Below, in pieces: positions 1 through 64,000 of a stretch of 64,000 nt of DNA. The translations under genes and the position numbers were made by a program. The notes under the pieces are model-generated. The model was not told where the DNA came from and did no database searches. It saw only the letters and a program-made list of their open reading frames with translations. How positions within the stretch are numbered: position 1 is the first letter of the stretch; each line of letters opens with the position of its first letter. Origin of the DNA: a virus; IMG/VR virus record IMGVR_UViG_3300023719_000001, positions 1 through 64,000 of that record. One strand, 5' to 3'.

Positions 1-33
1 CGAGGATTTCTCCTTTGGTACTCTTTGAAGCCA
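1..33 (-). CDS. hypothetical protein, N-terminal fragment (gene runs off the left window edge; begins MASKSTKGEIL)
   Basis: ATG at 33..31 preceded by AGGAGG 8 nt upstream on the minus strand; ORF continues past position 1. Confidence 0.35.
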
Positions 34-73
34 TGGTAAGACCTCCTGCTTATCTTTGTGAGTTTCAAAATTA

Positions 74-87
74 GGTATATTATACCT
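74..87. promoter_or_regulatory. perfect 13-bp palindrome GGTATAtTATACC (operator-like)
   Basis: inverted repeat read directly; lies in an intergenic region next to the int-proximal repeats. Confidence 0.3.
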
Positions 88-112
88 TACTTCCTACTTT
101 TTTTCAAGATGG

Positions 113-219
113 TCTATGCAAATCTCTATAAGTCTATATTTATCGATATTGCGACATTATTTCGAAGTCGTTTTTGCCATTCCAAAATGGACTCTATGCA
201 AATCTCTGTAAGTCTATAT
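113..219. repeat. two 27-bp direct repeats TCTATGCAAATCTCT(A/G)TAAGTCTATAT (113-139 and 193-219)
   Basis: one mismatch between copies, ~80 bp apart, immediately beyond the 3' end of the integrase gene; candidate arm-type sites / attP region. Confidence 0.6.
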
Positions 220-234
220 ATCTTTTGAAGATTT

Positions 235-257
235 GGTGTCAAAATTGGTGTCAAATA
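235..257. repeat. tandem 11-12 bp repeat GGTGTCAAAAT / GGTGTCAAATA
   Basis: adjacent direct repeats abutting the integrase stop codon. Confidence 0.5.
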
Positions 258-258
258 A

Positions 259-1425
259 TTAGGAAACAATCCTATTAAACTGTTTGATTGCCTCTGCTTC
301 GGTCTCTTCTTTTAAGATATGAGTATACACTTTCAAGGTTATATCGGGCGACGAATGTCCCATGAGGTATTGAACCGATTTAACATCCATCTTGGCTTTG
401 ACAAGCCGTGTACAATATTCGTGGCGCATACTATGGGCAGTGACTTCAGGCAATGGTTCATCATGGCAACTATTATAGGCTTTGATTAGTCCTTCAAAAA
501 TTCTAACAAGGTTTTTATTCGTATAGGGCCTTCCAGTTTTTGCTATAAACAAGAAGTCGGCCTGCCCATCTATTATTCTCTCTGCTTTTACAATCGGACG
601 TTGTTTTATCGCTTCTTCAAAAGCAATGATGGCGTCTTTAGATAATGGGATAGTCCTTATCCCACTTTCTGTTTTTGTAGGTGCTAAATACAGCCCGCCG
701 CTCTTTCCATCGTACACCATCTGATGAGATATAGTAACAGTGTTGTTATCAAAATCAAATGACTTTTTTGTTAGCCCGCATAATTCTCCTGCTCGAAGTC
801 CTGTCTCGTGCAAAAGCATCACCATGCCAACATGCCTTTTATATACTCGACTAGATTTCATGAACTTGATCAGATTTTGATACTGCTCTTCTGTTAATAT
901 TTCTTTTTCTTTTGAGTCACATTTGACAACTGTATTTAATTTAAAAACGAATGGATTTCTAGGAATTATATTCTCATCAAACATTTCTTGAAATGCCGGT
1001 CTAGCTAAAGACATGACATCTCTGATTGTTGTATAACAATATCCTTCGTTATCCAATTCTCGTGCAAATTGTTTTACATCGCGCACTAAAATATCAGTTG
1101 CATTCATTTCCCCAATTAGGTGATTCTGAAAGATTTTCAAATTCTGCGATTTTGTTTTATAGCTGCTTGGCCTAATAGTAAGTTTTGTTTCTTCGAGATG
1201 TCTTTTTGCTAATTGGTATACTGTGATTTTTGAAGTAGACGTTGTACTCCAATTAAGTTTTTCTTGGATTTCAGCTTCTTTTTCTCTCAATTCTTTAAGT
1301 GAAGTGGCGTATATTATTGAGCGTTTTCCAAGTTTGTTTGTCCATCTATATTGGTATCTCCCATCCTTTCTCTGGCTCTCGCCGTCTTTTAAAACTTTGC
1401 CATTATTATCTTTACGTCTTATCAT
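259..1425 (-). CDS. int: tyrosine recombinase / phage integrase
   Basis: 388 aa; C-terminal catalytic motifs HSMRHEY...LMGHSS...TLKVYTH (H-x-x-R, GHS, Y nucleophile); N-terminal arm/core-binding region. Confidence 0.85.
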   Translation of the reverse strand: MIRRKDNNGKVLKDGESQRKDGRYQYRWTNKLGKRSIIYATSLKELREKEAEIQEKLNWSTTSTSKITVYQLAKRHLEETKLTIRPSSYKTKSQNLKIFQNHLIGEMNATDILVRDVKQFARELDNEGYCYTTIRDVMSLARPAFQEMFDENIIPRNPFVFKLNTVVKCDSKEKEILTEEQYQNLIKFMKSSRVYKRHVGMVMLLHETGLRAGELCGLTKKSFDFDNNTVTISHQMVYDGKSGGLYLAPTKTESGIRTIPLSKDAIIAFEEAIKQRPIVKAERIIDGQADFLFIAKTGRPYTNKNLVRIFEGLIKAYNSCHDEPLPEVTAHSMRHEYCTRLVKAKMDVKSVQYLMGHSSPDITLKVYTHILKEETEAEAIKQFNRIVS

Positions 1426-1498
1426 GATGCAGAACTCCTTACGTTATATAAGAAGCTCTGGTGTGACACCATGAGTATACCACATCAGAGCCTATATT

Positions 1499-1693
1499 TC
1501 AAACAGAATACGTTTGATCTATATATTTTTCGAGAGCTTTACGTTTGATAAGACGTTTATTCCCCACCCAAAGTACCAATGGACAGTTTTCATCATCAGT
1601 AATCGCTCTTAGTCGGCAGACCCCAATCCCCGTGTAAGCAGCCGCTTCATCTAACGTCAGAGTCGTCTTTTCCCAAATTGGGACTTCTTTCAT
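1499..1693 (-). CDS. xis: excisionase-like HTH DNA-binding protein
   Basis: 64 aa; LTLDEAAAYTGIG...LR helix-turn-helix typical of the Xis/MerR-like family; immediately upstream of int. Confidence 0.5.
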   Translation of the reverse strand: MKEVPIWEKTTLTLDEAAAYTGIGVCRLRAITDDENCPLVLWVGNKRLIKRKALEKYIDQTYSV

Positions 1694-2517
1694 TCAATCA
1701 CCCTCTCCATCTTCTCTTCCCCATACCTTGCCACACATACATTGTAAAGTAGCATGGCACGTGTCATAAGGCCAACTCCGCCGATACGAGGGGTCACTTT
1801 GATGTCTTCCATCTCATAAATATCATCGGCACAGTCGCCGTGTTGCTTTCCGTTCTCGTCATAGTTGATGCCAACATCGATGCAGACTTCAACCCGATCA
1901 AGACCAAACGGTGTGATAAAGTTGCGCTTGCCCACAGCAGAGATGACCACATCGACCATTTCAAATCCAAGAGTAGTGGCCTTCATGCGGGAACCCGTGC
2001 TATTCACAGAGATCACATTACAGTGCCGTTTAATCAGCATATCAACCAGCGGACGACCAACAATATCAGATTGACCGCATACGAGTACATTCTTGCCATC
2101 CAGATCGTAACCGATGGAGTCAAAAATCTTCATAACGCCCAGCGGAGTGCAGGGCTGAAATTTAGATGTAGAATTAAAGCCATCAACGTCAAGTTCATCT
2201 GGAATACAAATATTTTTAGGGTCGATATGTTTTGGCAACGGAAGCTGAACAATGATACCGTCCACATATTCCCAATTATAATCTTCTAAGATCTTGTTGT
2301 TCAATTCATCTTCGGTAATATTTTCTGGCAGTTTGACAAGCTCCACTCCGATTCCAACCTCTTCACAGTCACGCAGCTTGCCGCGAATATAAGCATTGGA
2401 TGCAGGGTTGTCCCCTACTTGATAAATATGTAAAATAGGAGCATAGTCATCTTCTGCGATGACATTCTTGATTTTATTTTTGATATCCTGTGCGATAGAT
2501 TTGCAGTCAATAATCAT
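1690..2517 (-). CDS. folD: bifunctional methylenetetrahydrofolate dehydrogenase/cyclohydrolase FolD
   Basis: 275 aa; GDNPASNAYIRGK, Rossmann segment VLVCGQSDIVGRP, C-terminal PRIGGVGLMT motif. Confidence 0.8.
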   Translation of the reverse strand: MIIDCKSIAQDIKNKIKNVIAEDDYAPILHIYQVGDNPASNAYIRGKLRDCEEVGIGVELVKLPENITEDELNNKILEDYNWEYVDGIIVQLPLPKHIDPKNICIPDELDVDGFNSTSKFQPCTPLGVMKIFDSIGYDLDGKNVLVCGQSDIVGRPLVDMLIKRHCNVISVNSTGSRMKATTLGFEMVDVVISAVGKRNFITPFGLDRVEVCIDVGINYDENGKQHGDCADDIYEMEDIKVTPRIGGVGLMTRAMLLYNVCVARYGEEKMERVIE

Positions 2518-2529
2518 TGTGAGTCTCCT

Positions 2530-2940
2530 TTATAAGAATGTCTGAAATAGTTTCCTAAGCTTTGCGCTGAGAGCGTTATTTTCAAGATATGACGAAGAAT
2601 TCGATCTGAACTTTCTGTACGGAACGTTTTCAGATGATAGATAAACATCATAATTGATGTCGTCTATTGTGAAGGACTCATTAGTGACAACTTTGGCGGT
2701 CGGTAAAAGACATTCAAGCAATGAAATATCATAATTGAAATCCTGACAAAGAGATTTACCAAAATCATCAATATCTGGAATCTTCTCATTATCGATATAG
2801 TCCCAAATATATTTTATTCCAGTTAGACCATCTTTCATGAGGCTATCCGTTTTTACCATTTTGTGTAGGTCTGTATCAATCAAAATAAATCTACTATAGA
2901 ATCCAGAAAATCCTCCATTAGACTGTAAAAGCAGCTTCAT
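2530..2940 (-). CDS. hypothetical protein
   Basis: 136-aa ORF, co-oriented, start overlaps the upstream stop (ATGA). Confidence 0.4.
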   Translation of the reverse strand: MKLLLQSNGGFSGFYSRFILIDTDLHKMVKTDSLMKDGLTGIKYIWDYIDNEKIPDIDDFGKSLCQDFNYDISLLECLLPTAKVVTNESFTIDDINYDVYLSSENVPYRKFRSNSSSYLENNALSAKLRKLFQTFL

Positions 2941-3152
2941 ATGTTTTCTCCTTTATACTCACTACTACTATACAGAATATTTCGTAGCTGATTGATAAAA
3001 CCATCAACAACGCATTCACTGCAATCTAAATTAACCGTACACATGCCACAGCTATCAGTATAATGGTGCAGTAGATCTTCGATTGATCTTTTATAATATT
3101 CTGTTTGGTCTTTATAAAACCCTAATTCTTTACCATCCAAGTTCAACACCAC
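2937..3152 (-). CDS. hypothetical Cys-rich protein
   Basis: 71 aa; CGMCTVNLDCSEC; translationally coupled. Confidence 0.35.
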   Translation of the reverse strand: MVLNLDGKELGFYKDQTEYYKRSIEDLLHHYTDSCGMCTVNLDCSECVVDGFINQLRNILYSSSEYKGENI

Positions 3153-3621
3153 CTTCGTTTACAATATAGATGCCGTTGTCTTTAAGATATTCTATAAATT
3201 CTTCGTGTGGCAACTTATGTGCAAGTTCACAAATAGTGTAACTGCTTCTGCCTTTCACCCATTTTGTTTCTTTACGCAAGTTAGACCATTGATGTACACG
3301 AAATTCCTTGCAATACCATTTTAAATGAAATGCATCTGCACACAAATCGCAAATTGGTATCTCTACATAAAAGTCACCCGGATAGCGTTTTCTTCGCCAC
3401 CATTCCATATCATAGAATACAATACCATAGAGTTCAGGATAATCTTCAAATCCATGTTCTCTAAGGTAAGTAAAACTCAATCCATTGATAGTCCATTCTG
3501 GCGACCTTGGAACTGTATATCGAAGCTGCGATTCTGTATGTGAGATACAGGCGTTGTTATATTTTCCGTCGATGCCCATAATGTACCAGTCGGATTTATA
3601 ATAGCCTATTTGTTTAGTCAC
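3130..3621 (-). CDS. hypothetical Trp-rich protein
   Basis: 163-aa ORF in compact operon. Confidence 0.4.
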   Translation of the reverse strand: MTKQIGYYKSDWYIMGIDGKYNNACISHTESQLRYTVPRSPEWTINGLSFTYLREHGFEDYPELYGIVFYDMEWWRRKRYPGDFYVEIPICDLCADAFHLKWYCKEFRVHQWSNLRKETKWVKGRSSYTICELAHKLPHEEFIEYLKDNGIYIVNEGGVELGW

Positions 3622-4075
3622 AACTAATCACCTCCCCAGTATCATCACCCAACGGCAACGTGCATCCATAAAATGTTCCCAAATTTTCGATTTTAAAATA
3701 GTACCATTTTTTCGTCACGTAGTCATAAATACTGTAGCAAGTGCAGCGGCCATCATGCCAACGGTTCTTTTTAATAGCATCAATATCAAGTTCTAAAAAT
3801 CGTTTGATTTCGGATAATTTATATGAAGCAAAAATATAATCCCATGGGCCACGCCAATGGATAAACCACATGTGCTCTACGAAGTTCGGCCATTCTACAG
3901 AAAATCGTTCGACTGGTTTACTTCTGCCAAAATTCTTATATTGAAGAAAATAGTTGCTAATACCGTGTACACCAGTCCAATAATGGCCTTTAGTGCAGAT
4001 GAAATGAGAATAGCTTTCCCATTCTGGATTTTGTATTTCCCAGTGATTCTTTTCGATTGAAAATCTATCGTCCAT
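3614..4075 (-). CDS. hypothetical Trp-rich protein
   Basis: 153-aa ORF overlapping neighbour by 8 nt. Confidence 0.4.
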   Translation of the reverse strand: MDDRFSIEKNHWEIQNPEWESYSHFICTKGHYWTGVHGISNYFLQYKNFGRSKPVERFSVEWPNFVEHMWFIHWRGPWDYIFASYKLSEIKRFLELDIDAIKKNRWHDGRCTCYSIYDYVTKKWYYFKIENLGTFYGCTLPLGDDTGEVISCD

Positions 4076-4139
4076 TCAATCTACCTCATAAAAGTCTAGT
4101 TTTACTGTATTATTTTCTAATTTTTATAGCGATGATACG

Positions 4140-4463
4140 TTATTTATTTACTGTTCGGAACTGTTTCTCCATAAAGTCGTCCCATTTCATACCGAGAGGA
4201 TTACCGTCAACATCCACACAGTTGCCATCATCATCACAATAAACAGCAGGCTCTGTTGGCTTGCCATAAAATGGGATAGATTCCTTTGGAACAATTTGAA
4301 TTTCTTTGTTAGGATCATAATTGAAATCGTGAGTCCCATCGCAAGCTACGACATCTCCATCCGGCATTATGTAAACCGGTTTGAAGAACTTCTTGTTTGG
4401 ATTGTTTGATGTGTCAAAAGAGATTCCTACGATTTCGTATTTCTTTCCGTTAATTTCGACCAT
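4140..4463 (-). CDS. hypothetical protein
   Basis: 107-aa ORF. Confidence 0.4.
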   Translation of the reverse strand: MVEINGKKYEIVGISFDTSNNPNKKFFKPVYIMPDGDVVACDGTHDFNYDPNKEIQIVPKESIPFYGKPTEPAVYCDDDGNCVDVDGNPLGMKWDDFMEKQFRTVNK

Positions 4464-4765
4464 TAAAAATTAACCCTCCGAATGTGTCTATTCAAAACAT
4501 CCTGCATTTCTTCTACAATATCAATAACAGCGCACTCTGCTTTATCTTTTTGATATTCTTTTACAGAATCAACATCAACATCAATATTGATTACATCATT
4601 ATGGTATGGTTCTCCGGTCAAATCAATACCATAGGTGATCTCATCAAATGGAGCATTGTACCATTCTCCAGTATTACCGTCTGCGAATCCAAATGTCAGT
4701 TCAGTATTCTCGTCGTATCCGATTTCGTTTAGTTTGTTGATGAGCTCTACAACTTTCATAATCAA
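4463..4765 (-). CDS. hypothetical acidic protein
   Basis: 100-aa ORF, stop/start overlap with downstream gene. Confidence 0.4.
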   Translation of the reverse strand: MIMKVVELINKLNEIGYDENTELTFGFADGNTGEWYNAPFDEITYGIDLTGEPYHNDVINIDVDVDSVKEYQKDKAECAVIDIVEEMQDVLNRHIRRVNF

Positions 4766-4810
4766 TCTCCTGAATGCTTTCTATAAGCGCATACTTCTTT
4801 ATGTAAACAT

Positions 4811-5218
4811 TTACTGCAAATAGCCATTTTTTCTCGCTTTCCAACAGAAATTCTCTGCCCAATCATAAAATAGTTTTGGAATGTCTCGTACACAAGAAAC
4901 AACTTCCTGAAGTAAGGTGTTACTAGCTTTGTCTTCATGAGGTTCTTTATAAATACATTCCCATTTATACTCCCAGAGTTCAACTGTACTATTATCTTGT
5001 GTACTGATTTTCACAAAAATAGAACGAAGATGTGCGTTTACATTTACAGAAGTATAGCAATGTTCTTGTTCAAGCGGCCATTCATTTATTTTTTCAAGTA
5101 AACTAACTGCCCTATCGACCGCCATTTCGAATAGTGGTTGCTCGTCAGAGCACACACATATTCGTTCTATATCACCATCATGTAGAAGATTCAACTCCCA
5201 AATTTCTATTGTTCTCAC
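4811..5218 (-). CDS. hypothetical protein
   Basis: 135-aa ORF. Confidence 0.4.
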   Translation of the reverse strand: MRTIEIWELNLLHDGDIERICVCSDEQPLFEMAVDRAVSLLEKINEWPLEQEHCYTSVNVNAHLRSIFVKISTQDNSTVELWEYKWECIYKEPHEDKASNTLLQEVVSCVRDIPKLFYDWAENFCWKARKNGYLQ

Positions 5219-5238
5219 CTCTTTCTAAAACATACATT

Positions 5239-5475
5239 TCAATCGTCAAAAACCTCGTCCCTTGGAACAGCTACCTCTACGCTATAAGCAATGCTAGTAC
5301 ATTCTGGGCATCTTGTTTCATAATGAAGGAACTTAGAAACGTCCAGTCCTCCACGCATACGATATTCCGTAACAGAATTTTGGTCTGCCCAAAACTCACA
5401 GCCACAACTGCACTCGAAATGTACCGCGTACTCTATAGGTTTCACAATTCTATGTTTAATAATTTGATATGCCAT
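5239..5475 (-). CDS. hypothetical zinc-ribbon protein
   Basis: 78 aa; CSCGCE...CPEC. Confidence 0.35.
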   Translation of the reverse strand: MAYQIIKHRIVKPIEYAVHFECSCGCEFWADQNSVTEYRMRGGLDVSKFLHYETRCPECTSIAYSVEVAVPRDEVFDD

Positions 5476-5485
5476 ACTATACTCC

Positions 5486-5839
5486 TTACTGCATACTCAC
5501 ACGATTATATACTGACCCATTCTTATCAGCCAGCAAGCACTGCTCTAGATATTCTTGTTTTTTCATAAGCTCGTATTTGGCAGCGAAAATCATACCATTA
5601 TATTCAGTTGCCGCTTCTTCATAAGTGTCTGCGAAACGATAACAATCAGGATTTGCCCCAACGCTAAAAGTCTTTGATCTAGTTTTGTTACTCAAGGTAT
5701 GGAACTTAGAATAGCAACTTCTTTCTTCAAAAGTACCAAAGACAGGCTCACATTTGATGCCAGCCTTTGTATCGTCAAATCTAAATCCAGTACACCATAG
5801 AGGGGTATCTTCTGGGACTGTTTTAATGTCGTAAACCAT
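5486..5839 (-). CDS. hypothetical protein
   Basis: 117-aa ORF. Confidence 0.4.
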   Translation of the reverse strand: MVYDIKTVPEDTPLWCTGFRFDDTKAGIKCEPVFGTFEERSCYSKFHTLSNKTRSKTFSVGANPDCYRFADTYEEAATEYNGMIFAAKYELMKKQEYLEQCLLADKNGSVYNRVSMQ

Positions 5840-5849
5840 ATTTTATTCC

Positions 5850-6086
5850 TCAAATATTATTCGCCGCAAACACAAACGACATATTAAAAATATCTTGGAG
5901 ATTTCTTTCTTGAATCATATTCTCTTCGGATAAAGCAACCTTGATAACTTCATCGTCGGTATGCGTATCATCATATTCTACTGTATCACAAATCTTATAC
6001 AGTTTGCCGTCTTTCTCTTGAAGTAATGTTCCCTCACCAAGTTTTAATGGAGTTGTTTTCTTTTCTTCTCGAATATGTGCTTTCAT
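5850..6086 (-). CDS. hypothetical protein
   Basis: 78-aa ORF coupled to the MTase gene. Confidence 0.35.
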   Translation of the reverse strand: MKAHIREEKKTTPLKLGEGTLLQEKDGKLYKICDTVEYDDTHTDDEVIKVALSEENMIQERNLQDIFNMSFVFAANNI

Positions 6087-6820
6087 GATACCTCGATTCT
6101 TTCTTTGGCAATCTCAAAATATTTTTGGTCAAGTTCTATACCAATATAATTTCGTTCAAGATTTTTAGCGGCAATACCACTTCCACCAACACCCATACAA
6201 TTATCAAGAATGGTCTCACCCTTATTTGTGTAAGTACTGATAAGCCACTCCATCAAAGCTACCGGTTTCTCGGTTGGATGGAGCATAACGGAACTATGTG
6301 CTCTTTGAAATGTCACCAGCGATTTCGGATACTTTTTCGTGTCACCCGCTCTTTCCGCAGATGCCCGATTTGTAGAATTAAAGTTGCCGTAGTTGTTGTT
6401 TTTACGGTTTCCTTCTTTATATTTTGTGCCCATTCCGTGGAGCGGTTTACCTTCTGTGAATTGTGGATTATATGTAGGAAGCTTCTTATAAAAAACAACA
6501 ATTTCTTCTGTACTGCGGAGTGGCATTCGTTTTGCATTCAAAAATCCAGATGAAAGAACTTTATCCCACACGAGATTATATCGCCACATTTTGCGGTTAC
6601 TTTCCATAAGATCTGCCATGAACATTCCATCAGCAAACAGACAAATCGCACCGTTATCCTTAATGATTCGGTTGTATTGTTCCCACAGCTTATCGAAAGG
6701 AATCACAGAATCCCATTTATTATGAGTGACACCATAGGGCAAGTCACAAAGAATCATATCGATAGATTTATCTGTGATTTGTGGCATAATTTTCAAACAA
6801 TCATCATTATAAAGTTCCAT
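6083..6820 (-). CDS. DNA methyltransferase, beta-class N6A/N4C (N6_N4_Mtase family)
   Basis: 245 aa; N-terminal motif IV variant DLPYG; C-terminal motif I region ILDNCMGVGGSGIAAKNLERNYIGIELD. Confidence 0.8.
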   Translation of the reverse strand: MELYNDDCLKIMPQITDKSIDMILCDLPYGVTHNKWDSVIPFDKLWEQYNRIIKDNGAICLFADGMFMADLMESNRKMWRYNLVWDKVLSSGFLNAKRMPLRSTEEIVVFYKKLPTYNPQFTEGKPLHGMGTKYKEGNRKNNNYGNFNSTNRASAERAGDTKKYPKSLVTFQRAHSSVMLHPTEKPVALMEWLISTYTNKGETILDNCMGVGGSGIAAKNLERNYIGIELDQKYFEIAKERIEVS

Positions 6821-6867
6821 TCATTCACATCCTCTTATTCCTCCCACCCACCCATAAAATTTACCTT

Positions 6868-7191
6868 TTACCAGAATGAATATTTCGTTCTAATCGAAGG
6901 TGTTTCTACACTTTTTGCAGGATTCTCCAGCGTTGCAGCCGATGCGATAATTTCACCGATGCTCTTCTGGAATTCCTGCAATTTCTTCAATTCGCTTTTA
7001 ATATCAACTTTCACTTCGACATTTTCAATAAACCCAATGTCCTCAAGACATTTACAGTAACCGGCAATCTCGTTATAGAAGATGTGGTCGTATTCTTCCA
7101 AAAGCGTGTGCTCGTCAAACAGCTTTACTTGCCATGCAATTCCAAATGGAGCTTCTTTCTCGTAATGAGATTCGATAATATAATACTTCAT
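6868..7191 (-). CDS. hypothetical protein
   Basis: 107-aa ORF. Confidence 0.4.
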   Translation of the reverse strand: MKYYIIESHYEKEAPFGIAWQVKLFDEHTLLEEYDHIFYNEIAGYCKCLEDIGFIENVEVKVDIKSELKKLQEFQKSIGEIIASAATLENPAKSVETPSIRTKYSFW

Positions 7192-7257
7192 TATATATTC
7201 TCCTTACTTGATGCTGTCCTTAGCTTTAACCCTCTTTAAAACATCAGCTTTATTCTC

Positions 7258-7791
7258 TTACTGTTTTCCGGTACTTCCAAAACCACCGGCTCCACGCTCA
7301 GTTTCGTCCAATTCGGAAACTTCTTCAAAATCAGCCTGCCAAAACGGAACAACTGCCATCTGAGCAATACGGTCACCATGAGTAATCATTTGAGGGATGT
7401 CGGAATGATTATGTAAAGCAACGATGTACTCGCCACGATAATCCTGATCGCAAATACCAGTTTTATTCGCAGGAGCAAGTCCCTGCTTGGTTGCCATACC
7501 GCTACGAGCGTAGATAGCGACGTACCAACCTTCCGGCAGAGCCATTCGCAGACCAGTATGTACCTTAACTGTCTCACCCGGCTGAATCATAATGCAGCGG
7601 TCGCCATTCTTGTTTACCATCGTTGCATCATCAAAACTAATGTAAGCATACAGGTCTGCACAAGCAGCATTTTTAGAACCATAAGTCGGCAGACGAGCAT
7701 CTTCGTGCAGTTTATTGATCTTAATGTTGGGGCGATACGGCATCCGACTCATGCCATAGCCAAGATTAGTAGTTGCGTTTCCTAAATCCAT
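7258..7791 (-). CDS. dut: dUTP diphosphatase (dUTPase)
   Basis: motifs ARSGMA, GICDQDYRGE, GDRIAQM, RGAGGFGSTG; start trimmed to the ATG at 7791 that has AAAGGA 8 nt upstream (the longer ORF to 7863 would overlap nrdG). Confidence 0.8.
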   Translation of the reverse strand: MDLGNATTNLGYGMSRMPYRPNIKINKLHEDARLPTYGSKNAACADLYAYISFDDATMVNKNGDRCIMIQPGETVKVHTGLRMALPEGWYVAIYARSGMATKQGLAPANKTGICDQDYRGEYIVALHNHSDIPQMITHGDRIAQMAVVPFWQADFEEVSELDETERGAGGFGSTGKQ

Positions 7792-7816
7792 ATTATTTTC
7801 CTTTCTCTTCTGGAGT

Positions 7817-8320
7817 CTACCAAAGGGTTGGCTCTTTATATCCAAGACTCCATTTAATATCAATTACTCGTTGGTTCTTACTTCCCATATATGGAAGTGA
7901 GATATCTTTTTCTGCTTCAATAAAAGGACCATCTACAAGGACGTTGATATCCGCAAGAATGTCAGCCACAAGTCCATCTTGGTTCCATAAGTCTTCCCAC
8001 TTGTATCCAGTCCAGAGCCAGACGTCTTTTTTGCTTAGAAATTCAGTCCACACACGATGGACGATTTTCTTAACAACTTCTCTATTCTCCGGCAAGAGTG
8101 GATCTCCACCAGTAAGCGTAAGCCCCTGAATATAATCAGGTCGAAGTAAATCTACAATTTTATCAAGCGTTTCATCCGTGAATGGCTGACCACAATTCGC
8201 GTTCCATGTAGTAGGATTCTGACAGCCGGGACAATGATGATCACAACCCTGCACGAAAAGTGTGACGCGCACCCCTTCGCCATTTGCTATATCACAGGGA
8301 ACAATTTTAGCGTAGTTCAT
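7817..8320 (-). CDS. nrdG: anaerobic ribonucleotide reductase activating protein NrdG (radical SAM)
   Basis: 167 aa; CDHHCPGCQN (CxxxCxxC) near the N-terminus. Confidence 0.8.
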   Translation of the reverse strand: MNYAKIVPCDIANGEGVRVTLFVQGCDHHCPGCQNPTTWNANCGQPFTDETLDKIVDLLRPDYIQGLTLTGGDPLLPENREVVKKIVHRVWTEFLSKKDVWLWTGYKWEDLWNQDGLVADILADINVLVDGPFIEAEKDISLPYMGSKNQRVIDIKWSLGYKEPTLW

Positions 8321-8700
8321 TTAATGCCCTCCATTTTTGCCCCACAATAGGGACAATACTTAAAAGGCTTGTATTTCTCAGAGCCGATACAAGGTGTCTC
8401 GCGCGGATAGAAAAAATCTTCGTAAAACTGTTCGTTGCAATTAGAACAATGATATACAGAGTCTTCTTCGTCATCGCACGGCCAGTGATCCCAGTGTGCA
8501 ATAGCACGAACTGTATTAGATTCTGCTTTCGGAAGCCCTAATAGGTCTTCGCGTTCTTCTGCTAGGAAATCGGAATAGTCATCTCGTTCGTCATAAAAGC
8601 GCATGTGCTTCAAGCCACTGTCAATTTCGTCTAGTAAAGGAGTGATATCCGCCCATTGAGCGTTTTCAGGAATATATTTCGCCATCTTGAACCACCTCAA
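8317..8700 (-). CDS. hypothetical zinc-ribbon protein
   Basis: 127 aa; CSNCNE...CPYCG. Confidence 0.4.
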   Translation of the reverse strand: MRWFKMAKYIPENAQWADITPLLDEIDSGLKHMRFYDERDDYSDFLAEEREDLLGLPKAESNTVRAIAHWDHWPCDDEEDSVYHCSNCNEQFYEDFFYPRETPCIGSEKYKPFKYCPYCGAKMEGIK

Positions 8701-8874
8701 TGCTTAAACGTCTGTAATGCTGCAAACACGACAATGGCAACGTTCACAACTCCACAAAAGAACTTCTGTGTTCTTTCGTCATCAAAACTTGCCTTGGACA
8801 CTTCAACGATAAGCTGCTCACATCGGATGCAACAGCCCATCATAATTAGAGTTGCTAAGACAGCAATCGTAAAA

Positions 8875-9183
8875 TCAATCCACATCGATTAGCACCTCCT
8901 CGATAGGAATAATCTGACCATCAACGTAGTAGCACATCTGACCGTGCTTATTATAATAAGGAGACATATAGCCGTAGCCTGTGTAGCCTGCACCTTTTCC
9001 GAACAAATAATACATGATGTGTGTATCCTTGTCGTACACCATAGGAGTGTCACCGATACGATAGAACCAGTCATTCGCTACAGTTACATTCCCTACTGAG
9101 TCTTTCACCCTTGTACTGCATCCAGTCAGTATAATCGCTACTAGAAGTACGCATACGGCAGTATTTTTAAAAATTTTAAACAT
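8875..9183 (-). CDS. putative lipoprotein
   Basis: 102 aa; signal peptide with lipobox LTGC. Confidence 0.45.
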   Translation of the reverse strand: MFKIFKNTAVCVLLVAIILTGCSTRVKDSVGNVTVANDWFYRIGDTPMVYDKDTHIMYYLFGKGAGYTGYGYMSPYYNKHGQMCYYVDGQIIPIEEVLIDVD

Positions 9184-9266
9184 ACCCTTCCTTTCTGTTA
9201 AAAGCGGAATTCTATCAAAATCTGTAAAAAATTATTACGATAATACGTTGATTAAATTTAGCAAAA

Positions 9267-9596
9267 TCAGGATTTTTTCTCCTCCTCCGGCAGATACCGC
9301 CAATAGTCAGGTTCCTTAACAGCATAAAGAACTCCAATTTCGTGCCATCCAACATAAGAACTCAGAACTGCTGTATCCTCTCTACCATCTTTATATCTGA
9401 TCTGGCACGGTACACCATATTTCGGCAACTCAATATTTGTGCTTTTCCAACCGTCGTTTTCTTCCGGCCAGTCAATTCTAGCTCCGCAATTTCCGCAGTA
9501 GCCGTTCTGGTTTCCATCTTCGTTATAAAGGTACTCACCACTGCCACAGCACTGACAGGAGACGATACCATCTTCTGCAAAAGGATTATTAATCAT
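9267..9596 (-). CDS. hypothetical Cys-rich protein
   Basis: 109 aa; CQCCGSG...CGNCG. Confidence 0.4.
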   Translation of the reverse strand: MINNPFAEDGIVSCQCCGSGEYLYNEDGNQNGYCGNCGARIDWPEENDGWKSTNIELPKYGVPCQIRYKDGREDTAVLSSYVGWHEIGVLYAVKEPDYWRYLPEEEKKS

Positions 9597-10044
9597 CGTT
9601 TACCTCCTGCGGGTAATCCGGCCACTGTTGCCAATGTGTCACATTAAAAAGAACATTACCATCTGAATCTGTCCAAAAGTCCTGTTCCTTGTAATATGAA
9701 GCAATTGTTTTGTATCTGCAACCGTCAGGATCTTTATCAATCGCCAAAACGTCATCGCTCCAACCAGACTTCGGGTTTACATCTGGATTGTGATCTTTTG
9801 TACTAATCCACAAATTACAGCCAAAGGCTTCTGCTGGGAAAGTCTTGCAGAATACGCCTTGTTCGTTTTTCAAAAGAATACGTTCAGCCTGATTGAATAC
9901 ATCATCAGGAACAGAACATTCAATTGTTCCGTTGTTTTTCTTTGCAATTACGTTAATAACGAACTCATCCGCATCCATATTAGCCGGCCTCCTCTTTCTC
10001 TTTGTCATCAAAAAAAGATCCGTAATCAAACCACTTATCCTCAA
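9589..10044 (-). CDS. hypothetical protein
   Basis: 151-aa ORF. Confidence 0.4.
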   Translation of the reverse strand: MRISGLITDLFLMTKRKRRPANMDADEFVINVIAKKNNGTIECSVPDDVFNQAERILLKNEQGVFCKTFPAEAFGCNLWISTKDHNPDVNPKSGWSDDVLAIDKDPDGCRYKTIASYYKEQDFWTDSDGNVLFNVTHWQQWPDYPQEVNDD

Positions 10045-10378
10045 GAATATTGCCGATAATCTTTACTGTACTGCCCCAGCCTTTTGTTGCCACACGGACA
10101 TATTTCCCCTTCATGTCCTCATATTTACTGCAACCAACCGTGTCCATAATCCGCATGATGGCCTCAATGCCCGAAGCATAACCTTCAAAGTTTTTTGCTC
10201 CAACATATCCTTTACCAAAGACGTAACCACCATAGCAACAACAAGGGCCATGACCATCAAGACTCAGATAAAAAACAAGACAAGCGTGATCTTCCATGCT
10301 AAGAGATACATTCTTGATTTCTGCATTCCAAATTTCGTATCCTTCAGCCTCAAGCTGCTTTTTCGTCCATTTCTTCAT
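9980..10378 (-). CDS. hypothetical protein
   Basis: 132-aa ORF. Confidence 0.4.
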   Translation of the reverse strand: MKKWTKKQLEAEGYEIWNAEIKNVSLSMEDHACLVFYLSLDGHGPCCCYGGYVFGKGYVGAKNFEGYASGIEAIMRIMDTVGCSKYEDMKGKYVRVATKGWGSTVKIIGNILEDKWFDYGSFFDDKEKEEAG

Positions 10379-10404
10379 ATATTCACCTCGCTAGAACGGC
10401 ACTT

Positions 10405-10668
10405 TTATCGTGAATGAATTTCTATCCAAAGATTTCTCAACGGAATTCCATTTATCTTTTTTGCCTCAAGATATTTTGTTTCATTTGGCTCATTATTGCG
10501 GTATTCGTACCTTATTGTGCTTTCCACTTCATAATAAGTGTTTTTATTTACAATCTCACAAGATGCCCAATTGTCGGTTTCGATAATGAGCACTTTCTTA
10601 TATGATGGGTTAAGCAGAGGCTCAATATTGAAGTGACATTTTGACTCAACACTCATAAAGCACCCCAC
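10405..10668 (-). CDS. hypothetical protein
   Basis: 87-aa ORF. Confidence 0.3.
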   Translation of the reverse strand: MGCFMSVESKCHFNIEPLLNPSYKKVLIIETDNWASCEIVNKNTYYEVESTIRYEYRNNEPNETKYLEAKKINGIPLRNLWIEIHSR

Positions 10669-10797
10669 TTCTCACGACCACAGGTGTTACAGACAAAGTG
10701 CCATTTATCACACAAACTGTGTTTTGCATCATAGAACATCACGCCACCACATCGACTACACTCTGGAAGGAACCAACGGAGTAGACGTTTCAAGAGT

Positions 10798-11142
10798 TTA
10801 GCAATCATTCTTACTCTTTCTCCATAATCCGTGCTTTTTCATAATCTCGAAGAAATCTTCCATAAGAGTAGCGGCCATCTTACCAGGTATTTCAGGGAGA
10901 TCTAGTCCAAAATCTCTAAAAGCACAGTGTAGGCAGTCCCATGGAGTTAAGGCGAATTTTTCATAAAAATCCAACGTATTCGTCTCGTACTCAAACTGTC
11001 TCACTTCATTCTTAGTGAGCCATTTCTGCCACTTGCCACAAGCAGAGCAATACAGACCAATCTGGCTACCTTTACTCTGGATAAAGAAGGATTCACTGCC
11101 ACACTTACATTTGAAGTCCATCTCAGCCACCTGCCTTTTCAA
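10798..11142 (-). CDS. hypothetical zinc-finger protein
   Basis: 114 aa; CKCGS...CSACGKW. Confidence 0.4.
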   Translation of the reverse strand: MKRQVAEMDFKCKCGSESFFIQSKGSQIGLYCSACGKWQKWLTKNEVRQFEYETNTLDFYEKFALTPWDCLHCAFRDFGLDLPEIPGKMAATLMEDFFEIMKKHGLWRKSKNDC

Positions 11143-11368
11143 TGCTCTGAATCATACAGCTCATGTTAGGATGAGCCTTTTCAAAGCGATGATGCGCCTT
11201 GTTTATAGCATCATTCTGATCCTGCGCCTTTACCATATATGTATTGAATGCCTGATTCCCATCATCGTAGTACATTACTTCAACAGACCAATAATCCATA
11301 AGACTCCTTTCTTTATCGACCGTTATAAAAATCAAACTCAACATCAGAAATAATATCTTCCATTTCAT
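11123..11368 (-). CDS. hypothetical secreted/membrane protein
   Basis: 81 aa with N-terminal hydrophobic segment. Confidence 0.35.
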   Translation of the reverse strand: MKWKILFLMLSLIFITVDKERSLMDYWSVEVMYYDDGNQAFNTYMVKAQDQNDAINKAHHRFEKAHPNMSCMIQSIEKAGG

Positions 11369-11496
11369 TTTGACTAATATTGTTCGCTTGTTGTATGACT
11401 CGAATAATTTCGAGAATCAACTGACGTATACGTTCCACATCCATGTTTTCATGCCACCACACCCACCCTGCTTTTATTCCATCAATAAGATGTTAC

Positions 11497-12348
11497 TTAC
11501 TCACCCTTAGTTACAACGGTATCAGCACCCTGTACAGTCACCCAACCATGCTTCAGACGAGCTTCTGCTTCCTTCATCTGAATCAGCTCAGGAGTGATAG
11601 ACTCGGAAAGCACCTTATTTGCATCAGCCTCGGCCTGTGCTTCAATCATCTTAACGTCAGCTTCCGTCTGTGCCTTAACCTTATCAGTCTCCGCCTGAGC
11701 CAGAGCGGTCTGCTTATTCAGCTCTGCAATCTCTGCGTCCTGCTTTGCCTGCTCCTTTGCGCGAATCTTCTGCATCAGGGTATCATCAGGCTGTGCATCC
11801 ACAATCAGAGCAGAGGAAACATTGATTCCATACTCTGCGGTCAGCTTCTCATTCAGATAGTTGGTGATTGCAGTATTCACACCTGCTCGATCATCGGAAT
11901 AAATCTGCATGACACTGAACTGAGGAGTAACTTCCTTGACGTAAGCAATAATATCGTTCTGAATCTTGCTCTCCATCAGGCTCTCACCGTCCATACCACC
12001 AAACTTGGTGTACAGTTCAACAACATGCTCCGGCAGGAAGTTATAATTGACAGTCAGGTTGATTGCAATCGTACCGCCATTAGCAGGGGCATCAATGTGC
12101 CAATCTGCGTGTTCCTTTACGCCATAGTCGGACGGAGCATTAGAAAATACCACTCGCTGCTGAGTAATCGGGAACTCAGACACATGCTTCAGTGGACTCA
12201 TGAAATGCCAGCCCTGAGAAATAGTCTGCTGCTCAACACCCTTTGCAGAATAAACAACACCAACATAGCCAGTATGTACTCGCTCGGTACAAAGCACCGC
12301 ACCGACTGCAATGAGGAATGCAACGAAAATTGCCATAAATTTCTTCAT
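11497..12348 (-). CDS. SPFH/Band-7 domain membrane protein (HflK/C-, prohibitin-like)
   Basis: 283 aa; N-terminal TM, SPFH core GYVGVVYS...GWHFMSPL, C-terminal Ala/Glu/Gln-rich coiled coil; AAGGAG RBS. Confidence 0.7.
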   Translation of the reverse strand: MKKFMAIFVAFLIAVGAVLCTERVHTGYVGVVYSAKGVEQQTISQGWHFMSPLKHVSEFPITQQRVVFSNAPSDYGVKEHADWHIDAPANGGTIAINLTVNYNFLPEHVVELYTKFGGMDGESLMESKIQNDIIAYVKEVTPQFSVMQIYSDDRAGVNTAITNYLNEKLTAEYGINVSSALIVDAQPDDTLMQKIRAKEQAKQDAEIAELNKQTALAQAETDKVKAQTEADVKMIEAQAEADANKVLSESITPELIQMKEAEARLKHGWVTVQGADTVVTKGE

Positions 12349-12358
12349 AAGTATCTCC

Positions 12359-12436
12359 TTAATCTTTATAGTTATCTTTTAAAATGTAATAGGCGATAAC
12401 CCATACAATCACAAAGAAAACAATGATTTCTTTCAT
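12359..12436 (-). CDS. hydrophobic micropeptide (25 aa, MKEIIVFFVIVWVIAYYILKDNYKD)
   Basis: hand-translated small ORF sitting between nrdD and the SPFH gene, 10 nt upstream of the SPFH start; single TM helix. Confidence 0.3.
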   Translation of the reverse strand: MKEIIVFFVIVWVIAYYILKDNYKD

Positions 12437-12470
12437 AAATAACCCCACCAACCCACCGCTTATACATTAT

Positions 12471-14672
12471 TTAGTTGTCGCTCAAATGAACCACTCGATC
12501 TCGAATTTCCTGAGTGCGTCCTTGATTCCAAAAATTGGTTCCCAGGTAACCGCAGGTACGTCTTACGACATTCATTTTGTTCTGGTCACGATTACCACAA
12601 TTCGGGCACTCCCATACAAGCTTGTGGTTTTTCTCATCTTCTACAATTTTAATTTCGCCGTCGTAACCACAGCACTGGCAGTAGTCGGACTTGGTGTTCA
12701 GCTCCGCATACATGATGTTGTCGTAAATGAACTGCATAACACTAAGCACCGCAGGAATGTTCTGCTGCAGATTTGGCACCTCGATATAGCTAATCGCTCC
12801 TCCGGGAGAAAGCTTCTGGAACTCGCTCTCAAACTTTAGCTTAGTGAAAGCATCGATATGTTCACGGACAACGACATGATAAGAATTTGTTACGTAGTCA
12901 TGGTCAGTAACATCTGGAATCATACCGAACCGCTTCTGCAAGCAACGTGCAAATTCATATGTAGTGGACTCCAAAGGAGTACCATACAGGGAGTAATCGA
13001 TGTTTTCAGCGGCCTTCCACTCGTTACACTTGTCATTCATGTGCTGCATAATTTCGAGAGCGAAAGGTTTAGCATCAGGATCGGTGTGGCTCTTGCCGGT
13101 CATATACTTCACACACTCATACAGACCGGCATAACCCAGGCTGATGGTGGAGTAGCCGCCGAAGAGCAACTTGTCGATCTTCTCGCCCTTCTTTAGACGA
13201 GCTAATGCACCGTACTGCCACAGGATAGGGGCCATATCAGAAGGAGTGCCGAGTAGACGCTTGTGACGAATCTGTAGAGCTCGATGACACAATTCGAGTC
13301 GTTCATCGAAGATTTTCCAGAATTTATCCTTGTCCCTTTCTGAACTGCAAGCCACATCTACCAGATTGATAGTTACCACACCTTGGTTAAAGCGGCCATA
13401 ATACTTATGCCCCTTAACCCAATTCTTGGCATTAGCTACGTTCTCAGTGATGCGGTCAGGAGTAAGGAAGGATCTACAGCCCATGCTAGGCCACACACCG
13501 CCTTTAAGCTCCTTCATAACCTTTGCGGAAATATAATCAGGAACCATTCGCTTGGCAGTACACTTAGCCGCCAGCTCAGTCAGGTAATAATATTTAGAAT
13601 CGGGATGAATGTTATCCTCATCAAGAGCATAAATGAGCTTTGGGAAGGCCGGAGTGACCCATACCCCAACTTCATTCTTTACACCCTGGATGCGCTGTTT
13701 TAACACTTCTTCAACAATTAGAGCCAAATCATCACGAGTCTGACCTTCTGGAACTTCATCGAGGTACATAAACACGGTGATAAAAGGGGCCTGACCGTTG
13801 GTGGTCATCAGGGTGACCACCTGATACTGGATGGTCTGCACGCCACGAGCAATTTCTTTATGTAAACGCTCTTCTACAATTCGATTGATAGTTTCAGACT
13901 CCGGCATCTTATCGATTTCATTATTCTGAACCATCTCGTAAAATTCTTGGCGTATTTCACTTGCAATCTTCTTGCGGGAAACATCTACGAATGGAGCCAG
14001 ATGTGAAAGTGTAATACTCTGACCTCCAAATTGCATCGAAGCCACCTGTGCAATGATCTGGGTGGCAATGTTGCAGGCGGTGGAAAAGCTGTGGGGCTTC
14101 TCGATATAGGTGCCGGAGATGACGGTGCCGTTCTGGAGCATATCTTCCAGATTGACCAGATCGCAATTATGGCAGTGCATCACAAAATAATCTTTATCAT
14201 GCACATGAATTAAACCATTTTTGTGTGCATCTCGGATATCCTTTGGAAGTAGAAGTCTGTCAGTTAGTTCCTTAGATACCTCTCCGGCCATGTAATCACG
14301 TTGCGTGCTATTGATGGTTGCGTTCTTATTACTATTTTCCTGATTAATTGCGTCGTTCTGGGCATCAAGAATTTCAAGAATACTTGCGTTGGTTTTCTCT
14401 TTATCTCGAATTTCCTGACGATACTGTCGCCACTGACTATATGCATCTGCAACATCAATGAACGGGCTATTTGCTAGACTGTCCACTACGATATCCTGAA
14501 TCTGCTCAACAGAAAGAATGTCCGGCATGTCTGCGATATAGTCAGCAATCGCATTCGACACACGAGCGTCGATGCCACCCGGCGTACAGGTCATCGCCTT
14601 CTCAATCGCATTTACAATCTTACTTTTATCAAAAGAAACTTTCGTTCCATCGCGTTTAATCACATATTCCAT
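12471..14672 (-). CDS. nrdD: anaerobic ribonucleoside-triphosphate reductase NrdD (class III, glycyl radical)
   Basis: 733 aa; N-terminal ATP-cone, C-terminal Zn site CQCCGYDGE...CPNCGN and glycyl-radical motif RTCGYLG. Confidence 0.9.
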   Translation of the reverse strand: MEYVIKRDGTKVSFDKSKIVNAIEKAMTCTPGGIDARVSNAIADYIADMPDILSVEQIQDIVVDSLANSPFIDVADAYSQWRQYRQEIRDKEKTNASILEILDAQNDAINQENSNKNATINSTQRDYMAGEVSKELTDRLLLPKDIRDAHKNGLIHVHDKDYFVMHCHNCDLVNLEDMLQNGTVISGTYIEKPHSFSTACNIATQIIAQVASMQFGGQSITLSHLAPFVDVSRKKIASEIRQEFYEMVQNNEIDKMPESETINRIVEERLHKEIARGVQTIQYQVVTLMTTNGQAPFITVFMYLDEVPEGQTRDDLALIVEEVLKQRIQGVKNEVGVWVTPAFPKLIYALDEDNIHPDSKYYYLTELAAKCTAKRMVPDYISAKVMKELKGGVWPSMGCRSFLTPDRITENVANAKNWVKGHKYYGRFNQGVVTINLVDVACSSERDKDKFWKIFDERLELCHRALQIRHKRLLGTPSDMAPILWQYGALARLKKGEKIDKLLFGGYSTISLGYAGLYECVKYMTGKSHTDPDAKPFALEIMQHMNDKCNEWKAAENIDYSLYGTPLESTTYEFARCLQKRFGMIPDVTDHDYVTNSYHVVVREHIDAFTKLKFESEFQKLSPGGAISYIEVPNLQQNIPAVLSVMQFIYDNIMYAELNTKSDYCQCCGYDGEIKIVEDEKNHKLVWECPNCGNRDQNKMNVVRRTCGYLGTNFWNQGRTQEIRDRVVHLSDN

Positions 14673-14683
14673 GTAATCACCTC

Positions 14684-16207
14684 TTACTCAGCATCCTGCA
14701 CATCGTTCTTTTCAGAAACAATCGTCGAATCGCTTACAAGGTTCACATTCTTAGTGACCTTTGCATCGTAACTGTTGGCACGGACAATTTCCTTCATATC
14801 AATGCCAGTTGCTTCACGAACGGCCTCAAAAGTCTGAGCCATGACTGCTGGGACATTGCCGGAAATCTCAGAAACACCATTTGCGTTACTGCCAATGATG
14901 GAAACCTTGTCAATGGACGCCAGCGGCTTTGCAACCTCAGATGCAATGCTAGGAAGAATCTTAATGATCATTTCGCCCATAGCCGCACCATTGTACTGCT
15001 TGTAAGCTTCAGCCTTCTTCAGCATAGCTTCTGCTTCAGCAAGACCCTTCTGCTTGATGGCCTCAGCTTCCGCCATACCAACCATACGGATACCTTCTGC
15101 CTCCTGTTCCTTAGCGAACTTTGCGGATTCTGCAGAACGCTCTGCTTCGTACTTCTTTGCTTCAGCTTCCTTCTGACGCTTATACAGGTCAGCGTCTGCC
15201 TGCTTACGAACTTCCGCATCCAGCTTCTGCTGGCGAACTTCTGCTTCTTTAGCGGCCAGTTCAACCATCTTTTTCTGCTGTGCAATAGCTGCATCGGCTT
15301 CAGCTTCCTTGATTTCCTTATCACGGAGATTCATCTGAATCTGACCAGCCGCCTCAGCATCAGCATTTGCTCTATCGGCCTTAGTCTTTAGAGCGGCCTG
15401 AGCCAGCAGATACTCATTGTTGCGCTGGGCAATAGCAGTCTTGGACTCAATTTCCTTCTCGTTTGCTTCACGAGCCGTGTCAGCCTTTGCGCGAGCAATA
15501 TCACGAGCGGCTTCTGCCTTAGCAATCTCAGCCTGTTTCTTCACCAGTTCCTCCTGCTGGACACCAATTGCTTCAATGACACCATGGTTATGACCCTGTG
15601 CGTCAATAGCATCCTTGATATCCTGAACATTGAAAGTAACAACTTCCAGACCCATCTTTGCCAGATCAGGACGAGCATTCTCAACAACGGAAATTGCCAT
15701 CTGTTTACGATTAGTCAGGATATCGTTGACAGTCATCTCAGAGACAATCTCTCGCAGATTGCCCTGAAGGACATCGTTGATCTTCTCGTTGATTCCATCT
15801 TCACTCATGCCAAGGAAGTTGGAAATAGCAGCCTGCTGACGAGCACTAATGTAAGTCTTTGCATCCTCGCAACCGGCGCTCTTAATCTCATCATCAGTTA
15901 CAGTAGAGTTTTCAGAGTAAACCTGAACAGTAACAACAGAGTCCAGCCACAGAGAAACACCCTCTTTAGTCTTAACACCTGTTTCAGGAGTCTTAACATC
16001 AATCTTGAGCAGTCGCATATTTAGACGGTCAGCTCGCTGAATAACCGGAAGGACGAACACGCCACGACCACAGATAACTTTTGGCTTAGACAGCCCAAAA
16101 CCTGTCACGACGATTGCCTGAGTAGGAGGAGCCTTCTTGTAGCAAGTAAATGCAAAGGCGACCAGAAGGACAACAACGACAGGAATTGCAATAAACATCA
16201 TATTCAT
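14684..16207 (-). CDS. flotillin-like SPFH domain protein (YqiK/FloT-like)
   Basis: 507 aa; N-terminal TM, SPFH domain, long EA-repeat coiled coil (KAEAARDIARAKADTAREANEKE...). Confidence 0.7.
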   Translation of the reverse strand: MNMMFIAIPVVVVLLVAFAFTCYKKAPPTQAIVVTGFGLSKPKVICGRGVFVLPVIQRADRLNMRLLKIDVKTPETGVKTKEGVSLWLDSVVTVQVYSENSTVTDDEIKSAGCEDAKTYISARQQAAISNFLGMSEDGINEKINDVLQGNLREIVSEMTVNDILTNRKQMAISVVENARPDLAKMGLEVVTFNVQDIKDAIDAQGHNHGVIEAIGVQQEELVKKQAEIAKAEAARDIARAKADTAREANEKEIESKTAIAQRNNEYLLAQAALKTKADRANADAEAAGQIQMNLRDKEIKEAEADAAIAQQKKMVELAAKEAEVRQQKLDAEVRKQADADLYKRQKEAEAKKYEAERSAESAKFAKEQEAEGIRMVGMAEAEAIKQKGLAEAEAMLKKAEAYKQYNGAAMGEMIIKILPSIASEVAKPLASIDKVSIIGSNANGVSEISGNVPAVMAQTFEAVREATGIDMKEIVRANSYDAKVTKNVNLVSDSTIVSEKNDVQDAE

Positions 16208-16223
16208 GTATTTTTCTCCTTGA

Positions 16224-16313
16224 TTATCTTAAAACAAATTTGGCAAAGCCAAAAATCAATACTGTAACAAACAGGGCGAATACCGCAAATGGTTCTTCCC
16301 AATTGTATCTCAT
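16224..16313 (-). CDS. hydrophobic micropeptide (29 aa, MRYNWEEPFAVFALFVTVLIFGFAKFVLR)
   Basis: internal ATG of the 69-aa ORF with AAGAGG RBS 8 nt upstream; 16 nt before the flotillin start. Confidence 0.3.
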   Translation of the reverse strand: MRYNWEEPFAVFALFVTVLIFGFAKFVLR

Positions 16314-16326
16314 ATATGTAAACCTC

Positions 16327-16767
16327 TTAGAATTTGACTTCATCGGCACAATCAGGAACCACGGCAGTCTCAATGTTTGGAGCATGAATCTCTGGACGGA
16401 AAACCAAGTCATCCGTATAATCAGGCTTTGCATGACGAGGAATGTAATCCAGCATTGTAGTTAGGTTGTCAGTTACTTCGCTAGGAACCTTCTTGAGCGT
16501 ATCTACGACGCTTTCAACAATCTTCTGCTGTTCCTCTAAAAGCCGGATTTTATAGTCCAAATACCAACGTGCCTTCGTCAAATCTTGAAGCTGAGAATTG
16601 CCATCTTTGTGACCTGCCCGGCTCAGATACTTACCAACATTCCAAAGATAAGCATCCTTGTCTAACTGCCACTCCCGTAGCACTTTGATTGCCTCATAGG
16701 GATTGTCTGCACCGCCGTAATAAGACGGGTGCTCGACGTTCTTCTTGATTTCGTCAAGTGTTTGCAT
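16327..16767 (-). CDS. hypothetical protein (HPSYYGG...NPYE motif, DUF3310-like from memory)
   Basis: start trimmed to MQTLDEIKK (ATG 16767, AGGAGG 7 nt upstream); overlaps the thyX stop by 14 nt. Confidence 0.4.
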   Translation of the reverse strand: MQTLDEIKKNVEHPSYYGGADNPYEAIKVLREWQLDKDAYLWNVGKYLSRAGHKDGNSQLQDLTKARWYLDYKIRLLEEQQKIVESVVDTLKKVPSEVTDNLTTMLDYIPRHAKPDYTDDLVFRPEIHAPNIETAVVPDCADEVKF

Positions 16768-17470
16768 CAATAACCTCCTTGTTTTTTTCAATAGGCTTAT
16801 AAACATCTGCCAACCGAGGATGACGGCCACAGCAGCCACGACCTTCTGGACAGAACGGATACTTCGGATTAGCCTCACAGGAAGGAACCATCCAGTTTGC
16901 TACTTCAGGACAAACCTGTGCAACTTCCTTCTTCATTTCTGTGAACATCTCGCGGATTTCTTTTTGAGCCCTAGAACAAAGTCGAAGATGACTCATCTCA
17001 ATCAAAGCACGAGCGTTCATCGTGATGTAGAATTCTGTACAGCAAGCATTTGGCAGAACTGCACGAGCGTCTTCGTTTTTGGCATTATGATACTTCTTGA
17101 GAATCTGATAATCGGTATCAATGTCCGACATCATATTATCGAAAACATCAGCATCTTCACCGGTAAACGGATTTACATACTTGAATCCATCCTCGCTGCA
17201 ATAACGCTGGCTGCGGCAGCTCATGCTAATATGTCGATGACGACTAATCTGTGCCAGAAGTGCGCGACTCACATCTTTGACATAGAACGTAAAGTTGATG
17301 TGTTCAAGCACAGAATAATGACCGCTGGCCTTACATCCCTTAGCAATCTTATAATCGTCAGTCATTGAAGAATCATAACAAATACTCGCAGCTTCCTCTA
17401 CAATATCTAAAGGATTCTTATCATTTGTAGGAACAACTCGCTGTGTGTACGCAATCAAATCAACAGTCAT
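16754..17470 (-). CDS. thyX: flavin-dependent thymidylate synthase ThyX
   Basis: 238 aa; ThyX signature RHRHISMSCRSQRY (RHRxxSxxxxSxR). Confidence 0.85.
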   Translation of the reverse strand: MTVDLIAYTQRVVPTNDKNPLDIVEEAASICYDSSMTDDYKIAKGCKASGHYSVLEHINFTFYVKDVSRALLAQISRHRHISMSCRSQRYCSEDGFKYVNPFTGEDADVFDNMMSDIDTDYQILKKYHNAKNEDARAVLPNACCTEFYITMNARALIEMSHLRLCSRAQKEIREMFTEMKKEVAQVCPEVANWMVPSCEANPKYPFCPEGRGCCGRHPRLADVYKPIEKNKEVIDANT

Positions 17471-17480
17471 TCAACTCTCC

Positions 17481-17705
17481 TTAATATTCGTCCTGCCAGT
17501 TTTCAGGAATGTCGTTCTCACCAATTACGATGCAATTTTTAGGTGCGACATTTAAAGTGTACTTTCCATCTTGAACTTTAATCATTACGTTCATAATGGA
17601 GACAACTTTATGAATGCTCCAAAGAACTCCGCGACCTTTTCGAGTTCTAGCTCTAAGAACTGTGTCGCCAATATGAATTTCTCTATTAAGAATATCGGTT
17701 ACCAT
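17481..17705 (-). CDS. hypothetical protein
   Basis: 74-aa ORF. Confidence 0.4.
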   Translation of the reverse strand: MVTDILNREIHIGDTVLRARTRKGRGVLWSIHKVVSIMNVMIKVQDGKYTLNVAPKNCIVIGENDIPENWQDEY

Positions 17706-17864
17706 TTAATCCTCCTTTACTTTAGAAGTGCAAACTTAAACCAATCTGGGAAGCTTGATACTGAAATCCAATATTTGATAAGACAAGATAATAGCCACAA
17801 CGCAATCATGATTCCGACCGCAATAAGATAATCCTTAAAAATCTTAATGAAAGCGATCCACATC

Positions 17865-18068
17865 TTAATCCTGTCTCTCATTTACCTCACCTCTTTCAAT
17901 CAACTCATCCACAGTAACCTCTCCACAGAGAACCTGTTTAAGCTGCTCTTCTGACAACTGATATGTAATCGGATCTCCACATTCAGTGGGATATCGAGCT
18001 AAGATTCTATAATACTCTGCAAGGGCTCGTTCCTTACGACCCTGCTCACGATGGTCAATACCAATCAT
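17865..18068 (-). CDS. hypothetical protein
   Basis: 67-aa ORF. Confidence 0.35.
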   Translation of the reverse strand: MIGIDHREQGRKERALAEYYRILARYPTECGDPITYQLSEEQLKQVLCGEVTVDELIERGEVNERQD

Positions 18069-18313
18069 ATCGCCCCACCTCCTTCCTCAAATTCTTCACT
18101 CTTTCCGGTCACGACATAGATGTCATCTTCGAGATCTTCTTTATCAACAAACGATATTTCTCCTAGCCGCAGACCGCACTTGTTACTTTCTGGTCTGTTG
18201 TCAATTATGTAGAAGTCGCCAGCATCACAAAGAACCTTATACCAGTGTCCTTTCTGCAAAGTGGCTTCTGCCGGGCCCCACTCTTTATAGTCCGTTCTGA
18301 AGTACATCCTCAT
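18065..18313 (-). CDS. hypothetical protein
   Basis: 82-aa ORF, overlapping stop/start. Confidence 0.4.
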   Translation of the reverse strand: MRMYFRTDYKEWGPAEATLQKGHWYKVLCDAGDFYIIDNRPESNKCGLRLGEISFVDKEDLEDDIYVVTGKSEEFEEGGGAI

Positions 18314-18660
18314 TAGAGCTCCTTGTAGGGTTCCATATCACCCTTCCAAATCTGAAAATAAGGATGTGCGTCAATGCCGTAAACCTGACCCTTCATACCG
18401 GTACTGGTGATTTTGTAAGGCTTTCTGTCTTCAAGGCTATTGATAAAGTCCTGATACTGAGGACTCATCTTAAAGAAATCTTTCTTACCCTGAATCCTCT
18501 TTACCTTAATAGTGACCTCATCACCAATCTTTGGTTCCCACTCTTCAACTGGCATCCCAGCCAGAAAGTCGGGACCACCGGCCTTTTTGATTCGCCGGGC
18601 AAGGATTCGTGCCTTACGCTGCTCTCTGCGCCGGTCTTCTCGATTCATCGAATTACTCAT
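18313..18660 (-). CDS. hypothetical basic protein
   Basis: 115 aa; Arg/Lys-rich N-terminus. Confidence 0.4.
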   Translation of the reverse strand: MSNSMNREDRRREQRKARILARRIKKAGGPDFLAGMPVEEWEPKIGDEVTIKVKRIQGKKDFFKMSPQYQDFINSLEDRKPYKITSTGMKGQVYGIDAHPYFQIWKGDMEPYKEL

Positions 18661-18925
18661 ATTCTGTTCCTTTCAGCTTATCAAAGTAGGGATCGCCGTC
18701 TCGCTTCTCTAATAAGTTGAGCTCCCCGGCGGAGCCTACAGAATACAAACGAAAATTTTTAAAAATCTCAGCACCTTTAATAGTGGCTAGAGATGTAATT
18801 ATGTACAGTATATTGTGTTCTTCTGTGCCATCCGTAAGTTGAACTTCAAGTCGTTCTTTCTTTGGGATAGCTAGTTTTTTGAAATCATTCATTTTAGTTA
18901 TTTGGCATAATATAAGCAAGTGCAT
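18653..18925 (-). CDS. hypothetical protein
   Basis: 90-aa ORF. Confidence 0.35.
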   Translation of the reverse strand: MHLLILCQITKMNDFKKLAIPKKERLEVQLTDGTEEHNILYIITSLATIKGAEIFKNFRLYSVGSAGELNLLEKRDGDPYFDKLKGTEYE

Positions 18926-19121
18926 TCAACTTATAGCAATAAAAAATATCGCAAATAACACTCTTACACCTTTCTTCGGAATCGTATCCTCCAAGAATGA
19001 TTCCGCGCTCACCATTTCCCTGTCTTGCGTAAATATTAAGGCTTGCAGTATCAATGATGGCTATACGGTCAAGATTTACGATTTCTTTGTTTTGCGTTAA
19101 AAGTAGCATTTTACACCTCAC
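18894..19121 (-). CDS. hypothetical protein
   Basis: 75-aa ORF. Confidence 0.3.
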   Translation of the reverse strand: MRCKMLLLTQNKEIVNLDRIAIIDTASLNIYARQGNGERGIILGGYDSEERCKSVICDIFYCYKLNALAYIMPNN

Positions 19122-19396
19122 AAATCGGCAAGCTGTGCAGGAGAATCGATATCTGGACTATCCAAATCCATCCCAAACTCCTCAGACATTTCATTTTTGA
19201 TTCCCCAAAAGTAACCTTCGGATGGAACGTAAACAATAGTCCACCATCCATACGCTTCTTTATTCTTAGGCGTGAATTCACGAGTTGGAATTCGATTGCC
19301 GCCGAAGCTAATTGTTGTGGTTTTGGATGGATTCTCAACACATTTGTTATCAAGAATCCGAAGAATGTGCTTAATGGACTTCTTAGAAAGATTCAT
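19118..19396 (-). CDS. hypothetical protein
   Basis: 92-aa ORF. Confidence 0.35.
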   Translation of the reverse strand: MNLSKKSIKHILRILDNKCVENPSKTTTISFGGNRIPTREFTPKNKEAYGWWTIVYVPSEGYFWGIKNEMSEEFGMDLDSPDIDSPAQLADL

Positions 19397-19776
19397 GCCA
19401 ATCCCTCCCGTTCAGCTTTCCACTGGGCGTACTTATCATAAGCAATCTTTTGAGCAAGCTCTTTGTTTTCAGCGGTAACATAAATAGTCCATGTCATACC
19501 CTTATTGAAAAGAATGTCCTCAAAATAATCCGGTTTCCACTCCCCATCTTTAATATCTTCGACGTCTCTGTCAGAATGGCATACGATCCAACCCCCATTT
19601 TTTTCGTAGTGATAAACCTTCCAAACGCCAATCGGATTTATAATACAATCATCGTACTCTTCAACATAACCATCGTAGGCCGCAGCGATTCTTTCTGCTT
19701 TTTCTTTATCTTCAGTGATAGTAATAATCCGATAATCTGAATATTCACCTTGGGTCACTGCATAATAAGTTCTCAC
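19393..19776 (-). CDS. hypothetical protein
   Basis: 127-aa ORF. Confidence 0.4.
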   Translation of the reverse strand: MRTYYAVTQGEYSDYRIITITEDKEKAERIAAAYDGYVEEYDDCIINPIGVWKVYHYEKNGGWIVCHSDRDVEDIKDGEWKPDYFEDILFNKGMTWTIYVTAENKELAQKIAYDKYAQWKAEREGLA

Positions 19777-19862
19777 ATCTGCTCCTTAGCCGTAGCTTAC
19801 TTCATTCTTATCGTTTCCACCCATCCAATAAAAGGAATCTTTTAGCTTGTTTTTAGGCATAT

Positions 19863-20159
19863 TTACCTCATTTTTGCTCCGCAATTTAGACAGTATTTTG
19901 AACATAGGGCTATGACTGGTCCTACAGTATTCCCACAGATTGAGCAACCCCATGCCCCATCGTATCTATCTTTACGCCGAATCCAATATCCTCTAGGCCG
20001 CATAGATTCCGCGTCAATTGTCGGAGCGTTTTCAATATTTTTCTTCATGAGAGCGATACCGTCTCGCCAAGCATCGGCTTCTTTTTCACTGTATTGCTTG
20101 ATTGTCCAATTATTTCGGTCAAGCAAAGCATTTGCGTCAATCAACCTAACATCAGCCAT
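19863..20159 (-). CDS. hypothetical zinc-ribbon protein
   Basis: trimmed to MADVRLID...; C-terminal CSICGN...CLNCG; the longer 200-aa ORF would overlap the ligase gene. Confidence 0.35.
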   Translation of the reverse strand: MADVRLIDANALLDRNNWTIKQYSEKEADAWRDGIALMKKNIENAPTIDAESMRPRGYWIRRKDRYDGAWGCSICGNTVGPVIALCSKYCLNCGAKMR

Positions 20160-21483
20160 AAGACACCTCGTTCTTGTCGTTTCGGAATCGCACAAAAGTT
20201 GGGAATTGCAGGGACTCAAGGCCGGTCTTTTTATCCATCGTGACCTCTTTGTATTTACACTCCACAATCTTACCGATGTAATTATCAGGATTTGCCCACA
20301 CAGCAGCTCTCGTAGCATCATCAAAACCAGAACCGACACGAAGCTCGTTGCCCTTGTAGTCCACAACCAGAGCGCCCATCGTACCAGCCAGACGATTCTG
20401 ACCTTCCTCAATCGCGGTGATTCGCAGGTCAACAGTATAGAATCGCTTAATTTTGAGACATCCATTGTGACGAGCCCGACGATAAGGTACGTCCGTGTTC
20501 AACATAAGACCTTCCCAATCGTGCTCGACCGCATAATCAAGCCACTTTGGAATCACGTTTTGGTCTTTTCCTTCATAAACCATGGGAACAATCTCAATAT
20601 TTTCAAGGTGCTTATGAGTAATCTCTGCACGAAGGCAATTCAACCATTCGCGGCGCGTCCGATACGGAACCGTGCATTTACTGCGGTCGAACTCAACAAC
20701 AGGGATGACATCAAAAATAACGAACTTGATGCCCGTCTTGTCCTTACTATCCGAGTTCAATAGGCCAGTGCCATAACGAAAAGCCTCTCCGTCTGACATT
20801 CCTTCTGGATTCTTATAGATAAGTTCGCCATCAAATACCCAAGCATCTCGCTTTGATGCGTCTCCATCGTATAGAGCAAGCAGGTCATTTTTTATATGGT
20901 CGAGTCCTTTAAACTTCTGGACCTGCCGAGAGATGAGCTCGCCTCTATGCATGGTGCCCCTATTGCCATTTTCTTTCTGGCTAAGGCTGAACCAAGTTCC
21001 CTTCTTTAGCTTGACCTTATCAATTGGATATCCCTGCTGAACTTCCCATACAGGAACAATCTCTTCGCCGTACACCTTATTGATGGTAGCTGCTTCAACT
21101 CCAATCGGCAGGTTCTTAGTGAACAGTCGCTTCAGGAACTCTTCGTATTCAGGATTTTTATGTAAATAATTCTGGATTGTTGCGATGGATGCGTCAGAGC
21201 CGGTATTGTGACCGGCACCCATAATATAAAGGTATCCGCAGCTGAGATACTGAACATCGATATCCGGCTTTGCAGCTACCTTCTTATTGATCTTTGCATC
21301 AGACAGGCCAGTAACAATCGCCGGGTCAAGCAGGAATCGGAAGAATGCCATCAGCTCGTCAGCCTCATCTCCAAAATCTTTTCGTGCATCCAGCAAAATG
21401 CGGGTCTTGTCCGTCTTCTTCTTTGCTTTTTGCAATGCCTTAACCATTGCATCAAGCTTACCTATGAGTTCCTTATCTGTCAT
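20152..21483 (-). CDS. ATP-dependent DNA ligase
   Basis: 443 aa; nucleotidyltransferase motifs III (AWVFDGELIY), IV (EGLMLN), V (CLKIKRF); noncanonical motif I candidate KENGNR. Confidence 0.65.
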   Translation of the reverse strand: MTDKELIGKLDAMVKALQKAKKKTDKTRILLDARKDFGDEADELMAFFRFLLDPAIVTGLSDAKINKKVAAKPDIDVQYLSCGYLYIMGAGHNTGSDASIATIQNYLHKNPEYEEFLKRLFTKNLPIGVEAATINKVYGEEIVPVWEVQQGYPIDKVKLKKGTWFSLSQKENGNRGTMHRGELISRQVQKFKGLDHIKNDLLALYDGDASKRDAWVFDGELIYKNPEGMSDGEAFRYGTGLLNSDSKDKTGIKFVIFDVIPVVEFDRSKCTVPYRTRREWLNCLRAEITHKHLENIEIVPMVYEGKDQNVIPKWLDYAVEHDWEGLMLNTDVPYRRARHNGCLKIKRFYTVDLRITAIEEGQNRLAGTMGALVVDYKGNELRVGSGFDDATRAAVWANPDNYIGKIVECKYKEVTMDKKTGLESLQFPTFVRFRNDKNEVSYG

Positions 21484-21496
21484 AAAGCCTCCTTGC

Positions 21497-21523
21497 GTAT
21501 CCTGTGTTATATAGTTATAGCTA
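21497..21523 (-). promoter_or_regulatory. conserved phage motif copy M1 (GTATCCTGTGTTATATAG[ttatag]CTA)
   Basis: 14 nt upstream of the ligase start; matches the ~21-bp consensus with a 6-nt insertion. Confidence 0.4.
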
Positions 21524-21565
21524 ATAAAGAAAGGCTTGTCGTTACGAGCAAGCCATTCCCTTCTC

Positions 21566-21586
21566 GTATCCTGTATTGTATAGCTA
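21566..21586 (-). promoter_or_regulatory. conserved phage motif copy M2 (GTATCCTGTATTGTATAGCTA)
   Basis: sequence identity to the other copies. Confidence 0.4.
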
Positions 21587-21624
21587 AAGAGAGAATTTTA
21601 AGCCTCCGGGATGGAGACTTTTTG

Positions 21625-21645
21625 TAGCTATATTATACAGGATAC
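21625..21645 (+). promoter_or_regulatory. conserved phage motif copy M3 in inverted orientation (TAGCTATATTATACAGGATAC)
   Basis: forms an inverted repeat with M2; 12 nt downstream of the helicase stop. Confidence 0.4.
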
Positions 21646-21656
21646 GCACATAATTG

Positions 21657-23987
21657 TCAATGATTTTCTGAAAATTCTTTCCGTAAAAATTCCTTCAGGA
21701 ACGTCCGCTTGTATGGAACTCTCGAAGTCTTTACAGCCCGATCAAGAGCGTGAGTTTCGGCGCAAATCACACAATACTTCTTGGCACGAGTGATAGCCGT
21801 ATAGAGCCATTCTCTTGTCAACATCAGATATGCGGAGTTGTCCATGCCAACAATCACATACGGTGCTTCACTGCCCTGCAGCTTATGACAACTCAGAGCA
21901 TAAGCAAGTTCAAGCGTTGCCCAGATGTTATTCCCACCAAAGTAATGAGGAATAAATATCGTGCCCCACTGGTCAAAATCAACCAGAATAAAGCTATTCT
22001 CAATCTTTCGGATAATGCCACGGTTTCCGTTGAACACCGGACACTTCTCTTCCTTTTTCTTTGTCTTGAAATTATATGTATGAAGTTCGTAGTTGTTCTT
22101 GTTGATAATAACCTGATCGCCCTCACGCAGAGTGTACACTCTATCCTTGCCATCACCATAGATTGTGACCTTTGCTTCTGCTTGACCACTACTCGGATTC
22201 ACGATTTCCTGAATAGCATTATTGACTTCATAGGTGCAGATACTGCCACGAAGCTTCTGTGGAAGTACAATCTGAATCTTCGCACTATCATTCCCTACCT
22301 TATTATATAAGGTACGGTACTGATTGATGATGTGGTTGAATGACTCACTTGCATCCTTATAGATATCAAGCTCCAAGTCACGAAGTTCACCACGAACCTC
22401 ATTGCCAGCCCAGCCATAAGGAACCAACTGTGTAGCATTACGAACCTTGATGCTCTCCGTAATAATTGCAGACTTAGCTGCCTGACGATGGATCTTAGTC
22501 AAACGAGCTACAGGAACAACCTTAGATGCAAGCATATCTTTGAAGATGTTGCACATACCGATACTCTCAAGCTGGCCGTCATCACCAATCATGATGAATC
22601 GCTTGCCGGTCTCGATTGCCTGAATCAAGTCATAGAATAACTGAGCTCCAACCATAGAGGTCTCATCCAGAATGATAATGTCTTCTTCAAGAGGATTGCC
22701 CTTGTTATGGACGAAACCACCATTCTCAATATCATAACCAAGAAGACGATGAATGGTCTTACCGTCCTGACCAGTAATCTCCTGCATACGAGCTGCGGCA
22801 CGACCAGAAAGTGCAGTCTGAGCAAAAGACTTACCACGAAGAACCTTTAAGACACCAGCGACAACGGTACTTTTACCGCATCCACCAAGACCTGTGACGA
22901 TAGCAATATTGTTAGAGCATACCTTTTTAATAGCATCTCTCTGCTCTTCAGTGTACTCGATACCAAGTTCATCCTCGGCTTCATTGATTGCTACGTCCAT
23001 ATTTCGACCAATCGGATCAACAGGTGCATCCGCCAGTCGCTTGATTTCCTTTGCGATTTCATCTTCCAGATTCCACACTCTAGTTAAAGCAAATTCCTGA
23101 CGGTCATCACTCCACCAAAGTGTTTCACGGACATCGTGCAGATGGAAAAGTGCCCTTTTGATGACTTCTTGGTCACCCTCATTCAAATCAAGTTCCTTGA
23201 TGCAGCTATTGATTGTCTGGTTTGCCGGGATAATAGAGTTTCCTTCTTCGGCACGGGCAGCAAGAAAATGCATGACGTAAGCTTCGATTCTGAATTGCGA
23301 ATTGTGCTTTAAGCCCATATTCAAAGCAAGAGCATCAGCTTTTTTCCAGCCGATGCCATACACATCGTCAATCAGGACGTAAGGATTCTCTTCAATCTTT
23401 CTCACCAGAGTGTCTGCACCATGATATTGACGGACAAGCTTTTCAATAGCACTAGGGGTCAGACCGTACTCAATTAGCTTTGTGTACGCCTCACTGTTAT
23501 CAATGTTGTTTTCATAAGTATCAATGATCTTTTGAGCTCTGCCTTCCGTAATACCACCAACAGTGCAAAGCGACTTGATATCACCATTCTTGATAATCTC
23601 ATACGGATTTTCGAATGCTTCATAAAGTATCTCAAACTGATGGTCGGTCAGGATATAATGGAGAAAGCTTTTCTGTTCTTCCGGGTCAGTAATCTCTTGA
23701 AACTCATTCATATAAATGATTTTATACTGGTCACCAAACTTTTCATGATGAACATACTCACCACAGAACGAATAAGTTTTATTCATATCGAGGCTAGGAA
23801 CGTTGCCCTTTAACCGGAGGTCACTGTATCGACTCATAACAGGATTTCCCTGCTTGACTTTTACCACCTCGGCAGAGAAAGTGGCGAAGCCGCCGGGCTC
23901 CACCTCCCTCCCATCTTTCGGATAAAAGACTCGTTTTATCCTGATGTAGCAACGGATCATATTTTCATTGAATTTTTTATCTGCCAC
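21657..23987 (-). CDS. RecD-like / Dda-like SF1 DNA helicase
   Basis: 776 aa; Walker A TGLGGCGKST, motif II IIILDETSM, C-terminal SF1 motifs. Confidence 0.8.
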   Translation of the reverse strand: MADKKFNENMIRCYIRIKRVFYPKDGREVEPGGFATFSAEVVKVKQGNPVMSRYSDLRLKGNVPSLDMNKTYSFCGEYVHHEKFGDQYKIIYMNEFQEITDPEEQKSFLHYILTDHQFEILYEAFENPYEIIKNGDIKSLCTVGGITEGRAQKIIDTYENNIDNSEAYTKLIEYGLTPSAIEKLVRQYHGADTLVRKIEENPYVLIDDVYGIGWKKADALALNMGLKHNSQFRIEAYVMHFLAARAEEGNSIIPANQTINSCIKELDLNEGDQEVIKRALFHLHDVRETLWWSDDRQEFALTRVWNLEDEIAKEIKRLADAPVDPIGRNMDVAINEAEDELGIEYTEEQRDAIKKVCSNNIAIVTGLGGCGKSTVVAGVLKVLRGKSFAQTALSGRAAARMQEITGQDGKTIHRLLGYDIENGGFVHNKGNPLEEDIIILDETSMVGAQLFYDLIQAIETGKRFIMIGDDGQLESIGMCNIFKDMLASKVVPVARLTKIHRQAAKSAIITESIKVRNATQLVPYGWAGNEVRGELRDLELDIYKDASESFNHIINQYRTLYNKVGNDSAKIQIVLPQKLRGSICTYEVNNAIQEIVNPSSGQAEAKVTIYGDGKDRVYTLREGDQVIINKNNYELHTYNFKTKKKEEKCPVFNGNRGIIRKIENSFILVDFDQWGTIFIPHYFGGNNIWATLELAYALSCHKLQGSEAPYVIVGMDNSAYLMLTREWLYTAITRAKKYCVICAETHALDRAVKTSRVPYKRTFLKEFLRKEFSENH

Positions 23988-23999
23988 TTTATAACCCTC

Positions 24000-26900
24000 T
24001 TACGCTATCTCTCTATCATGCAGCCACTGCTTATAAGGCTTCATCTTCTCAACAATGTACGAATTTTCTTTTCTCTTGCAAAGGATTGCAAGATCGTTAC
24101 CCTTTGAAATCAGACTTGAATATCGTGCATACTGAGATGCCCAACAAATCATTTCGACAATACCACCTGTCGTGTAAACATGTAAGTACGCAAACTGGTT
24201 GCCACGTTTATCCTTCTTTTTTTGGATATCTACGATAACACAAATAGCAGTTGCCTTACCGCCATCCTCTACAGTATCAAGACCAGCATCAATATAGGTG
24301 CAAGCATCCTTAATGGGATTGCTAGTCAAAAACATTGAAAGAGTTTCAAATTCCCACATGTGCTCGTCTTGCATATACTTTTCAGCAAACGCCTGCATAA
24401 ATGCATTCCGCTTTTTGTCTTTTTCTTTCTTTCGATTCCATGTGCCCGCTTCCCAGCGCTCCCTTCTTACCTTATTATATAAGGCAAGTCTGGTTGGTTT
24501 GTCTTTAATAGAATCCGTATCAATGCCGTATTCGTCTTTAAGAATGGAAATCTTAGGGAGAGACGCCATCTCATGGAATCCTTTCTCTTTATACTCATTC
24601 TCAAAAACCATATTTGCAAAAGTGATTAAGATTTTTTTCTTATCCTTTGTCGGGATAGCGCCAGCCTTAATCAACTTGACAACATTTGAGGTTCCAATCT
24701 TACCACCGTTTGCCCTCTGAACAAAGTCTGCCAGTCCAGAATATGGACGGTCTGCAATCACTCCTGAAGCGACACTCTCACCCATTCCCTTAATGGCTTT
24801 CAAACCAAACAAGATTGTGTGCTTTTCCGCATCAGCCTTAAATTCCATATCAGACTTGTTGACACTTGGAGGAAGGACACGAATATGTAGACGGTCGCAT
24901 TCGTTGATAAACACACCCATTTTGCCAGAATCACCTTCCTTGGTAATCATACACGCAGCCATGAAATACTCAGTATAATGAGTTTTCAGGTAAGCCGTCA
25001 GGTAAGAAAGAAGTCCATACGCAACTGCGTGGCCTCTATTAAAGGAATAAGAAGCCTGCTTCAAGATTAGTGCCCACATCTCAGAAATCTGGTAATCATT
25101 CCATCCTTTCTTGTGAAGACCATCTCGGAACTGAACTTCCAAGGATGCCATAACATCTTTCTTTTTCTTGCCGATAGCACGACGAGCATTGTCAACCTCA
25201 GTTTCAGGGAATCCTGCATAGCGGAATACCGCTAGTGCCTGTTCCTGATAAAGAAGAATGTATTGCGTCTTAGCAAAAAGCTGTTTGATGTCAGGATGGA
25301 GTAGTTTGATAGTCTCTGGATGAAGTTTATTGGAGCAATACGTCGGGAAGCTGTCCTTAGTACCAGGACGATTCGCTGCGTTCACAACAATGATATCCTC
25401 AGCATTATCGCACTTTGCTTCAACACACATCTTTCGTGCTTCTGCAGATTCCATCTGGAAAATGCCAATTGTGTTGCCCGACTTGTAGACGGTATCATAG
25501 ACAGCCTTATCACTTAGATCAAGATGGTTGATATCGACATCTTCCCATGTTAATCCAGCCATCTTTAACGTATCGTCAATAATGTCCAGATTCTCAAGAC
25601 CAAGGAAGTCCATCTTGACCAGCGACAAATCATCCATGGCATTGTGCATCTCAAGTTGGCACATCTGATTGCCTTCTCTGTCCATACAAAGAGGACAATA
25701 TTCAATGACAGGCTTGGGCGTAATCAATGTACCGGCAGCATGGCGACCCATACTCTTAGGCAGACCCTCAAGACGCATAACGTATTTGAACCATAGAGGA
25801 AACTTGTCATATACATTAGAAAGCTGTTCACTCTTTCCGAGGATATCCTTTAGTAGAACTTCCTTTTCAACTTCTTCGCCAAGGTCATCCAGCGTTTTTA
25901 CAGTCGGAATTAACTTGGCGACCTCATTACGTAATTCATACGGAATCTGCATATAATACGGGCTTTCTGGGTCTTCGTTCAGAACTTTGCCAATATCTTT
26001 GATGGCAACTTTTGTAGACAAAGAGTTAAACGTAGCGATAGGAGCAACATTTTCTTTGCCGAAAAGTTCTTCTGCAATAGCAATAAGTTCCTTTCGACGA
26101 CGTTTAGAGACATCGAAGTCGAAGTCGGCCAGGCTCTTTCTACCTTTGTTTGCAAAGCGAGAGAAGTCAAGATCCCAACGAACAGAGTCAATCTGAGTAA
26201 CATTCTCCATAAAAAGGCAAAGACAATTTGCGCCAGAACCACGAGAGTACCCACGAGGAATTTTGCGTTCATCAGCCTTTTTGCAAAGCATATACAGCAT
26301 AATGAAATAGTCAATATAATCAACATACTTCAAAACATCCAGTTCCATCTCAATACGATTCCGCCGGGTTTGCTGTTCCACTTCACTCATCCACCCGAAT
26401 TTTTTATTAAAAGTGGCATATACAAGGTGCCGAAGATAATCAAAATGAGAATCAAATTTTCCCTCAATTTTCACTTCTGGCATCTGGTTCGGCTGTCCAA
26501 GACCGATATCGATATCATCAATCATGTCTGCGATTTTCACAGACATCTCACAGCCTTTTTTGATAAAGTCCTCATCAAACTGCTTTGATAGCGTTCTCAA
26601 AACATCGTTTTCAGTCTGAAGATAGCAGTCAACGTAGCTTTCACCAACTTCTCGGCCTTCTCCAATCTCAACAAAGACAGAGTGTGCATCAATATCTTCT
26701 TTAGAAAGCATGTGAGCATCGGTCGTAATGGTATACGGCAAGTCGTATTTCCTAATAAACGCCGCAATTTTTGCATTGGCCTCAGCTTGATCTGGCGTAT
26801 CATGTGACTGTACTTCCATAAACACGTCATCAAAGATCCATTCCAGTTTGTTCCATAACTGCCATGCTTCAGTCTCGTTGCCATCAACAAGTAATCTACT

Positions 26901-27344
26901 CATTCGACCAACTTGACAGGCCGTAAGACAGATGATACCTTCCCCCCACTCGTTCTGTTCAATGATATTCAAAGAAGTTCGAGGCTTTTTATACATGCCA
27001 TCAATGCAAGCATTTGAAACAATCTTGAACAGATTTTTCAAACCGGTCTCGTTCTTCGCCAGTAAAACAAGATGGTAACGTGGTTGTTTATAGTCTTTTG
27101 TGTCGGCTTTCTCTGCCTGATTATCTACTTCATAAACTTCACAGCCGATGATAGGCTTAATACCTTCTGCTTTACAAGCCTTAACTTGGTCAACAAAAGA
27201 ATGCATCTTGCCATGGTCTGTAACAGCAATAGCCTTCTGACCATTCTCTTTGGCAAAGTCTACAAGTTCCTTGACGGTAAGAATAGAGTCAAGTAACGAA
27301 CCCTGCGCTGTATGTACATGAAGATTTACAAAATTATCTGACAT
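24000..27344 (-). CDS. dnaE: DNA polymerase III alpha subunit (DnaE-type) with N-terminal PHP domain
   Basis: 1114 aa; PHP signature NFVNLHVHTAQGSLLDS, then polymerase core. Confidence 0.9.
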   Translation of the reverse strand: MSDNFVNLHVHTAQGSLLDSILTVKELVDFAKENGQKAIAVTDHGKMHSFVDQVKACKAEGIKPIIGCEVYEVDNQAEKADTKDYKQPRYHLVLLAKNETGLKNLFKIVSNACIDGMYKKPRTSLNIIEQNEWGEGIICLTACQVGRMSRLLVDGNETEAWQLWNKLEWIFDDVFMEVQSHDTPDQAEANAKIAAFIRKYDLPYTITTDAHMLSKEDIDAHSVFVEIGEGREVGESYVDCYLQTENDVLRTLSKQFDEDFIKKGCEMSVKIADMIDDIDIGLGQPNQMPEVKIEGKFDSHFDYLRHLVYATFNKKFGWMSEVEQQTRRNRIEMELDVLKYVDYIDYFIMLYMLCKKADERKIPRGYSRGSGANCLCLFMENVTQIDSVRWDLDFSRFANKGRKSLADFDFDVSKRRRKELIAIAEELFGKENVAPIATFNSLSTKVAIKDIGKVLNEDPESPYYMQIPYELRNEVAKLIPTVKTLDDLGEEVEKEVLLKDILGKSEQLSNVYDKFPLWFKYVMRLEGLPKSMGRHAAGTLITPKPVIEYCPLCMDREGNQMCQLEMHNAMDDLSLVKMDFLGLENLDIIDDTLKMAGLTWEDVDINHLDLSDKAVYDTVYKSGNTIGIFQMESAEARKMCVEAKCDNAEDIIVVNAANRPGTKDSFPTYCSNKLHPETIKLLHPDIKQLFAKTQYILLYQEQALAVFRYAGFPETEVDNARRAIGKKKKDVMASLEVQFRDGLHKKGWNDYQISEMWALILKQASYSFNRGHAVAYGLLSYLTAYLKTHYTEYFMAACMITKEGDSGKMGVFINECDRLHIRVLPPSVNKSDMEFKADAEKHTILFGLKAIKGMGESVASGVIADRPYSGLADFVQRANGGKIGTSNVVKLIKAGAIPTKDKKKILITFANMVFENEYKEKGFHEMASLPKISILKDEYGIDTDSIKDKPTRLALYNKVRRERWEAGTWNRKKEKDKKRNAFMQAFAEKYMQDEHMWEFETLSMFLTSNPIKDACTYIDAGLDTVEDGGKATAICVIVDIQKKKDKRGNQFAYLHVYTTGGIVEMICWASQYARYSSLISKGNDLAILCKRKENSYIVEKMKPYKQWLHDREIA

Positions 27345-27361
27345 CTATTCTCCTTTCACCA

Positions 27362-27685
27362 TTAAAACTGGTCGCGTTCCTTCAGACGCTTAATCCAGCG
27401 CTTGCGCTTCTCGTTAGCAATCTCATTCGCTTTCGATGTAAACGCCAAGATGCAATCCTCGTCATCATCATAGTATGCATAGATACAGTTCAGCACATCG
27501 CCGAATTCTTCTACGAGATTTTCATAAGCCTCGTTAATGCTTACCGGCGTAGGATTCTTCATGTCGATTGCACGATAAAACTTTATCGCAGCTTTCGACA
27601 ACTCAGATCCTTCCTCACCCATCTGAATGAGAATTTCCTTGCCATCAATATAATCAAGCACTCGTAAATTTTTATCTTTGATCAT
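27362..27685 (-). CDS. putative MazG-like nucleotide pyrophosphohydrolase
   Basis: 107 aa; QMGEEGSELSKAAIKF resembles the MazG EExGE helix. Confidence 0.35.
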   Translation of the reverse strand: MIKDKNLRVLDYIDGKEILIQMGEEGSELSKAAIKFYRAIDMKNPTPVSINEAYENLVEEFGDVLNCIYAYYDDDEDCILAFTSKANEIANEKRKRWIKRLKERDQF

Positions 27686-27927
27686 TCTGTCTGCTCCTTA
27701 TCTTCGATGGACACTCTTAAAGTTACAGTCTTACCGTCCTTTGTTGTCCATGTGTATCCACCAAAAGTTCTATTGTTGAACTGAGCTTCAGAAAGAAGCC
27801 AATCACGAACTGCCTCAATAGCTTCATCTGTGACACGAGTTTTATCTTTCCATTCGGTTCCATTCTTTTTAACAGTTCCTGCGTAAATACCAAACATACC
27901 ACAGCTCACATGATATTCACTCATCAC
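27682..27927 (-). CDS. hypothetical protein
   Basis: 81-aa ORF. Confidence 0.35.
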   Translation of the reverse strand: MMSEYHVSCGMFGIYAGTVKKNGTEWKDKTRVTDEAIEAVRDWLLSEAQFNNRTFGGYTWTTKDGKTVTLRVSIEDKEQTE

Positions 27928-28678
27928 TCTTCACCTTGTCTCCAAACTTAATAATATCGTCAAAAAGCATCACATAGTCATCGGTGTACTTGTTACCATG
28001 AAAATGGCCGAAGTACCAGAATGGTTTACAATCGTTAGGATAACATTCGTATATATCATCAAAGAATATTTCAGTTGACTGGTCTACTGTGCTTTGATCA
28101 ATACCACCGATAAACAATTCAGTTGGAATGAACCGGAATGGACAGGTATGCGTGAGCATAACATCAATATCATCGATTTGAGGGTCATGTGTAATATTCC
28201 AGATCTTTTTCTTAGTCTTTTCACTCGGCTGTTCATTCGGCCACCAGTTCCATCCACGTTCCAACCGATAATATTTATCTACGGAATAAGCTCCGCCGCA
28301 AACAAGACAGTTCAGAATTTCCCTATCAGCAAGAATCTGGTAAACTTCGCCATCAATAGCAAAATACTGATTGGGATAATGTGGGTCATGCCACACTTTT
28401 CCGCAAATATCTCCACTGATTTCCTTTGTCTTATAGCCATCCTTACGAGACGGGCGGCGTTCGTGATTTCCATGAATGCAGAATAAATTCGCAGGGATGT
28501 CCGCAGCAATGGTCTTAATGCTCCATTCACGAGAATCATCCTTGCCGTAGTAATTCAAACCAACATCGCCAAGGCAGATAATCCAATCATTCTTTCCAAG
28601 ATTGTGTCTAATGCAAAACTTATTTAGCTTTAAGAGACGATTAAAGTCGCCGTGAATATCGCCTGTAATATAAACCAT
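27917..28678 (-). CDS. calcineurin-like metallophosphoesterase
   Basis: 253 aa; GDIHGD, GDVGLNYYG and GNHE metallophosphatase motifs. Confidence 0.7.
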   Translation of the reverse strand: MVYITGDIHGDFNRLLKLNKFCIRHNLGKNDWIICLGDVGLNYYGKDDSREWSIKTIAADIPANLFCIHGNHERRPSRKDGYKTKEISGDICGKVWHDPHYPNQYFAIDGEVYQILADREILNCLVCGGAYSVDKYYRLERGWNWWPNEQPSEKTKKKIWNITHDPQIDDIDVMLTHTCPFRFIPTELFIGGIDQSTVDQSTEIFFDDIYECYPNDCKPFWYFGHFHGNKYTDDYVMLFDDIIKFGDKVKSDE

Positions 28679-28687
28679 ATACTCACC

Positions 28688-28936
28688 TCACTCAAAATCT
28701 TCTTTATCAATCACATAAGTTCGTGGATAAAACCTATCGTTTCTATCACCGAAAATATCAACAAAGTAGACTTTAACAATCTCAAACTTACGATTACACT
28801 CTTTGCTTTTTAGCATTTTAACTGCATCTCTTGCATTTTCAGCGTAGATTTCTCTGTGTAAGTTGTGATATTTCTTGAGCGTATAATTATATGTACGGTA
28901 ATCAATTTTGTAATATCTATATCGTCGTTTTTCCAT
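28688..28936 (-). CDS. hypothetical protein
   Basis: 82-aa ORF. Confidence 0.3.
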   Translation of the reverse strand: MEKRRYRYYKIDYRTYNYTLKKYHNLHREIYAENARDAVKMLKSKECNRKFEIVKVYFVDIFGDRNDRFYPRTYVIDKEDFE

Positions 28937-28939
28937 TTT

Positions 28940-29263
28940 TCATTCAAAATCAAGAACAATCATATCTCCCATACCTTCATAGAAAACATGACCTATCTTA
29001 AATTTCTCACTAACCGATCCGTGGTCAGTTTCGATACAAATCTCCCAATCTGGATGCTGCTCTGCAAATTTATCAAGAATATGAGTCAATTCATCCGGTT
29101 CAATAATATGAGCACCATCATTTAAAATCTGATTAAATGCTGTACCTTCCCGAAGTGGTTCTAAATCTGCAATAGTATGTGCAAGTGATTGATGTGCTTT
29201 GTCAAGCAAATTTAATGGCAAATCGTAATTACCAACTTTATTCATTGTCAACCAACTCTCCAT
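28940..29263 (-). CDS. hypothetical protein
   Basis: 107-aa ORF. Confidence 0.35.
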   Translation of the reverse strand: MESWLTMNKVGNYDLPLNLLDKAHQSLAHTIADLEPLREGTAFNQILNDGAHIIEPDELTHILDKFAEQHPDWEICIETDHGSVSEKFKIGHVFYEGMGDMIVLDFE

Positions 29264-29579
29264 TCTTTACTTTTACAGCCTTATCGTCCCAATATTCATC
29301 AGCCCCAACCTTTCTAGGAGCAGTGCCAAAATGCTCTTTCCACTCAGGAAGACTCTCATTGATGGCATCAAACTGAATACCCCAATCAAAGCAAGCCTCC
29401 ATTGCATCATACAAAAGCTTTCCTTCCCGACAAGTCCAGAGAATCAGACCAGCACCGTGCTTCTGTTCCTGAATTGCTTGATAAATGACATTCCAGTTTG
29501 GTTCACCGATATCAGGATAATTATTCTCACAGAGAGTGCCATCAAAGTCGATGGCGATAGCACGTTTCCAATTTCCCAT
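29238..29579 (-). CDS. putative HAD-superfamily phosphatase
   Basis: 113 aa; N-terminal IDFDGTL (DxDGT) motif. Confidence 0.4.
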   Translation of the reverse strand: MGNWKRAIAIDFDGTLCENNYPDIGEPNWNVIYQAIQEQKHGAGLILWTCREGKLLYDAMEACFDWGIQFDAINESLPEWKEHFGTAPRKVGADEYWDDKAVKVKNGELVDNE

Positions 29580-29580
29580 A

Positions 29581-31305
29581 TCAAATCACCTCAAAATCAA
29601 CAATCTGCGCCTGCGGAGTAACTTTGTTTCCGTACTGATTTAAAGACAACCGGCATACAGCATTGATGTATTTTTCTTCCTGATCACCATAGAAGTCATT
29701 ATTGATCCAGCCAATCATCCGGCCATTATCTGCAAAGCACACAAAATCAATGCCTTTTTCTTCATCAGAATACTTCCACATATTGCCGTTCTTGCCCATC
29801 GGAGCACATCCACTATGAATCAGCGGAATATTTTTAATGTAGAAATATGGCTCTGAGATTCCCTGTGCCCAGATTTTATGCATTTCATACATGGTCTTCG
29901 GCAATGCAACAGTCAGCCTACTATAGTCAAAATCAAAGTCAACCACGATTGCTTTGCTCATCGTGACATCTTTAAGCAGCTCATTACAATCCGCAATCGC
30001 CTTTGGCACATTTTCTTTCTTGATTTTCACGCCAGCAGCGTTGTCATGCCCAAGAACCGACTCAAAATCTCCGGTGCTCATCAGGAATTCTTTTAAGCTT
30101 TCAATTGGAGAACCATCAGGATTTCTCATTGAACCACCGTAATAGTCCGGCTCATCAGCAAATGTACGAAGTAACACACACGGTTTTGCATACATTTCAG
30201 CCAGCTTGATTGCCACAACACCAGTCAAAGTGTTATCGAGAATACCAGTAGAGTTACAGAAAAGAATCTTATTCTGGTCTGCACCATGCTTTTCAATCAG
30301 TTCCTGAAGCTCCGCAACAGCCTTGTCCTTAGTCTTGTTCTGCTGATACTTGCAAGAGGAGCACTCACGAGCCACATGCTGCGCCAGAGTCTCATCAACC
30401 GTGACACCGGCATTCTTGCCACGGGTCGGAGTATACTGGAACGTCTGTTCTTCACCGACCATTGCACGGAACATCCGCTTCTTCTGCTCGGATGAGCCAA
30501 CACGAATCAGTGCGTTCATCATCGGAACGATGTAAAACTGAACATCATTAATAGTCGAGTCACCCTTAATATTGAAGCTATTCGCCTCAACCAAAGCACA
30601 AATCATCGGATTTACAATTCGTGCCAGACCTTTTGTACAAAGACGTTTTGTCTCATACGAGTGCATATCCATAACATCACCGATGTTTCCGACTGCCACC
30701 AGATCAAGATACCGGTCTGCAACATCAGTCCAATTATATTCATCAACAGCCTGAAGAAACTTATACACTACGCCAGCGCCAGACAATTCCTTATTAGGAT
30801 ATGTACCGTTCTGGTTGTTGACGATTACTGCGTAAGGATTTTCTCTATCACAGATATGATGGTCAAGAATCAAAATATCAATGCCATTTTCGCGGAGTTC
30901 CTTACACTGCTCGACATCGTTGCTGCCAGCATCAGGAATAATCAGTAAGGTAGTTTCAGGTGGAACCTCAATTTCTTTAGAGAGTCCATGTTCCTTGCCA
31001 CTATGATGCAGAACATTGATTTTTCCAAAATAACCAATCGTCTTCAAATACTGAAACATCATTGAAGCACTTGTGAATCCATCCACATCACAGTCTACAA
31101 GGATAGAGATAATAGACTTATTCCAGATATGTTTGTTCAATAGCCTGACAGCATCTTCCATGTTGTCCAGTTCCCACGGAGAATTCAGACAAGAATCATC
31201 TAGGTTCATGTAAGTCTTATAATCCTCAACCCCTCTGTTCTCCATAATCGTTCCAATCGGGTCGGATAGGTCATTCCTACTCCCCTTCCAGAGTTTTACA
31301 TTCAT
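29581..31305 (-). CDS. DHH-family phosphoesterase / RecJ-like ssDNA exonuclease
   Basis: 574 aa; DHH motifs DCDVDG and LILDHH, DHHA1-like GHDNAAG. Confidence 0.7.
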   Translation of the reverse strand: MNVKLWKGSRNDLSDPIGTIMENRGVEDYKTYMNLDDSCLNSPWELDNMEDAVRLLNKHIWNKSIISILVDCDVDGFTSASMMFQYLKTIGYFGKINVLHHSGKEHGLSKEIEVPPETTLLIIPDAGSNDVEQCKELRENGIDILILDHHICDRENPYAVIVNNQNGTYPNKELSGAGVVYKFLQAVDEYNWTDVADRYLDLVAVGNIGDVMDMHSYETKRLCTKGLARIVNPMICALVEANSFNIKGDSTINDVQFYIVPMMNALIRVGSSEQKKRMFRAMVGEEQTFQYTPTRGKNAGVTVDETLAQHVARECSSCKYQQNKTKDKAVAELQELIEKHGADQNKILFCNSTGILDNTLTGVVAIKLAEMYAKPCVLLRTFADEPDYYGGSMRNPDGSPIESLKEFLMSTGDFESVLGHDNAAGVKIKKENVPKAIADCNELLKDVTMSKAIVVDFDFDYSRLTVALPKTMYEMHKIWAQGISEPYFYIKNIPLIHSGCAPMGKNGNMWKYSDEEKGIDFVCFADNGRMIGWINNDFYGDQEEKYINAVCRLSLNQYGNKVTPQAQIVDFEVI

Positions 31306-32324
31306 TTAATTCTCCTAACACAATTCTCAATCAATGCCTTAAATTTTTCAGGATTATCAGTCGGGGCTTCCTTTTCATCCAGAATCCCTTTATCGTCTAC
31401 TACAGCATACACACTTACGCCATCGACGAATCGATTGGCGAGAACCATAAGCTCACTAAGCTGAACGTCTTTATCAAAGACGAAACAAATATCAACGCAA
31501 AGACGTGTCAAAATTTCAATTTGATTTTGTGAAACCTTCTTACCGCCAGTCGCCACACAGTTGCAGACATCCATGTTCCACATCTGCATGACAGACTTTT
31601 CAGCTTCACCAACATATACTAGACCTTTATTCTTAATGTACGGCTCTGTCTTATACAGGCCATACAGAATACGGTTTCTGGCACACGGCTCAAGATATAG
31701 ATACTTTAATTCACCTTCAGGCGGCTTGCCAAAATATCTTCCCTTTACACCAACCAGAGTGCCAATTTCATCTCTAATTGGAATCGTGATTCTATTTGTC
31801 AGTTCATCAAAGCCAATCTCAAACTCCTGCTGCGTCTCATAAGATATCCCATCGTCAGCAAAAATCTGGTTCACATAAGGTTTGTAATAACCGAGGATGG
31901 CTTCAGAGATGGGGACTATCGGACGGTCATCCTCGTGTTCTTCACCTTCACTTTGCATGGCGATGAGTTCTTTTAGAATCAACATACTTTTAGGAAGGTC
32001 TTCCTCGAAGTTGTGATAGTAGTCAAGTCCAACCCATTCGCAGATTTGCTTAATAGCTTTTGGGAAAGACAGTTCCAGAAAGAACTGGACGACAGAAATC
32101 AAATCGTAACTGGTCTTTCCATTGGCAATATCTCGTGTGTAATCTACCGCAGTAAGATTTTCATTCTCGTAGATACAGAGTGCCGTTCTATTGTCACCAT
32201 CTGGATTTGCACACTGGTAATAACCAGCCTTGTGACTGATATGATGACAACCAAGTTCCTCCAGAATCGGTTCAATCTGCTGTTCTTCAAGAATGTAATT
32301 TTTCAGATCTGCGATATTTACCAT
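31302..32324 (-). CDS. DNA primase (zinc-binding N-terminus + TOPRIM)
   Basis: 340 aa; N-terminal Cys/His cluster, TOPRIM-like GEAEKS...DKD segment; immediately downstream of the helicase gene. Confidence 0.55.
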   Translation of the reverse strand: MVNIADLKNYILEEQQIEPILEELGCHHISHKAGYYQCANPDGDNRTALCIYENENLTAVDYTRDIANGKTSYDLISVVQFFLELSFPKAIKQICEWVGLDYYHNFEEDLPKSMLILKELIAMQSEGEEHEDDRPIVPISEAILGYYKPYVNQIFADDGISYETQQEFEIGFDELTNRITIPIRDEIGTLVGVKGRYFGKPPEGELKYLYLEPCARNRILYGLYKTEPYIKNKGLVYVGEAEKSVMQMWNMDVCNCVATGGKKVSQNQIEILTRLCVDICFVFDKDVQLSELMVLANRFVDGVSVYAVVDDKGILDEKEAPTDNPEKFKALIENCVRRIK

Positions 32325-32333
32325 TGTAGTTCC

Positions 32334-33857
32334 TTACTTTCTGGTGCAGACACCGACCTCTTTCCAGACATTCTGATTCAAATTCACTTCAAACATGATT
32401 TTCTTTTTCTCACCAAAGCGGTTCTTATCGATGTTTCCAACGTAATACCGCTTATCTGGATTTAGCCGATGGGCACAGTCACCGCCCCACTCAGGGTCAT
32501 GAGAGATGTATTGATACTTCGCGAACTTATCTTTTGGAATCTCCTTGAACAGAACCATCGTCCAAGCAACATGCTTAATCATTTTTGACTCAGCAATGTT
32601 GTTTGAATTCAGCTCATCAGGAAGATACTCATGAGCGTTTTCGGCCAACTGGATACTACCGTAGATAAAGATCTTCAGATTTTTCGCAATCTCTTCAAGT
32701 TCGGTGGCCGTGACCTTGAACGCCGCCCATTCACCAATAGATGCAATATCGTTCTTTAAAGTATCATAGAACACATACTTAACTCCCTGAGTGAGAGCTG
32801 CCTTCTGGATTTCAAATCGCAGAGACTTATCACTATAATCAGCAGAAACATCTTTTGCGATAATCAAGCCTTGTGATTCGTTCTCAATCCACTGGCAAAC
32901 ATCAAGCACATTGCGGTACTCTTCGCTTTCTTCGTAGACACGAGCGGTAAACTCATCAATGCTTTCTATGTATTCTCCATCTTCGTTTTGCTTTCGGAAG
33001 ATGAAGTTTCCATTTGCATCCCGGTACATTCCAAGGGTGATTTCTCGCTCATCCTTGTGGAAGCGATGACCATGCAACTCTTGAAATTCAGGATTATTGA
33101 TGGCGGTGACCAGTAAGCAATACCGGACTGACTCAAGATCCATCTCGTTTAGCAGCAGAAGAGCTTTTTGCTTTTGAACCAATGTGACGTAGGCAACAAT
33201 CGCCATCATGTATCTAGTCTTACCAGCATTAGATGGCATACCATTGAACATCACAGTGCCAAGCTTCAATCCTCGGAACAAATCATTCATGATAGGATAC
33301 TGGAACGGCAAACCCATATCGGGAACGCTCAGACGTTCATTGACCATTGGTAGCAGACCATTATTCAAAATCTCAGCATCATCGTTTGTGATAATAACCG
33401 TATTGATCTTGTCGGCCTTGCCACGAATCAATTTATAAATGTCCTGAGCACCAAACATTTCAAACTGTCGATGCTTCAAGATTCCTTCAATGTTAAATCC
33501 GTTTCTCTGATACTCACGAAGTAGCGAATATTTCTTCAAGATATTAAAGTATCCCTTGATGTCATCGTCATTCGCAAGGCTCATGTAGTATTCAATGGTT
33601 GACCAGCCCTTCAGCCGCTTGTATTGGGACAATCTGGACTCATCTTCAGCCATAAACGTTAAAACAGACGTTTTATTAAATTCTTGAGTCCGAGTTTCAT
33701 AAATAATTAACGCTGCATCGTAGAAAAATTTTGTTGCTTCATCGGCAAAATCGTACTTGCTCTTGACATAATGCCCATACTCGACCAAATAGTCAGGATG
33801 CTTGTAAATTGCGCCAACAAATAGAATTTCGTTCGGGATATTTGAAATGAGTTCCAC
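32334..33857 (-). CDS. DnaB-like replicative DNA helicase
   Basis: 507 aa; Walker A FNGMPSNAGKT, RecA-like C-terminal core. Confidence 0.8.
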   Translation of the reverse strand: MELISNIPNEILFVGAIYKHPDYLVEYGHYVKSKYDFADEATKFFYDAALIIYETRTQEFNKTSVLTFMAEDESRLSQYKRLKGWSTIEYYMSLANDDDIKGYFNILKKYSLLREYQRNGFNIEGILKHRQFEMFGAQDIYKLIRGKADKINTVIITNDDAEILNNGLLPMVNERLSVPDMGLPFQYPIMNDLFRGLKLGTVMFNGMPSNAGKTRYMMAIVAYVTLVQKQKALLLLNEMDLESVRYCLLVTAINNPEFQELHGHRFHKDEREITLGMYRDANGNFIFRKQNEDGEYIESIDEFTARVYEESEEYRNVLDVCQWIENESQGLIIAKDVSADYSDKSLRFEIQKAALTQGVKYVFYDTLKNDIASIGEWAAFKVTATELEEIAKNLKIFIYGSIQLAENAHEYLPDELNSNNIAESKMIKHVAWTMVLFKEIPKDKFAKYQYISHDPEWGGDCAHRLNPDKRYYVGNIDKNRFGEKKKIMFEVNLNQNVWKEVGVCTRK

Positions 33858-33874
33858 TCATCCACCTCCCTCTT

Positions 33875-34567
33875 TTATATCTCATCGAGAATTGCATTTA
33901 TATCAATTTCGTTCTCGTTTTTACTCTGTTTCGGTGCTGTTTTCATCCGTTTCAGTACCGTTTCAGTCAGATTTTCCTTCATTTTTTCTTCGCTTTCACT
34001 GCGAATCGAAGCTAGTCTTTCTTTTCGATCGAGATAACTAGGATATTGAGCCAATAAAACAGCCAAGTCGTAATTCCATCGCTGACTCATATCACAACCC
34101 TTTGCTTCTTTCTCGGCAACTATCTTATCTAGTCGGGGTTTCGCTAGAACCCACATATCGTAAAGTTCTAGCGGAGGAATAGAACCTCTGTATTTGTAAT
34201 AATTACCGGAAATTAACTGCGCAAGTTTCGAGTAGAAGCTACCAGGAACAACCGCCGGGGCGTATATATCTCGAATATGGTCGAAAAGAATCTTTTTCTC
34301 TTCCTGTTTGATATGTGCAAGCTCACGATTGTGGTCTTGTTCTCTCTTTTTGGAAAGAAGATCATCGACCTTTTTGTCCGTAGTGTCATTCACTTTGTCA
34401 AAAAATGCCCTTAGCAGGTCATCTGTCCAAGGGCGTTTTTGATTTTTCTTTTTTTCTACAAAACAATCCTTATGGTAAAAACCAGTCTTGTCGTAGAAAA
34501 ACGTGCTACGGTCTCGCTCGATGAAAATGTTCTTCCCGCAAATCTTGCATTTACGGGTTAGTTCCAT
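33875..34567 (-). CDS. hypothetical protein with N-terminal zinc ribbon (possible helicase-loader / replication accessory)
   Basis: 230 aa; CKICGKN...; stop/start overlap with the helicase operon. Confidence 0.4.
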   Translation of the reverse strand: MELTRKCKICGKNIFIERDRSTFFYDKTGFYHKDCFVEKKKNQKRPWTDDLLRAFFDKVNDTTDKKVDDLLSKKREQDHNRELAHIKQEEKKILFDHIRDIYAPAVVPGSFYSKLAQLISGNYYKYRGSIPPLELYDMWVLAKPRLDKIVAEKEAKGCDMSQRWNYDLAVLLAQYPSYLDRKERLASIRSESEEKMKENLTETVLKRMKTAPKQSKNENEIDINAILDEI

Positions 34568-35715
34568 TAAGCCAGTTCCTTCTCCATGACTGCGGCGACC
34601 TTCTTCAGTTCCTCAATATCAGTCATAGAACGGAATGCAGTAGACAGGCCAGCCGCCTTAACAGCCTTCTGTGCTGCGCTCTTCTTCACAGGAGAAGCAG
34701 AAGCAATCAGGTCATTCAGCTTTGCCTTAATGTCATCCAGAGAAGGCTCTTTATTGTCGGAACTCTTATCTGCCGGAGCATCATCCGGCTCATCGTTTTC
34801 GATACCAAGGTCACGCATACTCAGCTTAACCTCAGTCTTAACAGCATCGTTCAGGCCGTTCTTGATGACGTTCTCCCGATTCTTTGCGCTACTAGAGATA
34901 ATGTCCTGATACTCAAGCAGGGTCAAATCCTCAACGACCTCACCACCCTTGTGCATACCAGTACGATCCTTATCGAAGAAAGCAAGCTGCTGACCATCTT
35001 GGAAGTACAGACGGAACTCAGTATCAACGTTGTACTCCTGACCAGCGAAGCCATCAGGAATCTTGCGACCAGTGGGCTCACTTACGATAGAACCATTCAC
35101 AACCTTGGTATGCTTCTCATCCTTCTCACGGCAGATGACGATGTAGTTTACGCCAGATGCATTCAGATCCAAAATCAGAGACTGACCCTTGAAGTTCAGG
35201 GTATTGAAATCCTTGAGTTCCATGCCAGCACCCTCAATCTTAACTGCCTTTTCATCACCGGTCAGACCCTGAGATGCAGCCTTAACCTTGGCACGCTTCT
35301 GCGAGAAGGCGGTGAGGCCCTGGGTAGCTGTCATCTTAAGAATGGATGCGGAGTCAACAACCAGAGCGTCTGCACGGAACGGCTTGCCATCTGCGTCCAG
35401 ATAAACATCACCATTCTCATCCTCGATATCCTCATCGTTGGTAACCATCTTGATATAATCCTGAACTTCTGCCAGAGACTGGGTGTAAACAATCAGCAGA
35501 TTGTCAGGATTCACACCATTGGCTTCCAGTTCCTCAGTATAGTTATCAATAGAACCATTCTCGGTATCCAGATACAGAACACGGAACGGCTTGCCGTCTG
35601 CATTCTTCAAATAGCACAGCTGCATAGCAGTACGAGACTTACCAGTTCCCTGTTCACCATAAATCAGCATATGAAGCTTCTTACGAACAGCAGATGCCTT
35701 ACGAATCATAGCCAT
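34567..35715 (-). CDS. Sak4-like RecA-superfamily ATPase
   Basis: 382 aa; Walker A YGEQGTGKS near the N-terminus; adjacent to the putative SSB. Confidence 0.5.
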   Translation of the reverse strand: MAMIRKASAVRKKLHMLIYGEQGTGKSRTAMQLCYLKNADGKPFRVLYLDTENGSIDNYTEELEANGVNPDNLLIVYTQSLAEVQDYIKMVTNDEDIEDENGDVYLDADGKPFRADALVVDSASILKMTATQGLTAFSQKRAKVKAASQGLTGDEKAVKIEGAGMELKDFNTLNFKGQSLILDLNASGVNYIVICREKDEKHTKVVNGSIVSEPTGRKIPDGFAGQEYNVDTEFRLYFQDGQQLAFFDKDRTGMHKGGEVVEDLTLLEYQDIISSSAKNRENVIKNGLNDAVKTEVKLSMRDLGIENDEPDDAPADKSSDNKEPSLDDIKAKLNDLIASASPVKKSAAQKAVKAAGLSTAFRSMTDIEELKKVAAVMEKELA

Positions 35716-35743
35716 ATATGTAAATTCCTCTCTAAATCTTTTA

Positions 35744-36037
35744 TTAAACTTTCAAACACTCATACCACGGATCACCCGTTTCAACTGCATGAGCAACATA
35801 ATCCAACTGACGGGTGATGTTATCCACACTATCAACCAGAAGGTCTTTACACCCTACCGGAACAGCACCACCATTGCATTCCGCGTCGGCTTTAGCTTCT
35901 GCAATAATCTCAGGATGCGTAGTAAACACAATAGACATCATCGGAGAGTCTTCTTCAGGTTCCTTTTCAAGCGCTTCGATGTAGACAATGTAAAATTTCA
36001 TACCATTATAAGCGGTATACTCAAGAGTATTCTGCAT
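35744..36037 (-). CDS. hypothetical protein
   Basis: 97-aa ORF with AAGGAG RBS and upstream motif M4. Confidence 0.4.
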   Translation of the reverse strand: MQNTLEYTAYNGMKFYIVYIEALEKEPEEDSPMMSIVFTTHPEIIAEAKADAECNGGAVPVGCKDLLVDSVDNITRQLDYVAHAVETGDPWYECLKV

Positions 36038-36052
36038 AACTAAACTCCTTAT

Positions 36053-36073
36053 GTATCCTGTATTGCATAGCTA
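36053..36073 (-). promoter_or_regulatory. conserved phage motif copy M4 (GTATCCTGTATTGCATAGCTA)
   Basis: 15 nt upstream of the gene start at 36037. Confidence 0.4.
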
Positions 36074-36086
36074 ATGCTAAAATAAA

Positions 36087-37187
36087 TTAACCCCAGTCGT
36101 CCTCTTCCTCATTTGCAGGAGTTGCAGTAGACTTGTTGGAACCACCCCACCAAGAAGTGTCGTTCTCAGCAGCCTTGCCGTCGAAGTCCTTCTTAGCCTG
36201 AGTATTGGCAGCAATCTTTGCCCGTGCCTCGGAGATATTGTCCTCTGTGTAAGTAGGTTCCGCATCCTTGTCGCCAGGGTTCGGATCAAAGGAATCAGGA
36301 TTAACGCCCTCAATATACAGCTTACGAACTGCCGGAGTGCTCTGGCGCTTCATCTTATTAGGACCACCCCAGATATTCTCGGTCTCAACTTCCTCAACCT
36401 TCTGCTGATTGACAATGGGGCCAAAACACTCAAAGCTAGTATAAGACTTCAGACGCTTACGAATAGAATCAGCCAGAACCTTATTCTGAGTGTTTGCCTT
36501 ATAGTCAATGAAAAGCTCTGCGTCCTCAATGGTGTTGTAGTTCACAATTTTTGCATCAACAACTACTTCATCATCCTCATCACTCTTGCGGCAACCAGTG
36601 TAAACAATGGTCTGAGTAAACAGAGCCAGCTCCTCGAAACCCTCTGCATCGAAGTCGATTTCCTTAGAGCTCAGAGAAACCTGAGTAGGAACAAATCGAA
36701 TCTGGTGCTTATCGTTGTAAGTGCTGTACTCGATGTTACCACGGACATACACGTTGTCACCGTCATGCAGATTCTCGGAAATCTCCTTAGCTGCATCAAA
36801 ATCGGTCAGAGTCTTGTTATCATTGACGACCTTACCAGACTCATTCGTCTTCTTGGTAACACCGACCTTGACGCCAATCATATCATAGCCTTCCGGTGCA
36901 ACATAAGTCAGACGATCCTTCCAAGCGACTTCCTTCTTATCCTTCTCGATGCCCTTGTCCTTATCGGCACGGCGGAAGAAATAAACCTTATCACGAGGCA
37001 TACCAGCCAGATCAACATAGAAAGTGTTTTCATTGGAAGTCTGAATGCCAAAGCTCAGGACACGGCGCATAGCACCACTCTTAGTCTCCTTCTCGTTATA
37101 GAAGTTGCTACGCTGGGTGCCGGTGACCTTACCAGCCATCTCAAAAGAACCACGGGTCTGAGGAAGATTAAAAATTCTATCTGCCAT
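36087..37187 (-). CDS. putative ssDNA-binding protein
   Basis: 366 aa; acidic C-terminal tail ...ANEEEDDWG; partnered with the Sak4-like gene. Confidence 0.4.
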   Translation of the reverse strand: MADRIFNLPQTRGSFEMAGKVTGTQRSNFYNEKETKSGAMRRVLSFGIQTSNENTFYVDLAGMPRDKVYFFRRADKDKGIEKDKKEVAWKDRLTYVAPEGYDMIGVKVGVTKKTNESGKVVNDNKTLTDFDAAKEISENLHDGDNVYVRGNIEYSTYNDKHQIRFVPTQVSLSSKEIDFDAEGFEELALFTQTIVYTGCRKSDEDDEVVVDAKIVNYNTIEDAELFIDYKANTQNKVLADSIRKRLKSYTSFECFGPIVNQQKVEEVETENIWGGPNKMKRQSTPAVRKLYIEGVNPDSFDPNPGDKDAEPTYTEDNISEARAKIAANTQAKKDFDGKAAENDTSWWGGSNKSTATPANEEEDDWG

Positions 37188-37332
37188 ATCAAGTCTCCTT
37201 TATGTAATTTTGTTTCATTGATAATCACTTATGTTTCTTTTTATTGTCTTGAATCAATTCATGCACTATTCATTTTATGTATTATCCTCCGTCTGTCTTA
37301 TTGATGGCTTATATTTCATACGGCACTCGCCG

Positions 37333-37545
37333 TTAGAAATCGTCCTTTAAGGGATTATGTACAAACATTGCGCCGAGCACTACTGGGAGCCGTTCTGAAC
37401 ACTCAGGACACAAATCAAAACTCAAAAGCGAACCGTCAAGCTGGCTACCATAAGAGTATTGATGCTCAAAACTGATTCCCTGCTCGCTACCTATCGGCTT
37501 GATTTCACGACCACACCAGTTACATATTTTCTTACATGTGTTCAT
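37333..37545 (-). CDS. hypothetical zinc-finger protein
   Basis: 70 aa; CNWCG...CPEC. Confidence 0.35.
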   Translation of the reverse strand: MNTCKKICNWCGREIKPIGSEQGISFEHQYSYGSQLDGSLLSFDLCPECSERLPVVLGAMFVHNPLKDDF

Positions 37546-37562
37546 ACGGCATCACCCCATTT

Positions 37563-37841
37563 TTAATATTCTCTATCACGGAACATTTTAGATTGAGCAC
37601 GAGTCAGTCTGTTGTTCCGACCATGCTTAGGTCTGAATGCGGACTGCAGTTTGTTATTTGCATATTCGAGATCGCTCTCCAAAATCTTCGCAGCTTCTTC
37701 AATATAATCTCGAATTGCACAATACTGGTCACTGCTAATACAGTGTGTCTTTAGATAATCAAGCATATCGACTGCCTGATTCTTCAAAAGAAGCGTATCT
37801 TCAAGCTGAGTTTTACGCCGTTGGAAGAATTCCTCGTTCAT
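37563..37841 (-). CDS. hypothetical protein
   Basis: 92-aa ORF. Confidence 0.35.
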   Translation of the reverse strand: MNEEFFQRRKTQLEDTLLLKNQAVDMLDYLKTHCISSDQYCAIRDYIEEAAKILESDLEYANNKLQSAFRPKHGRNNRLTRAQSKMFRDREY

Positions 37842-38230
37842 TACTCATCGCCTCCTTCGATAGTAATAAGATAGGTCCTGTTTTCATATGCAGCCCAGTC
37901 AAGATTTTGTCCACACAGTTTGCAAACTTTCTCCTTCCAATTTACCGGATTGCCGCACGTTGGACATTGATAAAGCTTACAATGATTTGTCGGATAAGAA
38001 AGAATCGGCATTTCTGGTTTATTTTCTGCTTGGTTTACCAGAAGTTTGACAAACCTTATGTACTTGTCTGCATAACATAATATCATCTCGTAAGCATGAG
38101 TGGTATGTTCACGAGGGCGAAATTCACCATCTGTATGACCAAGACGAATCTGTTTTTCCATGATTTCTTTCGCTTCATCGAAAGTCATCTTTTCAATTTC
38201 ACGTTTTGTAGCGTGCAGCCAATCTTTCAT
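37841..38230 (-). CDS. hypothetical zinc-ribbon protein
   Basis: 129 aa; CPTCGN...CKLCGQ. Confidence 0.4.
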   Translation of the reverse strand: MKDWLHATKREIEKMTFDEAKEIMEKQIRLGHTDGEFRPREHTTHAYEMILCYADKYIRFVKLLVNQAENKPEMPILSYPTNHCKLYQCPTCGNPVNWKEKVCKLCGQNLDWAAYENRTYLITIEGGDE

Positions 38231-38505
38231 AATACACCACTTTCAGCAAACGCATAGTTATGCTTTGCATTCTTATCTGTCCATACGCCCCAATCCATCT
38301 TGTGATGACAATCAGAACATTCACACTCGAACTTTTCCAGTTTCGTCACACAAAACGGACAGAGATACGTGTTCTTCTCCTTCTGAAAGATAGGACTTGC
38401 TGGAATGCTCAAAGAACCTGGGTCGATGGTTACATTGATAGGAATTTTGCTGTTCATCGTGTTACCTCTTATTTGAATTAGCCTTTTATGAGATTTTCTT
38501 ATCAA
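38227..38505 (-). CDS. hypothetical zinc-ribbon protein
   Basis: 92 aa; CPFC...CECSDC. Confidence 0.35.
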   Translation of the reverse strand: MIRKSHKRLIQIRGNTMNSKIPINVTIDPGSLSIPASPIFQKEKNTYLCPFCVTKLEKFECECSDCHHKMDWGVWTDKNAKHNYAFAESGVL

Positions 38506-38911
38506 GCTTCCGCAGTTCTAACTTACTTGGAAGAAAATTTCTACAGAAGTATGCACTTCCAAACGACACTCCCTCGACAGGACTGTCTGTGTGTTCAGGG
38601 TCCATAAATCCGATTCGAGAATCAAAACACAACATCTGTACATCATTTTTAAAAATGTCAAATCGTGTTTTCCCCTGAATACTATTTGCAGGAAGCAGTA
38701 GAGCAAACGGTTTTTCAAGTTCATATGCTCTACGCAGCACATCATCCTTCTTACTAAAAGGAGGATTCGAAATCATAACATCCCAACGTTCTGGTTCATA
38801 TGTAAAGAAATCTTGCCCATTATCGATATGGCTACACTCTACTTTGTACCCAGCATTTCTAAACACCTGCACAAAAGCAGACCATTCTTTATCAAACGGA
38901 CACCAAATCAC
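38486..38911 (-). CDS. N6-adenine DNA methyltransferase-like protein (Dam-like; NPPF motif), possibly 5'-truncated or split
   Basis: 141 aa from a GTG start; catalytic motif IV DVMISNPPFS; no AdoMet motif I within the ORF; a short upstream ORF in another frame ends in GTGA overlapping the start. Confidence 0.5.
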   Translation of the reverse strand: MIWCPFDKEWSAFVQVFRNAGYKVECSHIDNGQDFFTYEPERWDVMISNPPFSKKDDVLRRAYELEKPFALLLPANSIQGKTRFDIFKNDVQMLCFDSRIGFMDPEHTDSPVEGVSFGSAYFCRNFLPSKLELRKLDKKIS

Positions 38912-38924
38912 TGCTTCACTCGAC

Positions 38925-38930
38925 GGGGGG
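38925..38930. repeat. G6 homopolymer tract immediately upstream of the Dam-like gene
   Basis: cgacGGGGGGcaaa; a 1-nt length change would fuse the upstream reading frame to the MTase ORF. Confidence 0.5.
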
Positions 38931-39028
38931 CAAATTCAAGCAATGGAATAACCGCGTAAACCGGTGTGTATCGCTCATCGCCTGCCGCAGATCGGTCAGC
39001 TGTTAAATATCCTTTGTTTTCTGGCAAA

Positions 39029-40505
39029 TTATCCTCCTTGCTTTTCTGGAAAATGCTCCTTAGTTACTGCAACGCAGAACGGTTCGATTTCAGATCCCCA
39101 GATAGCAGTACCATCACCATACGTACTTTCAAAGACAAGCGGAAAGCCACCAATCCCATCGAATAGACTGCCAAGCGTAGGATTTTCACCAATATACGGC
39201 TTCATCTTCTGGCAAATCCAGTACCACTGCGGTAACGCAATCGAATTGCCGAGAGCCTTATAACGAGCTGCGTCAGAAGTCTTGTGCTTCTTCCCATTCT
39301 CATCGATCCAGTCACCGATATCAGTCCATCCGTCAGGGAAACCCTGTAACCGTTCATCCTCCAAAGGAGTCAAGCGGCGAACAATCCATCGTAGATTCTT
39401 AGTTTCCTTCTCTGCAATCAGGTCAGTAGCGTCCTTATAATCACGAGATTTCATCGTGCTGGCGTGTTCGCTTTCCTTGTACTCACCAATGCGCTGCATT
39501 GCAAAGGCTTTCTTTTCAACGACCAGCGGCATATTATTACCGCCCGTTCCCCACTGAGCAGTACAAGTCGGACTTGTATCACCCTGCTGAGTGTATCGAG
39601 CGTCCTGACTGTGACTCTCAAATACCACCGGTGAAATCTTTTGTTTTGAATTATGTAATGATGGATTTTCTACCAAGCAAATTAGCGTCTGGTCTTGCAA
39701 CGTAGAAATCGTTGCGCTCAATTCAGTTTGAACCAGAGCGCCTTTACCTCCGCCTTCACATCCAGAACGGATTTTTAGAGTGTAGGCTGCAGGTTCTGTG
39801 CATCGAGTCGAAGTCTCTCGATGGTCTGACTCCAATACTCGTCCAATTCCTTCTCTTCCAGACCTTCTTGTTCCTTCACTTTCTGCACCACCTGTGACAG
39901 AGTTCCTGGATTCCACCATTCGATCATATCCAGCAACGCTTGCTTCAGGAGTTCGGGCAAAGGTTTTCCACGCCGGGATGCTCTCACAAGAATCCCCTGA
40001 CATGCTCGTGCGCTCAAATAGAATTTCTGAGGCACGTTGTCCTCCAAAATCCATGACAAGCGCGATTCTCTGGCGGCGCTGGGCGACTCCCCAGTATTTA
40101 GCGTCGAACAATCTCCATGCAAGAGACCATCCATTACCGGAAATCGCTCCAGATTTTTCCCACTTTCCGTTCTTTCCTGAAGGTCGAGGAATTGAAACGT
40201 CTGGCTCGACAATGCGTGCAAATCTTTCCAACACACATCTGAAGTCTTCACCTTTGCTTGAGCTGAAAGCTCCTCTGACATTTTCCCAGATTGCGAATTT
40301 TGGATATTCTCCATTAGTGGCCTCCCTCATTTCTGTAATCACACGAATCATTTCAAGGAACAATCCAGAGCGTTCACCAGCCAAACCTTCACGTTTACCG
40401 GCCTGACTCAAATCTTGGCATGGACTGCCTCCTGTGATACAGGAAACCGGTTCAATCTGCCATCCATGAAGTTGTGTAATATCTCCGTAATGCTTCAGTT
40501 TTCAT
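39029..40505 (-). CDS. DNA (cytosine-5)-methyltransferase, circularly permuted; leader ATG at 40505 is out of frame by +1 and an in-frame TGA lies between them
   Basis: hand translation gives HYGDIT (III), GGSPCQDLSQAGKREG (IV), FAIWENV (VI), QRRQRIALV (VIII), TRD SPTCTAQWGTGGNN, RRLTPLEDERLQGFPD (IX), KALGNSIALPQ (X), then C-terminal FDGIGGF (I) + SEIEPFCVAVTKEHFPE; region ~50% GC. Confidence 0.6.
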
Positions 40506-40516
40506 CCCTCCTTTTC

Positions 40517-40537
40517 GTATCCTGTATTATATAGCTA
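40517..40537 (-). promoter_or_regulatory. conserved phage motif copy M5 (GTATCCTGTATTATATAGCTA)
   Basis: immediately upstream of the GGAGGG RBS and ATG of the C5-MTase leader. Confidence 0.4.
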
Positions 40538-40641
40538 AAACTCAGAAAATGAGCGAAAAAATAATAGACGTATCAACGTCATATTATTTCGTCGCCTATA
40601 AAACAAAAGATTTAGCAGATTTTATGTATGCCCTATCGGGC

Positions 40642-40718
40642 TGGTGGGACAGGAGAGATTTGAACTCCCGACCAAGCGGTTATGAGCCGCCAGCTCTGAC
40701 CAACTGAGCTACTATCCC
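40642..40718 (-). tRNA. tRNA-Met (anticodon CAT; elongator Met or Ile2-type), CCA encoded
   Basis: cloverleaf folded by hand: acceptor GGGATAG/CTGTCCC, D-arm GCTC..GAGC, anticodon loop CTCATAA, T-loop TTCAAAT. Confidence 0.8.
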
Positions 40719-40908
40719 ATAAAAACCAGTTAAACAGCTGCAACTATTCAACTGGGCACCTTCCTTATAAAACACTATTGCATCTATATCATATAGACGA
40801 GGAAGGAATAACAGCGATGCACATTTCCTATATCTCGCCCCTTTCGGGGTAGTATTTCGCACAGGCGCGGCCGGGACTGACCGCTTAAAATCCCTACCCA
40901 TACGAAAT

Positions 40909-40983
40909 TGGAGCAGCGAAAGGTAGTCGAAACCTCATCCTCAGCTTGGAAGGCTGATATACTAGCCGTTGTACGACCGCTGC
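40909..40983 (-). tRNA. tRNA-Gly (anticodon TCC), CCA encoded
   Basis: acceptor GCAGCGG/TCGCTGC, anticodon stem-loop TCAGC-CTTCCAA-GCTGA, T-loop TTCGACT. Confidence 0.7.
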
Positions 40984-41089
40984 ATGAGAACCCAGCTTAC
41001 AAAGCACTACTGCACCATCACTGGCGAGCCGGGAATAATAGTGGCAATCAAAGGAGATCAACAAACGGTACGCAACCATTCTATGACCG

Positions 41090-41171
41090 TGGTGCGGATA
41101 GTGGGCATCGAACCCACACGCTAAAGCACCAGAGCCTAAATCTGGCGTGTCTGCCATTCCACCATATCCGC
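41090..41171 (-). tRNA. tRNA-Leu (anticodon TAG), type II, CCA encoded
   Basis: acceptor GCGGATA/TATCCGC, anticodon loop TTTAGGC, long variable arm, T-arm GTGGG-TTCGATG-CCCAC. Confidence 0.8.
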
Positions 41172-41176
41172 ATAAA

Positions 41177-41247
41177 TTGCGCCAACAGGGGTCGAACCTG
41201 TGATGGAGGAGTCAAAGTCCTCTGCCTTACCGCTTGGCGATGGCGCA
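41177..41247 (-). tRNA. tRNA-Gln (anticodon TTG), no encoded CCA
   Basis: U1-A72 acceptor TGCGCCA/TGGCGCA, anticodon loop CTTTGAC, T-arm ACAGG-TTCGACC-CCTGT. Confidence 0.75.
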
Positions 41248-41314
41248 TCATGTACCCAGCTTACTGGAGAATAATCCTACTGCCTTACTATTAAGGAGCT
41301 GGGAATAATAGGAA

Positions 41315-41390
41315 TTGGTCCGAGTGACAGGTCATGATCCTGCGGCCTCATGCTCCCAAAGCACGCGCTCTTCCAACTGAGCTACACCCG
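41315..41390 (-). tRNA. tRNA-Pro (anticodon TGG), CCA encoded; atypical T-loop
   Basis: acceptor CCGGGTG/CACTCGG, D-arm GCTC-AGTTGGAA-GAGC, anticodon loop TTTGGGA; T-loop ATCATGA is unusual. Confidence 0.6.
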
Positions 41391-41397
41391 GATATCA

Positions 41398-41480
41398 GTG
41401 CTACCAGCGGGGGTCGAACCCGCACGTCTTTCGACATCGGTTTTTAAGACCGAAGCGTACTGCCTATTTCGCCATGGTAG
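41398..41480 (-). tRNA. tRNA-Leu (anticodon TAA), type II, no encoded CCA
   Basis: acceptor GCTACCA/TGGTAGC, anticodon stem-loop TCGGT-CTTAAAA-ACCGA, long variable arm, T-arm GCGGG-TTCGACC-CCCGC. Confidence 0.8.
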
Positions 41481-41562
41481 CATATAAAAGCTGTCTGTCC
41501 AGCAGTCAATCGTCTTTCCGATTTGCCAGTTGAGTTTGCCATCCGCTCATCTACACATGAGC

Positions 41563-41646
41563 TGGTAGGGATAGAGGGATTCGGACCCTCACGTCTCTCG
41601 ACACTGGGACTTGAAACCAGCGTGGCTGCCATTTCACCATATCCCC
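41563..41646 (-). tRNA. tRNA-Leu (anticodon CAA), type II, CCA encoded
   Basis: aligns with the Leu(TAG) copy; anticodon loop TTCAAGT, one 31-39 mismatch, G1-U72 wobble. Confidence 0.65.
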
Positions 41647-41712
41647 ATATTGCCGGTCTTTCCCGGCCGTCAGCCCCGCTCAGGGCATTTTCGGAGGAAG
41701 AAAATGTCTTAA

Positions 41713-42381
41713 TTACTCATTACCAAGCGTATCAGCGATATCCTTGAAGTCATTCCACTTGATTTTGACAATTACTCGATTACCTCTGCGGTCTTTCAAC
41801 TCAACCTTTGGACGACCAACCAGACCTTCCATATAAATGTCATCAATCGAAACCGTAGACTTCGGATGTTGACACACAAACTTGATACCGTCTCGAATCG
41901 TCCCTGTAAACAAAATAGGAACTACTTGGATACCAAACATCTGAGCAGTCTTTTCAACCCACTCTCTACTCTGGTAGTTATCACCAATCAGGACATCGAA
42001 CAAGATGAACCACTCATCAGGTCAGTATCCATGACCACATCCTTGAATTTTGCCACCATAACCCTCTCCAAAGAGGATTACTTCTTTATCACCGTAAGTC
42101 TGTTCAAACAATTCCTCTGCTTCAGAAGTACCGAAAATTTCATTTAGTGCATTCAGCAGATTCTTTGGAAGTTCTGCACGTTCAGTTCGTCCGGCAAAGC
42201 TGACTTTATGACCGTCCCAGCAAACACGCACATTCGTGCCATCCACTTTCTCAGTAAATTCCCACTCATTATTTTGTAGGAACTCAATGGTTTCATTACG
42301 AAAATCACCGATAATCAGCTTTTTAGTGCCTTCGATATCACGATTAAACACCGTTTCGATTTTTTCGTAGGTTTTCATCAA
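41713..42381 (-). CDS. Rnl2-like RNA ligase interrupted by a single in-frame TGA (at 42022-42024)
   Basis: motif I EKVDGTN, motif III ILFGEGYGG, then ...GHGY-TGA-PDEWFILFDVLIGD (motif IIIa), motif IV EGLVGRP, motif V IVKIKWNDF; both halves verified by hand to be in the same frame. Confidence 0.6.
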
Positions 42382-42448
42382 AAATCACCTCAAAATTCTA
42401 ACGTATTTTCGTTAATTATTTTAACGAAAATCACGATAAAATGTCTAT

Positions 42449-42832
42449 TTAATTCAACTCTTCCAGCTTCTTCATTAGCTGGTCAACGTCCATATCTTCA
42501 AGTTCCTTGTCCTTCTTCTTTGCAACGATCTTCATAATCTTATCACGTTGCGCCTTCTTCTCTGCGGCGTCCACACGTGCCTCGTACTCGGCCAGCCTGA
42601 CAGAAACGATGTATTTGACTAGCTCAATCTTATTTTCCAGTTCTGTATTTTCGGCGCTCTTAACAGCCAGCAAAGAATCTTCATCTGCGGTTTTCTTTTG
42701 ACGGTTCAGAGTCTTAAAAATCGCATCCAGTGCCTCGACGCTCAGAGCCCACAGATCTTCAACAGTCATAACACCCTTATAGTTGAAGCGATAGCGATTA
42801 CGGGTTGCAATTTCAAACAGATTCTTTTCCAT
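42449..42832 (-). CDS. hypothetical coiled-coil protein
   Basis: 127-aa ORF, Lys/Glu-rich C-terminus. Confidence 0.4.
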   Translation of the reverse strand: MEKNLFEIATRNRYRFNYKGVMTVEDLWALSVEALDAIFKTLNRQKKTADEDSLLAVKSAENTELENKIELVKYIVSVRLAEYEARVDAAEKKAQRDKIMKIVAKKKDKELEDMDVDQLMKKLEELN

Positions 42833-42846
42833 AATTATTTCTCCTT

Positions 42847-44919
42847 TCAGATAACCACTTTCAAAATTCGCTCAGTAGCTCCCTGCACCTTAACAATAAA
42901 GGAATCCTGCTTCGTTTCAGAGAATCCAACGCCGGACAGCTGATCATTTACCGACTGAACTGCCATCTGAGAACCCAGCGCCTCAAATACTCGCTTATGC
43001 TGTAGCAATTCCGCCTTCAGGAATTCGTTGTAAAATCCGTTCGGCTTTTCGGGGTTGACGCAATCCTTGAGCATGAAGAAGTAGTGACGATTGCCATTGC
43101 CGGTCTGTTCGTCCCAGTAGTTCGGAGAGTACATCGCCACAGACACAGGTACGAACTGGTTGGAACTCACACCCCAAATTTCACGGGTGCTGGTAGAACT
43201 GGGAAGCAGTTCCTTGATAGAGAATTTGCCATCCTTCAGAGTGACCTTTGCCACAGCTACATTCTGACCACCATGCAGCGGCTTATCGTAGTTAAACGAG
43301 TAGATGTTGCCATCGAATTCGATTTCAGCACGGAAACCGGTTTTGCCGCCGCGACTAGCGAAGCAGTTTACATAGAAGCTGTACTCGCCTTCCTTCATCT
43401 TTTTGATGTCAGGCCAGGTGATATTCTCGACCGCGGCCTTATAGCGAATGGGACGCATAATATCTACGTCCAGGCGGCCATCAGTACGAGGGTGCCACTT
43501 GCTGCCGAAATAGATGTGATTCTTATCGGGTTCAATGCAATGAGCATCCTCATCATTTTCATCCCACTCGCCCGGCTTATCGTTCCACTGAATAGAGAAA
43601 CGCAGCACGCCATCGACTTTGCCGCCAGCATTCTTGACGTTCTCTCGAATCTGGCTGTCAGTCATGTTACCTGTATACGCCCAACTGAATCCATTTGCCC
43701 ACTTGAACATAGACGGCGCACTCTTATCCTGCGGAGCAACCAGAGACACCATGTTCTTCGAGAACCGATTTTCCATAAACAGTTCCAGACCTGCTGCAGT
43801 AGGCAGAACTTCTTTGACGAACTTTTCAATACCAATTTCTTCTGCGCGGCCGAACTTCTTGGGGTCGGTACCCAGAGACTTTGCCATTGCCTCGAACGGA
43901 TTCGCAGCGCCAAGCACACGAGGAGCGGCATCGCGGTTGCAGAACAGAATGTTGTTGGCAGTAATATCATCCAGAGTGGCGAACCGACGACCCAGACTGT
44001 TCATATAGCCCAGCTCAGTGACGGTTTTCTGTGCATCCTCCAGCATCTTCTTAGTGAAAATTGCCTTTGGACGCTTATAGTTTGCAGGAGCAACAACCTT
44101 CTCAAAGGCAGTGACGGCAGAATCTACATCCATACCTTCGCTCAAATTGATAAGAAGGGTGCCGATAGCGGTGTTACGAATGCGAAGCTGCGCCGCCGTA
44201 GCATACGTAGGGGCAAGCCATACAAAGGCAACCTTTTCGTCAACAGACAGTTTGTCATAACCAATCTTATCGTGCTTAAACTCCTTTACAGACCGCTCAA
44301 ACTCCTTGCCGCGATACAGACTATTCTGTGCAATCAGCTCCAGAACAGTATCAACCGCATCCATAGTCAGTTCTTCCAGAGAACGCTTGAATACATTCGC
44401 CGAATCGCGCCACTGAGCCATCTTAGCAGCTACGTCATCTCCGCTGGTAATGAAACGCTGCGGAATATTAACTGCGAAATGATCCCAAGTATGTACGTCC
44501 TTATGGTTTTCGTCGTACTCGTAGTTCATCACGGTGCCGAACATATCTCCAGAACCGATCATATTGCGACTGACAAAGTACGGATTCACAATGGTACGGC
44601 TCTTCACATAGGCAGCCAGCGCATCAACAACCGGCTGATACTTGGCAGACTTTGCATCGAAATCCCAGATGGAAATCAAATTATAATTCTTATCAAACGC
44701 CACCAGTTTACCGATATTTTTCACAAAACGGCGGCAGCAGGAACAGTCATACTCACGACGCTTTCGGAACAGCTCATTCGTGCCGGCCGGGAAGCTGTCG
44801 AGATACAGATTGTACAGTTCGTCTTCGTCTGCATCGGTGATAAACAGAGGGTTTTCGCTCTTCACCATCTCGTCAAAATGCTCCTGCAGCAGAGTACGGA
44901 ATTCTTTAAAATCAGACAT
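42847..44919 (-). CDS. large hypothetical protein (690 aa; Cys cluster DCSCCRRF), GC-richer than its surroundings
   Basis: long ORF with GGAG RBS and motif M6 upstream; natural amino-acid composition, unlike the 621-aa antisense ORF. Confidence 0.55.
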   Translation of the reverse strand: MSDFKEFRTLLQEHFDEMVKSENPLFITDADEDELYNLYLDSFPAGTNELFRKRREYDCSCCRRFVKNIGKLVAFDKNYNLISIWDFDAKSAKYQPVVDALAAYVKSRTIVNPYFVSRNMIGSGDMFGTVMNYEYDENHKDVHTWDHFAVNIPQRFITSGDDVAAKMAQWRDSANVFKRSLEELTMDAVDTVLELIAQNSLYRGKEFERSVKEFKHDKIGYDKLSVDEKVAFVWLAPTYATAAQLRIRNTAIGTLLINLSEGMDVDSAVTAFEKVVAPANYKRPKAIFTKKMLEDAQKTVTELGYMNSLGRRFATLDDITANNILFCNRDAAPRVLGAANPFEAMAKSLGTDPKKFGRAEEIGIEKFVKEVLPTAAGLELFMENRFSKNMVSLVAPQDKSAPSMFKWANGFSWAYTGNMTDSQIRENVKNAGGKVDGVLRFSIQWNDKPGEWDENDEDAHCIEPDKNHIYFGSKWHPRTDGRLDVDIMRPIRYKAAVENITWPDIKKMKEGEYSFYVNCFASRGGKTGFRAEIEFDGNIYSFNYDKPLHGGQNVAVAKVTLKDGKFSIKELLPSSTSTREIWGVSSNQFVPVSVAMYSPNYWDEQTGNGNRHYFFMLKDCVNPEKPNGFYNEFLKAELLQHKRVFEALGSQMAVQSVNDQLSGVGFSETKQDSFIVKVQGATERILKVVI

Positions 44920-44949
44920 TGTTATTCTCCATTCAAATACTATTTTTAA

Positions 44950-44970
44950 GTATCCTGTATTATATATCTA
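44950..44970 (-). promoter_or_regulatory. conserved phage motif copy M6 (GTATCCTGTATTATATATCTA)
   Basis: ~30 nt upstream of the 690-aa gene start. Confidence 0.4.
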
Positions 44971-45005
44971 ACGTATTAAAATCAAGGAGCCGAAGCCCCC
45001 TGTTT

Positions 45006-45932
45006 TTAATTTTTATGGAAATATTCGACCCAACCTTTGTATCCTTGTCTGAAGCTAATGTAGGCAACCTTGCTACACTTTCTTCCGATAATGTCTGCAA
45101 GAGGGTCTTTACCATTTCCGAAACTAAGTTCTGCAAGATTAAATTCTGGATTATTCTTACAGTAGTCGTAGACCTTCACGTATTCGCCGTTTCTGGTTAG
45201 ATGCCTTCGATCTAAAGCCTTTGAGTGATATCTTTTTTCGAGGATGTTATTCAACCGCATAAAATAGGTATGAATTGTATGCACAGACATCTTTGGGTCA
45301 CTGTCTGCACCGATACTATCCTCGGTTTTACGAATGATGTAATCACCATTCATGACATAGAATGCCCTATACCCTCCCTTATTGGGAGCGTCATACTGTT
45401 TCATTTCATAACACTGCTTAATAATATCCATCAACTTTGCATCAACACCTGTCTTATCAAGAACAGTACAAGATTCAAAATCGACATCGTTAATCGTCAG
45501 GTTAGAAACTTCTTCAGAAGTAAGGCCAATCCAGTACAGTGCAGCAATCACGTTCATACGAATCTGATATGGCTCTTCATACTTATTTAAGAAGTCAACA
45601 AACTCATCAACTGATGCAAAGTATTTATCCGCATACATATTGTCTGCGCTTACATCGCTCTCTGAAAAGTCAGCCAGATCATACATGCTTGTTTTGTTTT
45701 CGCTTTTGATGTAGCCTGTGATTATTGACTTCACATTTTTAAACGAACGACTCGAGTTCACCCAATTATATTTGGCAAACATCTTTACGAAATCATCTTT
45801 TGTGAAGTCAAACAACTCATACCCACGCTCAGCCTCGTAACCCAGAACATGGTTAAGCGTCGATACAACAAACTCACCGCTTCTATCAGAATACTTTTCA
45901 GCAAAAGCTTTGATCTTTTCTTCAGTAAGCAT
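45006..45932 (-). CDS. putative site-specific (tyrosine) recombinase-like protein, weak
   Basis: 308 aa; C-terminal HTIHTYFMRL...RR...VAYISFRQGY weakly resembles box II of the integrase family; hairpin plus T-run follows the stop. Confidence 0.3.
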   Translation of the reverse strand: MLTEEKIKAFAEKYSDRSGEFVVSTLNHVLGYEAERGYELFDFTKDDFVKMFAKYNWVNSSRSFKNVKSIITGYIKSENKTSMYDLADFSESDVSADNMYADKYFASVDEFVDFLNKYEEPYQIRMNVIAALYWIGLTSEEVSNLTINDVDFESCTVLDKTGVDAKLMDIIKQCYEMKQYDAPNKGGYRAFYVMNGDYIIRKTEDSIGADSDPKMSVHTIHTYFMRLNNILEKRYHSKALDRRHLTRNGEYVKVYDYCKNNPEFNLAELSFGNGKDPLADIIGRKCSKVAYISFRQGYKGWVEYFHKN

Positions 45933-45985
45933 AGTGGCACACTCCTTCTTATTATATGTAGTGTACCATTAACCATTATAAAAAA

Positions 45986-46405
45986 TCAAGCAAATGCGGC
46001 AAAATTTTGAAATTCCATGGTATGTTGTACGCCGCTCAGGAATGCTGCGAGTAAAAACGGTTCATCCTTGCATCTTGCCATTGCGATCATATTCATATGA
46101 CGCTCAGACAAGACACCAAGCTTTTTGATGAACTGTCCTTTGTTAAGTGTATCAGTCTCTTCACAAAGAACGATACTATCAACCTCTAGGAAATCGCAGT
46201 CTTCTTTCGAGAGTAGAACATGAACCGGAGAACGCTTGTATATTCTGGAAGACAACGGATTCCCTTTGATTGTGGGACTGAAGAAGTTGCGCTTGTTGTT
46301 GCTTGTCACAACGAACGGTCGAATACCGCGCTGCTGATGACCTGTTGCATTGGACAAATCGACCAACCAAACCTCTCCGACCTTTGGGTCAATATTGTTG
46401 TCCAT
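45986..46405 (-). CDS. MazF/PemK-family endoribonuclease toxin
   Basis: 139 aa; VGEVWLVDLSNATGHQQRGIRPFVVTS and DTLNKGQFIKKLGVLSERHMNMIAMA match the MazF fold signature; no MazE-like ORF directly upstream. Confidence 0.7.
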   Translation of the reverse strand: MDNNIDPKVGEVWLVDLSNATGHQQRGIRPFVVTSNNKRNFFSPTIKGNPLSSRIYKRSPVHVLLSKEDCDFLEVDSIVLCEETDTLNKGQFIKKLGVLSERHMNMIAMARCKDEPFLLAAFLSGVQHTMEFQNFAAFA

Positions 46406-46441
46406 AGTTTTTCTCCTCTATAATAGTGTAGCTCCGTTCCA

Positions 46442-46462
46442 TAGCTATATTATACAGGATAC
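46442..46462 (+). promoter_or_regulatory. conserved phage motif copy M7, inverted orientation (TAGCTATATTATACAGGATAC)
   Basis: lies between the MazF start and the stop of the upstream gene. Confidence 0.4.
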
Positions 46463-46496
46463 CATTTCAGAAGTCAAGAGGTTTTTGAAAATATTT

Positions 46497-46841
46497 TTAG
46501 TGCCCGTACAACTCGGGATTCTCTGATACGAACACGCTTGTGTTATCGAATATCATCTCATACGCTTTCTCTTTATCGCCCGGTCTAAGCTCAATCCTCC
46601 TTGCTTCGTGGCATTCTTGCCGCAGCTCAATATGACTTTCGTTTCCGAAGAAGCCAATGCCTTTAACGATCCCATGTGTCTCTGTTCCAACATCGTTCAT
46701 TTTGTTACAGACCATGTGAACATCTACACCATTGCAAACAAAACAAACCCACACTCTCTTTTTTCTTATGTACTTTAAAAAGTCATCAACTCGTATGACC
46801 TTCAGAACCTTTCTCTCACGCATTAAAACACCGCCCTCCAC
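46497..46841 (-). CDS. hypothetical protein
   Basis: 114-aa ORF preceded by a strong sigma70-like promoter. Confidence 0.4.
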   Translation of the reverse strand: MEGGVLMRERKVLKVIRVDDFLKYIRKKRVWVCFVCNGVDVHMVCNKMNDVGTETHGIVKGIGFFGNESHIELRQECHEARRIELRPGDKEKAYEMIFDNTSVFVSENPELYGH

Positions 46842-46864
46842 TCATTTAGACAACTTTCAAGATA

Positions 46865-46892
46865 TATTATACACATCTTTTTGTTTTAGTCA
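46865..46892 (-). promoter_or_regulatory. sigma70-type promoter (-35 TTGACT, 16-nt spacer, -10 TATAAT) within a duplicated TATATTATACA(C)ATCTTTTTGTT element
   Basis: read on the minus strand ~20 nt upstream of the gene start at 46841; second partial copy at 46893-46915. Confidence 0.5.
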
Positions 46893-46947
46893 ATATATTA
46901 TACATCTTTTTGTTGTTGTAAAAGTTTAAAATTTTAGATGATGCCAT

Positions 46948-47574
46948 TCACTCGGCATCATCCACAACCAGTTCCGCGTTGTAATAGAACCTATGTGCGC
47001 CAAATTGTCCAGCGAACGTTGCTCCGCGCTCGTGCCAACTGCCGGAAGCTGCCGCCGGGGTCACAAACCATTGAATTGGTTTGTCTGAAATTTTAGCGCC
47101 GTAATCAAACACCATAGACACAGCCAATTCGTTCTCTGCCGTCACCTTCCTATTATATAAGGAACTATAACCATACTTCTTAAAGACCTGCTGGATGGTT
47201 AGACCATCAAGTACGGCAGAATCATAAAGACATTGAGCCACAGCCATCTGACCTTCTAGGCTATCAGCACCTGCTTCACAAGCAACGATCTGCTCCGCAA
47301 GAGCACGCTCATCATTAGTGAGTTCGCGCTTTCCCTGACTGAAGTTTACCACACGCGTTTCGATAACAGTTTTTACGATGACTTCTGGTTCCTTTTCCTC
47401 TTGCTGCACAACACTTACTGCCGGAGGACTACTATTATAAAGGTACGAATTGCTCTGATTTTGAATTACCGGGCTGATCTTCGATACCAGATTCCCTGCC
47501 AGCAAGCACATTATACACACAATGGCAACACTTTGCTCACAATTTATTAACAAATTAGAGTTAATGAAAATCAC
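46948..47574 (-). CDS. SleB/CwlJ-family cell wall hydrolase (candidate endolysin) with N-terminal signal-anchor
   Basis: 208 aa; Hydrolase_2-like EGQMAVAQCLYD and C-terminal WHERG...GAHRFY; hydrophobic N-terminus. Confidence 0.6.
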   Translation of the reverse strand: MIFINSNLLINCEQSVAIVCIMCLLAGNLVSKISPVIQNQSNSYLYNSSPPAVSVVQQEEKEPEVIVKTVIETRVVNFSQGKRELTNDERALAEQIVACEAGADSLEGQMAVAQCLYDSAVLDGLTIQQVFKKYGYSSLYNRKVTAENELAVSMVFDYGAKISDKPIQWFVTPAAASGSWHERGATFAGQFGAHRFYYNAELVVDDAE

Positions 47575-47595
47575 TTCCCTTCAAAAATATTGGTT

Positions 47596-47787
47596 TTATA
47601 AGCTGCGCAAAAATTCATACAGCTCAATTTCACCTTGCAGCCAAACGATATCTCCGCCAGCCTTCAAATACACCGAATAGATCTTATCAGGATGCTCGAA
47701 GATAGATTCTACCTTCTTAGCTGCGTTCCGATCAATAAGTACACTACTCATAGTCTTATTCTCCTTCTTCAAAACGCATATCCACAC
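47596..47787 (-). CDS. hypothetical protein
   Basis: 63-aa ORF. Confidence 0.3.
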   Translation of the reverse strand: MWICVLKKENKTMSSVLIDRNAAKKVESIFEHPDKIYSVYLKAGGDIVWLQGEIELYEFLRSL

Positions 47788-48104
47788 ACATTATTATGCA
47801 GCGGCGGTTCAATCTCGAATGCTGTGTCACTCTCAGCATCATATTTAAACCACCTCGTCAATTCTGGTCTTGGATACAGACCTTCCTCGTATCCTTCAAC
47901 GACTGCGTAGTTGTAACAATGTTCAAAGATGTCAGTCACGTTTTCCTTAACAACTCGAATAGCCTCTGCTAAATCTGTAAAGAATCCAGCAATCCAACTG
48001 TCGTCCGGCATCCAGTAGATGCCTTTGGTATTTGACACTGGCGAACTAAATTTCGCATTCTGCTCGTTCTTAAACGAGTCAATCATTGTTACGGTATAAA
48101 TCAT
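47769..48104 (-). CDS. hypothetical protein
   Basis: trimmed to the internal Met MIYTVTMID to avoid overlapping the upstream gene. Confidence 0.35.
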   Translation of the reverse strand: MIYTVTMIDSFKNEQNAKFSSPVSNTKGIYWMPDDSWIAGFFTDLAEAIRVVKENVTDIFEHCYNYAVVEGYEEGLYPRPELTRWFKYDAESDTAFEIEPPLHNNVCGYAF

Positions 48105-48105
48105 T

Positions 48106-48324
48106 TTAAAACACCTTATTATCAAAATGTACTCTATCTTCAACTGGTTCCTGTAACCATACAATCCATTCAAATTTATTCTTGGGATAACGGTCTGGAT
48201 ACTTCTGAATGTTCTCAAGAAACTTTTCAAGCCCCATAATGTCTATCTTTCTAATTGCGTCAAGTCGAGTCACTTCATGTTTGTTCTTTTCATGATTTGT
48301 TTCGCTCATAATATTTTCCTCCAT
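48106..48324 (-). CDS. hypothetical protein
   Basis: 72-aa ORF. Confidence 0.3.
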   Translation of the reverse strand: MEENIMSETNHEKNKHEVTRLDAIRKIDIMGLEKFLENIQKYPDRYPKNKFEWIVWLQEPVEDRVHFDNKVF

Positions 48325-48337
48325 TAAATCTTAGTTT

Positions 48338-48568
48338 TTATTCGACTCGCTTATTCCACGCTTCGATAAGGTCGGCTTTGATTCTTTCCTTGTCTTTTTC
48401 AGAGGAATCAAAGTAGTAAGTTTTGCTTTCCATGAAAACATGGCAGTTGCACCTATTTTCTTTGTTTCCTCTCGTAACATACATCCATCGTGTTTGGCGA
48501 TAACTGCCCTCTGCAACGGTAACTTCTCCACCACAAAAAGGACACGGCTTTAATTTATATTCACTCAT
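48338..48568 (-). CDS. Lar-family restriction-alleviation-like protein
   Basis: 76 aa; N-terminal LKPCPFCGG zinc-ribbon signature of the Lar family (from memory). Confidence 0.4.
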   Translation of the reverse strand: MSEYKLKPCPFCGGEVTVAEGSYRQTRWMYVTRGNKENRCNCHVFMESKTYYFDSSEKDKERIKADLIEAWNKRVE

Positions 48569-48615
48569 AACTATGTCTCCCTAAATCTCAGCATTTATTA
48601 GACATACCTTTTCAC

Positions 48616-48831
48616 TCAAAAGTTATCCAAATCATTTTTAGCAGCTAACACATTATAATGAATTTCATGCTCGTGTCCTTTTACAGAATCATTTAATCTT
48701 TTAGCGATCCTTTCCGCTCCTTGTTTTGAAAATTGCCAACTTGCCGTTTTATCTTTTGTCCATCCATCTATACATTTATATTTTTTGTACTCAATACCAT
48801 TTTTTGTGGTTTTAATTACATAGAATTTCAT
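48616..48831 (-). CDS. hypothetical protein
   Basis: 71-aa ORF. Confidence 0.3.
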   Translation of the reverse strand: MKFYVIKTTKNGIEYKKYKCIDGWTKDKTASWQFSKQGAERIAKRLNDSVKGHEHEIHYNVLAAKNDLDNF

Positions 48832-48862
48832 AGAATCCTCCTAGAACTTAACTTTTATCACA

Positions 48863-49162
48863 TCAACTACGTTCTTTAATCAAACCATTAGCCGATGCCT
48901 CTGCTCTTAATTTTATGAGTTCTTTCTTTGTTTCAAAATTTTTCTCATATCTTTCCATAAAAGCCCGAACGTTCATGTTCTTCTGGTTATTCGGAAAGAT
49001 AAATTCGTCTAAAATACCATCTTTTGTTACCGTATAAATATCCTTTGATGTATACTGTTTTTTCAATTTCACCTCAAAGCCATGTTTTAATAGCCAAGAG
49101 ATAGCTAGTTCCTCTTGTTTATTAAAGTCCCATTTTTTATTTTCAAGTCCTTGTAAATTCAT
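48863..49162 (-). CDS. hypothetical protein
   Basis: 99 aa; sigma70-like promoter (TTGACG-17-TATGCT) upstream at ~49190-49225. Confidence 0.35.
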   Translation of the reverse strand: MNLQGLENKKWDFNKQEELAISWLLKHGFEVKLKKQYTSKDIYTVTKDGILDEFIFPNNQKNMNVRAFMERYEKNFETKKELIKLRAEASANGLIKERS

Positions 49163-49270
49163 AAGTCCACCTCATTCCATGTTTGCGCATTCTGTGGTTA
49201 TGCAAAGCATAACAGCATAACCAGTTATCGTCAAGCTTTTTTCAGTAATTTCATAAGAACCCGGATTTTA

Positions 49271-49498
49271 TCACTTTCCATCCAATGCATCCTCAAGCTT
49301 GCCGTTGATAGAATCGATTTCTCGCATTAACCTGCAGAACCAATCCCCATCTTTATCAAGCCTAAAACACAGATCCTTGTCTCCGCTCTTATAACCCATA
49401 TAGCATCCAGACCGGCACAGGCTTGTCACATCAAGTGCGTCTTGTATAACTCGTGCTTCATTGAGAGTCAAATCAATCTTCATCTTGTTTCTCTCCAA
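49271..49498 (-). CDS. hypothetical protein
   Basis: 75-aa ORF. Confidence 0.3.
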   Translation of the reverse strand: MERNKMKIDLTLNEARVIQDALDVTSLCRSGCYMGYKSGDKDLCFRLDKDGDWFCRLMREIDSINGKLEDALDGK

Positions 49499-49743
49499 TC
49501 AAACTTCTGACCACAATCTCTGCAATAGTGATCATACCTACTTGCAATTACCGTATTGCATTTGGGACAGCGAAAACTTCCATACTTCGGATCAACGACA
49601 ACTTTTTCACCCTCAATACGGCTGAAATAGTCATCAAGTACATCACTCAAAATTATCTTCCCGCGCCAGCCGAGGTCATTCTGCTGAATATTCTTCGTGA
49701 GAATTCGATATGCGCTAATGATTTCACGCTTTGTGTATTTCAT
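49480..49743 (-). CDS. hypothetical zinc-ribbon protein
   Basis: 87 aa; CPKC...CRDCG. Confidence 0.35.
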   Translation of the reverse strand: MKYTKREIISAYRILTKNIQQNDLGWRGKIILSDVLDDYFSRIEGEKVVVDPKYGSFRCPKCNTVIASRYDHYCRDCGQKFDWRETR

Positions 49744-49746
49744 GTT

Positions 49747-50265
49747 TTACTCCTCTACCATATCTTTATTTACAGTATTCCATATCTCAGTTGAAACACT
49801 TTCATTTTCATCAGACAGACGGTTAATCCAAGCATTCAACACCTCTCTGTACACCGTCATATTCGGGCAGAAGTAGCTGTTTGTAAATACCGGCATATCA
49901 TCATTACACAGAATTCTCATAACAGCAGCGCACACGGCTGCGGATCTTGATACGCCAGCACCACAATTCACGCAGAACCAATCTGTCTTATCTTCCTCAT
50001 GGTTGTCCAGAACAAAATTCACGATATTCTTAGCTTGAACATCAGTGATACAGGTGCCTTCTAAATCAGTAGTGCAATCATCAAACTTCAGCGGTAGAAA
50101 AGTAATGTTGCCCTCACACTTATGAAAATCAATATGATGACCATTAGCTTCTGTGATTAAAATAAACCGAATCCGTTCAAAATGTGGCTGTCGGATAAAG
50201 TCTTCTGCATCTTCTGCACTCATCACCGAGAATTTCCATTTTCTTCGATACATAGTAACAATCAT
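49747..50265 (-). CDS. dual-specificity / tyrosine protein phosphatase-like
   Basis: 172 aa; PTP loop VNCGAGVSRSAA (C-x5-R). Confidence 0.5.
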   Translation of the reverse strand: MIVTMYRRKWKFSVMSAEDAEDFIRQPHFERIRFILITEANGHHIDFHKCEGNITFLPLKFDDCTTDLEGTCITDVQAKNIVNFVLDNHEEDKTDWFCVNCGAGVSRSAAVCAAVMRILCNDDMPVFTNSYFCPNMTVYREVLNAWINRLSDENESVSTEIWNTVNKDMVEE

Positions 50266-50447
50266 TTCTCATCATCCTTCTTTAACAACACTTGTTTTAA
50301 ATATTCTGGTGTTAGTTCTCTTATCGTTCCATCCTCTTCTTGAATCATTGGCACCTTATACTTCGACGAAAATGGGACATTATACTTTTTACAAAGTTCT
50401 AAAAATAATTCGCAGTCAAACATTTCTATTCAATCCTTCCAAAGAAT

Positions 50448-50663
50448 TTAGGTTTTATCAAAATCCTCTTTGATACATTCTTCTCTTGCTTTTTCAAGTG
50501 TTTCTTCTACGATTCTTATTGCAATATCAATACCACGCATCTTACCATGATAATAAAGCCTATCGCCATCCTTTTTACCATTAAGTCCAGCATCAAAGTG
50601 TTCCTGTGATGCTTTATCAAACTCTTCTCTAAGATGATTATAAATTTCTGTTAGTTGCCCCAT
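50448..50663 (-). CDS. hypothetical protein
   Basis: 71-aa ORF. Confidence 0.3.
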   Translation of the reverse strand: MGQLTEIYNHLREEFDKASQEHFDAGLNGKKDGDRLYYHGKMRGIDIAIRIVEETLEKAREECIKEDFDKT

Positions 50664-50949
50664 ATTTACACCTCCAACTCAAAACGCAAACGGATTACTA
50701 TTCACTGCTATTATCAACGCCACATTAAAAGCAAACATTACAAACGCGGTCATTCTCTATCACCTCAATCTCTAAATTCAATATCGACAACAATATTCTC
50801 GGGCTCTGTCATGTACCTTCGTGCCAGCAGATCTACCATGCGTTCCTTGTCCCCAAGATTGCTATTACGCAAAAGATACGAACAAACTTGCCTACCTCTA
50901 TACAAGAACACAGCCCATGCATTTCTCCTCAATGGGTTTGTTGTGTTAA

Positions 50950-51294
50950 TCATTCCATCGCTTCCTCCAGAGATGTGGTCACATCACCAAAGTCAAAATC
51001 CAGAGCACCAATCATATCATTCAGCGCATCCACAGCATCAGACAGATTCGTACAAGCATCATCTGCTCTATCGTACCGCTCACTCCCTTGCAGATTCTCC
51101 GGCATATTATCACGATACTCTTCTTCTTCCCACTGAATATCCTCAACGTCAGACTTTACACTTTCGACCTCTGCTACAAGCTCTTCCAGCTTCTTACGGA
51201 TGGAACAAAAACGGTCAATGGTCTGCTTGATAGCTTTTCTACGAGTGTTGTTCATTTTCAAATCTCCTTTTAATCTACGATGCCAAGCTTGCAA
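50950..51294 (-). CDS. hypothetical coiled-coil protein
   Basis: 114-aa ORF. Confidence 0.35.
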   Translation of the reverse strand: MQAWHRRLKGDLKMNNTRRKAIKQTIDRFCSIRKKLEELVAEVESVKSDVEDIQWEEEEYRDNMPENLQGSERYDRADDACTNLSDAVDALNDMIGALDFDFGDVTTSLEEAME

Positions 51295-51671
51295 ATGTTT
51301 TTCGGATCAGTGATATAACCAAACGTCAACGTGTTTCGCAGATACCCCTTATACTCAAATCCACGATCACGAGCTGCCAGACGGCACACATCTCGAATCG
51401 CAGATTCTCTCGGCCAAGAGATGCCAGCCAGCTGATACTTCCACTGAAGATCTCTCAGCTTCTGCCACTCAATCACAGGCTTCTTTTCATTCTCAAAACA
51501 TAAACCGTTCTGCACGGCATACTTCAAAGCATCACACCGCTTACTCTCTTCCGATGTACAAGTGCCCCATTCGTTTTCGAGACGGCGATATGCCCTATCG
51601 AACGGTGCTTGCTTTACCGCATCAATACCAAACGCTGCTCCAAGCAAACCCAAACCAAGTAACAACCCCAT
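51270..51671 (-). CDS. hypothetical secreted/membrane protein
   Basis: 133 aa; Gly/Leu-rich N-terminal hydrophobic segment. Confidence 0.35.
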   Translation of the reverse strand: MGLLLGLGLLGAAFGIDAVKQAPFDRAYRRLENEWGTCTSEESKRCDALKYAVQNGLCFENEKKPVIEWQKLRDLQWKYQLAGISWPRESAIRDVCRLAARDRGFEYKGYLRNTLTFGYITDPKNICKLGIVD

Positions 51672-51686
51672 AATTCAAACCTCCAT

Positions 51687-52379
51687 TCATGCTGTTTCCA
51701 GCTCTCTTTTAACCAGCGGACGACGTTTTGTTGCGTTTTTTAGCCAATCGTTTCCACTGGGAGCTTGTCTATCCACTCTTGTATTGCGACCACAACCAGT
51801 CGGACACACCCGGCGATAATCATCGGCAGTCTTGCAACCAAGAGATTCCGCTTCATCCAGAGCTTTTCGCACATAAGCCCATGTACTACCACCTAGATCA
51901 GAACACTTTCCAATCACAGCAAGTACAAGTTCATCGCCCATGCGCTCAACATATTCTGCCAAAGCCTTCTTTCCTGCAACACCGAGCTTTCCGATGTCCT
52001 CTCGAAAGACATCCTCGATAGATTTCGTCGTTGTCGCTTCATCACTAGACGAAGACGATATCTTATCTTTTTCTTTCTCTTTTTCTTTTTCTAGCTTGCT
52101 CTTGCTTGCGTTTGCTTCGTTTTGCTTACGCTTGCTTTCACCGCCAGCTTTTCCAGAAATGCGCTTACCTTCGATGTATTCGGCATCTTTAATTAAATCT
52201 CTCTTTACAGCAGGCCACACATACCGCTCATTTCCGTTGAGTTCAGGCTCCATTCCAGACGATTTATATTTCATCATCGCCAGTACTAGACGCCCCACCT
52301 CAGCAGCACTAAGGGGCTCAAAGTAGCTCTCATAAGTATCCCAGATTTTAATATAAGTATCAGCCATAACACACCTCAA
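51687..52379 (-). CDS. DnaD-domain replication-initiation-like protein
   Basis: 230 aa; C-terminal WAYVRKALDEAESLGCKT resembles the DnaD domain; Lys/Glu/Ser-rich linker. Confidence 0.4.
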   Translation of the reverse strand: MRCVMADTYIKIWDTYESYFEPLSAAEVGRLVLAMMKYKSSGMEPELNGNERYVWPAVKRDLIKDAEYIEGKRISGKAGGESKRKQNEANASKSKLEKEKEKEKDKISSSSSDEATTTKSIEDVFREDIGKLGVAGKKALAEYVERMGDELVLAVIGKCSDLGGSTWAYVRKALDEAESLGCKTADDYRRVCPTGCGRNTRVDRQAPSGNDWLKNATKRRPLVKRELETA

Positions 52380-53245
52380 GAGTTTTCATGGCAGTCCACG
52401 CCATAATCAATCCCAGAGTAGTATTCATCATCCACTTCTTCATCCAGACCAATATAGCGAAGCGTAATTGCCTGACTACTGTGATTTAGACTATACTGCA
52501 ACCACGCAAGAGCTTTTATGTCATTTGGACGAGATGCAATAAACTGATATCCGAAAGTTTTGCGGCAGCTATGAGAACCAAGCTGGACAGGAAGATTTAG
52601 CTCCTTACCAACTTGACGCATGATTCTACCAAAAGAATCCACATCAAGCGGATCGCCCATTTCTTTTGGATTTGCATCATACTTACGGAACACATCAGAT
52701 TTACTTACGCTTGTTCCACCGTTTGTTCTCATGGAGTTCTTCCAACTGCCTTGCCGAGACGGGAAGAGCCAATCGTCATAAGACAATCCATCAATATTGA
52801 TATAAGTTTGAATACACTTTAGTGCCGGGACCGGAACTTTAAGAATGCGATACTTATTTGTTTTCTTTTCCTTAACACGAAGTTTTGCGTTGAAATTCAC
52901 CACAACCTTTCCATTCATATCTGTAGCTGCTACATCAGAAACCTTCAAACGAAGCAAATCACTTGCTCTGAATCCTGTGCAACATCCTACATTAAACAAA
53001 CACCAGTTGCGGTACTGACGTTTAATCCAGAAATATTCTGAAATACGTTTAATATCTTCTTTGTCCTTAATCGGCTGAACCGTTCCATGATTCGCTTCCA
53101 TCCGAGTCAGGTTATAATTCCTTTTGATTACTTTCTGGTGCCTTTCTTCTTTAGAAGAATCATATTCAGAAAAATCAAAAGCAACCGTATTCTCGTTTTT
53201 CTTTTCATTCTCAAGTGCGTTCATTACATTCACCTCAAATTCCAT
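52376..53245 (-). CDS. tyrosine recombinase (phage integrase family)
   Basis: 289 aa; GFRASDLLRL (box I Arg), HSCRKTFG (H-x-x-R), LNHSSQAITLRY (GHS...Y). Confidence 0.6.
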   Translation of the reverse strand: MEFEVNVMNALENEKKNENTVAFDFSEYDSSKEERHQKVIKRNYNLTRMEANHGTVQPIKDKEDIKRISEYFWIKRQYRNWCLFNVGCCTGFRASDLLRLKVSDVAATDMNGKVVVNFNAKLRVKEKKTNKYRILKVPVPALKCIQTYINIDGLSYDDWLFPSRQGSWKNSMRTNGGTSVSKSDVFRKYDANPKEMGDPLDVDSFGRIMRQVGKELNLPVQLGSHSCRKTFGYQFIASRPNDIKALAWLQYSLNHSSQAITLRYIGLDEEVDDEYYSGIDYGVDCHENS

Positions 53246-53459
53246 ACTTCAAACAGTATTTTCCGTAAGATAATCCCTCTGCATCTGCCATTCTTACAAT
53301 CTCAACAAATGTTGGTTTATGTTTCTTTTTATTCTTGCATCGAATGGATGCCTCATTTCTTATTATCTTACGACATTTATCACAATAGAGCTTTCCACAT
53401 TTAGGGCCATACCATGTAATGCCACAGCGATTACACGTTATGTTTCCATATACCATCAT
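53235..53459 (-). CDS. hypothetical zinc-ribbon protein
   Basis: 74 aa; CNRCG...CDKC. Confidence 0.35.
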   Translation of the reverse strand: MMVYGNITCNRCGITWYGPKCGKLYCDKCRKIIRNEASIRCKNKKKHKPTFVEIVRMADAEGLSYGKYCLKYGI

Positions 53460-53462
53460 AAT

Positions 53463-53732
53463 TCACACCTCAAACTTGTCAATTTTCCAATGATGTCGAT
53501 AGTAATTTCCAGAGCTCCCACTAACAACGGACGCCTCACATGAATCACACCACGTTTCGTCCTGGTTCACACTATTTCCTTCCGAGTCCCGGCAATCCTT
53601 ATAAAGCGAGAACATCTTTTCAGACAACTTCTCTTTATCTTTGTTAATGGTAATAATATTACCTTCCGCGTAGAAATCGCTAGAATCAATACATTCATGT
53701 AAAATACGAATCGTCATTTTTATGTACCTCAA
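53463..53732 (-). CDS. hypothetical protein
   Basis: 89-aa ORF. Confidence 0.35.
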   Translation of the reverse strand: MRYIKMTIRILHECIDSSDFYAEGNIITINKDKEKLSEKMFSLYKDCRDSEGNSVNQDETWCDSCEASVVSGSSGNYYRHHWKIDKFEV

Positions 53733-54352
53733 TTCTTTTCAAACAGATCGTTGCGAACTTTCGGAGTAAACTGACGAGTGTCAAGTTGCTCAATGGCAGT
53801 CTCAAGCCGACTATGACCCCAATCATTGTTGTTTCGACGACTCATCGCAATCTCAATTAGAAACTTTGCATCCTTGGCTTCTCTCCTCTTACGACGAGCC
53901 TTCTTTAATTCCGCCATAAGTTGATAACCTTGCGCTGCGTTCACTGTTTTGAACTCAATTGCGTGTTCAATATCAGCAATCTCATCACTAGCCGCAGTTA
54001 AATCACTGTAGACTTTGGCATATAAATCATCGAGGCTGGCCATGGTTTTGTCTGTGACCTCAAGATTTTTCTTCAACTCTATCAGCCATTCAGAATCTTT
54101 CATATGAAATGCGTATGTATTCGGCTTTACAACCTGATTTGTTATATTCGGACTCTTATTTGCAGCTTCGATTTCATCCATTGATTTCGGCACATAGTAT
54201 CCGTTCTTATACCCGGCGGGAAGCTTGTTGATTTCACAAATCGCCAGTCCCTTAGATTCAAACTGTAACGCTAGGTTAATATCACAAGTTGCACAGATTC
54301 GACCTCCCTTCCGTTTCATAATATAGTTGTGCCCATTCGATATTACGTACAT
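53729..54352 (-). CDS. hypothetical protein
   Basis: 207-aa ORF. Confidence 0.4.
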   Translation of the reverse strand: MYVISNGHNYIMKRKGGRICATCDINLALQFESKGLAICEINKLPAGYKNGYYVPKSMDEIEAANKSPNITNQVVKPNTYAFHMKDSEWLIELKKNLEVTDKTMASLDDLYAKVYSDLTAASDEIADIEHAIEFKTVNAAQGYQLMAELKKARRKRREAKDAKFLIEIAMSRRNNNDWGHSRLETAIEQLDTRQFTPKVRNDLFEKN

Positions 54353-55654
54353 TTACTTGTTCTCCTGTTCTTTCATCAGCTGCTTTACAGCCTTTTTAAA
54401 CAGTGCAAGATTCTTTTCACTTTCGATAAACACCTTCGTTTTCGGACTTGGTGCTTTACCATGAGCCTTCTCGTAAGCAATAAACAAATTATTCATCTTC
54501 TTATAACCAATACGCTCATAGATTAGGGTATAAGTGTGCTTATATTGTGGCTTGTCACCAAGTTTTTCCGCCAGAGGCATCATGATTGGAAAAAGAATCT
54601 TCGCCGTCTCACTCTGTTTCTTAGGCTTATCTTCTACAACTTCTTTGACTACTGCGTCAACAATAGGACCATCGCTCACGTTTACTTCAGAAACAGCTTC
54701 GACAGCCTTTGGAGTCAGACGAAGTTCATTCTGATTCTGATGCAGACGTTCAATAGATGCCGCGTACATATCTGCGACAACAGCACCCATAACGGATTTC
54801 CAAGTGGAGTCCTCTTCGATAATATCAATCGTAGAGATTTTCCCACTACGATTCGTTCTTTTAACATACTTCGCACGAGCGTCTTCCAAAACGAAACCAT
54901 AATTACGATTCAGATATTCATATATCTTGTGAAGCGTTTCCTTATTCGTATAGCCTTTGGTATTTGCAATCACACCAATCTTGCTATACAAATCTTTACG
55001 CCAGTCACTCATTTCATCCTGAAACACATTGCGAGGAGTATAGCTCTTAGCACGAATCGAATTATCCATCTGCTTATCCTTAATCTGATGGACACACTGA
55101 GACACGCTGCTGATTATATTCAGTGCTTCGTTGCTAGTAGCACGAGCTTCCTCAATCTGGTCACCGAGCTCCTTGCGAGTGGAATCAAGTTCACTCTGAA
55201 GGTTCTTCATGCTATCAAACAGAGCGTGAAGTCTTACATCAATGAACTCCTTACTCAGTGCAGCATCCATCTGAGGAGTAGCCAGAACGGAATCGCCACG
55301 CATCAGAGATTCCATAATGTCCCAGCAGAAATCCATAAACGCATCCGCCTTCGGCTGACGAGACAAACGACAGATTTCCATAACACCACGCAAACTGTAC
55401 ATATATGTTTGACGTTCTTGCGTATAATTTCCGACCTCAGTCGTCAAATTGACGACCGAGCTCAACGGGTCAAGACGGTCTGCATTACGCTCATGAATCT
55501 TCGCAATGTACTTCCGAGGTTCTTTACATTCCAGTGCTCGCCCAATCTGTTCACGGGTCATATAATACTGGTGTTTATCATTCTGGTACACGTCCACATT
55601 CAGTGCGCCGAATGGCTTAGAGGTTATTACAGTCATAGAATTGTTAGTAGTCAT
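54353..55654 (-). CDS. ant: phage antirepressor (Bro-N domain + KilA-C-like C-terminus)
   Basis: 433 aa; N-terminal Bro-N-like FGALNVDVYQNDKHQYYMTREQIGRALE. Confidence 0.55.
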   Translation of the reverse strand: MTTNNSMTVITSKPFGALNVDVYQNDKHQYYMTREQIGRALECKEPRKYIAKIHERNADRLDPLSSVVNLTTEVGNYTQERQTYMYSLRGVMEICRLSRQPKADAFMDFCWDIMESLMRGDSVLATPQMDAALSKEFIDVRLHALFDSMKNLQSELDSTRKELGDQIEEARATSNEALNIISSVSQCVHQIKDKQMDNSIRAKSYTPRNVFQDEMSDWRKDLYSKIGVIANTKGYTNKETLHKIYEYLNRNYGFVLEDARAKYVKRTNRSGKISTIDIIEEDSTWKSVMGAVVADMYAASIERLHQNQNELRLTPKAVEAVSEVNVSDGPIVDAVVKEVVEDKPKKQSETAKILFPIMMPLAEKLGDKPQYKHTYTLIYERIGYKKMNNLFIAYEKAHGKAPSPKTKVFIESEKNLALFKKAVKQLMKEQENK

Positions 55655-55673
55655 TTTGTTTTACTCCCTCCGC

Positions 55674-55925
55674 TCACTCTTTAATCATAAGTTGTTCTTT
55701 AGTCCAGCGCATCATCCTAGTGTATTCATCCGTAGACGTATTTTCCCAGATAAAGACCCTGCCTTCGCCAGTTTCTTTATCAATTTCCGTACAAGATAAA
55801 TCAATTTGAACGCCATCTTCTCTCTGAAGATAAATATAAATTCCTGGATAATCCTTATAATCTCCACCAGCTTCAGCAACCAGTTTTCCGATGGGCGTGT
55901 CAATTTCAAATCTCTTTTCATTCAT
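55674..55925 (-). CDS. hypothetical protein
   Basis: 83-aa ORF. Confidence 0.35.
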   Translation of the reverse strand: MNEKRFEIDTPIGKLVAEAGGDYKDYPGIYIYLQREDGVQIDLSCTEIDKETGEGRVFIWENTSTDEYTRMMRWTKEQLMIKE

Positions 55926-55954
55926 ATTACTATCTCCTTAGAAGAACTGTTTTA

Positions 55955-56215
55955 TCAAATCTCTACGATTTTCCACCAATCGTATGCGTCACAAGCATCA
56001 ATACGAATATCACCTTTTAATCGCAAAACACTAAAATTCTGTTCACCGTTTTCATCTTCATAATATCTACAATAATGATTTACAAGAATATCGTCCACTT
56101 GTTTGTTCATTTCACTTTCCGCCTCAAGAATCGTATTGAAACCCTTTTTATAAACAACTTCTGGGAGAAATGAACCCTCACCTTTTGCAATATAAATATT
56201 GATAAGCAAAAACAT
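55955..56215 (-). CDS. hypothetical protein
   Basis: 86-aa ORF. Confidence 0.35.
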   Translation of the reverse strand: MFLLINIYIAKGEGSFLPEVVYKKGFNTILEAESEMNKQVDDILVNHYCRYYEDENGEQNFSVLRLKGDIRIDACDAYDWWKIVEI

Positions 56216-56229
56216 TTTATTTTCTCCTT

Positions 56230-56463
56230 TTAAAACTGATATTTCCAGAACAACTTTGCGTTGCCGGTGATGGTCTGCAAAAAACCAATGTATTCGTCAA
56301 AGGAGCACACGCCATTCATTTTCAGCTTGCGTGCTCCCACAACTCGTGCGGCCATCTTCGGATCATAATCAACAGCATCAATAAATGCACTGTCAACCAT
56401 CTTCTGCTCAAACATACTGTCGACCATCTTCTGCTCAAACATTTTGATTTCGTTAGTGTCCAT
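56230..56463 (-). CDS. hypothetical protein with internal 9-aa tandem repeat (MFEQKMVDS x2)
   Basis: 77 aa; 27-nt direct DNA duplication around 56385-56440. Confidence 0.35.
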   Translation of the reverse strand: MDTNEIKMFEQKMVDSMFEQKMVDSAFIDAVDYDPKMAARVVGARKLKMNGVCSFDEYIGFLQTITGNAKLFWKYQF

Positions 56464-56465
56464 TT

Positions 56466-56813
56466 TTAAATCTCCTTAATCACCAATGCGTATTCACCGA
56501 TTCGGTTTACAAACTCTCTGCCGTATGTCTTGTACAGTTCATACATACAGTCCAAATCACCTCCACGAAACACTCCAACAATTTCAATTCCCTGATTGTA
56601 AAGCAGTTTTGCCAAGCGAGTCGCCACATAATGCGAATCCTTATTTGTTGCAGCCAAATAAAGATCATCCATTTCTTCTGTAATAACATCGCTCGCATCA
56701 ATAGCTTCAATAAACTCACCATCACTGTCGTAAAATTTTAAATATTCTTCTTCGTTGCAGTTATTTGCTTTAAAGAGCCCATAGTCATTTTCGATTTCAA
56801 GTTTGATTTTCAT
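56466..56813 (-). CDS. hypothetical acidic protein
   Basis: 115-aa ORF. Confidence 0.35.
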   Translation of the reverse strand: MKIKLEIENDYGLFKANNCNEEEYLKFYDSDGEFIEAIDASDVITEEMDDLYLAATNKDSHYVATRLAKLLYNQGIEIVGVFRGGDLDCMYELYKTYGREFVNRIGEYALVIKEI

Positions 56814-56824
56814 TTTAATTCTCC

Positions 56825-57058
56825 TTACTCAAAATCCCACCATGCGTTAATAGACGTATTCGGAACATAAACCTCAAGCATATGATGGCCGTCACGAATC
56901 CATTCAGGCTCATAGCCTTCATCTCGCAACTCTTTCATCAGGCTTTCGAAATCATTATTAACAGACTCTACCGCATCTTCCATCGTTTTGTGTTCTACAC
57001 GGTAAGGACCATTACACATCGTATCGTCATAGCAAACAATGACTGCTTTGTTCTTCAT
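56825..57058 (-). CDS. hypothetical protein
   Basis: 77-aa ORF. Confidence 0.35.
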   Translation of the reverse strand: MKNKAVIVCYDDTMCNGPYRVEHKTMEDAVESVNNDFESLMKELRDEGYEPEWIRDGHHMLEVYVPNTSINAWWDFE

Positions 57059-57070
57059 ATTTATTTCTCC

Positions 57071-57376
57071 TTAAAAACATGTTCCATCCGAATATTCAAA
57101 ATCGATATACCATACTTCGTTTGTGTACAATTCATCTGGTTCACCAGTTGTAAAACTCATTCCAAGAATATCAAGAACACTTACAAATTTCCGCCATGTT
57201 TCTTCATTATCAAACAATAGCATATCTCCGTCCGTTGAAATGTTTCCTGACATACACCCATCGCCATCAGCTCTTTCTACAAAAGAAATAAGAGCGTCTT
57301 GTAAATCGTAAGCATACTCGTCAATACTTTTTTCACAGCTTTTCATTTTTAAAACCTCGATTTTATTTAATTTCAA
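57071..57376 (-). CDS. hypothetical acidic protein
   Basis: 101-aa ORF. Confidence 0.35.
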   Translation of the reverse strand: MKLNKIEVLKMKSCEKSIDEYAYDLQDALISFVERADGDGCMSGNISTDGDMLLFDNEETWRKFVSVLDILGMSFTTGEPDELYTNEVWYIDFEYSDGTCF

Positions 57377-57680
57377 TATTCATTTTGCTAAATAAATATT
57401 TAGCAGATTCTTCAATCGCATCAATAGACCAAACATTAGGATTACACACACCAAGAATTTTATCGCCAGAAGCATTGTAACGTGCATCACAAAAATGCCA
57501 CCAGCTATTATCGCCAGCATCATATTCATAATAAACATCCACATCAATTTCAGGGTGACCATCTACATGATATTTAATCTGATCTTTATCATTAAATGTA
57601 TCCGGTTTGTATCCACGTCCATTCCATCCAGAAGGATTCATTTTAGAAAGAAAATCTCTTGCAATCTCACGTGCCGTCAT
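57363..57680 (-). CDS. hypothetical protein
   Basis: 105-aa ORF. Confidence 0.35.
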   Translation of the reverse strand: MTAREIARDFLSKMNPSGWNGRGYKPDTFNDKDQIKYHVDGHPEIDVDVYYEYDAGDNSWWHFCDARYNASGDKILGVCNPNVWSIDAIEESAKYLFSKMNIEIK

Positions 57681-57870
57681 AAGTTAATGCCCCCAAAATA
57701 AAAGCTTTTTCTGAATCAAAAGGTTTTAGTAACTCACATTTGTTGGTTTCTTCATTAAAAATACCAACTGTCACACCTTCTCTTAACCAATATGAAAGTG
57801 TATCAAGAGCTTCCTTAACTTCGTCCACTGAATGATCCCATCCGCAATTTTGGATAATCATAACTCTCAC
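57667..57870 (-). CDS. hypothetical protein
   Basis: 67-aa ORF. Confidence 0.3.
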   Translation of the reverse strand: MRVMIIQNCGWDHSVDEVKEALDTLSYWLREGVTVGIFNEETNKCELLKPFDSEKAFILGALTYDGT

Positions 57871-57885
57871 TCCCTTAATTCCTCA

Positions 57886-58104
57886 TTATATTATTATCTT
57901 ATCCTCACCAAGCGTTTCGGTTTCATACGTTGCATAGACAAGCTCTGTCGGCTTGCTGTAACACATTTTCATCCAGTTAAGTTCTGCGTTACGCAGCTCT
58001 TTTGTAGGATAGACTTCATGCCCTCTATATGTATCGCCGTACATAAAGTGTCTGACAGAGTATTCAAGATGGTAATACATTATTTTTCTCTCAGCTCCTC
58101 GCAC
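57886..58104 (-). CDS. hypothetical protein
   Basis: 72-aa ORF. Confidence 0.3.
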   Translation of the reverse strand: MRGAERKIMYYHLEYSVRHFMYGDTYRGHEVYPTKELRNAELNWMKMCYSKPTELVYATYETETLGEDKIII

Positions 58105-58277
58105 ACTTTAGCAATGATAGCAAGACCATTACGACGAAAATCAGCATTGTAAGGATTTTGTGCCATAATATCTAGCGAATGCAACAAATTTTCTAAATCA
58201 AGGTTATACTCAACACCTGCTACATCGCAAAGCGTCTCCGTCATTTGTTTAATGTCATATTTTATAGTAATTCTCAT
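58080..58277 (-). CDS. hypothetical protein
   Basis: 65-aa ORF. Confidence 0.3.
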   Translation of the reverse strand: MRITIKYDIKQMTETLCDVAGVEYNLDLENLLHSLDIMAQNPYNADFRRNGLAIIAKVCEELREK

Positions 58278-58292
58278 AATAAAACTCTCCTT

Positions 58293-58487
58293 TTATTTTC
58301 TTATATAGCCGCAAACTTCTTCATGAAAATCAGGGTCTTCGTCCTCGATAGCGTCTGTTGCTCCCCAATAATCACACCAGTTTACAGCACTTTCGGATTG
58401 ATTGTCGGCAATACTCATCGCTTCATCTTTACTATCCGCTTCGACATAAATATATCCAGTTTTAACCACAGTAACTTCGTATTTCAT
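58293..58487 (-). CDS. hypothetical acidic protein
   Basis: 64-aa ORF. Confidence 0.3.
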   Translation of the reverse strand: MKYEVTVVKTGYIYVEADSKDEAMSIADNQSESAVNWCDYWGATDAIEDEDPDFHEEVCGYIRK

Positions 58488-58582
58488 AATTACACCTCAC
58501 TAAGATCTGCATCTTCCAGCACTTCATTACCATGCGAGGATGGGGCGGTTTCGGTGGACGGGTCGTCAGCCCAATCTCGGCC

Positions 58583-58822
58583 TTAAGAATTGGAATATCC
58601 TTTTCCGATTAATGCGAAGTAATGCCAACAAAATTCTTCATCAGCTTTAAGAAGGCGAACCTTGACCCCGAATTGGTGCATACCGCTGAAGCGTCTATCG
58701 CAAGCCCATTTATGAATTGCGATTTCTTTAGCTTCTTTGGCGGTTTCTGCTTCAACATGGATTATCCAACTTTGCTCACCACCTTTCTTTGTATAAAAAC
58801 AAACTTCATAATACTTACTCAT
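58583..58822 (-). CDS. hypothetical protein
   Basis: 79-aa ORF. Confidence 0.3.
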   Translation of the reverse strand: MSKYYEVCFYTKKGGEQSWIIHVEAETAKEAKEIAIHKWACDRRFSGMHQFGVKVRLLKADEEFCWHYFALIGKGYSNS

Positions 58823-58868
58823 ATCTCATATACCTCTTTCGGTGCCTTATTCGCTTTTGTCGTGTCCT

Positions 58869-59210
58869 TTAAAACACCATATTAAAATTTGCATTAAAAA
58901 GAATCTCATTGCCATATTCAACAAGAGTATCCTTGAACCACTTTTCGTTCTTCTGCCACCACAGTTCAGCCTGCTTCGGAGTCAACACAATTCCTTTCTG
59001 TTTTGCTGCTTCGATAACATCATCAGTACACCAACGAGTTTCTGCGAACCAGTATTTATCTACGCCGCAATCCTTTTCCTGTTCATCCTCAACGTAATTT
59101 GGACAAAAATCAGTGTAGAAATCAACATCAAAAAGTGTGATGGTCATGTAGTCGCCACTTAGTTCACGCTCAACATCCGCAACCTCCTCTCTAAGATATA
59201 ACTCAGACAT
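58869..59210 (-). CDS. hypothetical protein with an FDVDFYTxFCPN domain (paralog of 63687..63992)
   Basis: 113 aa; shares ITLFDVDFYTDFCPNYVEDE with the last gene of the window. Confidence 0.4.
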   Translation of the reverse strand: MSELYLREEVADVERELSGDYMTITLFDVDFYTDFCPNYVEDEQEKDCGVDKYWFAETRWCTDDVIEAAKQKGIVLTPKQAELWWQKNEKWFKDTLVEYGNEILFNANFNMVF

Positions 59211-59395
59211 GATTCCATCATCGTGTCTCTTAATCCACTCTTCTGTTACATTGAATTTCTTTGCTAACTCGTCAACTTCAAATACCTATGTACCGTAGTT
59301 CGTATTCTCTGTACCATACTTCACCATATAGTCAGCAATCTGACGTTCCATCATGTTGTCATCCATGATATTTTCCTCCTAAAATTCAACATTTA

Positions 59396-60334
59396 TCAAA
59401 AGCGCCAGCTAGTTGTAACAACCTTTTTTGCTTCGCCTTCTTCGTATTTGTTATTTTTAATAGCTTCTTCTAAACCATTACCTGCATTGTAGGCCATACC
59501 ATTTTGAACAAGATCATCTCCAAGAAAACCACCACAAGAATCAATTTCAACCCAATTGGATTCGGCGCTTTCTTCGACATCATCTTCTACAAAACCATCC
59601 TGTTCATAAAGCGTATACCCATACACTTCACCAGTCAGATAGTTGTTATACGCCTCAACGTCAAGTTCCATATTTTTTTCAGCAATAGCTTTATTCTTTT
59701 CGTTAAAGTCAGAAAGAACAGTAACAATCCATCCAGCGCAACTTGAATCAAACGTATCATTGTAAGGATATGTCCGATCTCCGCAGCTCATCGTGATTAC
59801 GCTGTGTTCGTAAATCCAAAGAGGAAGCCAAACCACTTTCTTTTCAAGCAATTTCATACAATCACGAATGGAAAAATCTCCTCTTGAATACTGAACAAGA
59901 TCATCATAAAACAGATTTCTCCAAGAATATTCTTCTTCATTTGGAATCCAATCGTTTGACTCAAAATCATTGACGCAAATTGCCCAATAATCATTATCGT
60001 CATCCTGGTCGTGATATTGAACTGCACATGTATCAAATAACTTTTTGTTTACAAGTGCATCAAGAACTTCCTTGTCGTCGCAATACTTCCAAACAAGGTT
60101 ATTCCAAAAACTTTCCGGTGTATCTGCTTCAATAAAGTCTCCAAGTTTATAATTCCCATAAAAGCAAGCCATAATAGAATCATGGTCATAATCACGAGGG
60201 TTACACTCTTCGCCATTGTCTGCCCAAATATGTAAACAATAATTTATATCGTTGTCTGTCCATTTTATGGTTTCATTATCATAGCAATATAACATATTTA
60301 AAATCTCCCTTTTATCAATCCTTTTAATGCACAA
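59396..60334 (-). CDS. hypothetical highly acidic protein (312 aa)
   Basis: long ORF; very Asp/Glu-, Trp- and Tyr-rich composition. Confidence 0.45.
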   Translation of the reverse strand: MCIKRIDKREILNMLYCYDNETIKWTDNDINYCLHIWADNGEECNPRDYDHDSIMACFYGNYKLGDFIEADTPESFWNNLVWKYCDDKEVLDALVNKKLFDTCAVQYHDQDDDNDYWAICVNDFESNDWIPNEEEYSWRNLFYDDLVQYSRGDFSIRDCMKLLEKKVVWLPLWIYEHSVITMSCGDRTYPYNDTFDSSCAGWIVTVLSDFNEKNKAIAEKNMELDVEAYNNYLTGEVYGYTLYEQDGFVEDDVEESAESNWVEIDSCGGFLGDDLVQNGMAYNAGNGLEEAIKNNKYEEGEAKKVVTTSWRF

Positions 60335-60518
60335 AAATTGTAATCATACCTTCGCAATCTGCCGTAAAGAACGACACTTCGTACCGACTGGCTTCTGAAA
60401 TTGAAATCTGGTCACGTTTACAATAATCTTTGATTTTTTGCTCCTTGTAGTCATCCCAAAGAGCTACGCTTGTGCCATCAGTGACCAAAGAAAGAAATGT
60501 AAGTAAATTCATATCCAT
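60324..60518 (-). CDS. hypothetical protein
   Basis: 64-aa ORF. Confidence 0.3.
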   Translation of the reverse strand: MDMNLLTFLSLVTDGTSVALWDDYKEQKIKDYCKRDQISISEASRYEVSFFTADCEGMITIFVH

Positions 60519-60525
60519 TCACCTC

Positions 60526-60798
60526 TTATGCGCTTGCCTTTTCTTCAAATGTGTACCAATCAGACCAAATCTTATCGACCTCGCCATTCTTAAAACCATT
60601 CTTATAATCGGTAAACTCAACATAATAGTTGCTTGTCCACTCATTCAGGCAGTGTTCATAGATAGCTGCGACTCCACGCTTTGTTTCAACGACAAAACTA
60701 TCAATTAGAACACCCTCAACATAAGCACCAGTGTATTGTGCTTTATTCTGGTGCATCCAACGGCCAAGAGCACCTGCATTAAGATAAAACCGAGTCAT
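60526..60798 (-). CDS. hypothetical protein
   Basis: 90-aa ORF. Confidence 0.35.
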   Translation of the reverse strand: MTRFYLNAGALGRWMHQNKAQYTGAYVEGVLIDSFVVETKRGVAAIYEHCLNEWTSNYYVEFTDYKNGFKNGEVDKIWSDWYTFEEKASA

Positions 60799-60801
60799 AA
60801 T

Positions 60802-61068
60802 TCATTCTCCTCTTTCCATTCCGTCGCAACTTCCAACAATTCTATCAATCATTTCCATATACTCTCCGAATGTTTTGCATTTCACTTCCACTCCAAAACA
60901 AGCTGCATAAACAACCAAAGAGTCATTACTTGCCACATAATTACATTCGTGCCACCAGTCATAAAGCATGGAATCAACACTGCCAGAAATAACTCTACTG
61001 TTGCCATTATCATCCTTAACAATTACTACACAGTCGTCCAGAACGTCATTAAAAAGCAACATATTCAT
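60802..61068 (-). CDS. hypothetical protein
   Basis: 88-aa ORF. Confidence 0.35.
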   Translation of the reverse strand: MNMLLFNDVLDDCVVIVKDDNGNSRVISGSVDSMLYDWWHECNYVASNDSLVVYAACFGVEVKCKTFGEYMEMIDRIVGSCDGMERGE

Positions 61069-61080
61069 TCTCCTTTACTC

Positions 61081-61338
61081 TTACTCTGCAATCATCATAG
61101 CGAGAACTGGTTCACCGGAATCTTTCAGCTGAAGTTCCAGAATGCCGCCGTCATCCACAATCTCACACTTGCTTAGATAATCCTGAAGAAAGAACATCTG
61201 ACATTCCTGCCAAAAGATTTCTTTCGGATCTTCGTCCTCATCTACGAATACATTCTTATGATGAAAAGATTCATTCCAAACCCAACCAACACCATCAAAA
61301 CAAGCGTGAAGTTCCCTCAGATCCCACATAATCATCAC
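61081..61338 (-). CDS. MWDL-family small protein, divergent copy 5
   Basis: begins (MMI)MWDLRELH; tandem with four closer paralogs. Confidence 0.4.
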   Translation of the reverse strand: MMIMWDLRELHACFDGVGWVWNESFHHKNVFVDEDEDPKEIFWQECQMFFLQDYLSKCEIVDDGGILELQLKDSGEPVLAMMIAE

Positions 61339-61558
61339 TCCTTAAAACTCCAGTTTTTCTTAGTTCTTTCACGAGCACTTCCTCGATATCCTCTTTTTCA
61401 TTTTCTGAAACGTTAAGATGATAAAAAACACGAATTGAATTGTACAACCGCTTACACACATACATAACATCGAAATAGTATTTATCATTCGTGTTGAACA
61501 TCAAAGCGTGGCCAGTACCATCTTCTTTATGGTAATTGTTTTCAATTAAATCCCACAT
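61295..61558 (-). CDS. MWDL-family small protein, copy 4
   Basis: MWDLIENNYHKEDGTGHAL...; paralog alignment. Confidence 0.45.
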   Translation of the reverse strand: MWDLIENNYHKEDGTGHALMFNTNDKYYFDVMYVCKRLYNSIRVFYHLNVSENEKEDIEEVLVKELRKTGVLRSDDYVGSEGTSRLF

Positions 61559-61561
61559 AAT

Positions 61562-61783
61562 TTAAACTCCGTAATTCTTATTCAAATCTTCAAAAAGAAG
61601 GTCTCGAATTTCATCCATATGATCTTCGTCAATTTCATACGGCTTATAAATCATAATGCAGTAGTCCATAACAAGATACATAACCGAATATCCATACGAG
61701 TTTCCATCATCTTCTTTATATCTAAACTCTGCACAGCCAAATTTGTGATCTTCTGCATATTCGTTTGCAATTAAAACCCACAT
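61562..61783 (-). CDS. MWDL-family small protein, copy 3
   Basis: MWVLIANEYAEDHKFGCAEF... Confidence 0.45.
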   Translation of the reverse strand: MWVLIANEYAEDHKFGCAEFRYKEDDGNSYGYSVMYLVMDYCIMIYKPYEIDEDHMDEIRDLLFEDLNKNYGV

Positions 61784-61785
61784 AA

Positions 61786-62022
61786 TCAGTCCTCCCCAAA
61801 AATATGACGCTTGCTAAGGTCATCATAAATAATATCCTCAATTTTATTTTTGGTATTATCATCGAGTTCTCCGTAAGGAGCATCATCAAGATAATAGAAG
61901 TAAATTTCATTTCCAAGGTTCTTGTACATGACACTTACATAAAACCCAGCTGAAATTCCATTCAGTAAAGCATATCCAATACCGTACACTTCTGAATAAT
62001 TGTTACCCATTAAATCCCACAT
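61786..62022 (-). CDS. MWDL-family small protein, copy 2
   Basis: MWDLMGNNYSEVYGIGYAL... Confidence 0.45.
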   Translation of the reverse strand: MWDLMGNNYSEVYGIGYALLNGISAGFYVSVMYKNLGNEIYFYYLDDAPYGELDDNTKNKIEDIIYDDLSKRHIFGED

Positions 62023-62024
62023 AG

Positions 62025-62255
62025 TTAGTCCTCAAAAGTTTTAGAACGTCTTAAAATAATAATTTCTTTCATTTCTTCTTTATCTCTTGCGGTAGCAAAA
62101 GTGATAGAGAAAGAATACTCTGGATAATAAAAAGAAACACAAAAATCAAACACTACATACATGATTGTAAGGTAATGACCTGTTTGTTTGTTCTTGAATT
62201 TTGCTCTTCCGATTTTATATTCTTCAGAGTATCTATCTTCAATTAAATCCCACAT
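62025..62255 (-). CDS. MWDL-family small protein, copy 1
   Basis: MWDLIEDRYSEEYKIGRAKF...; 2-3 nt intergenic gaps along the array. Confidence 0.45.
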   Translation of the reverse strand: MWDLIEDRYSEEYKIGRAKFKNKQTGHYLTIMYVVFDFCVSFYYPEYSFSITFATARDKEEMKEIIILRRSKTFED

Positions 62256-62259
62256 TTTA

Positions 62260-62772
62260 TCACCTCAAAATCTCCTTGAGCATCTTTACCATACCTTCGT
62301 AATCTTTATCATCGGCACCCAGCATACGAACCGTCATATCAAAATCAACTGTCTGACAATCACTGAAATCGTATTGTTCAATATCATTACTACAAGTGTC
62401 AGGGTAATGTTCTTCGAGCCGGTCTTTCGTACCACAGTCACAGAAGGTTCCAGAATAATAATCACTGGCCGACTCACCTGTTTTCATGTACACACGGATA
62501 CCATCTGTGACAATCACTTTAGCGAACCGCTTCATATCTTCTGGCGTAAAGGTCTTATCCATAACATCATACGAATAGACCATGTAACAAGTTTTATCAG
62601 GCTCATAAATATCCTGTTCCTTATCTGCACCAAACGCTCTAGCGTATCCACCAGCCCATCCACCACAAAACACAAGAATTTCTTTTCCCGCTTCGATAGC
62701 TGCCATATATTCCTCTTCAGGAATCGCTACAATTCTTCCGTTAGGAAAAATAAAACCTTCAAATTCTCTCAT
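62260..62772 (-). CDS. hypothetical protein
   Basis: 170-aa ORF. Confidence 0.4.
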   Translation of the reverse strand: MREFEGFIFPNGRIVAIPEEEYMAAIEAGKEILVFCGGWAGGYARAFGADKEQDIYEPDKTCYMVYSYDVMDKTFTPEDMKRFAKVIVTDGIRVYMKTGESASDYYSGTFCDCGTKDRLEEHYPDTCSNDIEQYDFSDCQTVDFDMTVRMLGADDKDYEGMVKMLKEILR

Positions 62773-62776
62773 TTTA

Positions 62777-62986
62777 TCACTCCTCTGCGTCTTTTACCGT
62801 AACACTATCAATGTCCGTCGGATTCGGATTATCTGGTTCAATCTCACCGGCAACAAATCTATCTTTCGCAATTTCATAAGCATCATCTTTGTTGTCTGCT
62901 TCTACAAACGTTGTGTAAGTAACGCTTGTTTCAATAGTAACGTAATAGCCGTTCATTTTACACACTCCCAACATTCTTGAATCCAT
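62777..62986 (-). CDS. hypothetical protein
   Basis: 69-aa ORF. Confidence 0.3.
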   Translation of the reverse strand: MDSRMLGVCKMNGYYVTIETSVTYTTFVEADNKDDAYEIAKDRFVAGEIEPDNPNPTDIDSVTVKDAEE

Positions 62987-63143
62987 AAAGGCTATAACCT
63001 TTATATTTGAAATATCGCATTGCTTTATTGATTTGAGAAGAACTTGCCGTTGAATGACTTTTCAGGTATGTATTTTTATATTCACACAGCTTTTTATACT
63101 CGTCACTTTCACGATGGGCTTTTAGCTTTTCACAAATGGTCAT
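62958..63143 (-). CDS. hypothetical protein
   Basis: 61-aa ORF. Confidence 0.25.
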   Translation of the reverse strand: MTICEKLKAHRESDEYKKLCEYKNTYLKSHSTASSSQINKAMRYFKYKGYSLYGFKNVGSV

Positions 63144-63187
63144 GACAGCCTGGATAACGCTCCGGTGCCACGCAGTAACGGCAAGGA

Positions 63188-63508
63188 TCAGTCATCGTCA
63201 TTCTCCTTTTTACCAACGCTGTCAAACATTTCTCTGATACAGTTAATCCACACGTTGTTTTCCGGCATATTGCAATCAAAATTATCTTGAAAACGTTCTA
63301 CTAATTCCTCAGCATATTCAATAGCTTCATCATAAGAATAGCCGTATTCTCCTTCAATCCAATCCTCATGAAGTTCGAGTTGATTTTTAGCATCAGCAAG
63401 GCGATACTGATATTCTCTATAACGATATGCCGCTTCAATCTGTTCAGGTGTCATCTCCCAAGACTTACCATCCCAGCTAGTCACAACAATCTTGTTTTCG
63501 TTTCTCAT
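63188..63508 (-). CDS. hypothetical acidic protein
   Basis: 106-aa ORF. Confidence 0.35.
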   Translation of the reverse strand: MRNENKIVVTSWDGKSWEMTPEQIEAAYRYREYQYRLADAKNQLELHEDWIEGEYGYSYDEAIEYAEELVERFQDNFDCNMPENNVWINCIREMFDSVGKKENDDD

Positions 63509-63690
63509 ACTACAAACTCCTTTTCTTTTGTAAACTTAATCACCAGCGCATTTACGTTGGCTGCTTCCATTGTTGATTGTTTTGCATCCTCATGATTCCC
63601 TGCTCTGAGGAATGAAACGCTCTGATCCATCAACTTACGCCGATAGGAAGAAAGAGCTGCGAGAACGATATTCTTTTCAATGTTGGTCAT
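63505..63690 (-). CDS. hypothetical protein
   Basis: 61-aa ORF, stop/start overlap. Confidence 0.3.
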   Translation of the reverse strand: MTNIEKNIVLAALSSYRRKLMDQSVSFLRAGNHEDAKQSTMEAANVNALVIKFTKEKEFVV

Positions 63691-63992
63691 ACAATCTCAC
63701 TCCAATCTTTATCCTCTACATTGGGACAAAATTTTGTATAAAAATCAACGTCAAAAGTTTTCACATAAAAATCAGAGCCTTCTTGTAGAGTACATTCCAC
63801 GTCAGCAACCGATTCGTGTTCATAAAGTGAATCAAAAATCTCTCCACAATAGGCCGCAACAAACATTTTGCTTACGTTAAATTCTTTTTTGATTTCGTCA
63901 ATATGAAAAATCCAATTGCCTTCTGTAGTATTTTTTGTACCTTCTTTGACCATCCATTCGGCAATCTGCTTCACAACTTTGCTTTCGTCCAT
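63687..63992 (-). CDS. hypothetical protein with an FDVDFYTxFCPN domain (paralog of 58869..59210)
   Basis: 101 aa; KTFDVDFYTKFCPNVEDKDW. Confidence 0.4.
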   Translation of the reverse strand: MDESKVVKQIAEWMVKEGTKNTTEGNWIFHIDEIKKEFNVSKMFVAAYCGEIFDSLYEHESVADVECTLQEGSDFYVKTFDVDFYTKFCPNVEDKDWSEIV

Positions 63993-64000
63993 TTTATCAC

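Follow-up and report, generated by a model that had tools for sequence, protein, structure and literature searches.

Large phages of the T4 type possess hypervariable regions containing mobile regulatory cassettes with promoter or stem-loop flanks, as well as homing endonucleases. Phage tRNA-repair systems are also well described, such as Pnkp and Rnl1 of T4, together with the bacterial kinase-phosphatase-ligase enzymes of the Pnkp type. The SPβ repressor MrpR, which has lost its recombinase function, recognizes a repeated element, SPBRE, that is distributed over about ten promoter regions, and one gene of its operon encodes a modulator acting on MazEF of the host (PMC10516654). Among C5 cytosine methyltransferases, the motif order III…X–I–II is a permutation type for which a 2018 study found no natural example, and engineered permutants with this topology were as active as the wild type (PMC5944983). 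Finally, the β chain of M.EcoHK31I is encoded in another frame inside the α gene (PMC2836561).

Here, we compared the 38.5-46.4 kb block of the window (the whole 64,000-nucleotide stretch of phage DNA analysed) with 74 contigs of related gut phages, all retaining the genes on either side, some gene counts being made over 80 loci. This phage belongs to a lineage of uncultured gut phages of ~120-150 kb, whose nearest cultured match is Geobacillus virus E3 (39% at the amino acid level). Our analysis suggests that the block is probably a composite, in which a conserved backbone, made of a regulatory unit (putative repressor and toxin-like gene) and a tRNA array, surrounds two exchangeable gene slots. 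The slots, which lie to either side of the tRNA array (41.65-40.64 kb), each begin right after a 21-bp repeat. Like the T4-type cassettes, this organization combines gene-sized exchange between conserved flanks, promoter-type repeats at cassette starts, interspersed HNH endonuclease genes and a cargo rich in tRNA and counter-defence functions. It differs from them in the phage lineage, in the repeat, which by analogy with SPβ is probably a repressor operator, and in the themed slots, with RNA repair on one side and DNA modification on the other. Unless stated otherwise, all features described below are on the minus strand.

Methyltransferase genes of slot B

In the window, slot B carries a C5 cytosine methyltransferase gene of 489 codons (39029..40498), longer than the ORF listed previously (39029-40411). 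It starts with a CTG codon 8 nt after AAAGGAGG, replaced by GTG in another allele group. The protein is circularly permuted, with the motif order III-IV-V-VI-VII-VIII-TRD-IX-X-I-II: residues 1-432 align to canonical positions 46-471 and residues 441-485 to canonical positions 3-45, the alignment being otherwise colinear. All motifs are present, the methyltransferase frame (frame A) is under purifying selection over 40498-40060 and 39774-39032, and the relocated motifs I-II exhibit a synonymous fraction of 0.60 versus 0.23 expected. As in other permuted C5 methyltransferases, the ten motifs occur in a changed order with X joined to I by a short linker. [quoted passage not shown] From its sequence and by analogy with these engineered enzymes, we read the gene as encoding a putatively active natural circular permutant. 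It is intact in 32 of the 62 relatives that carry it, and about half of the alleles in relatives are frameshifted within the catalytic PCQ motif, so that some lineages can dispense with the gene. In relatives, slot B also houses other methyltransferases, radical-SAM genes or small genes without known role.

Embedded in the C5 gene is an ORF of 179 codons in the +1 frame (ORF B, 39775..40314), which has an ATG of its own, located 6 nt after GAGGGAGG. The Shine-Dalgarno-like sequence before this ATG is formed by Met-Arg(AGG)-Glu codons; it is complete in the window and in Javan422, shortened to GAGG in NatCom, Toutatis and Lelie, and no clear Shine-Dalgarno sequence precedes the ATG in P1 or Porcelain. 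Over 40059-39778, the synonymous fraction is 0.68 in frame B (13:6) versus 0.21 in frame A (4:15). Homologous +1 ORFs are present in the C5 methyltransferase genes of phages Javan422, NatCom_23091, P1 (Dmt), CP-T1 and Porcelain. When seven genes from phages of Firmicutes, Proteobacteria and Actinobacteria were compared (~55% nucleotide identity), the amino acid identity over the last 23 codons was 60% in frame B versus 24% in frame A. We read ORF B as a second, overprinted gene under purifying selection. A search with its ~95-aa helical domain gave no fold match. The situation is reminiscent of M.EcoHK31I, where a second polypeptide is likewise encoded wholly within a C5 methyltransferase gene in a different frame. 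In that enzyme, however, β supplies the motif IX missing from α; since frame A of the present gene holds all motifs including IX, ORF B would add something other than the EcoHK31I β chain. It also differs in its composition, a disordered N-terminus and the helical domain, kept across many phage methyltransferases.

Alternatively, ORF B could be the target of a programmed +1 frameshift (or of transcriptional slippage) rather than an independent gene, the product being a truncated methyltransferase with motifs up to VI-VIII followed by the C-terminal helical domain of B. Hard-wired fusions of PF00145 and the B C-terminus in one frame do exist (Toutatis CDS1, P0141, P0155, P0162 and P0179), and the N-terminal 83 residues of B, predicted to be disordered, are constrained by frame A only. 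We nevertheless consider this mechanism rather unlikely, as we did not find any slippery site in the window where frame A would pass into frame B, the ORF possesses an ATG and a Shine-Dalgarno-like sequence of its own, it starts ahead of motif VI in those distant homologues that were checked, and gene callers report a separate protein of 140-180 aa in ~360 clusters.

We also consider it unlikely that the C5 region represents a pseudogene, decaying or mis-assembled, such as a tandem-duplication remnant, with a +1 ORF that would only result from conserved nucleotides or from the GC content. Besides the frameshifted alleles, some with 4 nt inserted in the PCQ motif, this idea could draw on the cultured Faecalibacterium phages Toutatis and Lelie, which differ at a frame-swapping poly-G tract, on the lack of a canonical ATG, GTG or TTG ahead of the catalytic Cys in the present allele, and on the two other cargo genes broken in the window. 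Yet the permuted order is the same in every gene-carrying relative and in two cultured phages, and a single frame of 489 codons is found in 32 contigs with 5-8% nucleotide divergence, mainly synonymous. The position of the CTG/GTG start, as well as the substitution and identity patterns that favour frame B over frame A in the region of ORF B, further argue against a pseudogene.

The C5 gene would be translationally coupled to a small N6-adenine methyltransferase gene (38486..39027; cassette boundaries 39043/38497), whose TTG start is located one base past the C5 stop. The protein, 180 aa when intact, has an NPPF motif and is EcoRI-methylase-like (phrog_799). In the window, only a fragment (38486-38911) is read, because the poly-C tract at 38930-38925 has six C instead of seven; one added C restores the 180-aa ORF. 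Tract lengths of 6, 7 and 11 were observed among relatives, in genes otherwise >90% identical. The enzyme is thus probably off here and the tract probably a reversible switch, although C6 could be an assembly or sequencing error in this single sequence. As in the phasevarions of Haemophilus, Neisseria, Helicobacter and Campylobacter (Mod genes), the length of a coding homopolymer sets the frame, and near-identical genes include both ON (C7) and OFF (C6, C11) lengths. In contrast to phasevarions, this is a phage-borne orphan enzyme with a short tract (6-7), whose length differences are perhaps partly sequencing error. Taken as a whole, the cargo of slot B would be devoted to DNA modification.

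tRNA array and slot A

Seven tRNA genes (40642..41646; Leu-CAA, Leu-TAA, Pro-TGG, Gln-TTG, Leu-TAG, Gly-TCC and Met-CAT) part slot A from slot B. The array has the same order in all 10 relatives scanned, and HNH homing endonucleases occur in arrays of relatives. Slot A carries a two-gene module, starting with a gene for a 690-aa protein (42847..44919; phrog_1735, with precomputed PF26675 in relatives) which is always directly followed by a gene for a 127-aa partner (42449..42832; phrog_2018). Homologues of the two are similarly adjacent, the 127-aa one directly 3', in Bacillus phage JBP901, Klebsiella phage Menlow and Ralstonia phage RSL1. We did not detect any fold or family with known function for this module. 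The 690-aa gene, which is under purifying selection in its sense frame, had been regarded as island cargo from outside; it turns out to be a family-wide gene with many alleles (>590 IMG/VR loci, 548 phage records).

The 690-aa gene occupies slot A in 23-25 relatives, and a kinase-phosphatase-Rnl1 fusion is found there in 56; the module and the fusion occur together in six relatives and are thus not strict alternatives. This fusion combines kinase (AAA_33), Metallophos and RNA_lig_T4_1 domains and sits directly upstream of the tRNA array in most relatives, some of which add an RNA ligase. Its place beside the array recalls the phage tRNA-repair systems, whereas the window has no fusion and instead exhibits the 690-aa and 127-aa module and an RNA ligase gene with a nonsense codon. 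The latter cassette (41704..42407; PF09414, gene 42381->41713) is present in 6 of 80 relatives, and its indel boundaries (42408/41703) were defined by comparison with the relative L014. An in-frame TGA at 42024-42022 (CGA→TGA), where all relatives have an Arg codon, splits the gene into ORFs 41713-42003 and 42022-42381. Judging from the sequence, the ligase is off in the present genome through this codon, which could also be an assembly or sequencing error in this single sequence. The cargo of slot A would therefore be RNA- or tRNA-related.

The MrpR-like protein and the 21-bp repeat

Upstream of slot A, the backbone encodes a MazF/PemK-like toxin of 139 aa (45986..46405; Pfam PF02452, 3.8e-19; phrog_1936), 95-100% identical at the amino acid level in 69 of 80 relatives and without a recognisable antitoxin. 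It is the first gene of a two-gene unit with an integrase-fold protein of 308 aa, related to MrpR, YopR and SroF (45006..45932; 74 of 80 relatives). A consensus promoter (TTGACT-17-TATAAT, 46477->46449, within the feature 46442..46477), overlapped by an inverted copy of the 21-bp repeat (46442-46462, same position in 68 relatives), would drive both genes, with a terminator-like hairpin (44983..45002) 3' of the second (46.48-45.0 kb).

The 308-aa protein was originally described as tyrosine-recombinase-like, and it does match a PHROG annotated as 'integrase' (phrog_5830, 3.8e-11). However, the R-H-R triad is not conserved in its family, in which only G136 and Y298, the equivalents of G136/Y304 in MrpR, are conserved. 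The family profile matches PDB entries 8bj6, 8bjv and 8a0a over the full length (E 4e-15), and 24 of 32 family members match Pfam MrpR_N_CB; the assignment rests on this profile, as the window protein alone only reaches E 0.002 with the Pfam MrpR N-terminal model. With the catalytic Arg/His/Arg not conserved and a full-length match to the repressor MrpR, we rejected an active tyrosine recombinase and consider the protein a candidate phage repressor. It shares with SPβ MrpR the integrase fold, a size of ~310-325 aa, the loss of recombinase residues, the same two most conserved positions and an operon tied to MazEF biology. Nevertheless, identity to MrpR is only ~20-25%, and the partner gene encodes a phage-borne MazF-like toxin here and YopM in SPβ. 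Moreover, we did not find any integrated copy of the present phage in 185,579 species-representative genomes, so that a temperate lifestyle, and hence a repressor role, is putative.

The 21-bp repeat occurs seven times in the window (0 expected), and every copy overlaps a -10 hexamer. Four of these positions are shared by 67-72 of the 74 relatives, independently of the cassette behind. One copy with TATAAT (44950..44970, coding strand TAGATATATAATACAGGATAC) marks the left junction of slot A, 39 nt past the repressor gene in 69 relatives; an exact consensus copy (40517..40537) marks that of slot B and is followed after 4 nt by the C5 Shine-Dalgarno sequence. At both slots, the repeat bears a TATAAT and is placed just upstream of the first ribosome-binding site. 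Other copies are located outside the slots, upstream of MazF, after SSB and, for three of them, at 21.5 kb. Homology to relatives with other cassettes stops at 44947 (edge of slot A), and homology to an MT240-carrying relative stops at 40497 (edge of slot B). Together with the breaks at 42408, 41703, 39043 and 38497, these are all gene edges or repeats, and no repeat was found at the internal cassette junctions 42408/41703 and 39043/38497. By analogy with SPBRE, also a short repeat scattered over promoter regions, the 21-bp repeat could be the operator of the MrpR-like protein, the likeness being one of placement (SPBRE is a 15-bp motif). Both slots would then be repressor-controlled early units.

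It is very unlikely that the integrase-fold protein instead recombines the repeats as integron-like attachment sites, creating the cassette diversity. Its gene adjoins the slots, its family has a near-invariant Tyr close to the C-terminus, and homology breaks at or just past the repeat lying exactly at the 5' junction of both slots. Yet the R-H-R triad is not conserved, the homologue MrpR showed no recombination activity, and MrpR mutants with a substituted Tyr still let the phage enter the lytic cycle (PMC10516654). Furthermore, the repeats border the slots on their 5' side only, also occur at non-variable places, are missing from the internal cassette junctions and always lie on a -10 hexamer, as expected of operators.

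Composition and ancestry of the block

All genes and tRNAs of the original prediction, as well as antisense ORFs of 202 aa (39798-40406) and 621 aa (43084-44949), were found where it had placed them; their behaviour as one unit, bounded by a recombinase and a toxin, was not, both genes being conserved backbone. The rise in GC content is real and modest (0.451 versus 0.414 for the window), ~1.6 sd above the mean of 8-kb windows (0.419, sd 0.020) and near the window maximum. It is not uniform, as only the tRNA array (0.508), the 690-aa gene (0.486) and the C5 gene (0.474) raise the value, whereas the N6-adenine methyltransferase (0.390), the RNA ligase (0.411) and the recombinase-like gene with MazF (0.398) are low. 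Backbone genes beyond the block are equally GC-rich (382-aa gene, 0.480; SSB-like gene, 0.471; gene 16207-14687, 0.475). Tetranucleotide usage deviates in the block (z 2.0-2.4) and at least as much in the 14-17 kb stretch (z 2.5-2.8).

The 621-aa antisense ORF exists because TTA, CTA and TCA codons are nearly absent from the 690-aa sense gene (1 in 690). Such codons are infrequent throughout the genome (1.8% of codons); the SSB and 382-aa genes lack them altogether and likewise have long ORFs on the antisense strand. In 25 alleles of the 690-aa gene, the synonymous fraction is 0.65 in the sense frame and 0.20, the chance level, in the antisense frame. The 202-aa antisense ORF and its sense frame have common third codon positions, so that nothing independent can be read from its substitutions. 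The high GC content and the antisense ORFs, previously taken as signs of foreign origin, reflect a codon bias that backbone genes exhibit as well.

Between the recombinase-like gene and a 92-aa gene (38227-38505), the 74 relatives exhibit ~40 combinatorial architectures of 4.3-8.0 kb, some with HNH and TnpB-like genes in the slots. The idea of a recombination hotspot with variable content is thus supported, that of a single imported island is not. The closest relative differs from one segment of the window to another. In the comparison with contig 110678, identity reaches 99.9% for MazF and the repressor gene, 100% for the 127-aa gene and 99.9% for the RNA ligase, but only 87% for the 690-aa gene located between them and 77% for the C5 gene. 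A GC-rich island acquired horizontally and inserted whole at 38.5-46.4 kb, with a tyrosine recombinase and a solo toxin as its ends, is hardly credible: it would fit the GC maximum, the defence-type and tRNA genes inside and the phrog_5830 match, but nearly all relatives have the recombinase-like gene, MazF and tRNA array at this very place, the recombinase-like family resembles MrpR and lacks the conserved Arg/His/Arg, GC is uneven and equalled in backbone genes, closest relatives change between segments, and the block is never missing as a whole from a relative, even its shortest form measuring 4.3 kb.

These patterns suggest that cassettes swap by homologous recombination between co-infecting relatives. 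Such exchange would use the conserved flanks (repressor gene with its repeat, tRNA array and 92-aa gene), and the HNH homing endonucleases of relatives' arrays would help it. It is tempting to suggest that the cargo serves in counter-defence, with tRNA supply or repair directed against anticodon nucleases and methylation against restriction.

Mosaic structure of the region around the tRNA array

The genes that the original prediction had placed between 38486 and 46405 were all found there, on the minus strand: a 141-aa fragment of an N6A methyltransferase (MTase; 38486–38911), a C5 MTase ORF (39029–40411), seven tRNAs (40642–41646, ARAGORN and Rfam being concordant), an RNA ligase in two pieces (41713–42003 and 42022–42381), a 127-aa gene (42449–42832), a 690-aa gene (42847–44919), a recombinase-like gene of 308 aa (45006–45932) and a MazF-like gene (45986–46405). 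The picture of a GC-rich island delimited by a recombinase and a toxin holds only in part, and the region is an ordinary one when taken as a mosaic hotspot. Its main interest lies in slot B, the variable cassette site 3′ of the tRNA array, with its predicted natural Type B C5 MTase, a deeply conserved overprinted ORF (ORF B) that reaches the Dmt of phage P1, and an MTase that bears a homopolymer switch signature.

The block is indeed GC-richer than the window as a whole (0.451 versus 0.414) and close to the maximum for 8-kb windows (+1.6 sd; mean 0.419, sd 0.020), but this real rise is patchy. Only the tRNA array (0.508), the 690-aa gene (0.486) and the C5 gene (0.474) contribute to the excess; the N6A gene (0.390), the RNA ligase (0.411) and, taken together, the recombinase-like and MazF genes (0.398) are at or below average. 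It is also equalled in the backbone outside the block, by a 382-aa gene (0.480), an SSB-like gene (0.471) and the gene at 16207–14687 (0.475), and in a sliding comparison within the window the tetranucleotide deviation of the 14–17 kb stretch is at least as strong as that of the block. The antisense ORFs of 202 and 621 aa both exist, as a codon-usage effect. The longer one complements the 690-aa gene codon for codon. TTA, CTA and TCA account for 1.8% of codons window-wide and for a single codon out of the 690 of this gene; the SSB-like and 382-aa genes have none and likewise carry long antisense ORFs. Among 25 alleles of the 690-aa gene, 65% of substitutions are synonymous in the sense frame versus 20%, the chance level, in the antisense frame, which rules out the 621-aa ORF as a gene. 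Substitution analysis led us to reject the antisense ORFs as genes, the 202-aa ORF having no independent signal because its third codon positions are common with the sense frame. Since GC-rich genes also occur in the backbone and codon usage explains the antisense ORFs, the composition shift is genuine yet weak evidence, and does not indicate a foreign origin. As to the tRNAs, they mostly match the phage's own minor A-ending codons and include tRNA-Leu(UAA) and tRNA-Leu(UAG), readers of two among the rare TTA/CTA/TCA codons.

We found no close relative of the phage in INPHARED. A search of IMG/VR with the SSB-like protein yielded 143 loci at 96–99% amino acid identity, on contigs of ~70–150 kb mostly from human-gut data sets, and presence was counted over the 80 loci kept. 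The two supposed ends of the island are conserved at this location (recombinase-like gene 74/80, MazF 69/80), as are the 114-aa and 208-aa genes upstream of MazF (67/80 and 62/80) and the 92-aa gene at 38227–38505 (78/80); in the middle, the tRNA array keeps the same order in all 10 loci scanned. The C5 gene is present in 63 of the 80 loci, the 690-aa and 127-aa genes in 25 each, the N6A gene in 19 and the RNA ligase in six. Depending on the relative, the recombinase-like and 92-aa genes are 4.3 to 8.0 kb apart, and we found no relative from which the whole block is missing. Synteny thus upholds the variability of sub-segments but not an island present or absent as a unit.

Clustering of every ORF between the recombinase-like and 92-aa genes showed that the contents of the two slots are combinatorial across relatives. 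Slot A, 5′ of the tRNAs, holds a 737-aa fusion of polynucleotide kinase (AAA_33), metallophosphatase and Rnl1-type RNA ligase in 56 loci and the 690-aa/127-aa pair in 23, the two occurring together in six, with occasional additions of a PF09414 RNA ligase or HNH endonucleases. Slot B is occupied by the C5 MTase in 59 loci versus an unrelated 240-aa protein in 15, which has no Pfam match and which we provisionally take for an MTase from its motifs. Occasional additions there are the N6A MTase, two small unknown genes, an N4/N6 MTase, radical-SAM genes and a TnpB-like gene. In pairwise alignments the homology breaks fall on gene edges: at 44947 and 41703 for slot A, 42408/41703 for the RNA-ligase cassette, 40497 and 39039 for the C5 gene versus the 240-aa protein in slot B, and 39043/38497 for the N6A cassette. 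Contig 110678 is all but identical to the window in MazF plus the recombinase-like gene (99.9%), in the 127-aa gene (100%) and in the RNA ligase (99.9%), but drops to 87% in the 690-aa gene between these segments and to 77% in the C5 gene, whose best match (97.4%) lies on another contig. Judged from these alignments, the region is a recombination mosaic at single-gene resolution. The hotspot claim therefore stands as far as exchangeable segments are concerned, but the variable unit is 44947–38497, split by the conserved tRNA array, and not 38486–46405.

Several further features of variability were noted. The 690-aa gene, 87% identical to a contig that matches at 99.9–100% on both sides of it (compared with L001/L109), has a best nucleotide match of 89% among the fetched loci and appears to be an allelic-replacement hotspot itself. 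HNH homing-endonuclease genes of at least four families lie beside or inside the tRNA array of loci L001, L004, L006, L008, L028, L033, L038, L064 and L076; L064 has a TnpB-like gene of 429 aa, and in L001 and L038 the array is split by ~1 kb by insertions. Just outside the block, a 129-aa zinc-ribbon-like gene (37841–38230) is also variable, being present in only 26/80 relatives at 42–55% identity, with homology breaking at 38082 and 37832. Outside the 21-bp family discussed below, no convincing direct or inverted repeats were seen at internal cassette junctions, save an 18-nt microhomology (coding strand ATTTNCCAGAAAANCAAG) at 39012–39054 and 39200–39217. Copies of it lie where the C5 gene ends (HFPEKQ), where the N6A gene begins (LPENK) and close to the beginning of the relocated motif I segment of the C5 MTase, and it may be a footprint of cassette joining. 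Cassettes are probably swapped by homologous recombination between co-infecting relatives through the conserved flanks, possibly with a contribution from homing endonucleases, and the cargo of both slots may serve counter-defence.

Of the two proteins of the pair, the one of 690 aa matches phrog_1735 over its whole length (1e-253) and its 127-aa partner matches phrog_2018; PF26675, which our local copy of Pfam does not contain, is precomputed on database relatives of the former. Homologues of the 690-aa protein, nearly all annotated as hypothetical, occur at 32–54% identity in 548 phage records, including Vi01-like Salmonella and Klebsiella phages, Bacillus Bastille-like phages, Ralstonia RSL1, and Caulobacter and cyanobacterial phages, and four distant homologues have a mean column identity of 63%. 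As a 127-aa homologue also follows directly in JBP901, Menlow and RSL1, the two genes are, by sequence comparison, a conserved and mobile module. The 690-aa protein gave no PDB sequence match even with a profile, and no PADLOC or local Pfam match; a database search started from aligned distant homologues led back to the same close relatives, a single-sequence AlphaFold model reached a pLDDT of 36, and no papers on PF26675 were found. The neighbourhood of the module, with its RNA-repair genes and tRNAs, offers no more than a hint at a function. In Klebsiella phage Menlow (L164, 3501–8547), genes annotated as ribose-phosphate pyrophosphokinase and nicotinate phosphoribosyltransferase lie directly 3′ of the module, a pair that resembles a phage NAD-reconstitution pathway, and in RSL1 a macro-domain (appr-1-pase) gene lies just upstream. 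The homologue of the 127-aa protein in Bacillus phage JBP901 (L163, 5593–5961; 48% identity) occupies an unannotated stretch directly after gp067.

The RNA ligase (PF09414) retains EKVDGTN, with the nucleotidyl-transferase motif KxDG, but is not intact in the window. An in-frame TGA interrupts it at codon 120, where 26/26 relatives, all with an intact gene of 222 aa (PF09414 score 2.3e-16 in an intact relative), have Arg or Ser; the change is CGA-to-TGA where relatives have Arg. Recoding of the stop codon was rejected as a cause of the split, as TGA ends 27 of the 65 long minus-strand ORFs of the window (TAA 37, TAG 1) and relatives have CGA or another sense codon.

The MrpR-like protein and the 21-bp repeat

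The 308-aa protein matches a PHROG annotated as integrase (3.8e-11) and, weakly, the Pfam family MrpR_N_CB (E 0.002); it has just 48 relatives among 1.84 billion representative proteins. Its description as a tyrosine recombinase was not borne out. Pfam Phage_integrase is not matched, and in an alignment of 32 family members the catalytic Arg-His-Arg triad is not conserved, the box I position lacks Arg, and the only (nearly) invariant residues are W134, G136, Y298 and W301. MrpR_N_CB is matched by 24 of these 32 members (best E 1.9e-17), and the family profile matches the SPβ YopR/MrpR structures 8bj6, 8bjv and 8a0a in the PDB with E values of 4e-15 to 1.5e-14. Profile positions 1–317 align to MrpR residues 2–305, thus over the full length, with the invariant Gly and Tyr of the family falling on MrpR G136 and Y304, two residues critical for MrpR stability (PMC10516654). 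On this profile evidence, the putative recombinase is a homologue of the MrpR/YopR/SroF integrase-fold repressors. MrpR is the master repressor of SPβ, a protein with a tyrosine-recombinase fold that has lost recombinase activity; its binding site, the repeated element SPBRE, occurs in about ten promoter regions, and its operon includes YopM, which acts on the host MazEF system (PMC10516654). A related preprint names the same repressor SroF and describes its antirepressor. Among cultured phages there was no MrpR-like match, the sole match being a distant one of a backbone protein in Geobacillus virus E3. No integrated copy was found in GTDB species-representative genomes with two different queries, which counts against a temperate, repressor-based reading.

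The adjacent MazF-like protein carries a PF02452 domain (3.8e-19, residues 8–108; phrog_1936), and the adjoining genes include no recognisable cognate antitoxin of the MazE/PemI type. Downstream lies the MrpR homologue. The 114-aa gene upstream, unmatched in Pfam, PHROG and PADLOC, is set apart from MazF by the promoter.

A repeat of 21 bp, TAGCTATATAATACAGGATAC, is a candidate operator. The repeat search located GTATCCTGTATTATATAGCTA at 36053, 40517 and 44950, and inverted at 46442; allowing up to three mismatches, the window contains seven copies versus none expected. Every copy holds a TATAAT-type hexamer on the coding strand, overlapping the −10 hexamer. The inverted copy upstream of MazF lies inside a consensus promoter, TTGACT-17-TATAAT, which also emerged from a promoter scan, and the inverted copy at 21.6 kb inside a perfect one, TTGACA-17-TATAAT. 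Direct copies precede the ribosome-binding sites of the C5, 690-aa, 97-aa (after SSB) and 443-aa genes by 4–25 nt. Terminator-like hairpins follow the repressor homologue (45002–44983) and tRNA-Met (40580–40567). The repeat occupies the same four positions in 67–72 of 74 relatives, independently of the cassette that follows. Three of the seven copies, two direct and one inverted, cluster at 21497–21645, between a 776-aa helicase-like gene (21657–23987) and a 443-aa ligase-like gene (20152–21483), and this may be a second repressor-controlled switch region.

By analogy with SPBRE, we infer that the 21-bp repeat is the operator of the MrpR-like protein, overlapping early promoters. If so, MazF and the repressor would form an autoregulated unit and each slot would be under repressor control, and the repeat together with its conserved neighbour could supply the left-hand homology for cassette exchange. 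One could also imagine an integron-like system, in which the integrase-fold protein recombines the 21-bp repeats that head both slots. This is unlikely, as the catalytic residues are absent from the protein, MrpR itself is inactive as a recombinase, and the repeats stand at invariant places too and are missing from internal cassette junctions. With the repeat as a probable operator, an SPβ-type repressor/operator architecture can be recognised in an abundant uncultured gut-phage family.

The methyltransferases of slot B

In the window, the slot B cargo consists of C5 METHYLTRANSFERASE and N6A METHYLTRANSFERASE. The C5 protein matches PF00145 (8e-25) and canonical enzymes in BLASTP (2e-80 and 3e-83). 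Its main frame (frame A, 40498–39029) encodes LFDGIGGF, GGSPCQDLS, WENVRG, QRRQRIALV, RRLTPLEDERLQGFPDGW and GNSIALP, so that motifs I (FxGxG), IV (PCQ), VI (ENV), VIII (QxRxR), IX and X are complete, but the canonical order from I to X is absent. In translation a stop codon precedes motif IV, and motifs I–II lie at the C-terminal end in the same frame. Residues 1–432 align to residues 46–471 of the MTase of Streptococcus phage Javan422 and residues 441–485 to its residues 3–45, and BLASTP gives the same permuted alignment with Ruminococcus phage NatCom_23091. [quoted passage not shown] As CTG is allowed as a start in table 11, the gene runs from 40498 to 39029 (489 codons). The permuted arrangement is found in every relative with a C5 gene and in the cultured Faecalibacterium phages Toutatis and Lelie, and the frame is intact in 32 of 62 relatives.

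Slaska-Kiss et al. engineered this topology, their Type B, in cp62M.MpeI and cp58M.SssI; it gave the most active permutants, comparable to the wild type, and its absence from nature puzzled them, the 27 natural permutants among 20,677 REBASE entries scanned being all permuted in the variable region (PMC5944983). In our literature search, which did not cover REBASE, no later report of natural Type B permutants was found. The C5 MTase of the window is predicted to be a natural Type B permutant. Its putative formation of 5-methylcytosine is supported only indirectly, by purifying selection and by the activity of engineered permutants with an identical topology. An Rfam scan yielded nothing but the seven tRNAs, which led us to discard a group I/II intron or other RNA element behind the permuted gene. 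About half of the C5 alleles of relatives (e.g. L151, L109, L139 and L009) have a 4-nt insertion (TTAG) in the Cys codon of PCQ, which yields GGSPC-stop and puts all that follows into the +1 frame; their long ORF begins at another ATG and lacks the catalytic Cys.

The N6A MTase, EcoRI-methylase-like, has the NPPF motif and a phrog_799 score of 9e-27. It starts at a TTG or ATG one base past the C5 stop, with a Shine-Dalgarno inside the C5 3′ end. Intact relatives encode 180–181 aa and have a C7 tract, and in the window the ORF is broken by a frameshift at a C6 tract (38930–38925), where one added C restores the full ORF. Tracts of C7, in frame, occur in 13 contigs, C6 in six contigs and the window, and C11 in one; C6 and C11 both break the frame. 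As C6 and C7 are found in otherwise near-identical contigs, with tract flanks more than 90% identical, the gene has a frame-switching coding homopolymer that is length-polymorphic among close relatives. Such a tract is, as read from these sequences, the signature of a slipped-strand ON/OFF switch. The C6 of the window, a single sequence, may be a sequencing error.

The ORF overprinted in the C5 gene

ORF B occupies 179 codons (40314–39775) of the C5 gene in its +1 frame. In 20 aligned alleles, the variable codon position switches from frame A to frame B at ~40050 and back at ~39790. Compared with an expectation of about 0.22 by chance, the synonymous fraction in frame A is 0.68–0.70 over 40498–40060, but over 40059–39778 it is 0.68 in frame B versus 0.21 in frame A (synonymous:nonsynonymous 13:6 and 4:15, respectively). 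Downstream of 39778, frame A recovers 0.79, with 0.60 over the relocated motifs I–II. The ORF B frame is under purifying selection beyond that imposed by frame A.

The ORF B frame is also conserved far outside this phage family. With ORF B or its last 52 residues, tBLASTn retrieved ~135 phage and 530 plasmid records, the plasmids being mostly P1-like, and, with two exceptions, the annotated matches listed coincide with MTase genes or with CDSs labelled only as hypothetical protein. In all five homologues checked outside the family (Javan422, NatCom_23091, dmt of E. coli phage P1, gp12 of Vibrio phage CP-T1 and gp116 of Mycobacterium phage Porcelain), it is the +1 frame of the annotated MTase CDS that is matched. 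The open frame has 153–165 codons in P1 (L168, 2159–2656), CP-T1 and Porcelain, ending ~35 codons after motif VIII and starting just before motif VI in P1 and CP-T1 and at motif IV in Porcelain. Among seven distant genes of 55% nucleotide identity, amino acid identity over the last 23 codons is 60% in frame B versus 24% in frame A. Gene callers predict the ORF as a hypothetical protein of 140–180 aa (~360 clusters, no Pfam family). ORF B is very probably a real coding feature.

A Shine-Dalgarno-like GAGGGAGG, formed from the Met-Arg(AGG)-Glu codons of frame A, lies 6 nt before the ORF B ATG; Javan422 has it too, NatCom, Toutatis and Lelie have a shorter GAGG, and no clear equivalent precedes the alternative ATG in P1 or Porcelain. 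Some genomes contain hard-wired fusions, from frame A upstream to frame B downstream or from frame B to the target-recognition domain. ORF B could be expressed as a frameshift product of the MTase gene, but an independent small protein is more likely. The permuted C5 MTases of Toutatis (L161, ~2650) and Lelie (L167, ~1990) differ in the length of a poly-G tract, Toutatis fusing the upstream part in frame A to the downstream part in frame B and Lelie the reverse; the difference is due either to a second homopolymer switch or to an artefact of sequencing.

An AlphaFold model of ORF B (92 sequences) shows 83 disordered N-terminal residues, the part constrained by frame A, followed by four C-terminal helices (pLDDT 70–86), with no significant match to the fold in PDB or BFVD. 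A literature search found nothing on an overlapping ORF in dmt or C5 MTase genes beyond the papers cited here. The closest precedent for a second polypeptide in another frame inside an MTase gene is M.EcoHK31I, whose β chain is encoded within the α gene (PMC2836561). There, however, β supplies the missing motif IX, whereas here frame A holds every motif.

It is tempting to suggest, although we would not yet call it probable, that a large and phylogenetically broad subfamily of C5 MTases in phages and mobile elements carries a conserved, separately translated +1 gene, overprinted on motifs VI–VIII and the following linker, whose small helical product works with or regulates the methyltransferase. 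This subfamily would include P1 Dmt, CP-T1 gp12, Omega-type mycobacteriophage methylases, enzymes of streptococcal prophages and those of gut Clostridia phages, the gut branch having in addition adopted the Type B topology, which is fully active when engineered and was reported absent from nature.

The mosaic region per se is ordinary phage biology, though a clean example: a conserved tRNA array lies between two themed slots, one for RNA repair and one for DNA modification, each headed by a probable repressor operator. For an abundant uncultured gut-phage family it may provide a good map of counter-defence cargo sites. The 690-aa and 127-aa genes are a widespread pair, from Bacillus to Klebsiella and Ralstonia phages. 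Three features go beyond such ordinary biology: a natural C5 methyltransferase with the motif order III..X-I-II; the recurrence of the +1 ORF in methyltransferases of Firmicutes, Proteobacteria and Actinobacteria phages, including P1 Dmt; and a phage-borne methyltransferase with a putative poly-C ON/OFF tract, suggestive of bet-hedging in phage DNA modification. If ORF B is translated, it would be an unrecognised partner of a much-used enzyme family, and its occurrence in P1 makes it directly testable in E. coli.

Follow-up and report, generated by a model that had tools for sequence, protein, structure and literature searches.

We show that a 64,000-nucleotide stretch of viral DNA (positions 1 to 64,000 of IMG/VR record IMGVR_UViG_3300023719_000001; hereafter the window) encodes a C5-cytosine DNA methyltransferase (MTase) that is a genuine natural circular permutant, cut between motifs II and III. 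This is based on profile coordinates, an AlphaFold model and collinear relatives. The best explanation of the locus as a whole, to which we assign a probability of about 0.8, is a permuted orphan MTase with a weak CUG start and no frameshift, inside which a second open reading frame (ORF) in the +1 frame is maintained.

The motifs of the MTase run in a non-conventional order. On the minus strand, the frame whose first base is 40558 has no stop codon between the TGA at 40504-40502 and its terminal stop at 39031-39029, and from N- to C-terminus it carries motifs III, IV, VI, VIII, the TRD, IX and X, followed by I and II (Table 1). The initial annotation had read III to X and then I by hand, and both direct translation and Pfam coordinates agree with it. 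PF00145 matches the protein with an E value of 4.8e-34 (118.7 bits vs a curated cut-off of 22). Residues 4-95 fall on profile positions 46-131, the stretch preceding the tail on positions 255-322, and the 53-residue tail, searched alone, on positions 4-45 (E 6e-4). Once the MTase is de-permuted, residues 5-147 align as a single stretch to positions 4-131. The C5-MTase motif set is complete (FDGIGG, SEIE, SPCQ, ENV, QRRQR and GNS) and invariant in 45 homologous sequences, as are residues E72, N73, V74, Q140, R141, R142 and R144 and, in the tail, S444, L445, F446, G448, F452 and E470. PADLOC identifies the protein as an orphan methyltransferase (E 3e-83), and PHROG 16427 covers the junction between the old termini.

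Table 1. Features of the methyltransferase locus and its surroundings (window positions, all on the minus strand).
Feature	Position	Strand	Remarks
Circularly permuted C5-cytosine DNA methyltransferase	39029..40498	-	489 codons + stop, from the putative CUG start
Promoter-like phage motif TAGCTATATAATACAGGA	40520..40537	-	contains TATAAT; 21 nt upstream of CTG
Shine-Dalgarno (SD) AAGGAGGG	40506..40513	-	1 nt from ATG 40505, 8 nt from CTG 40498
Out-of-frame ATG and 17-codon ORF	40452..40505	-	MKTEALRRYYTTSWMAD, then stop
CTG, putative non-AUG start codon	40496..40498	-	SD spacing 8 nt
Motif III, HYGDIT	40492-40475	-	direct translation
Motif IV, GGSPCQ	40432-40415	-	catalytic Cys27; direct translation; III-to-IV stretch 40415..40492
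Nested +1 ORF, 179 aa	39775..40314	-	own AGGGAGG, 6-nt spacer, ATG
Motif VI, ENV	40285-40277	-	start of VI-to-VIII stretch 40067..40285
Motif VIII, QRRQR	40081-40067	-	direct translation
Conserved core of nested ORF, SRLSWILEDNVPQKFYLSARACQGILVRASRRGKPLPELLKQALLDMIEWW	39913..40065	-	same DNA encodes the unconstrained MTase linker
Motif IX, RRLTPLEDERLQGFP	39379-39335	-	IX-to-X stretch 39242..39379; PF00145 positions 255-322
Motif X, GNS	39250-39242	-	direct translation
Junction of old C- and N-termini, QKMKPYIGENPT	39176..39211	-	in frame in all relatives; sequence and length variable
Relocated motifs I and II, LGSLFDGIGGF ... WGSEIE ... VTKEHFPEKQGG	39032..39175	-	AdoMet-binding strand-helix-strand-helix
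Tail motif I, LGSLFDGIGGF	39175-39143	-	
Tail segment WGSEIE	39100-39083	-	
Neighbouring N6-adenine methyltransferase (NPPF)	38486..39027	-	split by C6 tract 38930-38925; phrog_799, E 1e-27

The predicted structure forms a C5-MTase fold. AlphaFold models the core at pLDDT 85-97 and the tail at pLDDT 93-96, with tail strands at 442-445 and 465-469 and helices at 451-460 and 473-482; the TRD is poorly modelled (pLDDT <50). The best Foldseek matches are M.HhaI, M.MpeI and M.HaeIII, and the confident core matches these three and DNMT1 with a probability of 1.00. No catalytic residue is missing, and the model shows a closed fold, so the MTase is probably active.

This architecture differs from those of other permuted cytosine methyltransferases. 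Plant DRM2-type methyltransferases are C5 enzymes with rearranged motifs, VI-X standing ahead of I-V. The window MTase is likewise rearranged, but only I and II have moved, and III and IV come before VI. M.BssHII, M.Alw26I, M2.Eco31I, M.Esp3I and M2.BsaI (Type H; zeta class; topology F) are also permuted m5C enzymes, natural permutants that, too, are thought to come from duplication and truncation. Unlike these, the window MTase is cut inside the catalytic domain, and its motif VIII, TRD, IX and X are contiguous and in normal order. An N-terminus between II and III, with X followed by I, is instead the Type B topology. Albert et al. (2018) engineered this topology and reported that natural enzymes lack it; the Type B constructs were the most active of the engineered topologies, comparable to wild type, and weaker AdoMet binding was suggested as the reason for their absence in nature (PMC5944983). 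The engineered enzymes share with the window MTase the new N-terminus between II and III and the joined old termini, but they are laboratory constructs of CG-specific enzymes, whereas the window MTase is natural and belongs to another subfamily. The existence of natural Type B enzymes makes the AdoMet-binding explanation testable, and motif-order rules for finding and classifying methyltransferases need a new class.

A second frame is maintained inside the MTase gene. In the +1 frame, the nested ORF overlaps motifs VI-VIII and the linker that follows VIII. For ~150 nt past motif VIII, substitution patterns place it under purifying selection, while the MTase frame there is an unconstrained, disordered linker. 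Within a 282-nt segment, changes are 41 synonymous and 28 nonsynonymous in the +1 frame, and 18 and 51 in the MTase frame; the selected frame switches at ~40065 and returns at ~39800. An MTase-anchored identity test gave 0.50 for the +1 frame vs 0.26, and it supersedes a comparison whose segments had been picked by their +1-frame pattern. Purifying selection in the alternative frame thus goes beyond that in the host frame, as in an overprinted gene. In a GC3 plot of a high-GC relative the +1 frame was favoured, but not decisively, since that position is at the same time MTase codon position 1.

The conserved core of the nested frame comprises roughly 50 helical, basic residues (LS.ILE...P..YYLSA.AC.GIL.RA.RRGK.LP..L..AL) and is more conserved than the MTase frame of the same DNA. 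The nested ORF is helical at pLDDT 83-92 vs 29-43 for the MTase linker (AlphaFold for the linker), and its first 80 residues are unconstrained and disordered. The helical, basic C-terminal half of the ORF covers the disordered MTase linker. Selection on the frame is shown, while its translation and function are putative, and it is uncertain where the ORF truly begins and what it yields. Initiation at an internal GTG (at VPQ, behind GGAGGA) was considered and rejected, as this codon is not conserved in other clades. The subfamily with the nested frame includes gut phages, Clostridial prophages, and phages or elements of Vibrio, Mycobacterium, Escherichia, Eikenella and Acidobacteria, and the peptide is likewise encoded within cytosine methyltransferase genes from many phyla and from cultured phages. 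Full-length homologues have been called as small hypothetical proteins. Searches of Pfam, NCBIfam, PHROGs, PADLOC and PDB (sequence/profile) gave no significant match to the nested ORF, and neither did Foldseek against PDB and BFVD.

The initial annotation had taken this second frame as MTase-like text and as a sign of internal frameshifts or decay. The ORF exists and is meaningful, but its text is not MTase-like (no Pfam, PHROG, NCBIfam or PDB match), and the MTase frame is not decaying: it is continuous and matches canonical relatives through QRRxRIALVADFGGxxAxEILFER. A related possibility is that the gene passes through MTase frameshifts (frame 2 to 0 to 2), or that the +1 peptide is an alternative module accessible only through slippage, ribosomal or at a homopolymer, rather than from its own start. 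This is rather unlikely. Such a reading accommodates +1-frame selection that begins only at ~40065, hybrids that carry the +1 domain in frame (P0249, P0312, FP_Toutatis AUV56727, L199, L204 and L216) and, in the FP_Toutatis subclade, poly-G tracts that flank the two-frame segment and vary in length like phase-variable homopolymers (G7, G8 or G9 at entry, G6-7 at exit). However, the window is without such tracts, and its +1 ORF begins with an ATG behind a strong SD, both conserved at the same position across Clostridial relatives. Furthermore, the MTase frame is open in all 80 unique segments (picked by +1-frame pattern) and matches the canonical ADFGG..EILFER, and a hybrid would be without motif VIII. 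The second frame as the true MTase frame was also rejected: canonical and permuted relatives all read ADFGG..EILFER in the main frame.

By slightly better than even odds, we regard the nested frame as an ancient second coding frame in a large C5-MTase subfamily, present as a separate protein in the window and subject to poly-G switching in FP_Toutatis-like phages, where it may be a partner, regulator or alternative module. In the window, the 179-residue protein would come from its own SD and ATG; in FP_Toutatis-like phages, the border poly-G tracts would switch between active MTase and an alternative-domain form. The dcm and vsr genes of E. coli share just a few codons at their ends. Like the nested ORF, dcm-vsr and the overprinted genes of small phages have two selected frames on one DNA segment, but unlike dcm-vsr, the nested ORF spans 130-180 codons, is fully nested and has a core kept across phyla. 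A full-text literature search for a gene nested in a cytosine methyltransferase returned none among the 15 top matches listed. If translated, the nested frame would rank among the most broadly conserved overlapping genes of bacteria and phages. It already accounts for thousands of “hypothetical proteins” and split methyltransferase calls.

Translation of the MTase most likely begins by weak CUG initiation at 40498, 8 nt past the SD, which is the best model. The codon aligned to this CTG is ATG in 54, GTG in 15 and CTG in 8 of 80 relatives sampled by MTase similarity. CUG initiation is rare in bacteria. In E. coli it reaches 1-2% of AUG (bioRxiv 10.1101/063800), and a CUG start would mean low-level MTase expression. 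The promoter-like motif upstream has seven copies in the window at ≤3 mismatches, vs 0.06 expected by chance, and those at 21500, 36056 and 44953 each precede an SD and an ATG (at +16, +18 and +33). The intervening ATG 40505 is never in frame with the MTase in the window's clade. Placed directly behind the SD, it would act as a decoy or, with its 17 codons, as a short upstream ORF, probably one of the two. The conservation of this out-of-frame ATG counts against the CUG model. Recoding of TGA or TAG to read through the upstream stop was rejected, there being no start upstream in that frame.

If only ATG, GTG and TTG are allowed, the first in-frame start is TTG 40411, behind the catalytic Cys, as first noted. 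More than 100 near-identical proteins are called from this TTG. This is an annotation failure: because the start would be a CTG, the gene calls for hundreds of copies miss 30-50 residues, the catalytic Cys among them. It is quite unlikely that the N-terminus is really not made and that translation starts at TTG 40411 or a later Met, without III and IV, which would leave a catalytically inactive DNA-binding protein or mark a gene that has begun to decay. Standard gene callers do give 460 or 440 aa, and in sister clades the first ORF ends after the catalytic Cys, with the remainder under selection in 18 of 21 loci. The first 30 MTase codons are nevertheless under purifying selection, as judged from polymorphism: all five differences from the related locus L002 are synonymous, and the III-IV stretch has an excess of third-position polymorphism in the MTase frame (19/30 and 18/27 sites). 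HYGDIT and GGSPCQ are conserved within the CTG clade, and the CTG itself is invariant in all its loci, exactly at the relatives' start position. The lesion in the sister clades is a 4-nt TAGC or TAGA insertion directly after the catalytic Cys codon, which suggests that selection in these phages may favour loss or throttling of the catalytic N-terminus. TAG recoding was rejected there, as the frame after the TAG is wrong.

The initial annotation had placed the start at ATG 40505, from which the MTase frame is reached only through a +1 shift in the A4 run. Such a shift could be a sequencing error or programmed slippage at AAA-A helped by the SD. It had rightly seen that this ATG is out of frame, giving MKTEALRRYYTTSWMAD and a stop, and that deleting one A yields MKLKHYGDIT. 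In prfB the SD lies 3 nt ahead of the slip codon, and here GGAGGG likewise lies 3 nt before the AAA codon; the ATG, moreover, is conserved in the window's clade. Even so, a frameshift is very unlikely, and the CUG model needs none. The A4 run is not a read error, because the same sequence (the 23-mer AAAAGGAGGAATGAAAACTGAAG) occurs in 33 independent viral contigs. Nor is A4 conserved: the four bases between ATG and CTG are AAAA, AACT, AAAC, GAAA, GGAA or AAGA in the clade, always in the same frame relation, and ACT, TCT or CCT follows as the next 0-frame codon, unlike a prfB-type site. Neither A3 nor A5 occurs, the run shows no length variation of the kind that marks a phase-variable homopolymer, and there is no 0-frame stop for pausing. 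The SD-ATG spacing of 1 nt is too short, real genes behind the promoter motif using 4-7 nt, and relatives have ATG or GTG at the CTG position.

The permuted order is the standard architecture of a large, diverse phage MTase clade. IMG/VR contains 144 relatives by protein query and at least 587 by family alignment; apart from two fragments (L063; L042-type partial matches), the alignment of every listed locus runs from the first residues through the tail. The tail is kept in 80/80 viral loci from the protein query and 80/80 from the family alignment, at 38-98% identity. Of the best 150 clusters at 50% identity, most start with MKHLGDIT, and all inspected clusters that begin in this way end ...LGSLFDGIGGF..WASEIE.F.IAVTK. 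The permuted MTase is also present in the cultured Faecalibacterium phages FP_Toutatis and Lelie. The natural permutation proposed at the outset is supported by the in-frame tail, its retention in both sets of loci and its confident model.

Canonical-order orphan MTases of phages and mobile elements (P0362, P0376 and P0382; PADLOC oMTase PDLC03715) show 35-50% identity to the window MTase and share its motif texts, the ADFGG..EILFER linker and the nested +1 ORF. They differ in beginning M..LGSLFDGIGG..WASEIEP.PI.VTK.HFPNMKHLGDIT, with I and II N-terminal, and they continue ...VTKxHFPNMKHLGDIT. The permutant may have originated by tandem duplication followed by truncation at both ends, in which case the new start would be the internal Met of canonical relatives at ...HFPN-M-KHLGDIT. 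The AdoMet-binding strand-helix-strand-helix now lies C-terminal, behind the motif X helix, and the chain begins at motif III. The initial annotation had named a tail from a separate truncated gene as what would overturn its reading. That the tail is left over from another, truncated methyltransferase gene, or that it arose in assembly, is scarcely credible: the duplication-truncation route does pass such a two-gene stage (Jeltsch 1999, as cited in PMC5944983), but no start or stop signal separates GNS from LGSLFDGIGG, all relatives down to 38% identity keep the fusion in frame and the motif I/II residues invariant, the MTase has no other motif I, and the tail itself is modelled with high confidence.

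The gene belongs to a gut phage of roughly 130 kb and lies in its replication module, downstream of a tRNA array. A search of GenBank phages for near-identical DNA returned tRNA fragments only. GC content is 47.6% in the MTase gene, 41.4% in the window and 39-44% in the flanks, a smaller difference than the ~50% vs ~38% first given. The ten larger neighbouring ORFs scanned (32337-46405) gave no match to a restriction endonuclease; their matches are helicase, Sak4-like, DNA-binding, RNA ligase, integrase-like and MazF-like. In relatives, the poly-C tract of the adjacent N6-methyltransferase is C6, C7 (one ORF) or C11, varying in length as phase-variable homopolymers do.

The methyltransferase gene on the minus strand (40498-39029, counted from the inferred CTG start) encodes a natural circular permutant. 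We translated the minus strand from 40558 to 39029 in three frames; one is open, from TGA 40504-40502 to TAA 39031-39029, and carries the C5 motifs in the order listed in the table. The protein matches PF00145 at 118.7 bits. Residues 4-95 align with profile positions 46-131, the stretch preceding the tail covers positions 255-322, and the 53-residue tail, searched alone, aligns with positions 4-45. When the tail is put first by hand, a single alignment runs from position 4 to 131. The permutation is thus visible to the profile and not to the eye only. The initial annotation had proposed it, with motif I at the C-terminus, and both these coordinates and conservation in relatives bear this out; its GC contrast between the block and its flanks was too large (gene 47.6%, window 41.4%).

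An AlphaFold model based on 45 permuted homologues is confident at residues 1-164 and 370-489. The tail (pLDDT 93-96) is modeled as strand 442-445, helix 451-460, strand 465-469 and helix 473-482, that is, as the first half of a Rossmann-like fold. The closest structures are M.HhaI, M.MpeI, M.HaeIII and DNMT1. The methyltransferase is presumably enzymatically active.

Features of the methyltransferase gene, its surroundings and its relatives
Feature	Position	Strand	Remark
Motif III, HYGDIT	first in methyltransferase frame	minus	
Motif IV, GGSPCQ	second, after motif III	minus	
Motif VI, ENV	third, after motif IV	minus	
Motif VIII, QRRQR	after motif VI	minus	long variable region next
Motif IX, RRLTPLEDERLQGFP	after long variable region	minus	
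Motif X, GNS	after motif IX	minus	
Junction, QKMKPYIGENPT	between motif X and motif I	minus	
Motif I, LGSLFDGIGGF	after junction	minus	
Motif II, WGSEIE	last motif	minus	protein end ...VTKEHFPEKQGG*
tRNA array, seven genes	40642-41646	minus	directly upstream of methyltransferase promoter; Met-CAT, Gly-TCC, Leu-TAG, Gln-TTG, Pro-TGG, Leu-TAA, Leu-CAA
TAGCTATATAATACAGGA copies	21500-21517, 21569-21586, 21625-21642, 36056-36073, 40520-40537, 44953-44970, 46442-46459		
N6-adenine methyltransferase (NPPF, phrog_799)	38486-39027	minus	downstream of C5 gene
Entry poly-G, relatives			G7: one full methyltransferase ORF; G8: truncated product; G9: N-terminal methyltransferase fused to +1-frame domain
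Exit poly-G, relatives			G6-G7
Poly-G-bearing loci	1521 in L228		L228 (FP_Toutatis MG711466), L168, L188, L195, L197, L199, L204, L205, L206, L216
Sister-clade insertion	around 2578		L041, L045-L048, L050-L052, L054-L060, L064-L066, L068, L070, L071
Sister-clade insertion	around 1578		L181, L210, L214, L223

The permuted order is widespread among relatives. Independent assemblies of gut metagenomes yielded more than 100 near-identical proteins in a protein search, with contigs as long as 430 kb. Used as a query against IMG/VR, the protein matched 144 relatives, and 79 of the 80 loci kept (65-98% identity) align query residues 2 or 3 to 487-491; the exception, L063, is a contig-end fragment. 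A family-alignment scan gave at least 587 stretches. In the 80 loci kept (38-98% identity) the match starts at residue 1-3 and mostly extends to 483-489, a few ending at a contig end or internal break. Cultured carriers are the Faecalibacterium phages FP_Toutatis and Lelie (54% identity, collinear over 1-483). PHROG 16427 covers the junction and is labeled just “DNA methyltransferase”. Two further variants occur: an in-frame insertion of ~175 residues inside motif IX (L038, L039 and L040, match length 1986 nt; protein P0108), and a methyltransferase-dUTPase fusion (P0113). The insertion holds an HNH_3 domain (PF13392; site ..RLQGFPE / ... / GWTDIGEW..) and resembles a homing-endonuclease-type insertion.

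We searched 1.8 billion cluster representatives exhaustively; MKHLGDIT stands at residue 1 in most of the best 150 clusters, and all such clusters inspected end ...LGSLFDGIGGFPL..WASEIEEFPIAVTK..F. Relatives with the canonical motif order, from this same search, read M..LGSLFDGIGG..WASEIEP.PI.VTK.HFPNMKHLGDIT. The permuted N-terminus corresponds to a Met that is internal in these relatives, and the permuted C-terminus lies just before it. This match is what a duplication-and-truncation route would predict.

The topology is unreported from nature. Albert et al. constructed circular permutants of M.MpeI and M.SssI, and in REBASE they found 27 natural C5 permutants, every one cut in the variable region (PLoS One 2018, PMC5944983). 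The window enzyme is Type B in their scheme, with its new N-terminus between motifs II and III, whereas natural Type H permutants (M.BssHII, M.Alw26I, M2.Eco31I, M.Esp3I, M2.BsaI and others) are cut in the variable region. A 2025 classification gives only canonical and M2.Eco31I-type m5C topologies (bioRxiv 10.1101/2023.12.13.571470). We found no description of a natural Type B C5 methyltransferase in the literature searched.

Comparison with relatives does not support the frameshift at the A4 run that had been proposed for the start. It is correct that ATG 40505 is out of frame, giving MKTEALRRYYTTSWMAD*, and that the first in-frame start lies after the catalytic Cys, at TTG 40411, if only ATG, GTG and TTG are allowed; almost all near-identical proteins are called from this TTG, at 460 aa. 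The window clade, however, reads GGAGG-N-ATG-NNNN-CTG-AAG-CAT, where NNNN is AAAA, AACT, AAAC, GAAA, GGAA or AAGA. The four bases thus vary, no length variants occur in the clade and the frame relation is constant. Among 80 relatives sampled by methyltransferase similarity, the codon aligned to CTG 40498-40496 is ATG in 54, GTG in 15 and CTG in 8. The Shine-Dalgarno (SD) sequence lies 8 nt from the CTG vs 1 nt from the ATG. All five differences from the related locus L002 in codons 1-30 are synonymous in the methyltransferase frame, and 19/30 and 18/27 polymorphic sites fall on its third positions. These patterns indicate purifying selection on codons 1-30 in this frame, and the N-terminus would therefore be translated. 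A frameshift is not required for the start, which would be explained most simply by CUG initiation. The efficiency of CUG in E. coli is 1-2% of that of AUG (bioRxiv 10.1101/063800). A CUG start would keep the enzyme level deliberately low. The out-of-frame ATG, a putative decoy, is conserved in the window clade.

The second frame holds a conserved ORF (40314-39775, +1 frame) nested in the methyltransferase gene. The initial annotation took it as a sign of decay or internal frameshifting, a reading we reject because the +1 frame is selected and the methyltransferase frame is stop-free. Across ~47 close relatives, third-position polymorphism is in excess in the methyltransferase frame over 40515-40110, in the +1 frame over ~40065-39840, and then in the methyltransferase frame again. 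A 282-nt segment has 68 polymorphic sites, with 41 synonymous and 28 nonsynonymous changes in the +1 frame (22% synonymous expected) vs 18 and 51 in the methyltransferase frame (25% expected), so that the latter is unconstrained here; none of 30 haplotypes has a stop in it. With motif VIII in the methyltransferase frame as sole anchor (77 loci, ~2,100 pairs), the methyltransferase frame has an amino acid identity of 0.55 upstream of the motif and the +1 frame one of 0.36; 60-180 nt past the motif, the values are 0.26 and 0.50. Unique upstream segments are stop-free in 65/70 cases in the +1 frame vs 8/70 in the +2 frame. All relatives share QRRxRIALVADFGG..A.EILFER in the methyltransferase frame, a conservation that marks this frame as correct at the motif VIII region. 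The methyltransferase segment after ADFGG..EILFER is modeled as a disordered linker (pLDDT 29-43).

At its start the nested ORF shows AGGGAGG, a 6-nt spacer and an ATG whose position is the same in 80 phage loci and many Clostridial genomes. Its 179-aa product is modeled as disordered at residues 1-79 and helical at 97-179 (pLDDT 83-92), and profile, sequence and structure searches gave no family or fold match. Nearly all of 64 species genomes carry the core peptide in the +1 frame of C5 methyltransferase genes, a count that allows loci with a broken methyltransferase frame. Carriers include Eikenella, Edaphobacter, Silvibacterium, Sphingomonadales and Planctomycetes; against the window, their methyltransferases are 28-34% identical and their nested cores 57-67%. 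A further 132 GenBank records, from phages of Vibrio, Mycobacterium, Escherichia, Streptococcus and other hosts, contain the core. Of the annotated ones in the 30 records listed, most place it under a DNA-cytosine methyltransferase feature and the remainder under a hypothetical protein. At least 3,271 small “hypothetical protein” clusters represent it. We infer that the nested ORF is translated and functional. The nested frame can also corrupt automatic annotation of these genes: in L147, a conjugative element (TrbL + VirB8), the caller preferred the nested ORF (2501-3004, 167 aa) and kept just the C-terminal methyltransferase half, though the frame is continuous from 2221 to ~3780.

Some relatives may reach the +1 frame through poly-G tracts. 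Two CDS are annotated for the FP_Toutatis gene; the earlier one covers motifs III-VI, continues in frame into the +1 domain and ends there. In its subclade a poly-G tract lies exactly at the entry to the two-frame segment and a second at its exit, and tract lengths compared between assemblies correspond to different products. Proteins P0249 and P0312 are full-length hybrids in which the +1 domain replaces motifs VII-VIII. Because the window gene has no poly-G tracts flanking this segment, its +1 product would need its own start.

In two sister clades the gene starts at a good GTG but carries a 4-nt insertion straight after the catalytic Cys codon (TGT TAG C CAA or TGT TAG A CAA). Both read GGTGGTTCACCTTGT, then TAGC or TAGA, then CAAGA. 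The insertion closes the GTG-started ORF at 27 codons and the rest of the gene resumes in the +1 frame; this downstream part is intact in 18/21 loci and under selection. The insertion either serves as a recoding site or reflects a loss of the catalytic N-terminus that these phages tolerate. Limiting production of the catalytic form by several means seems to be a theme of these phages.

The gene lies in a phage replication region with DnaB-like helicase, Sak4-like, integrase-like and MazF-like genes and seven tRNA genes. A scan of the ten larger neighboring ORFs gave no match to a restriction endonuclease family. The window has seven copies of the 18-nt motif TAGCTATATAATACAGGA vs 0.06 expected. 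At four copies, those of the methyltransferase and three other genes, an SD and gene start follow within 8-30 nt; the three at other genes have an SD and then ATG, and for two of them, whose SD is clearly of the AAGGAG type, the spacing is 4 and 7 nt. TAGCTATATAATACAGGA probably acts as a promoter specific to the phage, followed by a very short leader. The N6-adenine methyltransferase gene, present in only ~9/80 related loci, is split by a C6 tract (38930-38925). Relatives have C6, C7 (one ORF restored, ..LLEFAPPSSEAVIWCPFD..) or C11; such length differences reflect either a phase-variable switch or assembly noise at a homopolymer.

Follow-up and report, generated by a model that had tools for sequence, protein, structure and literature searches.

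An in-frame TGA in a phage RNA ligase gene beside a tRNA array is very probably an ordinary recent nonsense allele

An RNA ligase gene lying beside a tRNA array in the window (the whole stretch of 64,000 nt of viral DNA analysed here) is split by one in-frame TGA, which raises the question of whether this codon is a mutation, a regulated stop or a sense codon. An earlier note on this DNA had proposed a recent nonsense mutation, programmed readthrough or a host decoding UGA as Trp or Gly. The answer reached with high confidence is that the window ligase, whose enzyme superfamily is a known one, represents an ordinary nonsense allele of recent origin. Coordinates of the features discussed are collected in Table 1.

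Translation of the minus strand from 42381 to 41713 yielded one frame, 223 codons long and open except for one internal stop, and the TGA (context ...GCGHGY*PDEWFILFDV...) was thus confirmed as the only interruption. The most probable start codon is the ATG at 42378, since a GAGGTG Shine-Dalgarno sequence is found 7 nt upstream; the TTG at 42381 is merely the in-frame codon preceding it. Read through the stop, the ligase displayed the covalent nucleotidyltransferase motif set including the catalytic Lys. The five motifs claimed earlier were indeed present and collinear in this frame: I (KVDGTN), III (FGEGYGG), IIIa (FDVL; FILFDV), IV (EGLVGRP) and V (KIKWNDF; VKIKW). Residues K44, D46, G47, N49, E105, G106, F127, D128, E184, G185, K205 and K207 were invariant in 31 homologues.

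Table 1. Features of the ligase locus and its surroundings, with ligase lesions found in related contigs. Positions refer to the window unless a codon is given.
Feature	Position	Strand	Remarks
PF09414 RNA-ligase gene	41713-42378	minus	221 codons + TAA stop, broken at codon 119; translation, Pfam and PHROG matches spanning the stop
Premature TGA	42022-42024	minus	CGA (Arg119) to TGA; C-to-T at 42024, gene nt 358 counted from TTG 42381
Predicted product in this strain	42025-42378	minus	118-aa N-terminal fragment, motifs I and III only; from ORF list
3' part of ligase gene	41713-42021	minus	encodes motifs IIIa, IV, V; predicted to be untranslated
TTG-initiated 96-aa ORF	41713-42003	minus	called by gene finders within 3' part of ligase
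Promoter-like site TAGACA-18-TAAAAT	42418-42447	minus	upstream of ligase; consensus scan only
Seven-tRNA array	40642-41646	minus	directly downstream of ligase; ARAGORN, Rfam matches of 43-67 bits
127-aa protein (phrog_2018) and 690-aa DUF8224/phrog_1735 protein	42449-44919	minus	upstream neighbours; profile matches
MrpR-like tyrosine recombinase gene	45006-45932	minus	adjoins PemK/MazF-type toxin gene
PemK/MazF-type toxin gene	45986-46405	minus	further upstream of ligase
C5 cytosine methylase ORF	39029-40411	minus	begins after PCQ motif; motif I (FDGIGGF) at C-terminus
141-aa methyltransferase fragment	38486-38911	minus	just downstream of methylase ORF
Integrase-family genes	259-1425, 52376-53245	minus	one with Tn916-type DNA-binding domain
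L049 ligase lesion	codon 112		CAA to TAA
L050 ligase lesion	codon 170		CAA to TAA; window's haplotype
L002 ligase lesion			1-nt deletion in A run; window's haplotype
L084-86 ligase lesion			10-bp tandem duplication of CAAGATAATG; at least three runs
L087 ligase lesion			16-nt deletion between GAGAC repeats
L088 ligase lesion			1-nt deletion
L090 ligase lesion			three 1-nt insertions

Profile comparisons agreed with this assignment. The Pfam family RNA_ligase (PF09414) matched across the stop at 59.6 bits (gathering cut-off 27; E = 5.4e-16), its positions 2-171 of 171 being aligned with residues 39-208, and phrog_548, annotated as 'RNA ligase', matched at 2.9e-23. More than 5000 homologues were retrieved by protein search, and 119 of the 120 listed were 211-226 aa long. 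INPHARED contained one relative, the unannotated MT835544. The GTDB species-representative genomes scanned harbored distant homologues only (at most 57% identity) and no Blautia locus.

An AlphaFold2 model was made from P0001, an intact homologue 97% identical to the window ligase (pLDDT 83, pTM 0.80). Its best PDB match was T4 Rnl2 (Foldseek E = 1.9e-10, query TM-score 0.60, 20% identity), followed in order by Naegleria NgrRnl, trypanosome REL1, archaeal Rnl3 and T4 Rnl1. The designation Rnl2-like given in the earlier note was thus appropriate for the fold but not for the family: the ligase scored 23.4 bits with the Rnl2 equivalog TIGR02307, whose cut-off is 197.15, and it ends at residue 221, without the C-terminal domain of Rnl2 (~330 aa in total). 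Rnl2 chains matched by fold comprised 233-319 residues against the 221 of the query. The nucleotidyltransferase domain of T4 Rnl2 (gp24.1) shares the five motifs and the Pfam family with the window ligase, yet direct sequence similarity was marginal (E = 0.05). Each is the second ligase of a phage, beside an Rnl1-type enzyme (for the window ligase, in sister phages), and neither seems to be essential; T4 Rnl2 is known to be dispensable.

The same nucleotidyltransferase core is found in the nick-sealing ligases of type Rnl5 (Naegleria gruberi NgrRnl, Deinococcus DraRnl), and the fold matches to NgrRnl ranked as a group directly after those to Rnl2 (E = 4e-8 to 1e-6). Rnl5-type enzymes are ~340 aa long and carry an N-terminal OB domain. 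The window ligase, in contrast, has no extra domain: motif I is located at residue 44, preceded by only ~40 residues, and no OB fold was seen in the model. Judged from its motifs and the modelled fold, it is a minimal stand-alone nucleotidyltransferase-domain RNA ligase with an Rnl2-like fold, from a large uncharacterised subfamily. Such minimal PF09414 ligases (~215 aa) form a very large group still lacking characterisation, encountered here in a phage island with tRNA genes.

Related sequences pointed to the origin of the TGA. The window gene was identical to two intact alleles (L025 and L059) at 668 of 669 nt, the sole difference being T instead of C at nt 358. Further disruptions, which would have indicated a pseudogene, were absent, and the mutation is very young, since nothing else in the gene had changed relative to these alleles. 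In DNA alignments, the codon opposite the TGA was CGA in L001 and L002 and CGG in MT835544. A pattern scan of IMG/VR and metagenome contigs, with codon 119 left free, gave 28 related contigs, of which 16 displayed CGG, 12 CGA and none TGA. The full-length gene could be recovered from 26 of the 28 and was uninterrupted in all of them, in one case only by means of an alternative start (a 1-nt insertion near the start was rescued by a new ATG). The residue aligned to the stop in 19 homologues was mostly Arg, with a few Cys or Ser and never Trp or Gly. Hence, with CGA or CGG in every related contig examined and one C-to-T change relative to intact alleles, the first of the three proposals is the one retained: the TGA is in all likelihood an ordinary nonsense allele derived by transition from an Arg codon.

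The intact parent protein was present on 42 contigs and the 118-aa fragment on three to five. Ratios of dN/dS among intact alleles were 0.04-0.26, which indicates strong purifying selection and hence that the ligase is normally maintained. The TGA allele is thus in the minority.

Rarity also bears on whether the allele is genuine. A sequencing, assembly or DNA-damage artefact, the real genome having CGA, would agree with the nature of the change (C-to-T is the typical deamination artefact) and with its absence from all 28 contigs of the two public collections scanned. The same base was nevertheless called in two contigs from other sequencing runs, L004 (SRR8666053) and L006 (SRR8666040), which shared 100% identity with the window along 11,174 and 1,972 nt, respectively, and on both of which the exact 118-aa protein was called. 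JGI/IMG and Logan moreover both had records of the N-terminal fragment (118 aa) and of the C-terminal ORF (96 aa). The TGA rests on consensus assemblies, and the two runs are neighbouring accessions, possibly from the window's own study or subject; with the same TGA in two such identical contigs, the allele is probably real, and an artefact is very improbable.

Two further contigs, L005 (end at 2796) and L007 (end at 1292), both stopped exactly one base before the C/T site. Their ligase 5' parts were identical to that of the window, their upstream genes were different and they originated from other samples. De Bruijn assemblers break contigs at within-sample polymorphism, and both alleles could coexist in these samples; the contig ends are weak evidence for this, as the exact 118-aa look-up itself selects such ends.

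As for the host, neighbour proteins identical to those of the window were located on contigs 431-706 kb long and were named in a Blautia sp. MAG, and the likely host is thus Blautia, a standard-code bacterium (Lachnospiraceae). The window encoded a replication and nucleotide-metabolism set comprising DnaE, RecD2, RecJ, DNA ligase, NrdD with its activase, ThyX, FolD and dUTPase. Related contigs were 100-190 kb long. From the protein identities with the Blautia MAG and the two integrases, the element is probably a large temperate phage or an integrative element whose host belongs to the Lachnospiraceae and uses the standard code.

Gut phages with recoded stop codons are known, some of them infecting Firmicutes (bioRxiv 10.1101/2021.08.26.457843), and the window resembles such phages (TGA to Trp, TAG to Gln) in its origin from an uncultured large gut phage, in its tRNA array and in its one in-frame TGA. 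Were TGA reassigned to Trp (code 4) or Gly (code 25), either genome-wide or in late genes, the ligase would be full-length. The window moreover represents 64 kb of a genome of ~100-190 kb, and a UCA suppressor tRNA or TGA-containing late genes could lie outside it. Within the window, all diagnostics of recoded gut phages failed, namely a gain in coding density, a suppressor tRNA, multiple interrupted genes and stops aligned with Trp or Gly. The aligned residue was Arg (CGA or CGG in relatives), and ARAGORN and Rfam agreed with the earlier note that none of the seven tRNAs of the 64-kb window has a UCA anticodon.

TGA behaved as a working stop throughout. In a simple non-overlapping set of 96 minus-strand ORFs, it terminated 49 (TAA 46, TAG one), and in 17 of these the stop overlapped the start of the following ORF as ATGA. 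Conserved genes ended in TGA at their expected length (RecD2, 776 aa; RecJ, 574 aa; DNA ligase, 443 aa), and so did the gene for the DUF8224 protein, in which the PHROG profile was aligned as far as its position 672 of 673, right at the stop. These three conserved genes, as well as DnaE (1114 aa) and NrdD (733 aa), were each single uninterrupted ORFs, and the earlier observation that DnaE and NrdD lack in-frame TGAs was thereby upheld. Codes 11, 4 and 15 were compared for ORFs and coding density, stops with long open frames on either side were looked for, and no recoding signal emerged. Coding density was 0.928 with code 11 and 0.924 or 0.925 when TGA or TAG, respectively, was read as sense, whereas a published screen for recoded phages requires a gain above 5-10% (bioRxiv 10.1101/2021.08.26.457843).

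Minus-strand stops with at least 60 open codons on each side comprised nine TGA against eleven TAA, i.e. no excess of TGA. Five of the eight such TGAs other than that of the ligase were situated between selected ORFs, the next ORF starting 3-20 bases beyond. Homologue comparison covered the ligase site among the nine, and the ligase TGA is the only homology-supported one in frame. Interrupted genes in recoded phages are mainly late or lysis genes, whereas the ligase is found among replication and accessory genes. Taken with the standard code of Blautia, these data make decoding of UGA as Trp or Gly extremely improbable, and the suggestion of a host with a non-standard code was abandoned. The main value of this case is negative: the in-frame TGA provides no evidence for an alternative code or for recoding in this gut phage.

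Programmed or regulatory readthrough, in which leakiness of the UGA-C stop would keep full-length ligase at a low level, was weighed against the same alignments. UGA followed by C is a weak termination context in E. coli, and C is indeed the next base here. Residue 119 is not a catalytic motif residue and is R, C or S among homologues; in the P0001 model it comes just after a loop of low confidence that separates motifs III and IIIa (residues 108-115), and Trp might be tolerated there. The stop was, however, absent from 28 of 28 related contigs and an identical haplotype exists with CGA, so that nothing appears to have evolved around it. Relatives were broken at unrelated sites and by frameshifts, as in random loss of function. 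Programmed readthrough was consequently considered very unlikely. Trace full-length ligase may possibly arise by spontaneous UGA readthrough, which would be incidental. Genome recoding and programmed readthrough were thus both rejected, given the Arg codon in relatives, the use of TGA as a working stop, the lack of density gain and the Blautia host.

Under the retained reading, a recent nonsense allele, the consequences can be outlined from motifs, fold match and genomic context. In its intact form (221 aa), the enzyme would undergo adenylylation at Lys44 of motif I and would seal 3'-OH/5'-phosphate RNA breaks, presumably as part of an accessory island for RNA repair with tRNA genes. In this strain, the single C-to-T change at Arg119 should end translation after 118 residues, as TGA is a normal stop in phage and host, and truncation would remove motifs IIIa, IV and V. 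According to the motif layout, the 118-aa product should be inactive and the allele null or near-null. The sequence upstream of the TTG of the 96-aa ORF was read by eye and displayed no convincing ribosome-binding site. Both the ligase and the tRNA array may be transcribed from a candidate promoter upstream of the gene; the number of promoter-like sites in the consensus scan was not above shuffle expectation.

The TGA was not the only lesion of this gene. At least seven other independent lesions, i.e. at least eight different ones in all, were found in the ligase of close relatives (contigs L002, L014, L049, L050 and L084-L090), three of them on one otherwise identical haplotype. Such repeated and independent knock-outs in related phages would be expected of a conditionally dispensable accessory function, and this is what the ligase looks like. 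As the lesions differ in kind and site, neither a programmed switch nor a functional split was retained; a split enzyme in particular was dismissed because the break points (at about codons 20, 38, 112, 119 and 170) define no conserved split site. Among the members listed for the main ligase cluster, three of 15 were truncated, against none of the 75 listed in five neighbour-gene clusters, an excess that is only suggestive since cluster listings are not random samples.

That the repeated knock-outs were positively selected, e.g. as an escape from host defence, instead of reflecting neutral decay, seems rather unlikely. Some Blautia hosts could possess a defence that recognises the ligase or what it produces, or the enzyme could be a burden to lysogens. 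If selection were indeed involved, the ligase would be a natural escape locus marking a phage-host conflict over RNA repair. In any case, the several independent natural null alleles offer ready-made isogenic comparisons for testing the function of the enzyme.

The adjoining array was composed, as the earlier note had described, of seven tRNA genes on the strand of the ligase, on which ARAGORN and Rfam agreed: Met-CAT, Gly-TCC, Leu-TAG, Gln-TTG, Pro-TGG, Leu-TAA and Leu-CAA. Its further proposal, a T4-type tRNA repair arrangement, was plausible for the locus but fitted the window itself less well, the latter having no adjoining end-healing enzyme. Sister phages (L001, L007, L009 and L050) displayed, directly upstream of ligase and tRNA array, a fusion of 736-743 aa (L001 3711-5924, L050 528-2759) composed of an AAA_33 kinase, a Metallophos phosphatase and RNA_lig_T4_1, which matched the bacterial Pnkp model at 1.5e-22. 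An end-healing kinase-phosphatase thus accompanies the ligase in these four, forming a heal-and-seal set-up like that of T4 tRNA repair (Pnkp plus Rnl1), and supports a role of the locus in RNA repair. In the window, this slot contained instead the genes for the DUF8224 and 127-aa proteins, followed on the upstream side of the ligase by the MrpR-like recombinase and PemK. No polynucleotide kinase was detected among the ~45 window ORFs scanned against Pfam, and a literature search yielded no paper mentioning DUF8224.

To our knowledge, no anticodon-nuclease target is known for this phage, and the tRNA array may simply supply codon usage. The ligase-tRNA island, with the fusion in sister genomes, constitutes a candidate module for RNA repair or counter-defence in Lachnospiraceae phages.

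The slot upstream of the ligase appeared as a site of cassette swaps, most strains carrying DUF8224 with the 127-aa protein and some the kinase-phosphatase-Rnl1 fusion. A link between loss of the ligase and loss of Pnkp-Rnl1 was considered and discarded: the ligase is intact in most relatives that carry DUF8224, and in L050 it is broken in spite of the presence of Pnkp-Rnl1. The sub-lineage L087-L089 displayed a 367-aa nSTAND3/AAA ATPase gene (~250-1370) directly upstream of its broken ligase. The exact PemK/MazF toxin protein was found on at least 1000 public contigs and was named in a Blautia sp. MAG. No antitoxin was identified for it; the 114-aa ORF at 46497-46841 had no family match.

TAG was nearly unused as a stop (a single one of the 96 minus-strand ORFs), and the trinucleotide occurred on the coding strand at 0.50 of expectation, its complement CTA at 0.93. 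No in-frame TAGs or density gain pointing to TAG recoding were seen within the window.

The C5 cytosine methylase ORF looks permuted or fused. A frameshift, suggested by its apparent two-frame structure, was discarded, since the 484-aa homologue from L001 (8038-9492; 79% identity) displayed the same layout and aligned in one frame. A deamination hotspot due to this methylase was likewise dropped as a source of the ligase mutation: CpG was not depleted (0.95 observed/expected) and, although the mutated C lies in a CpG, other nonsense alleles occurred at CAA codons, outside CpG. GATC was strongly depleted in the window (0.40 observed/expected) and CGCG was at 0.53, which may reflect restriction-site avoidance.
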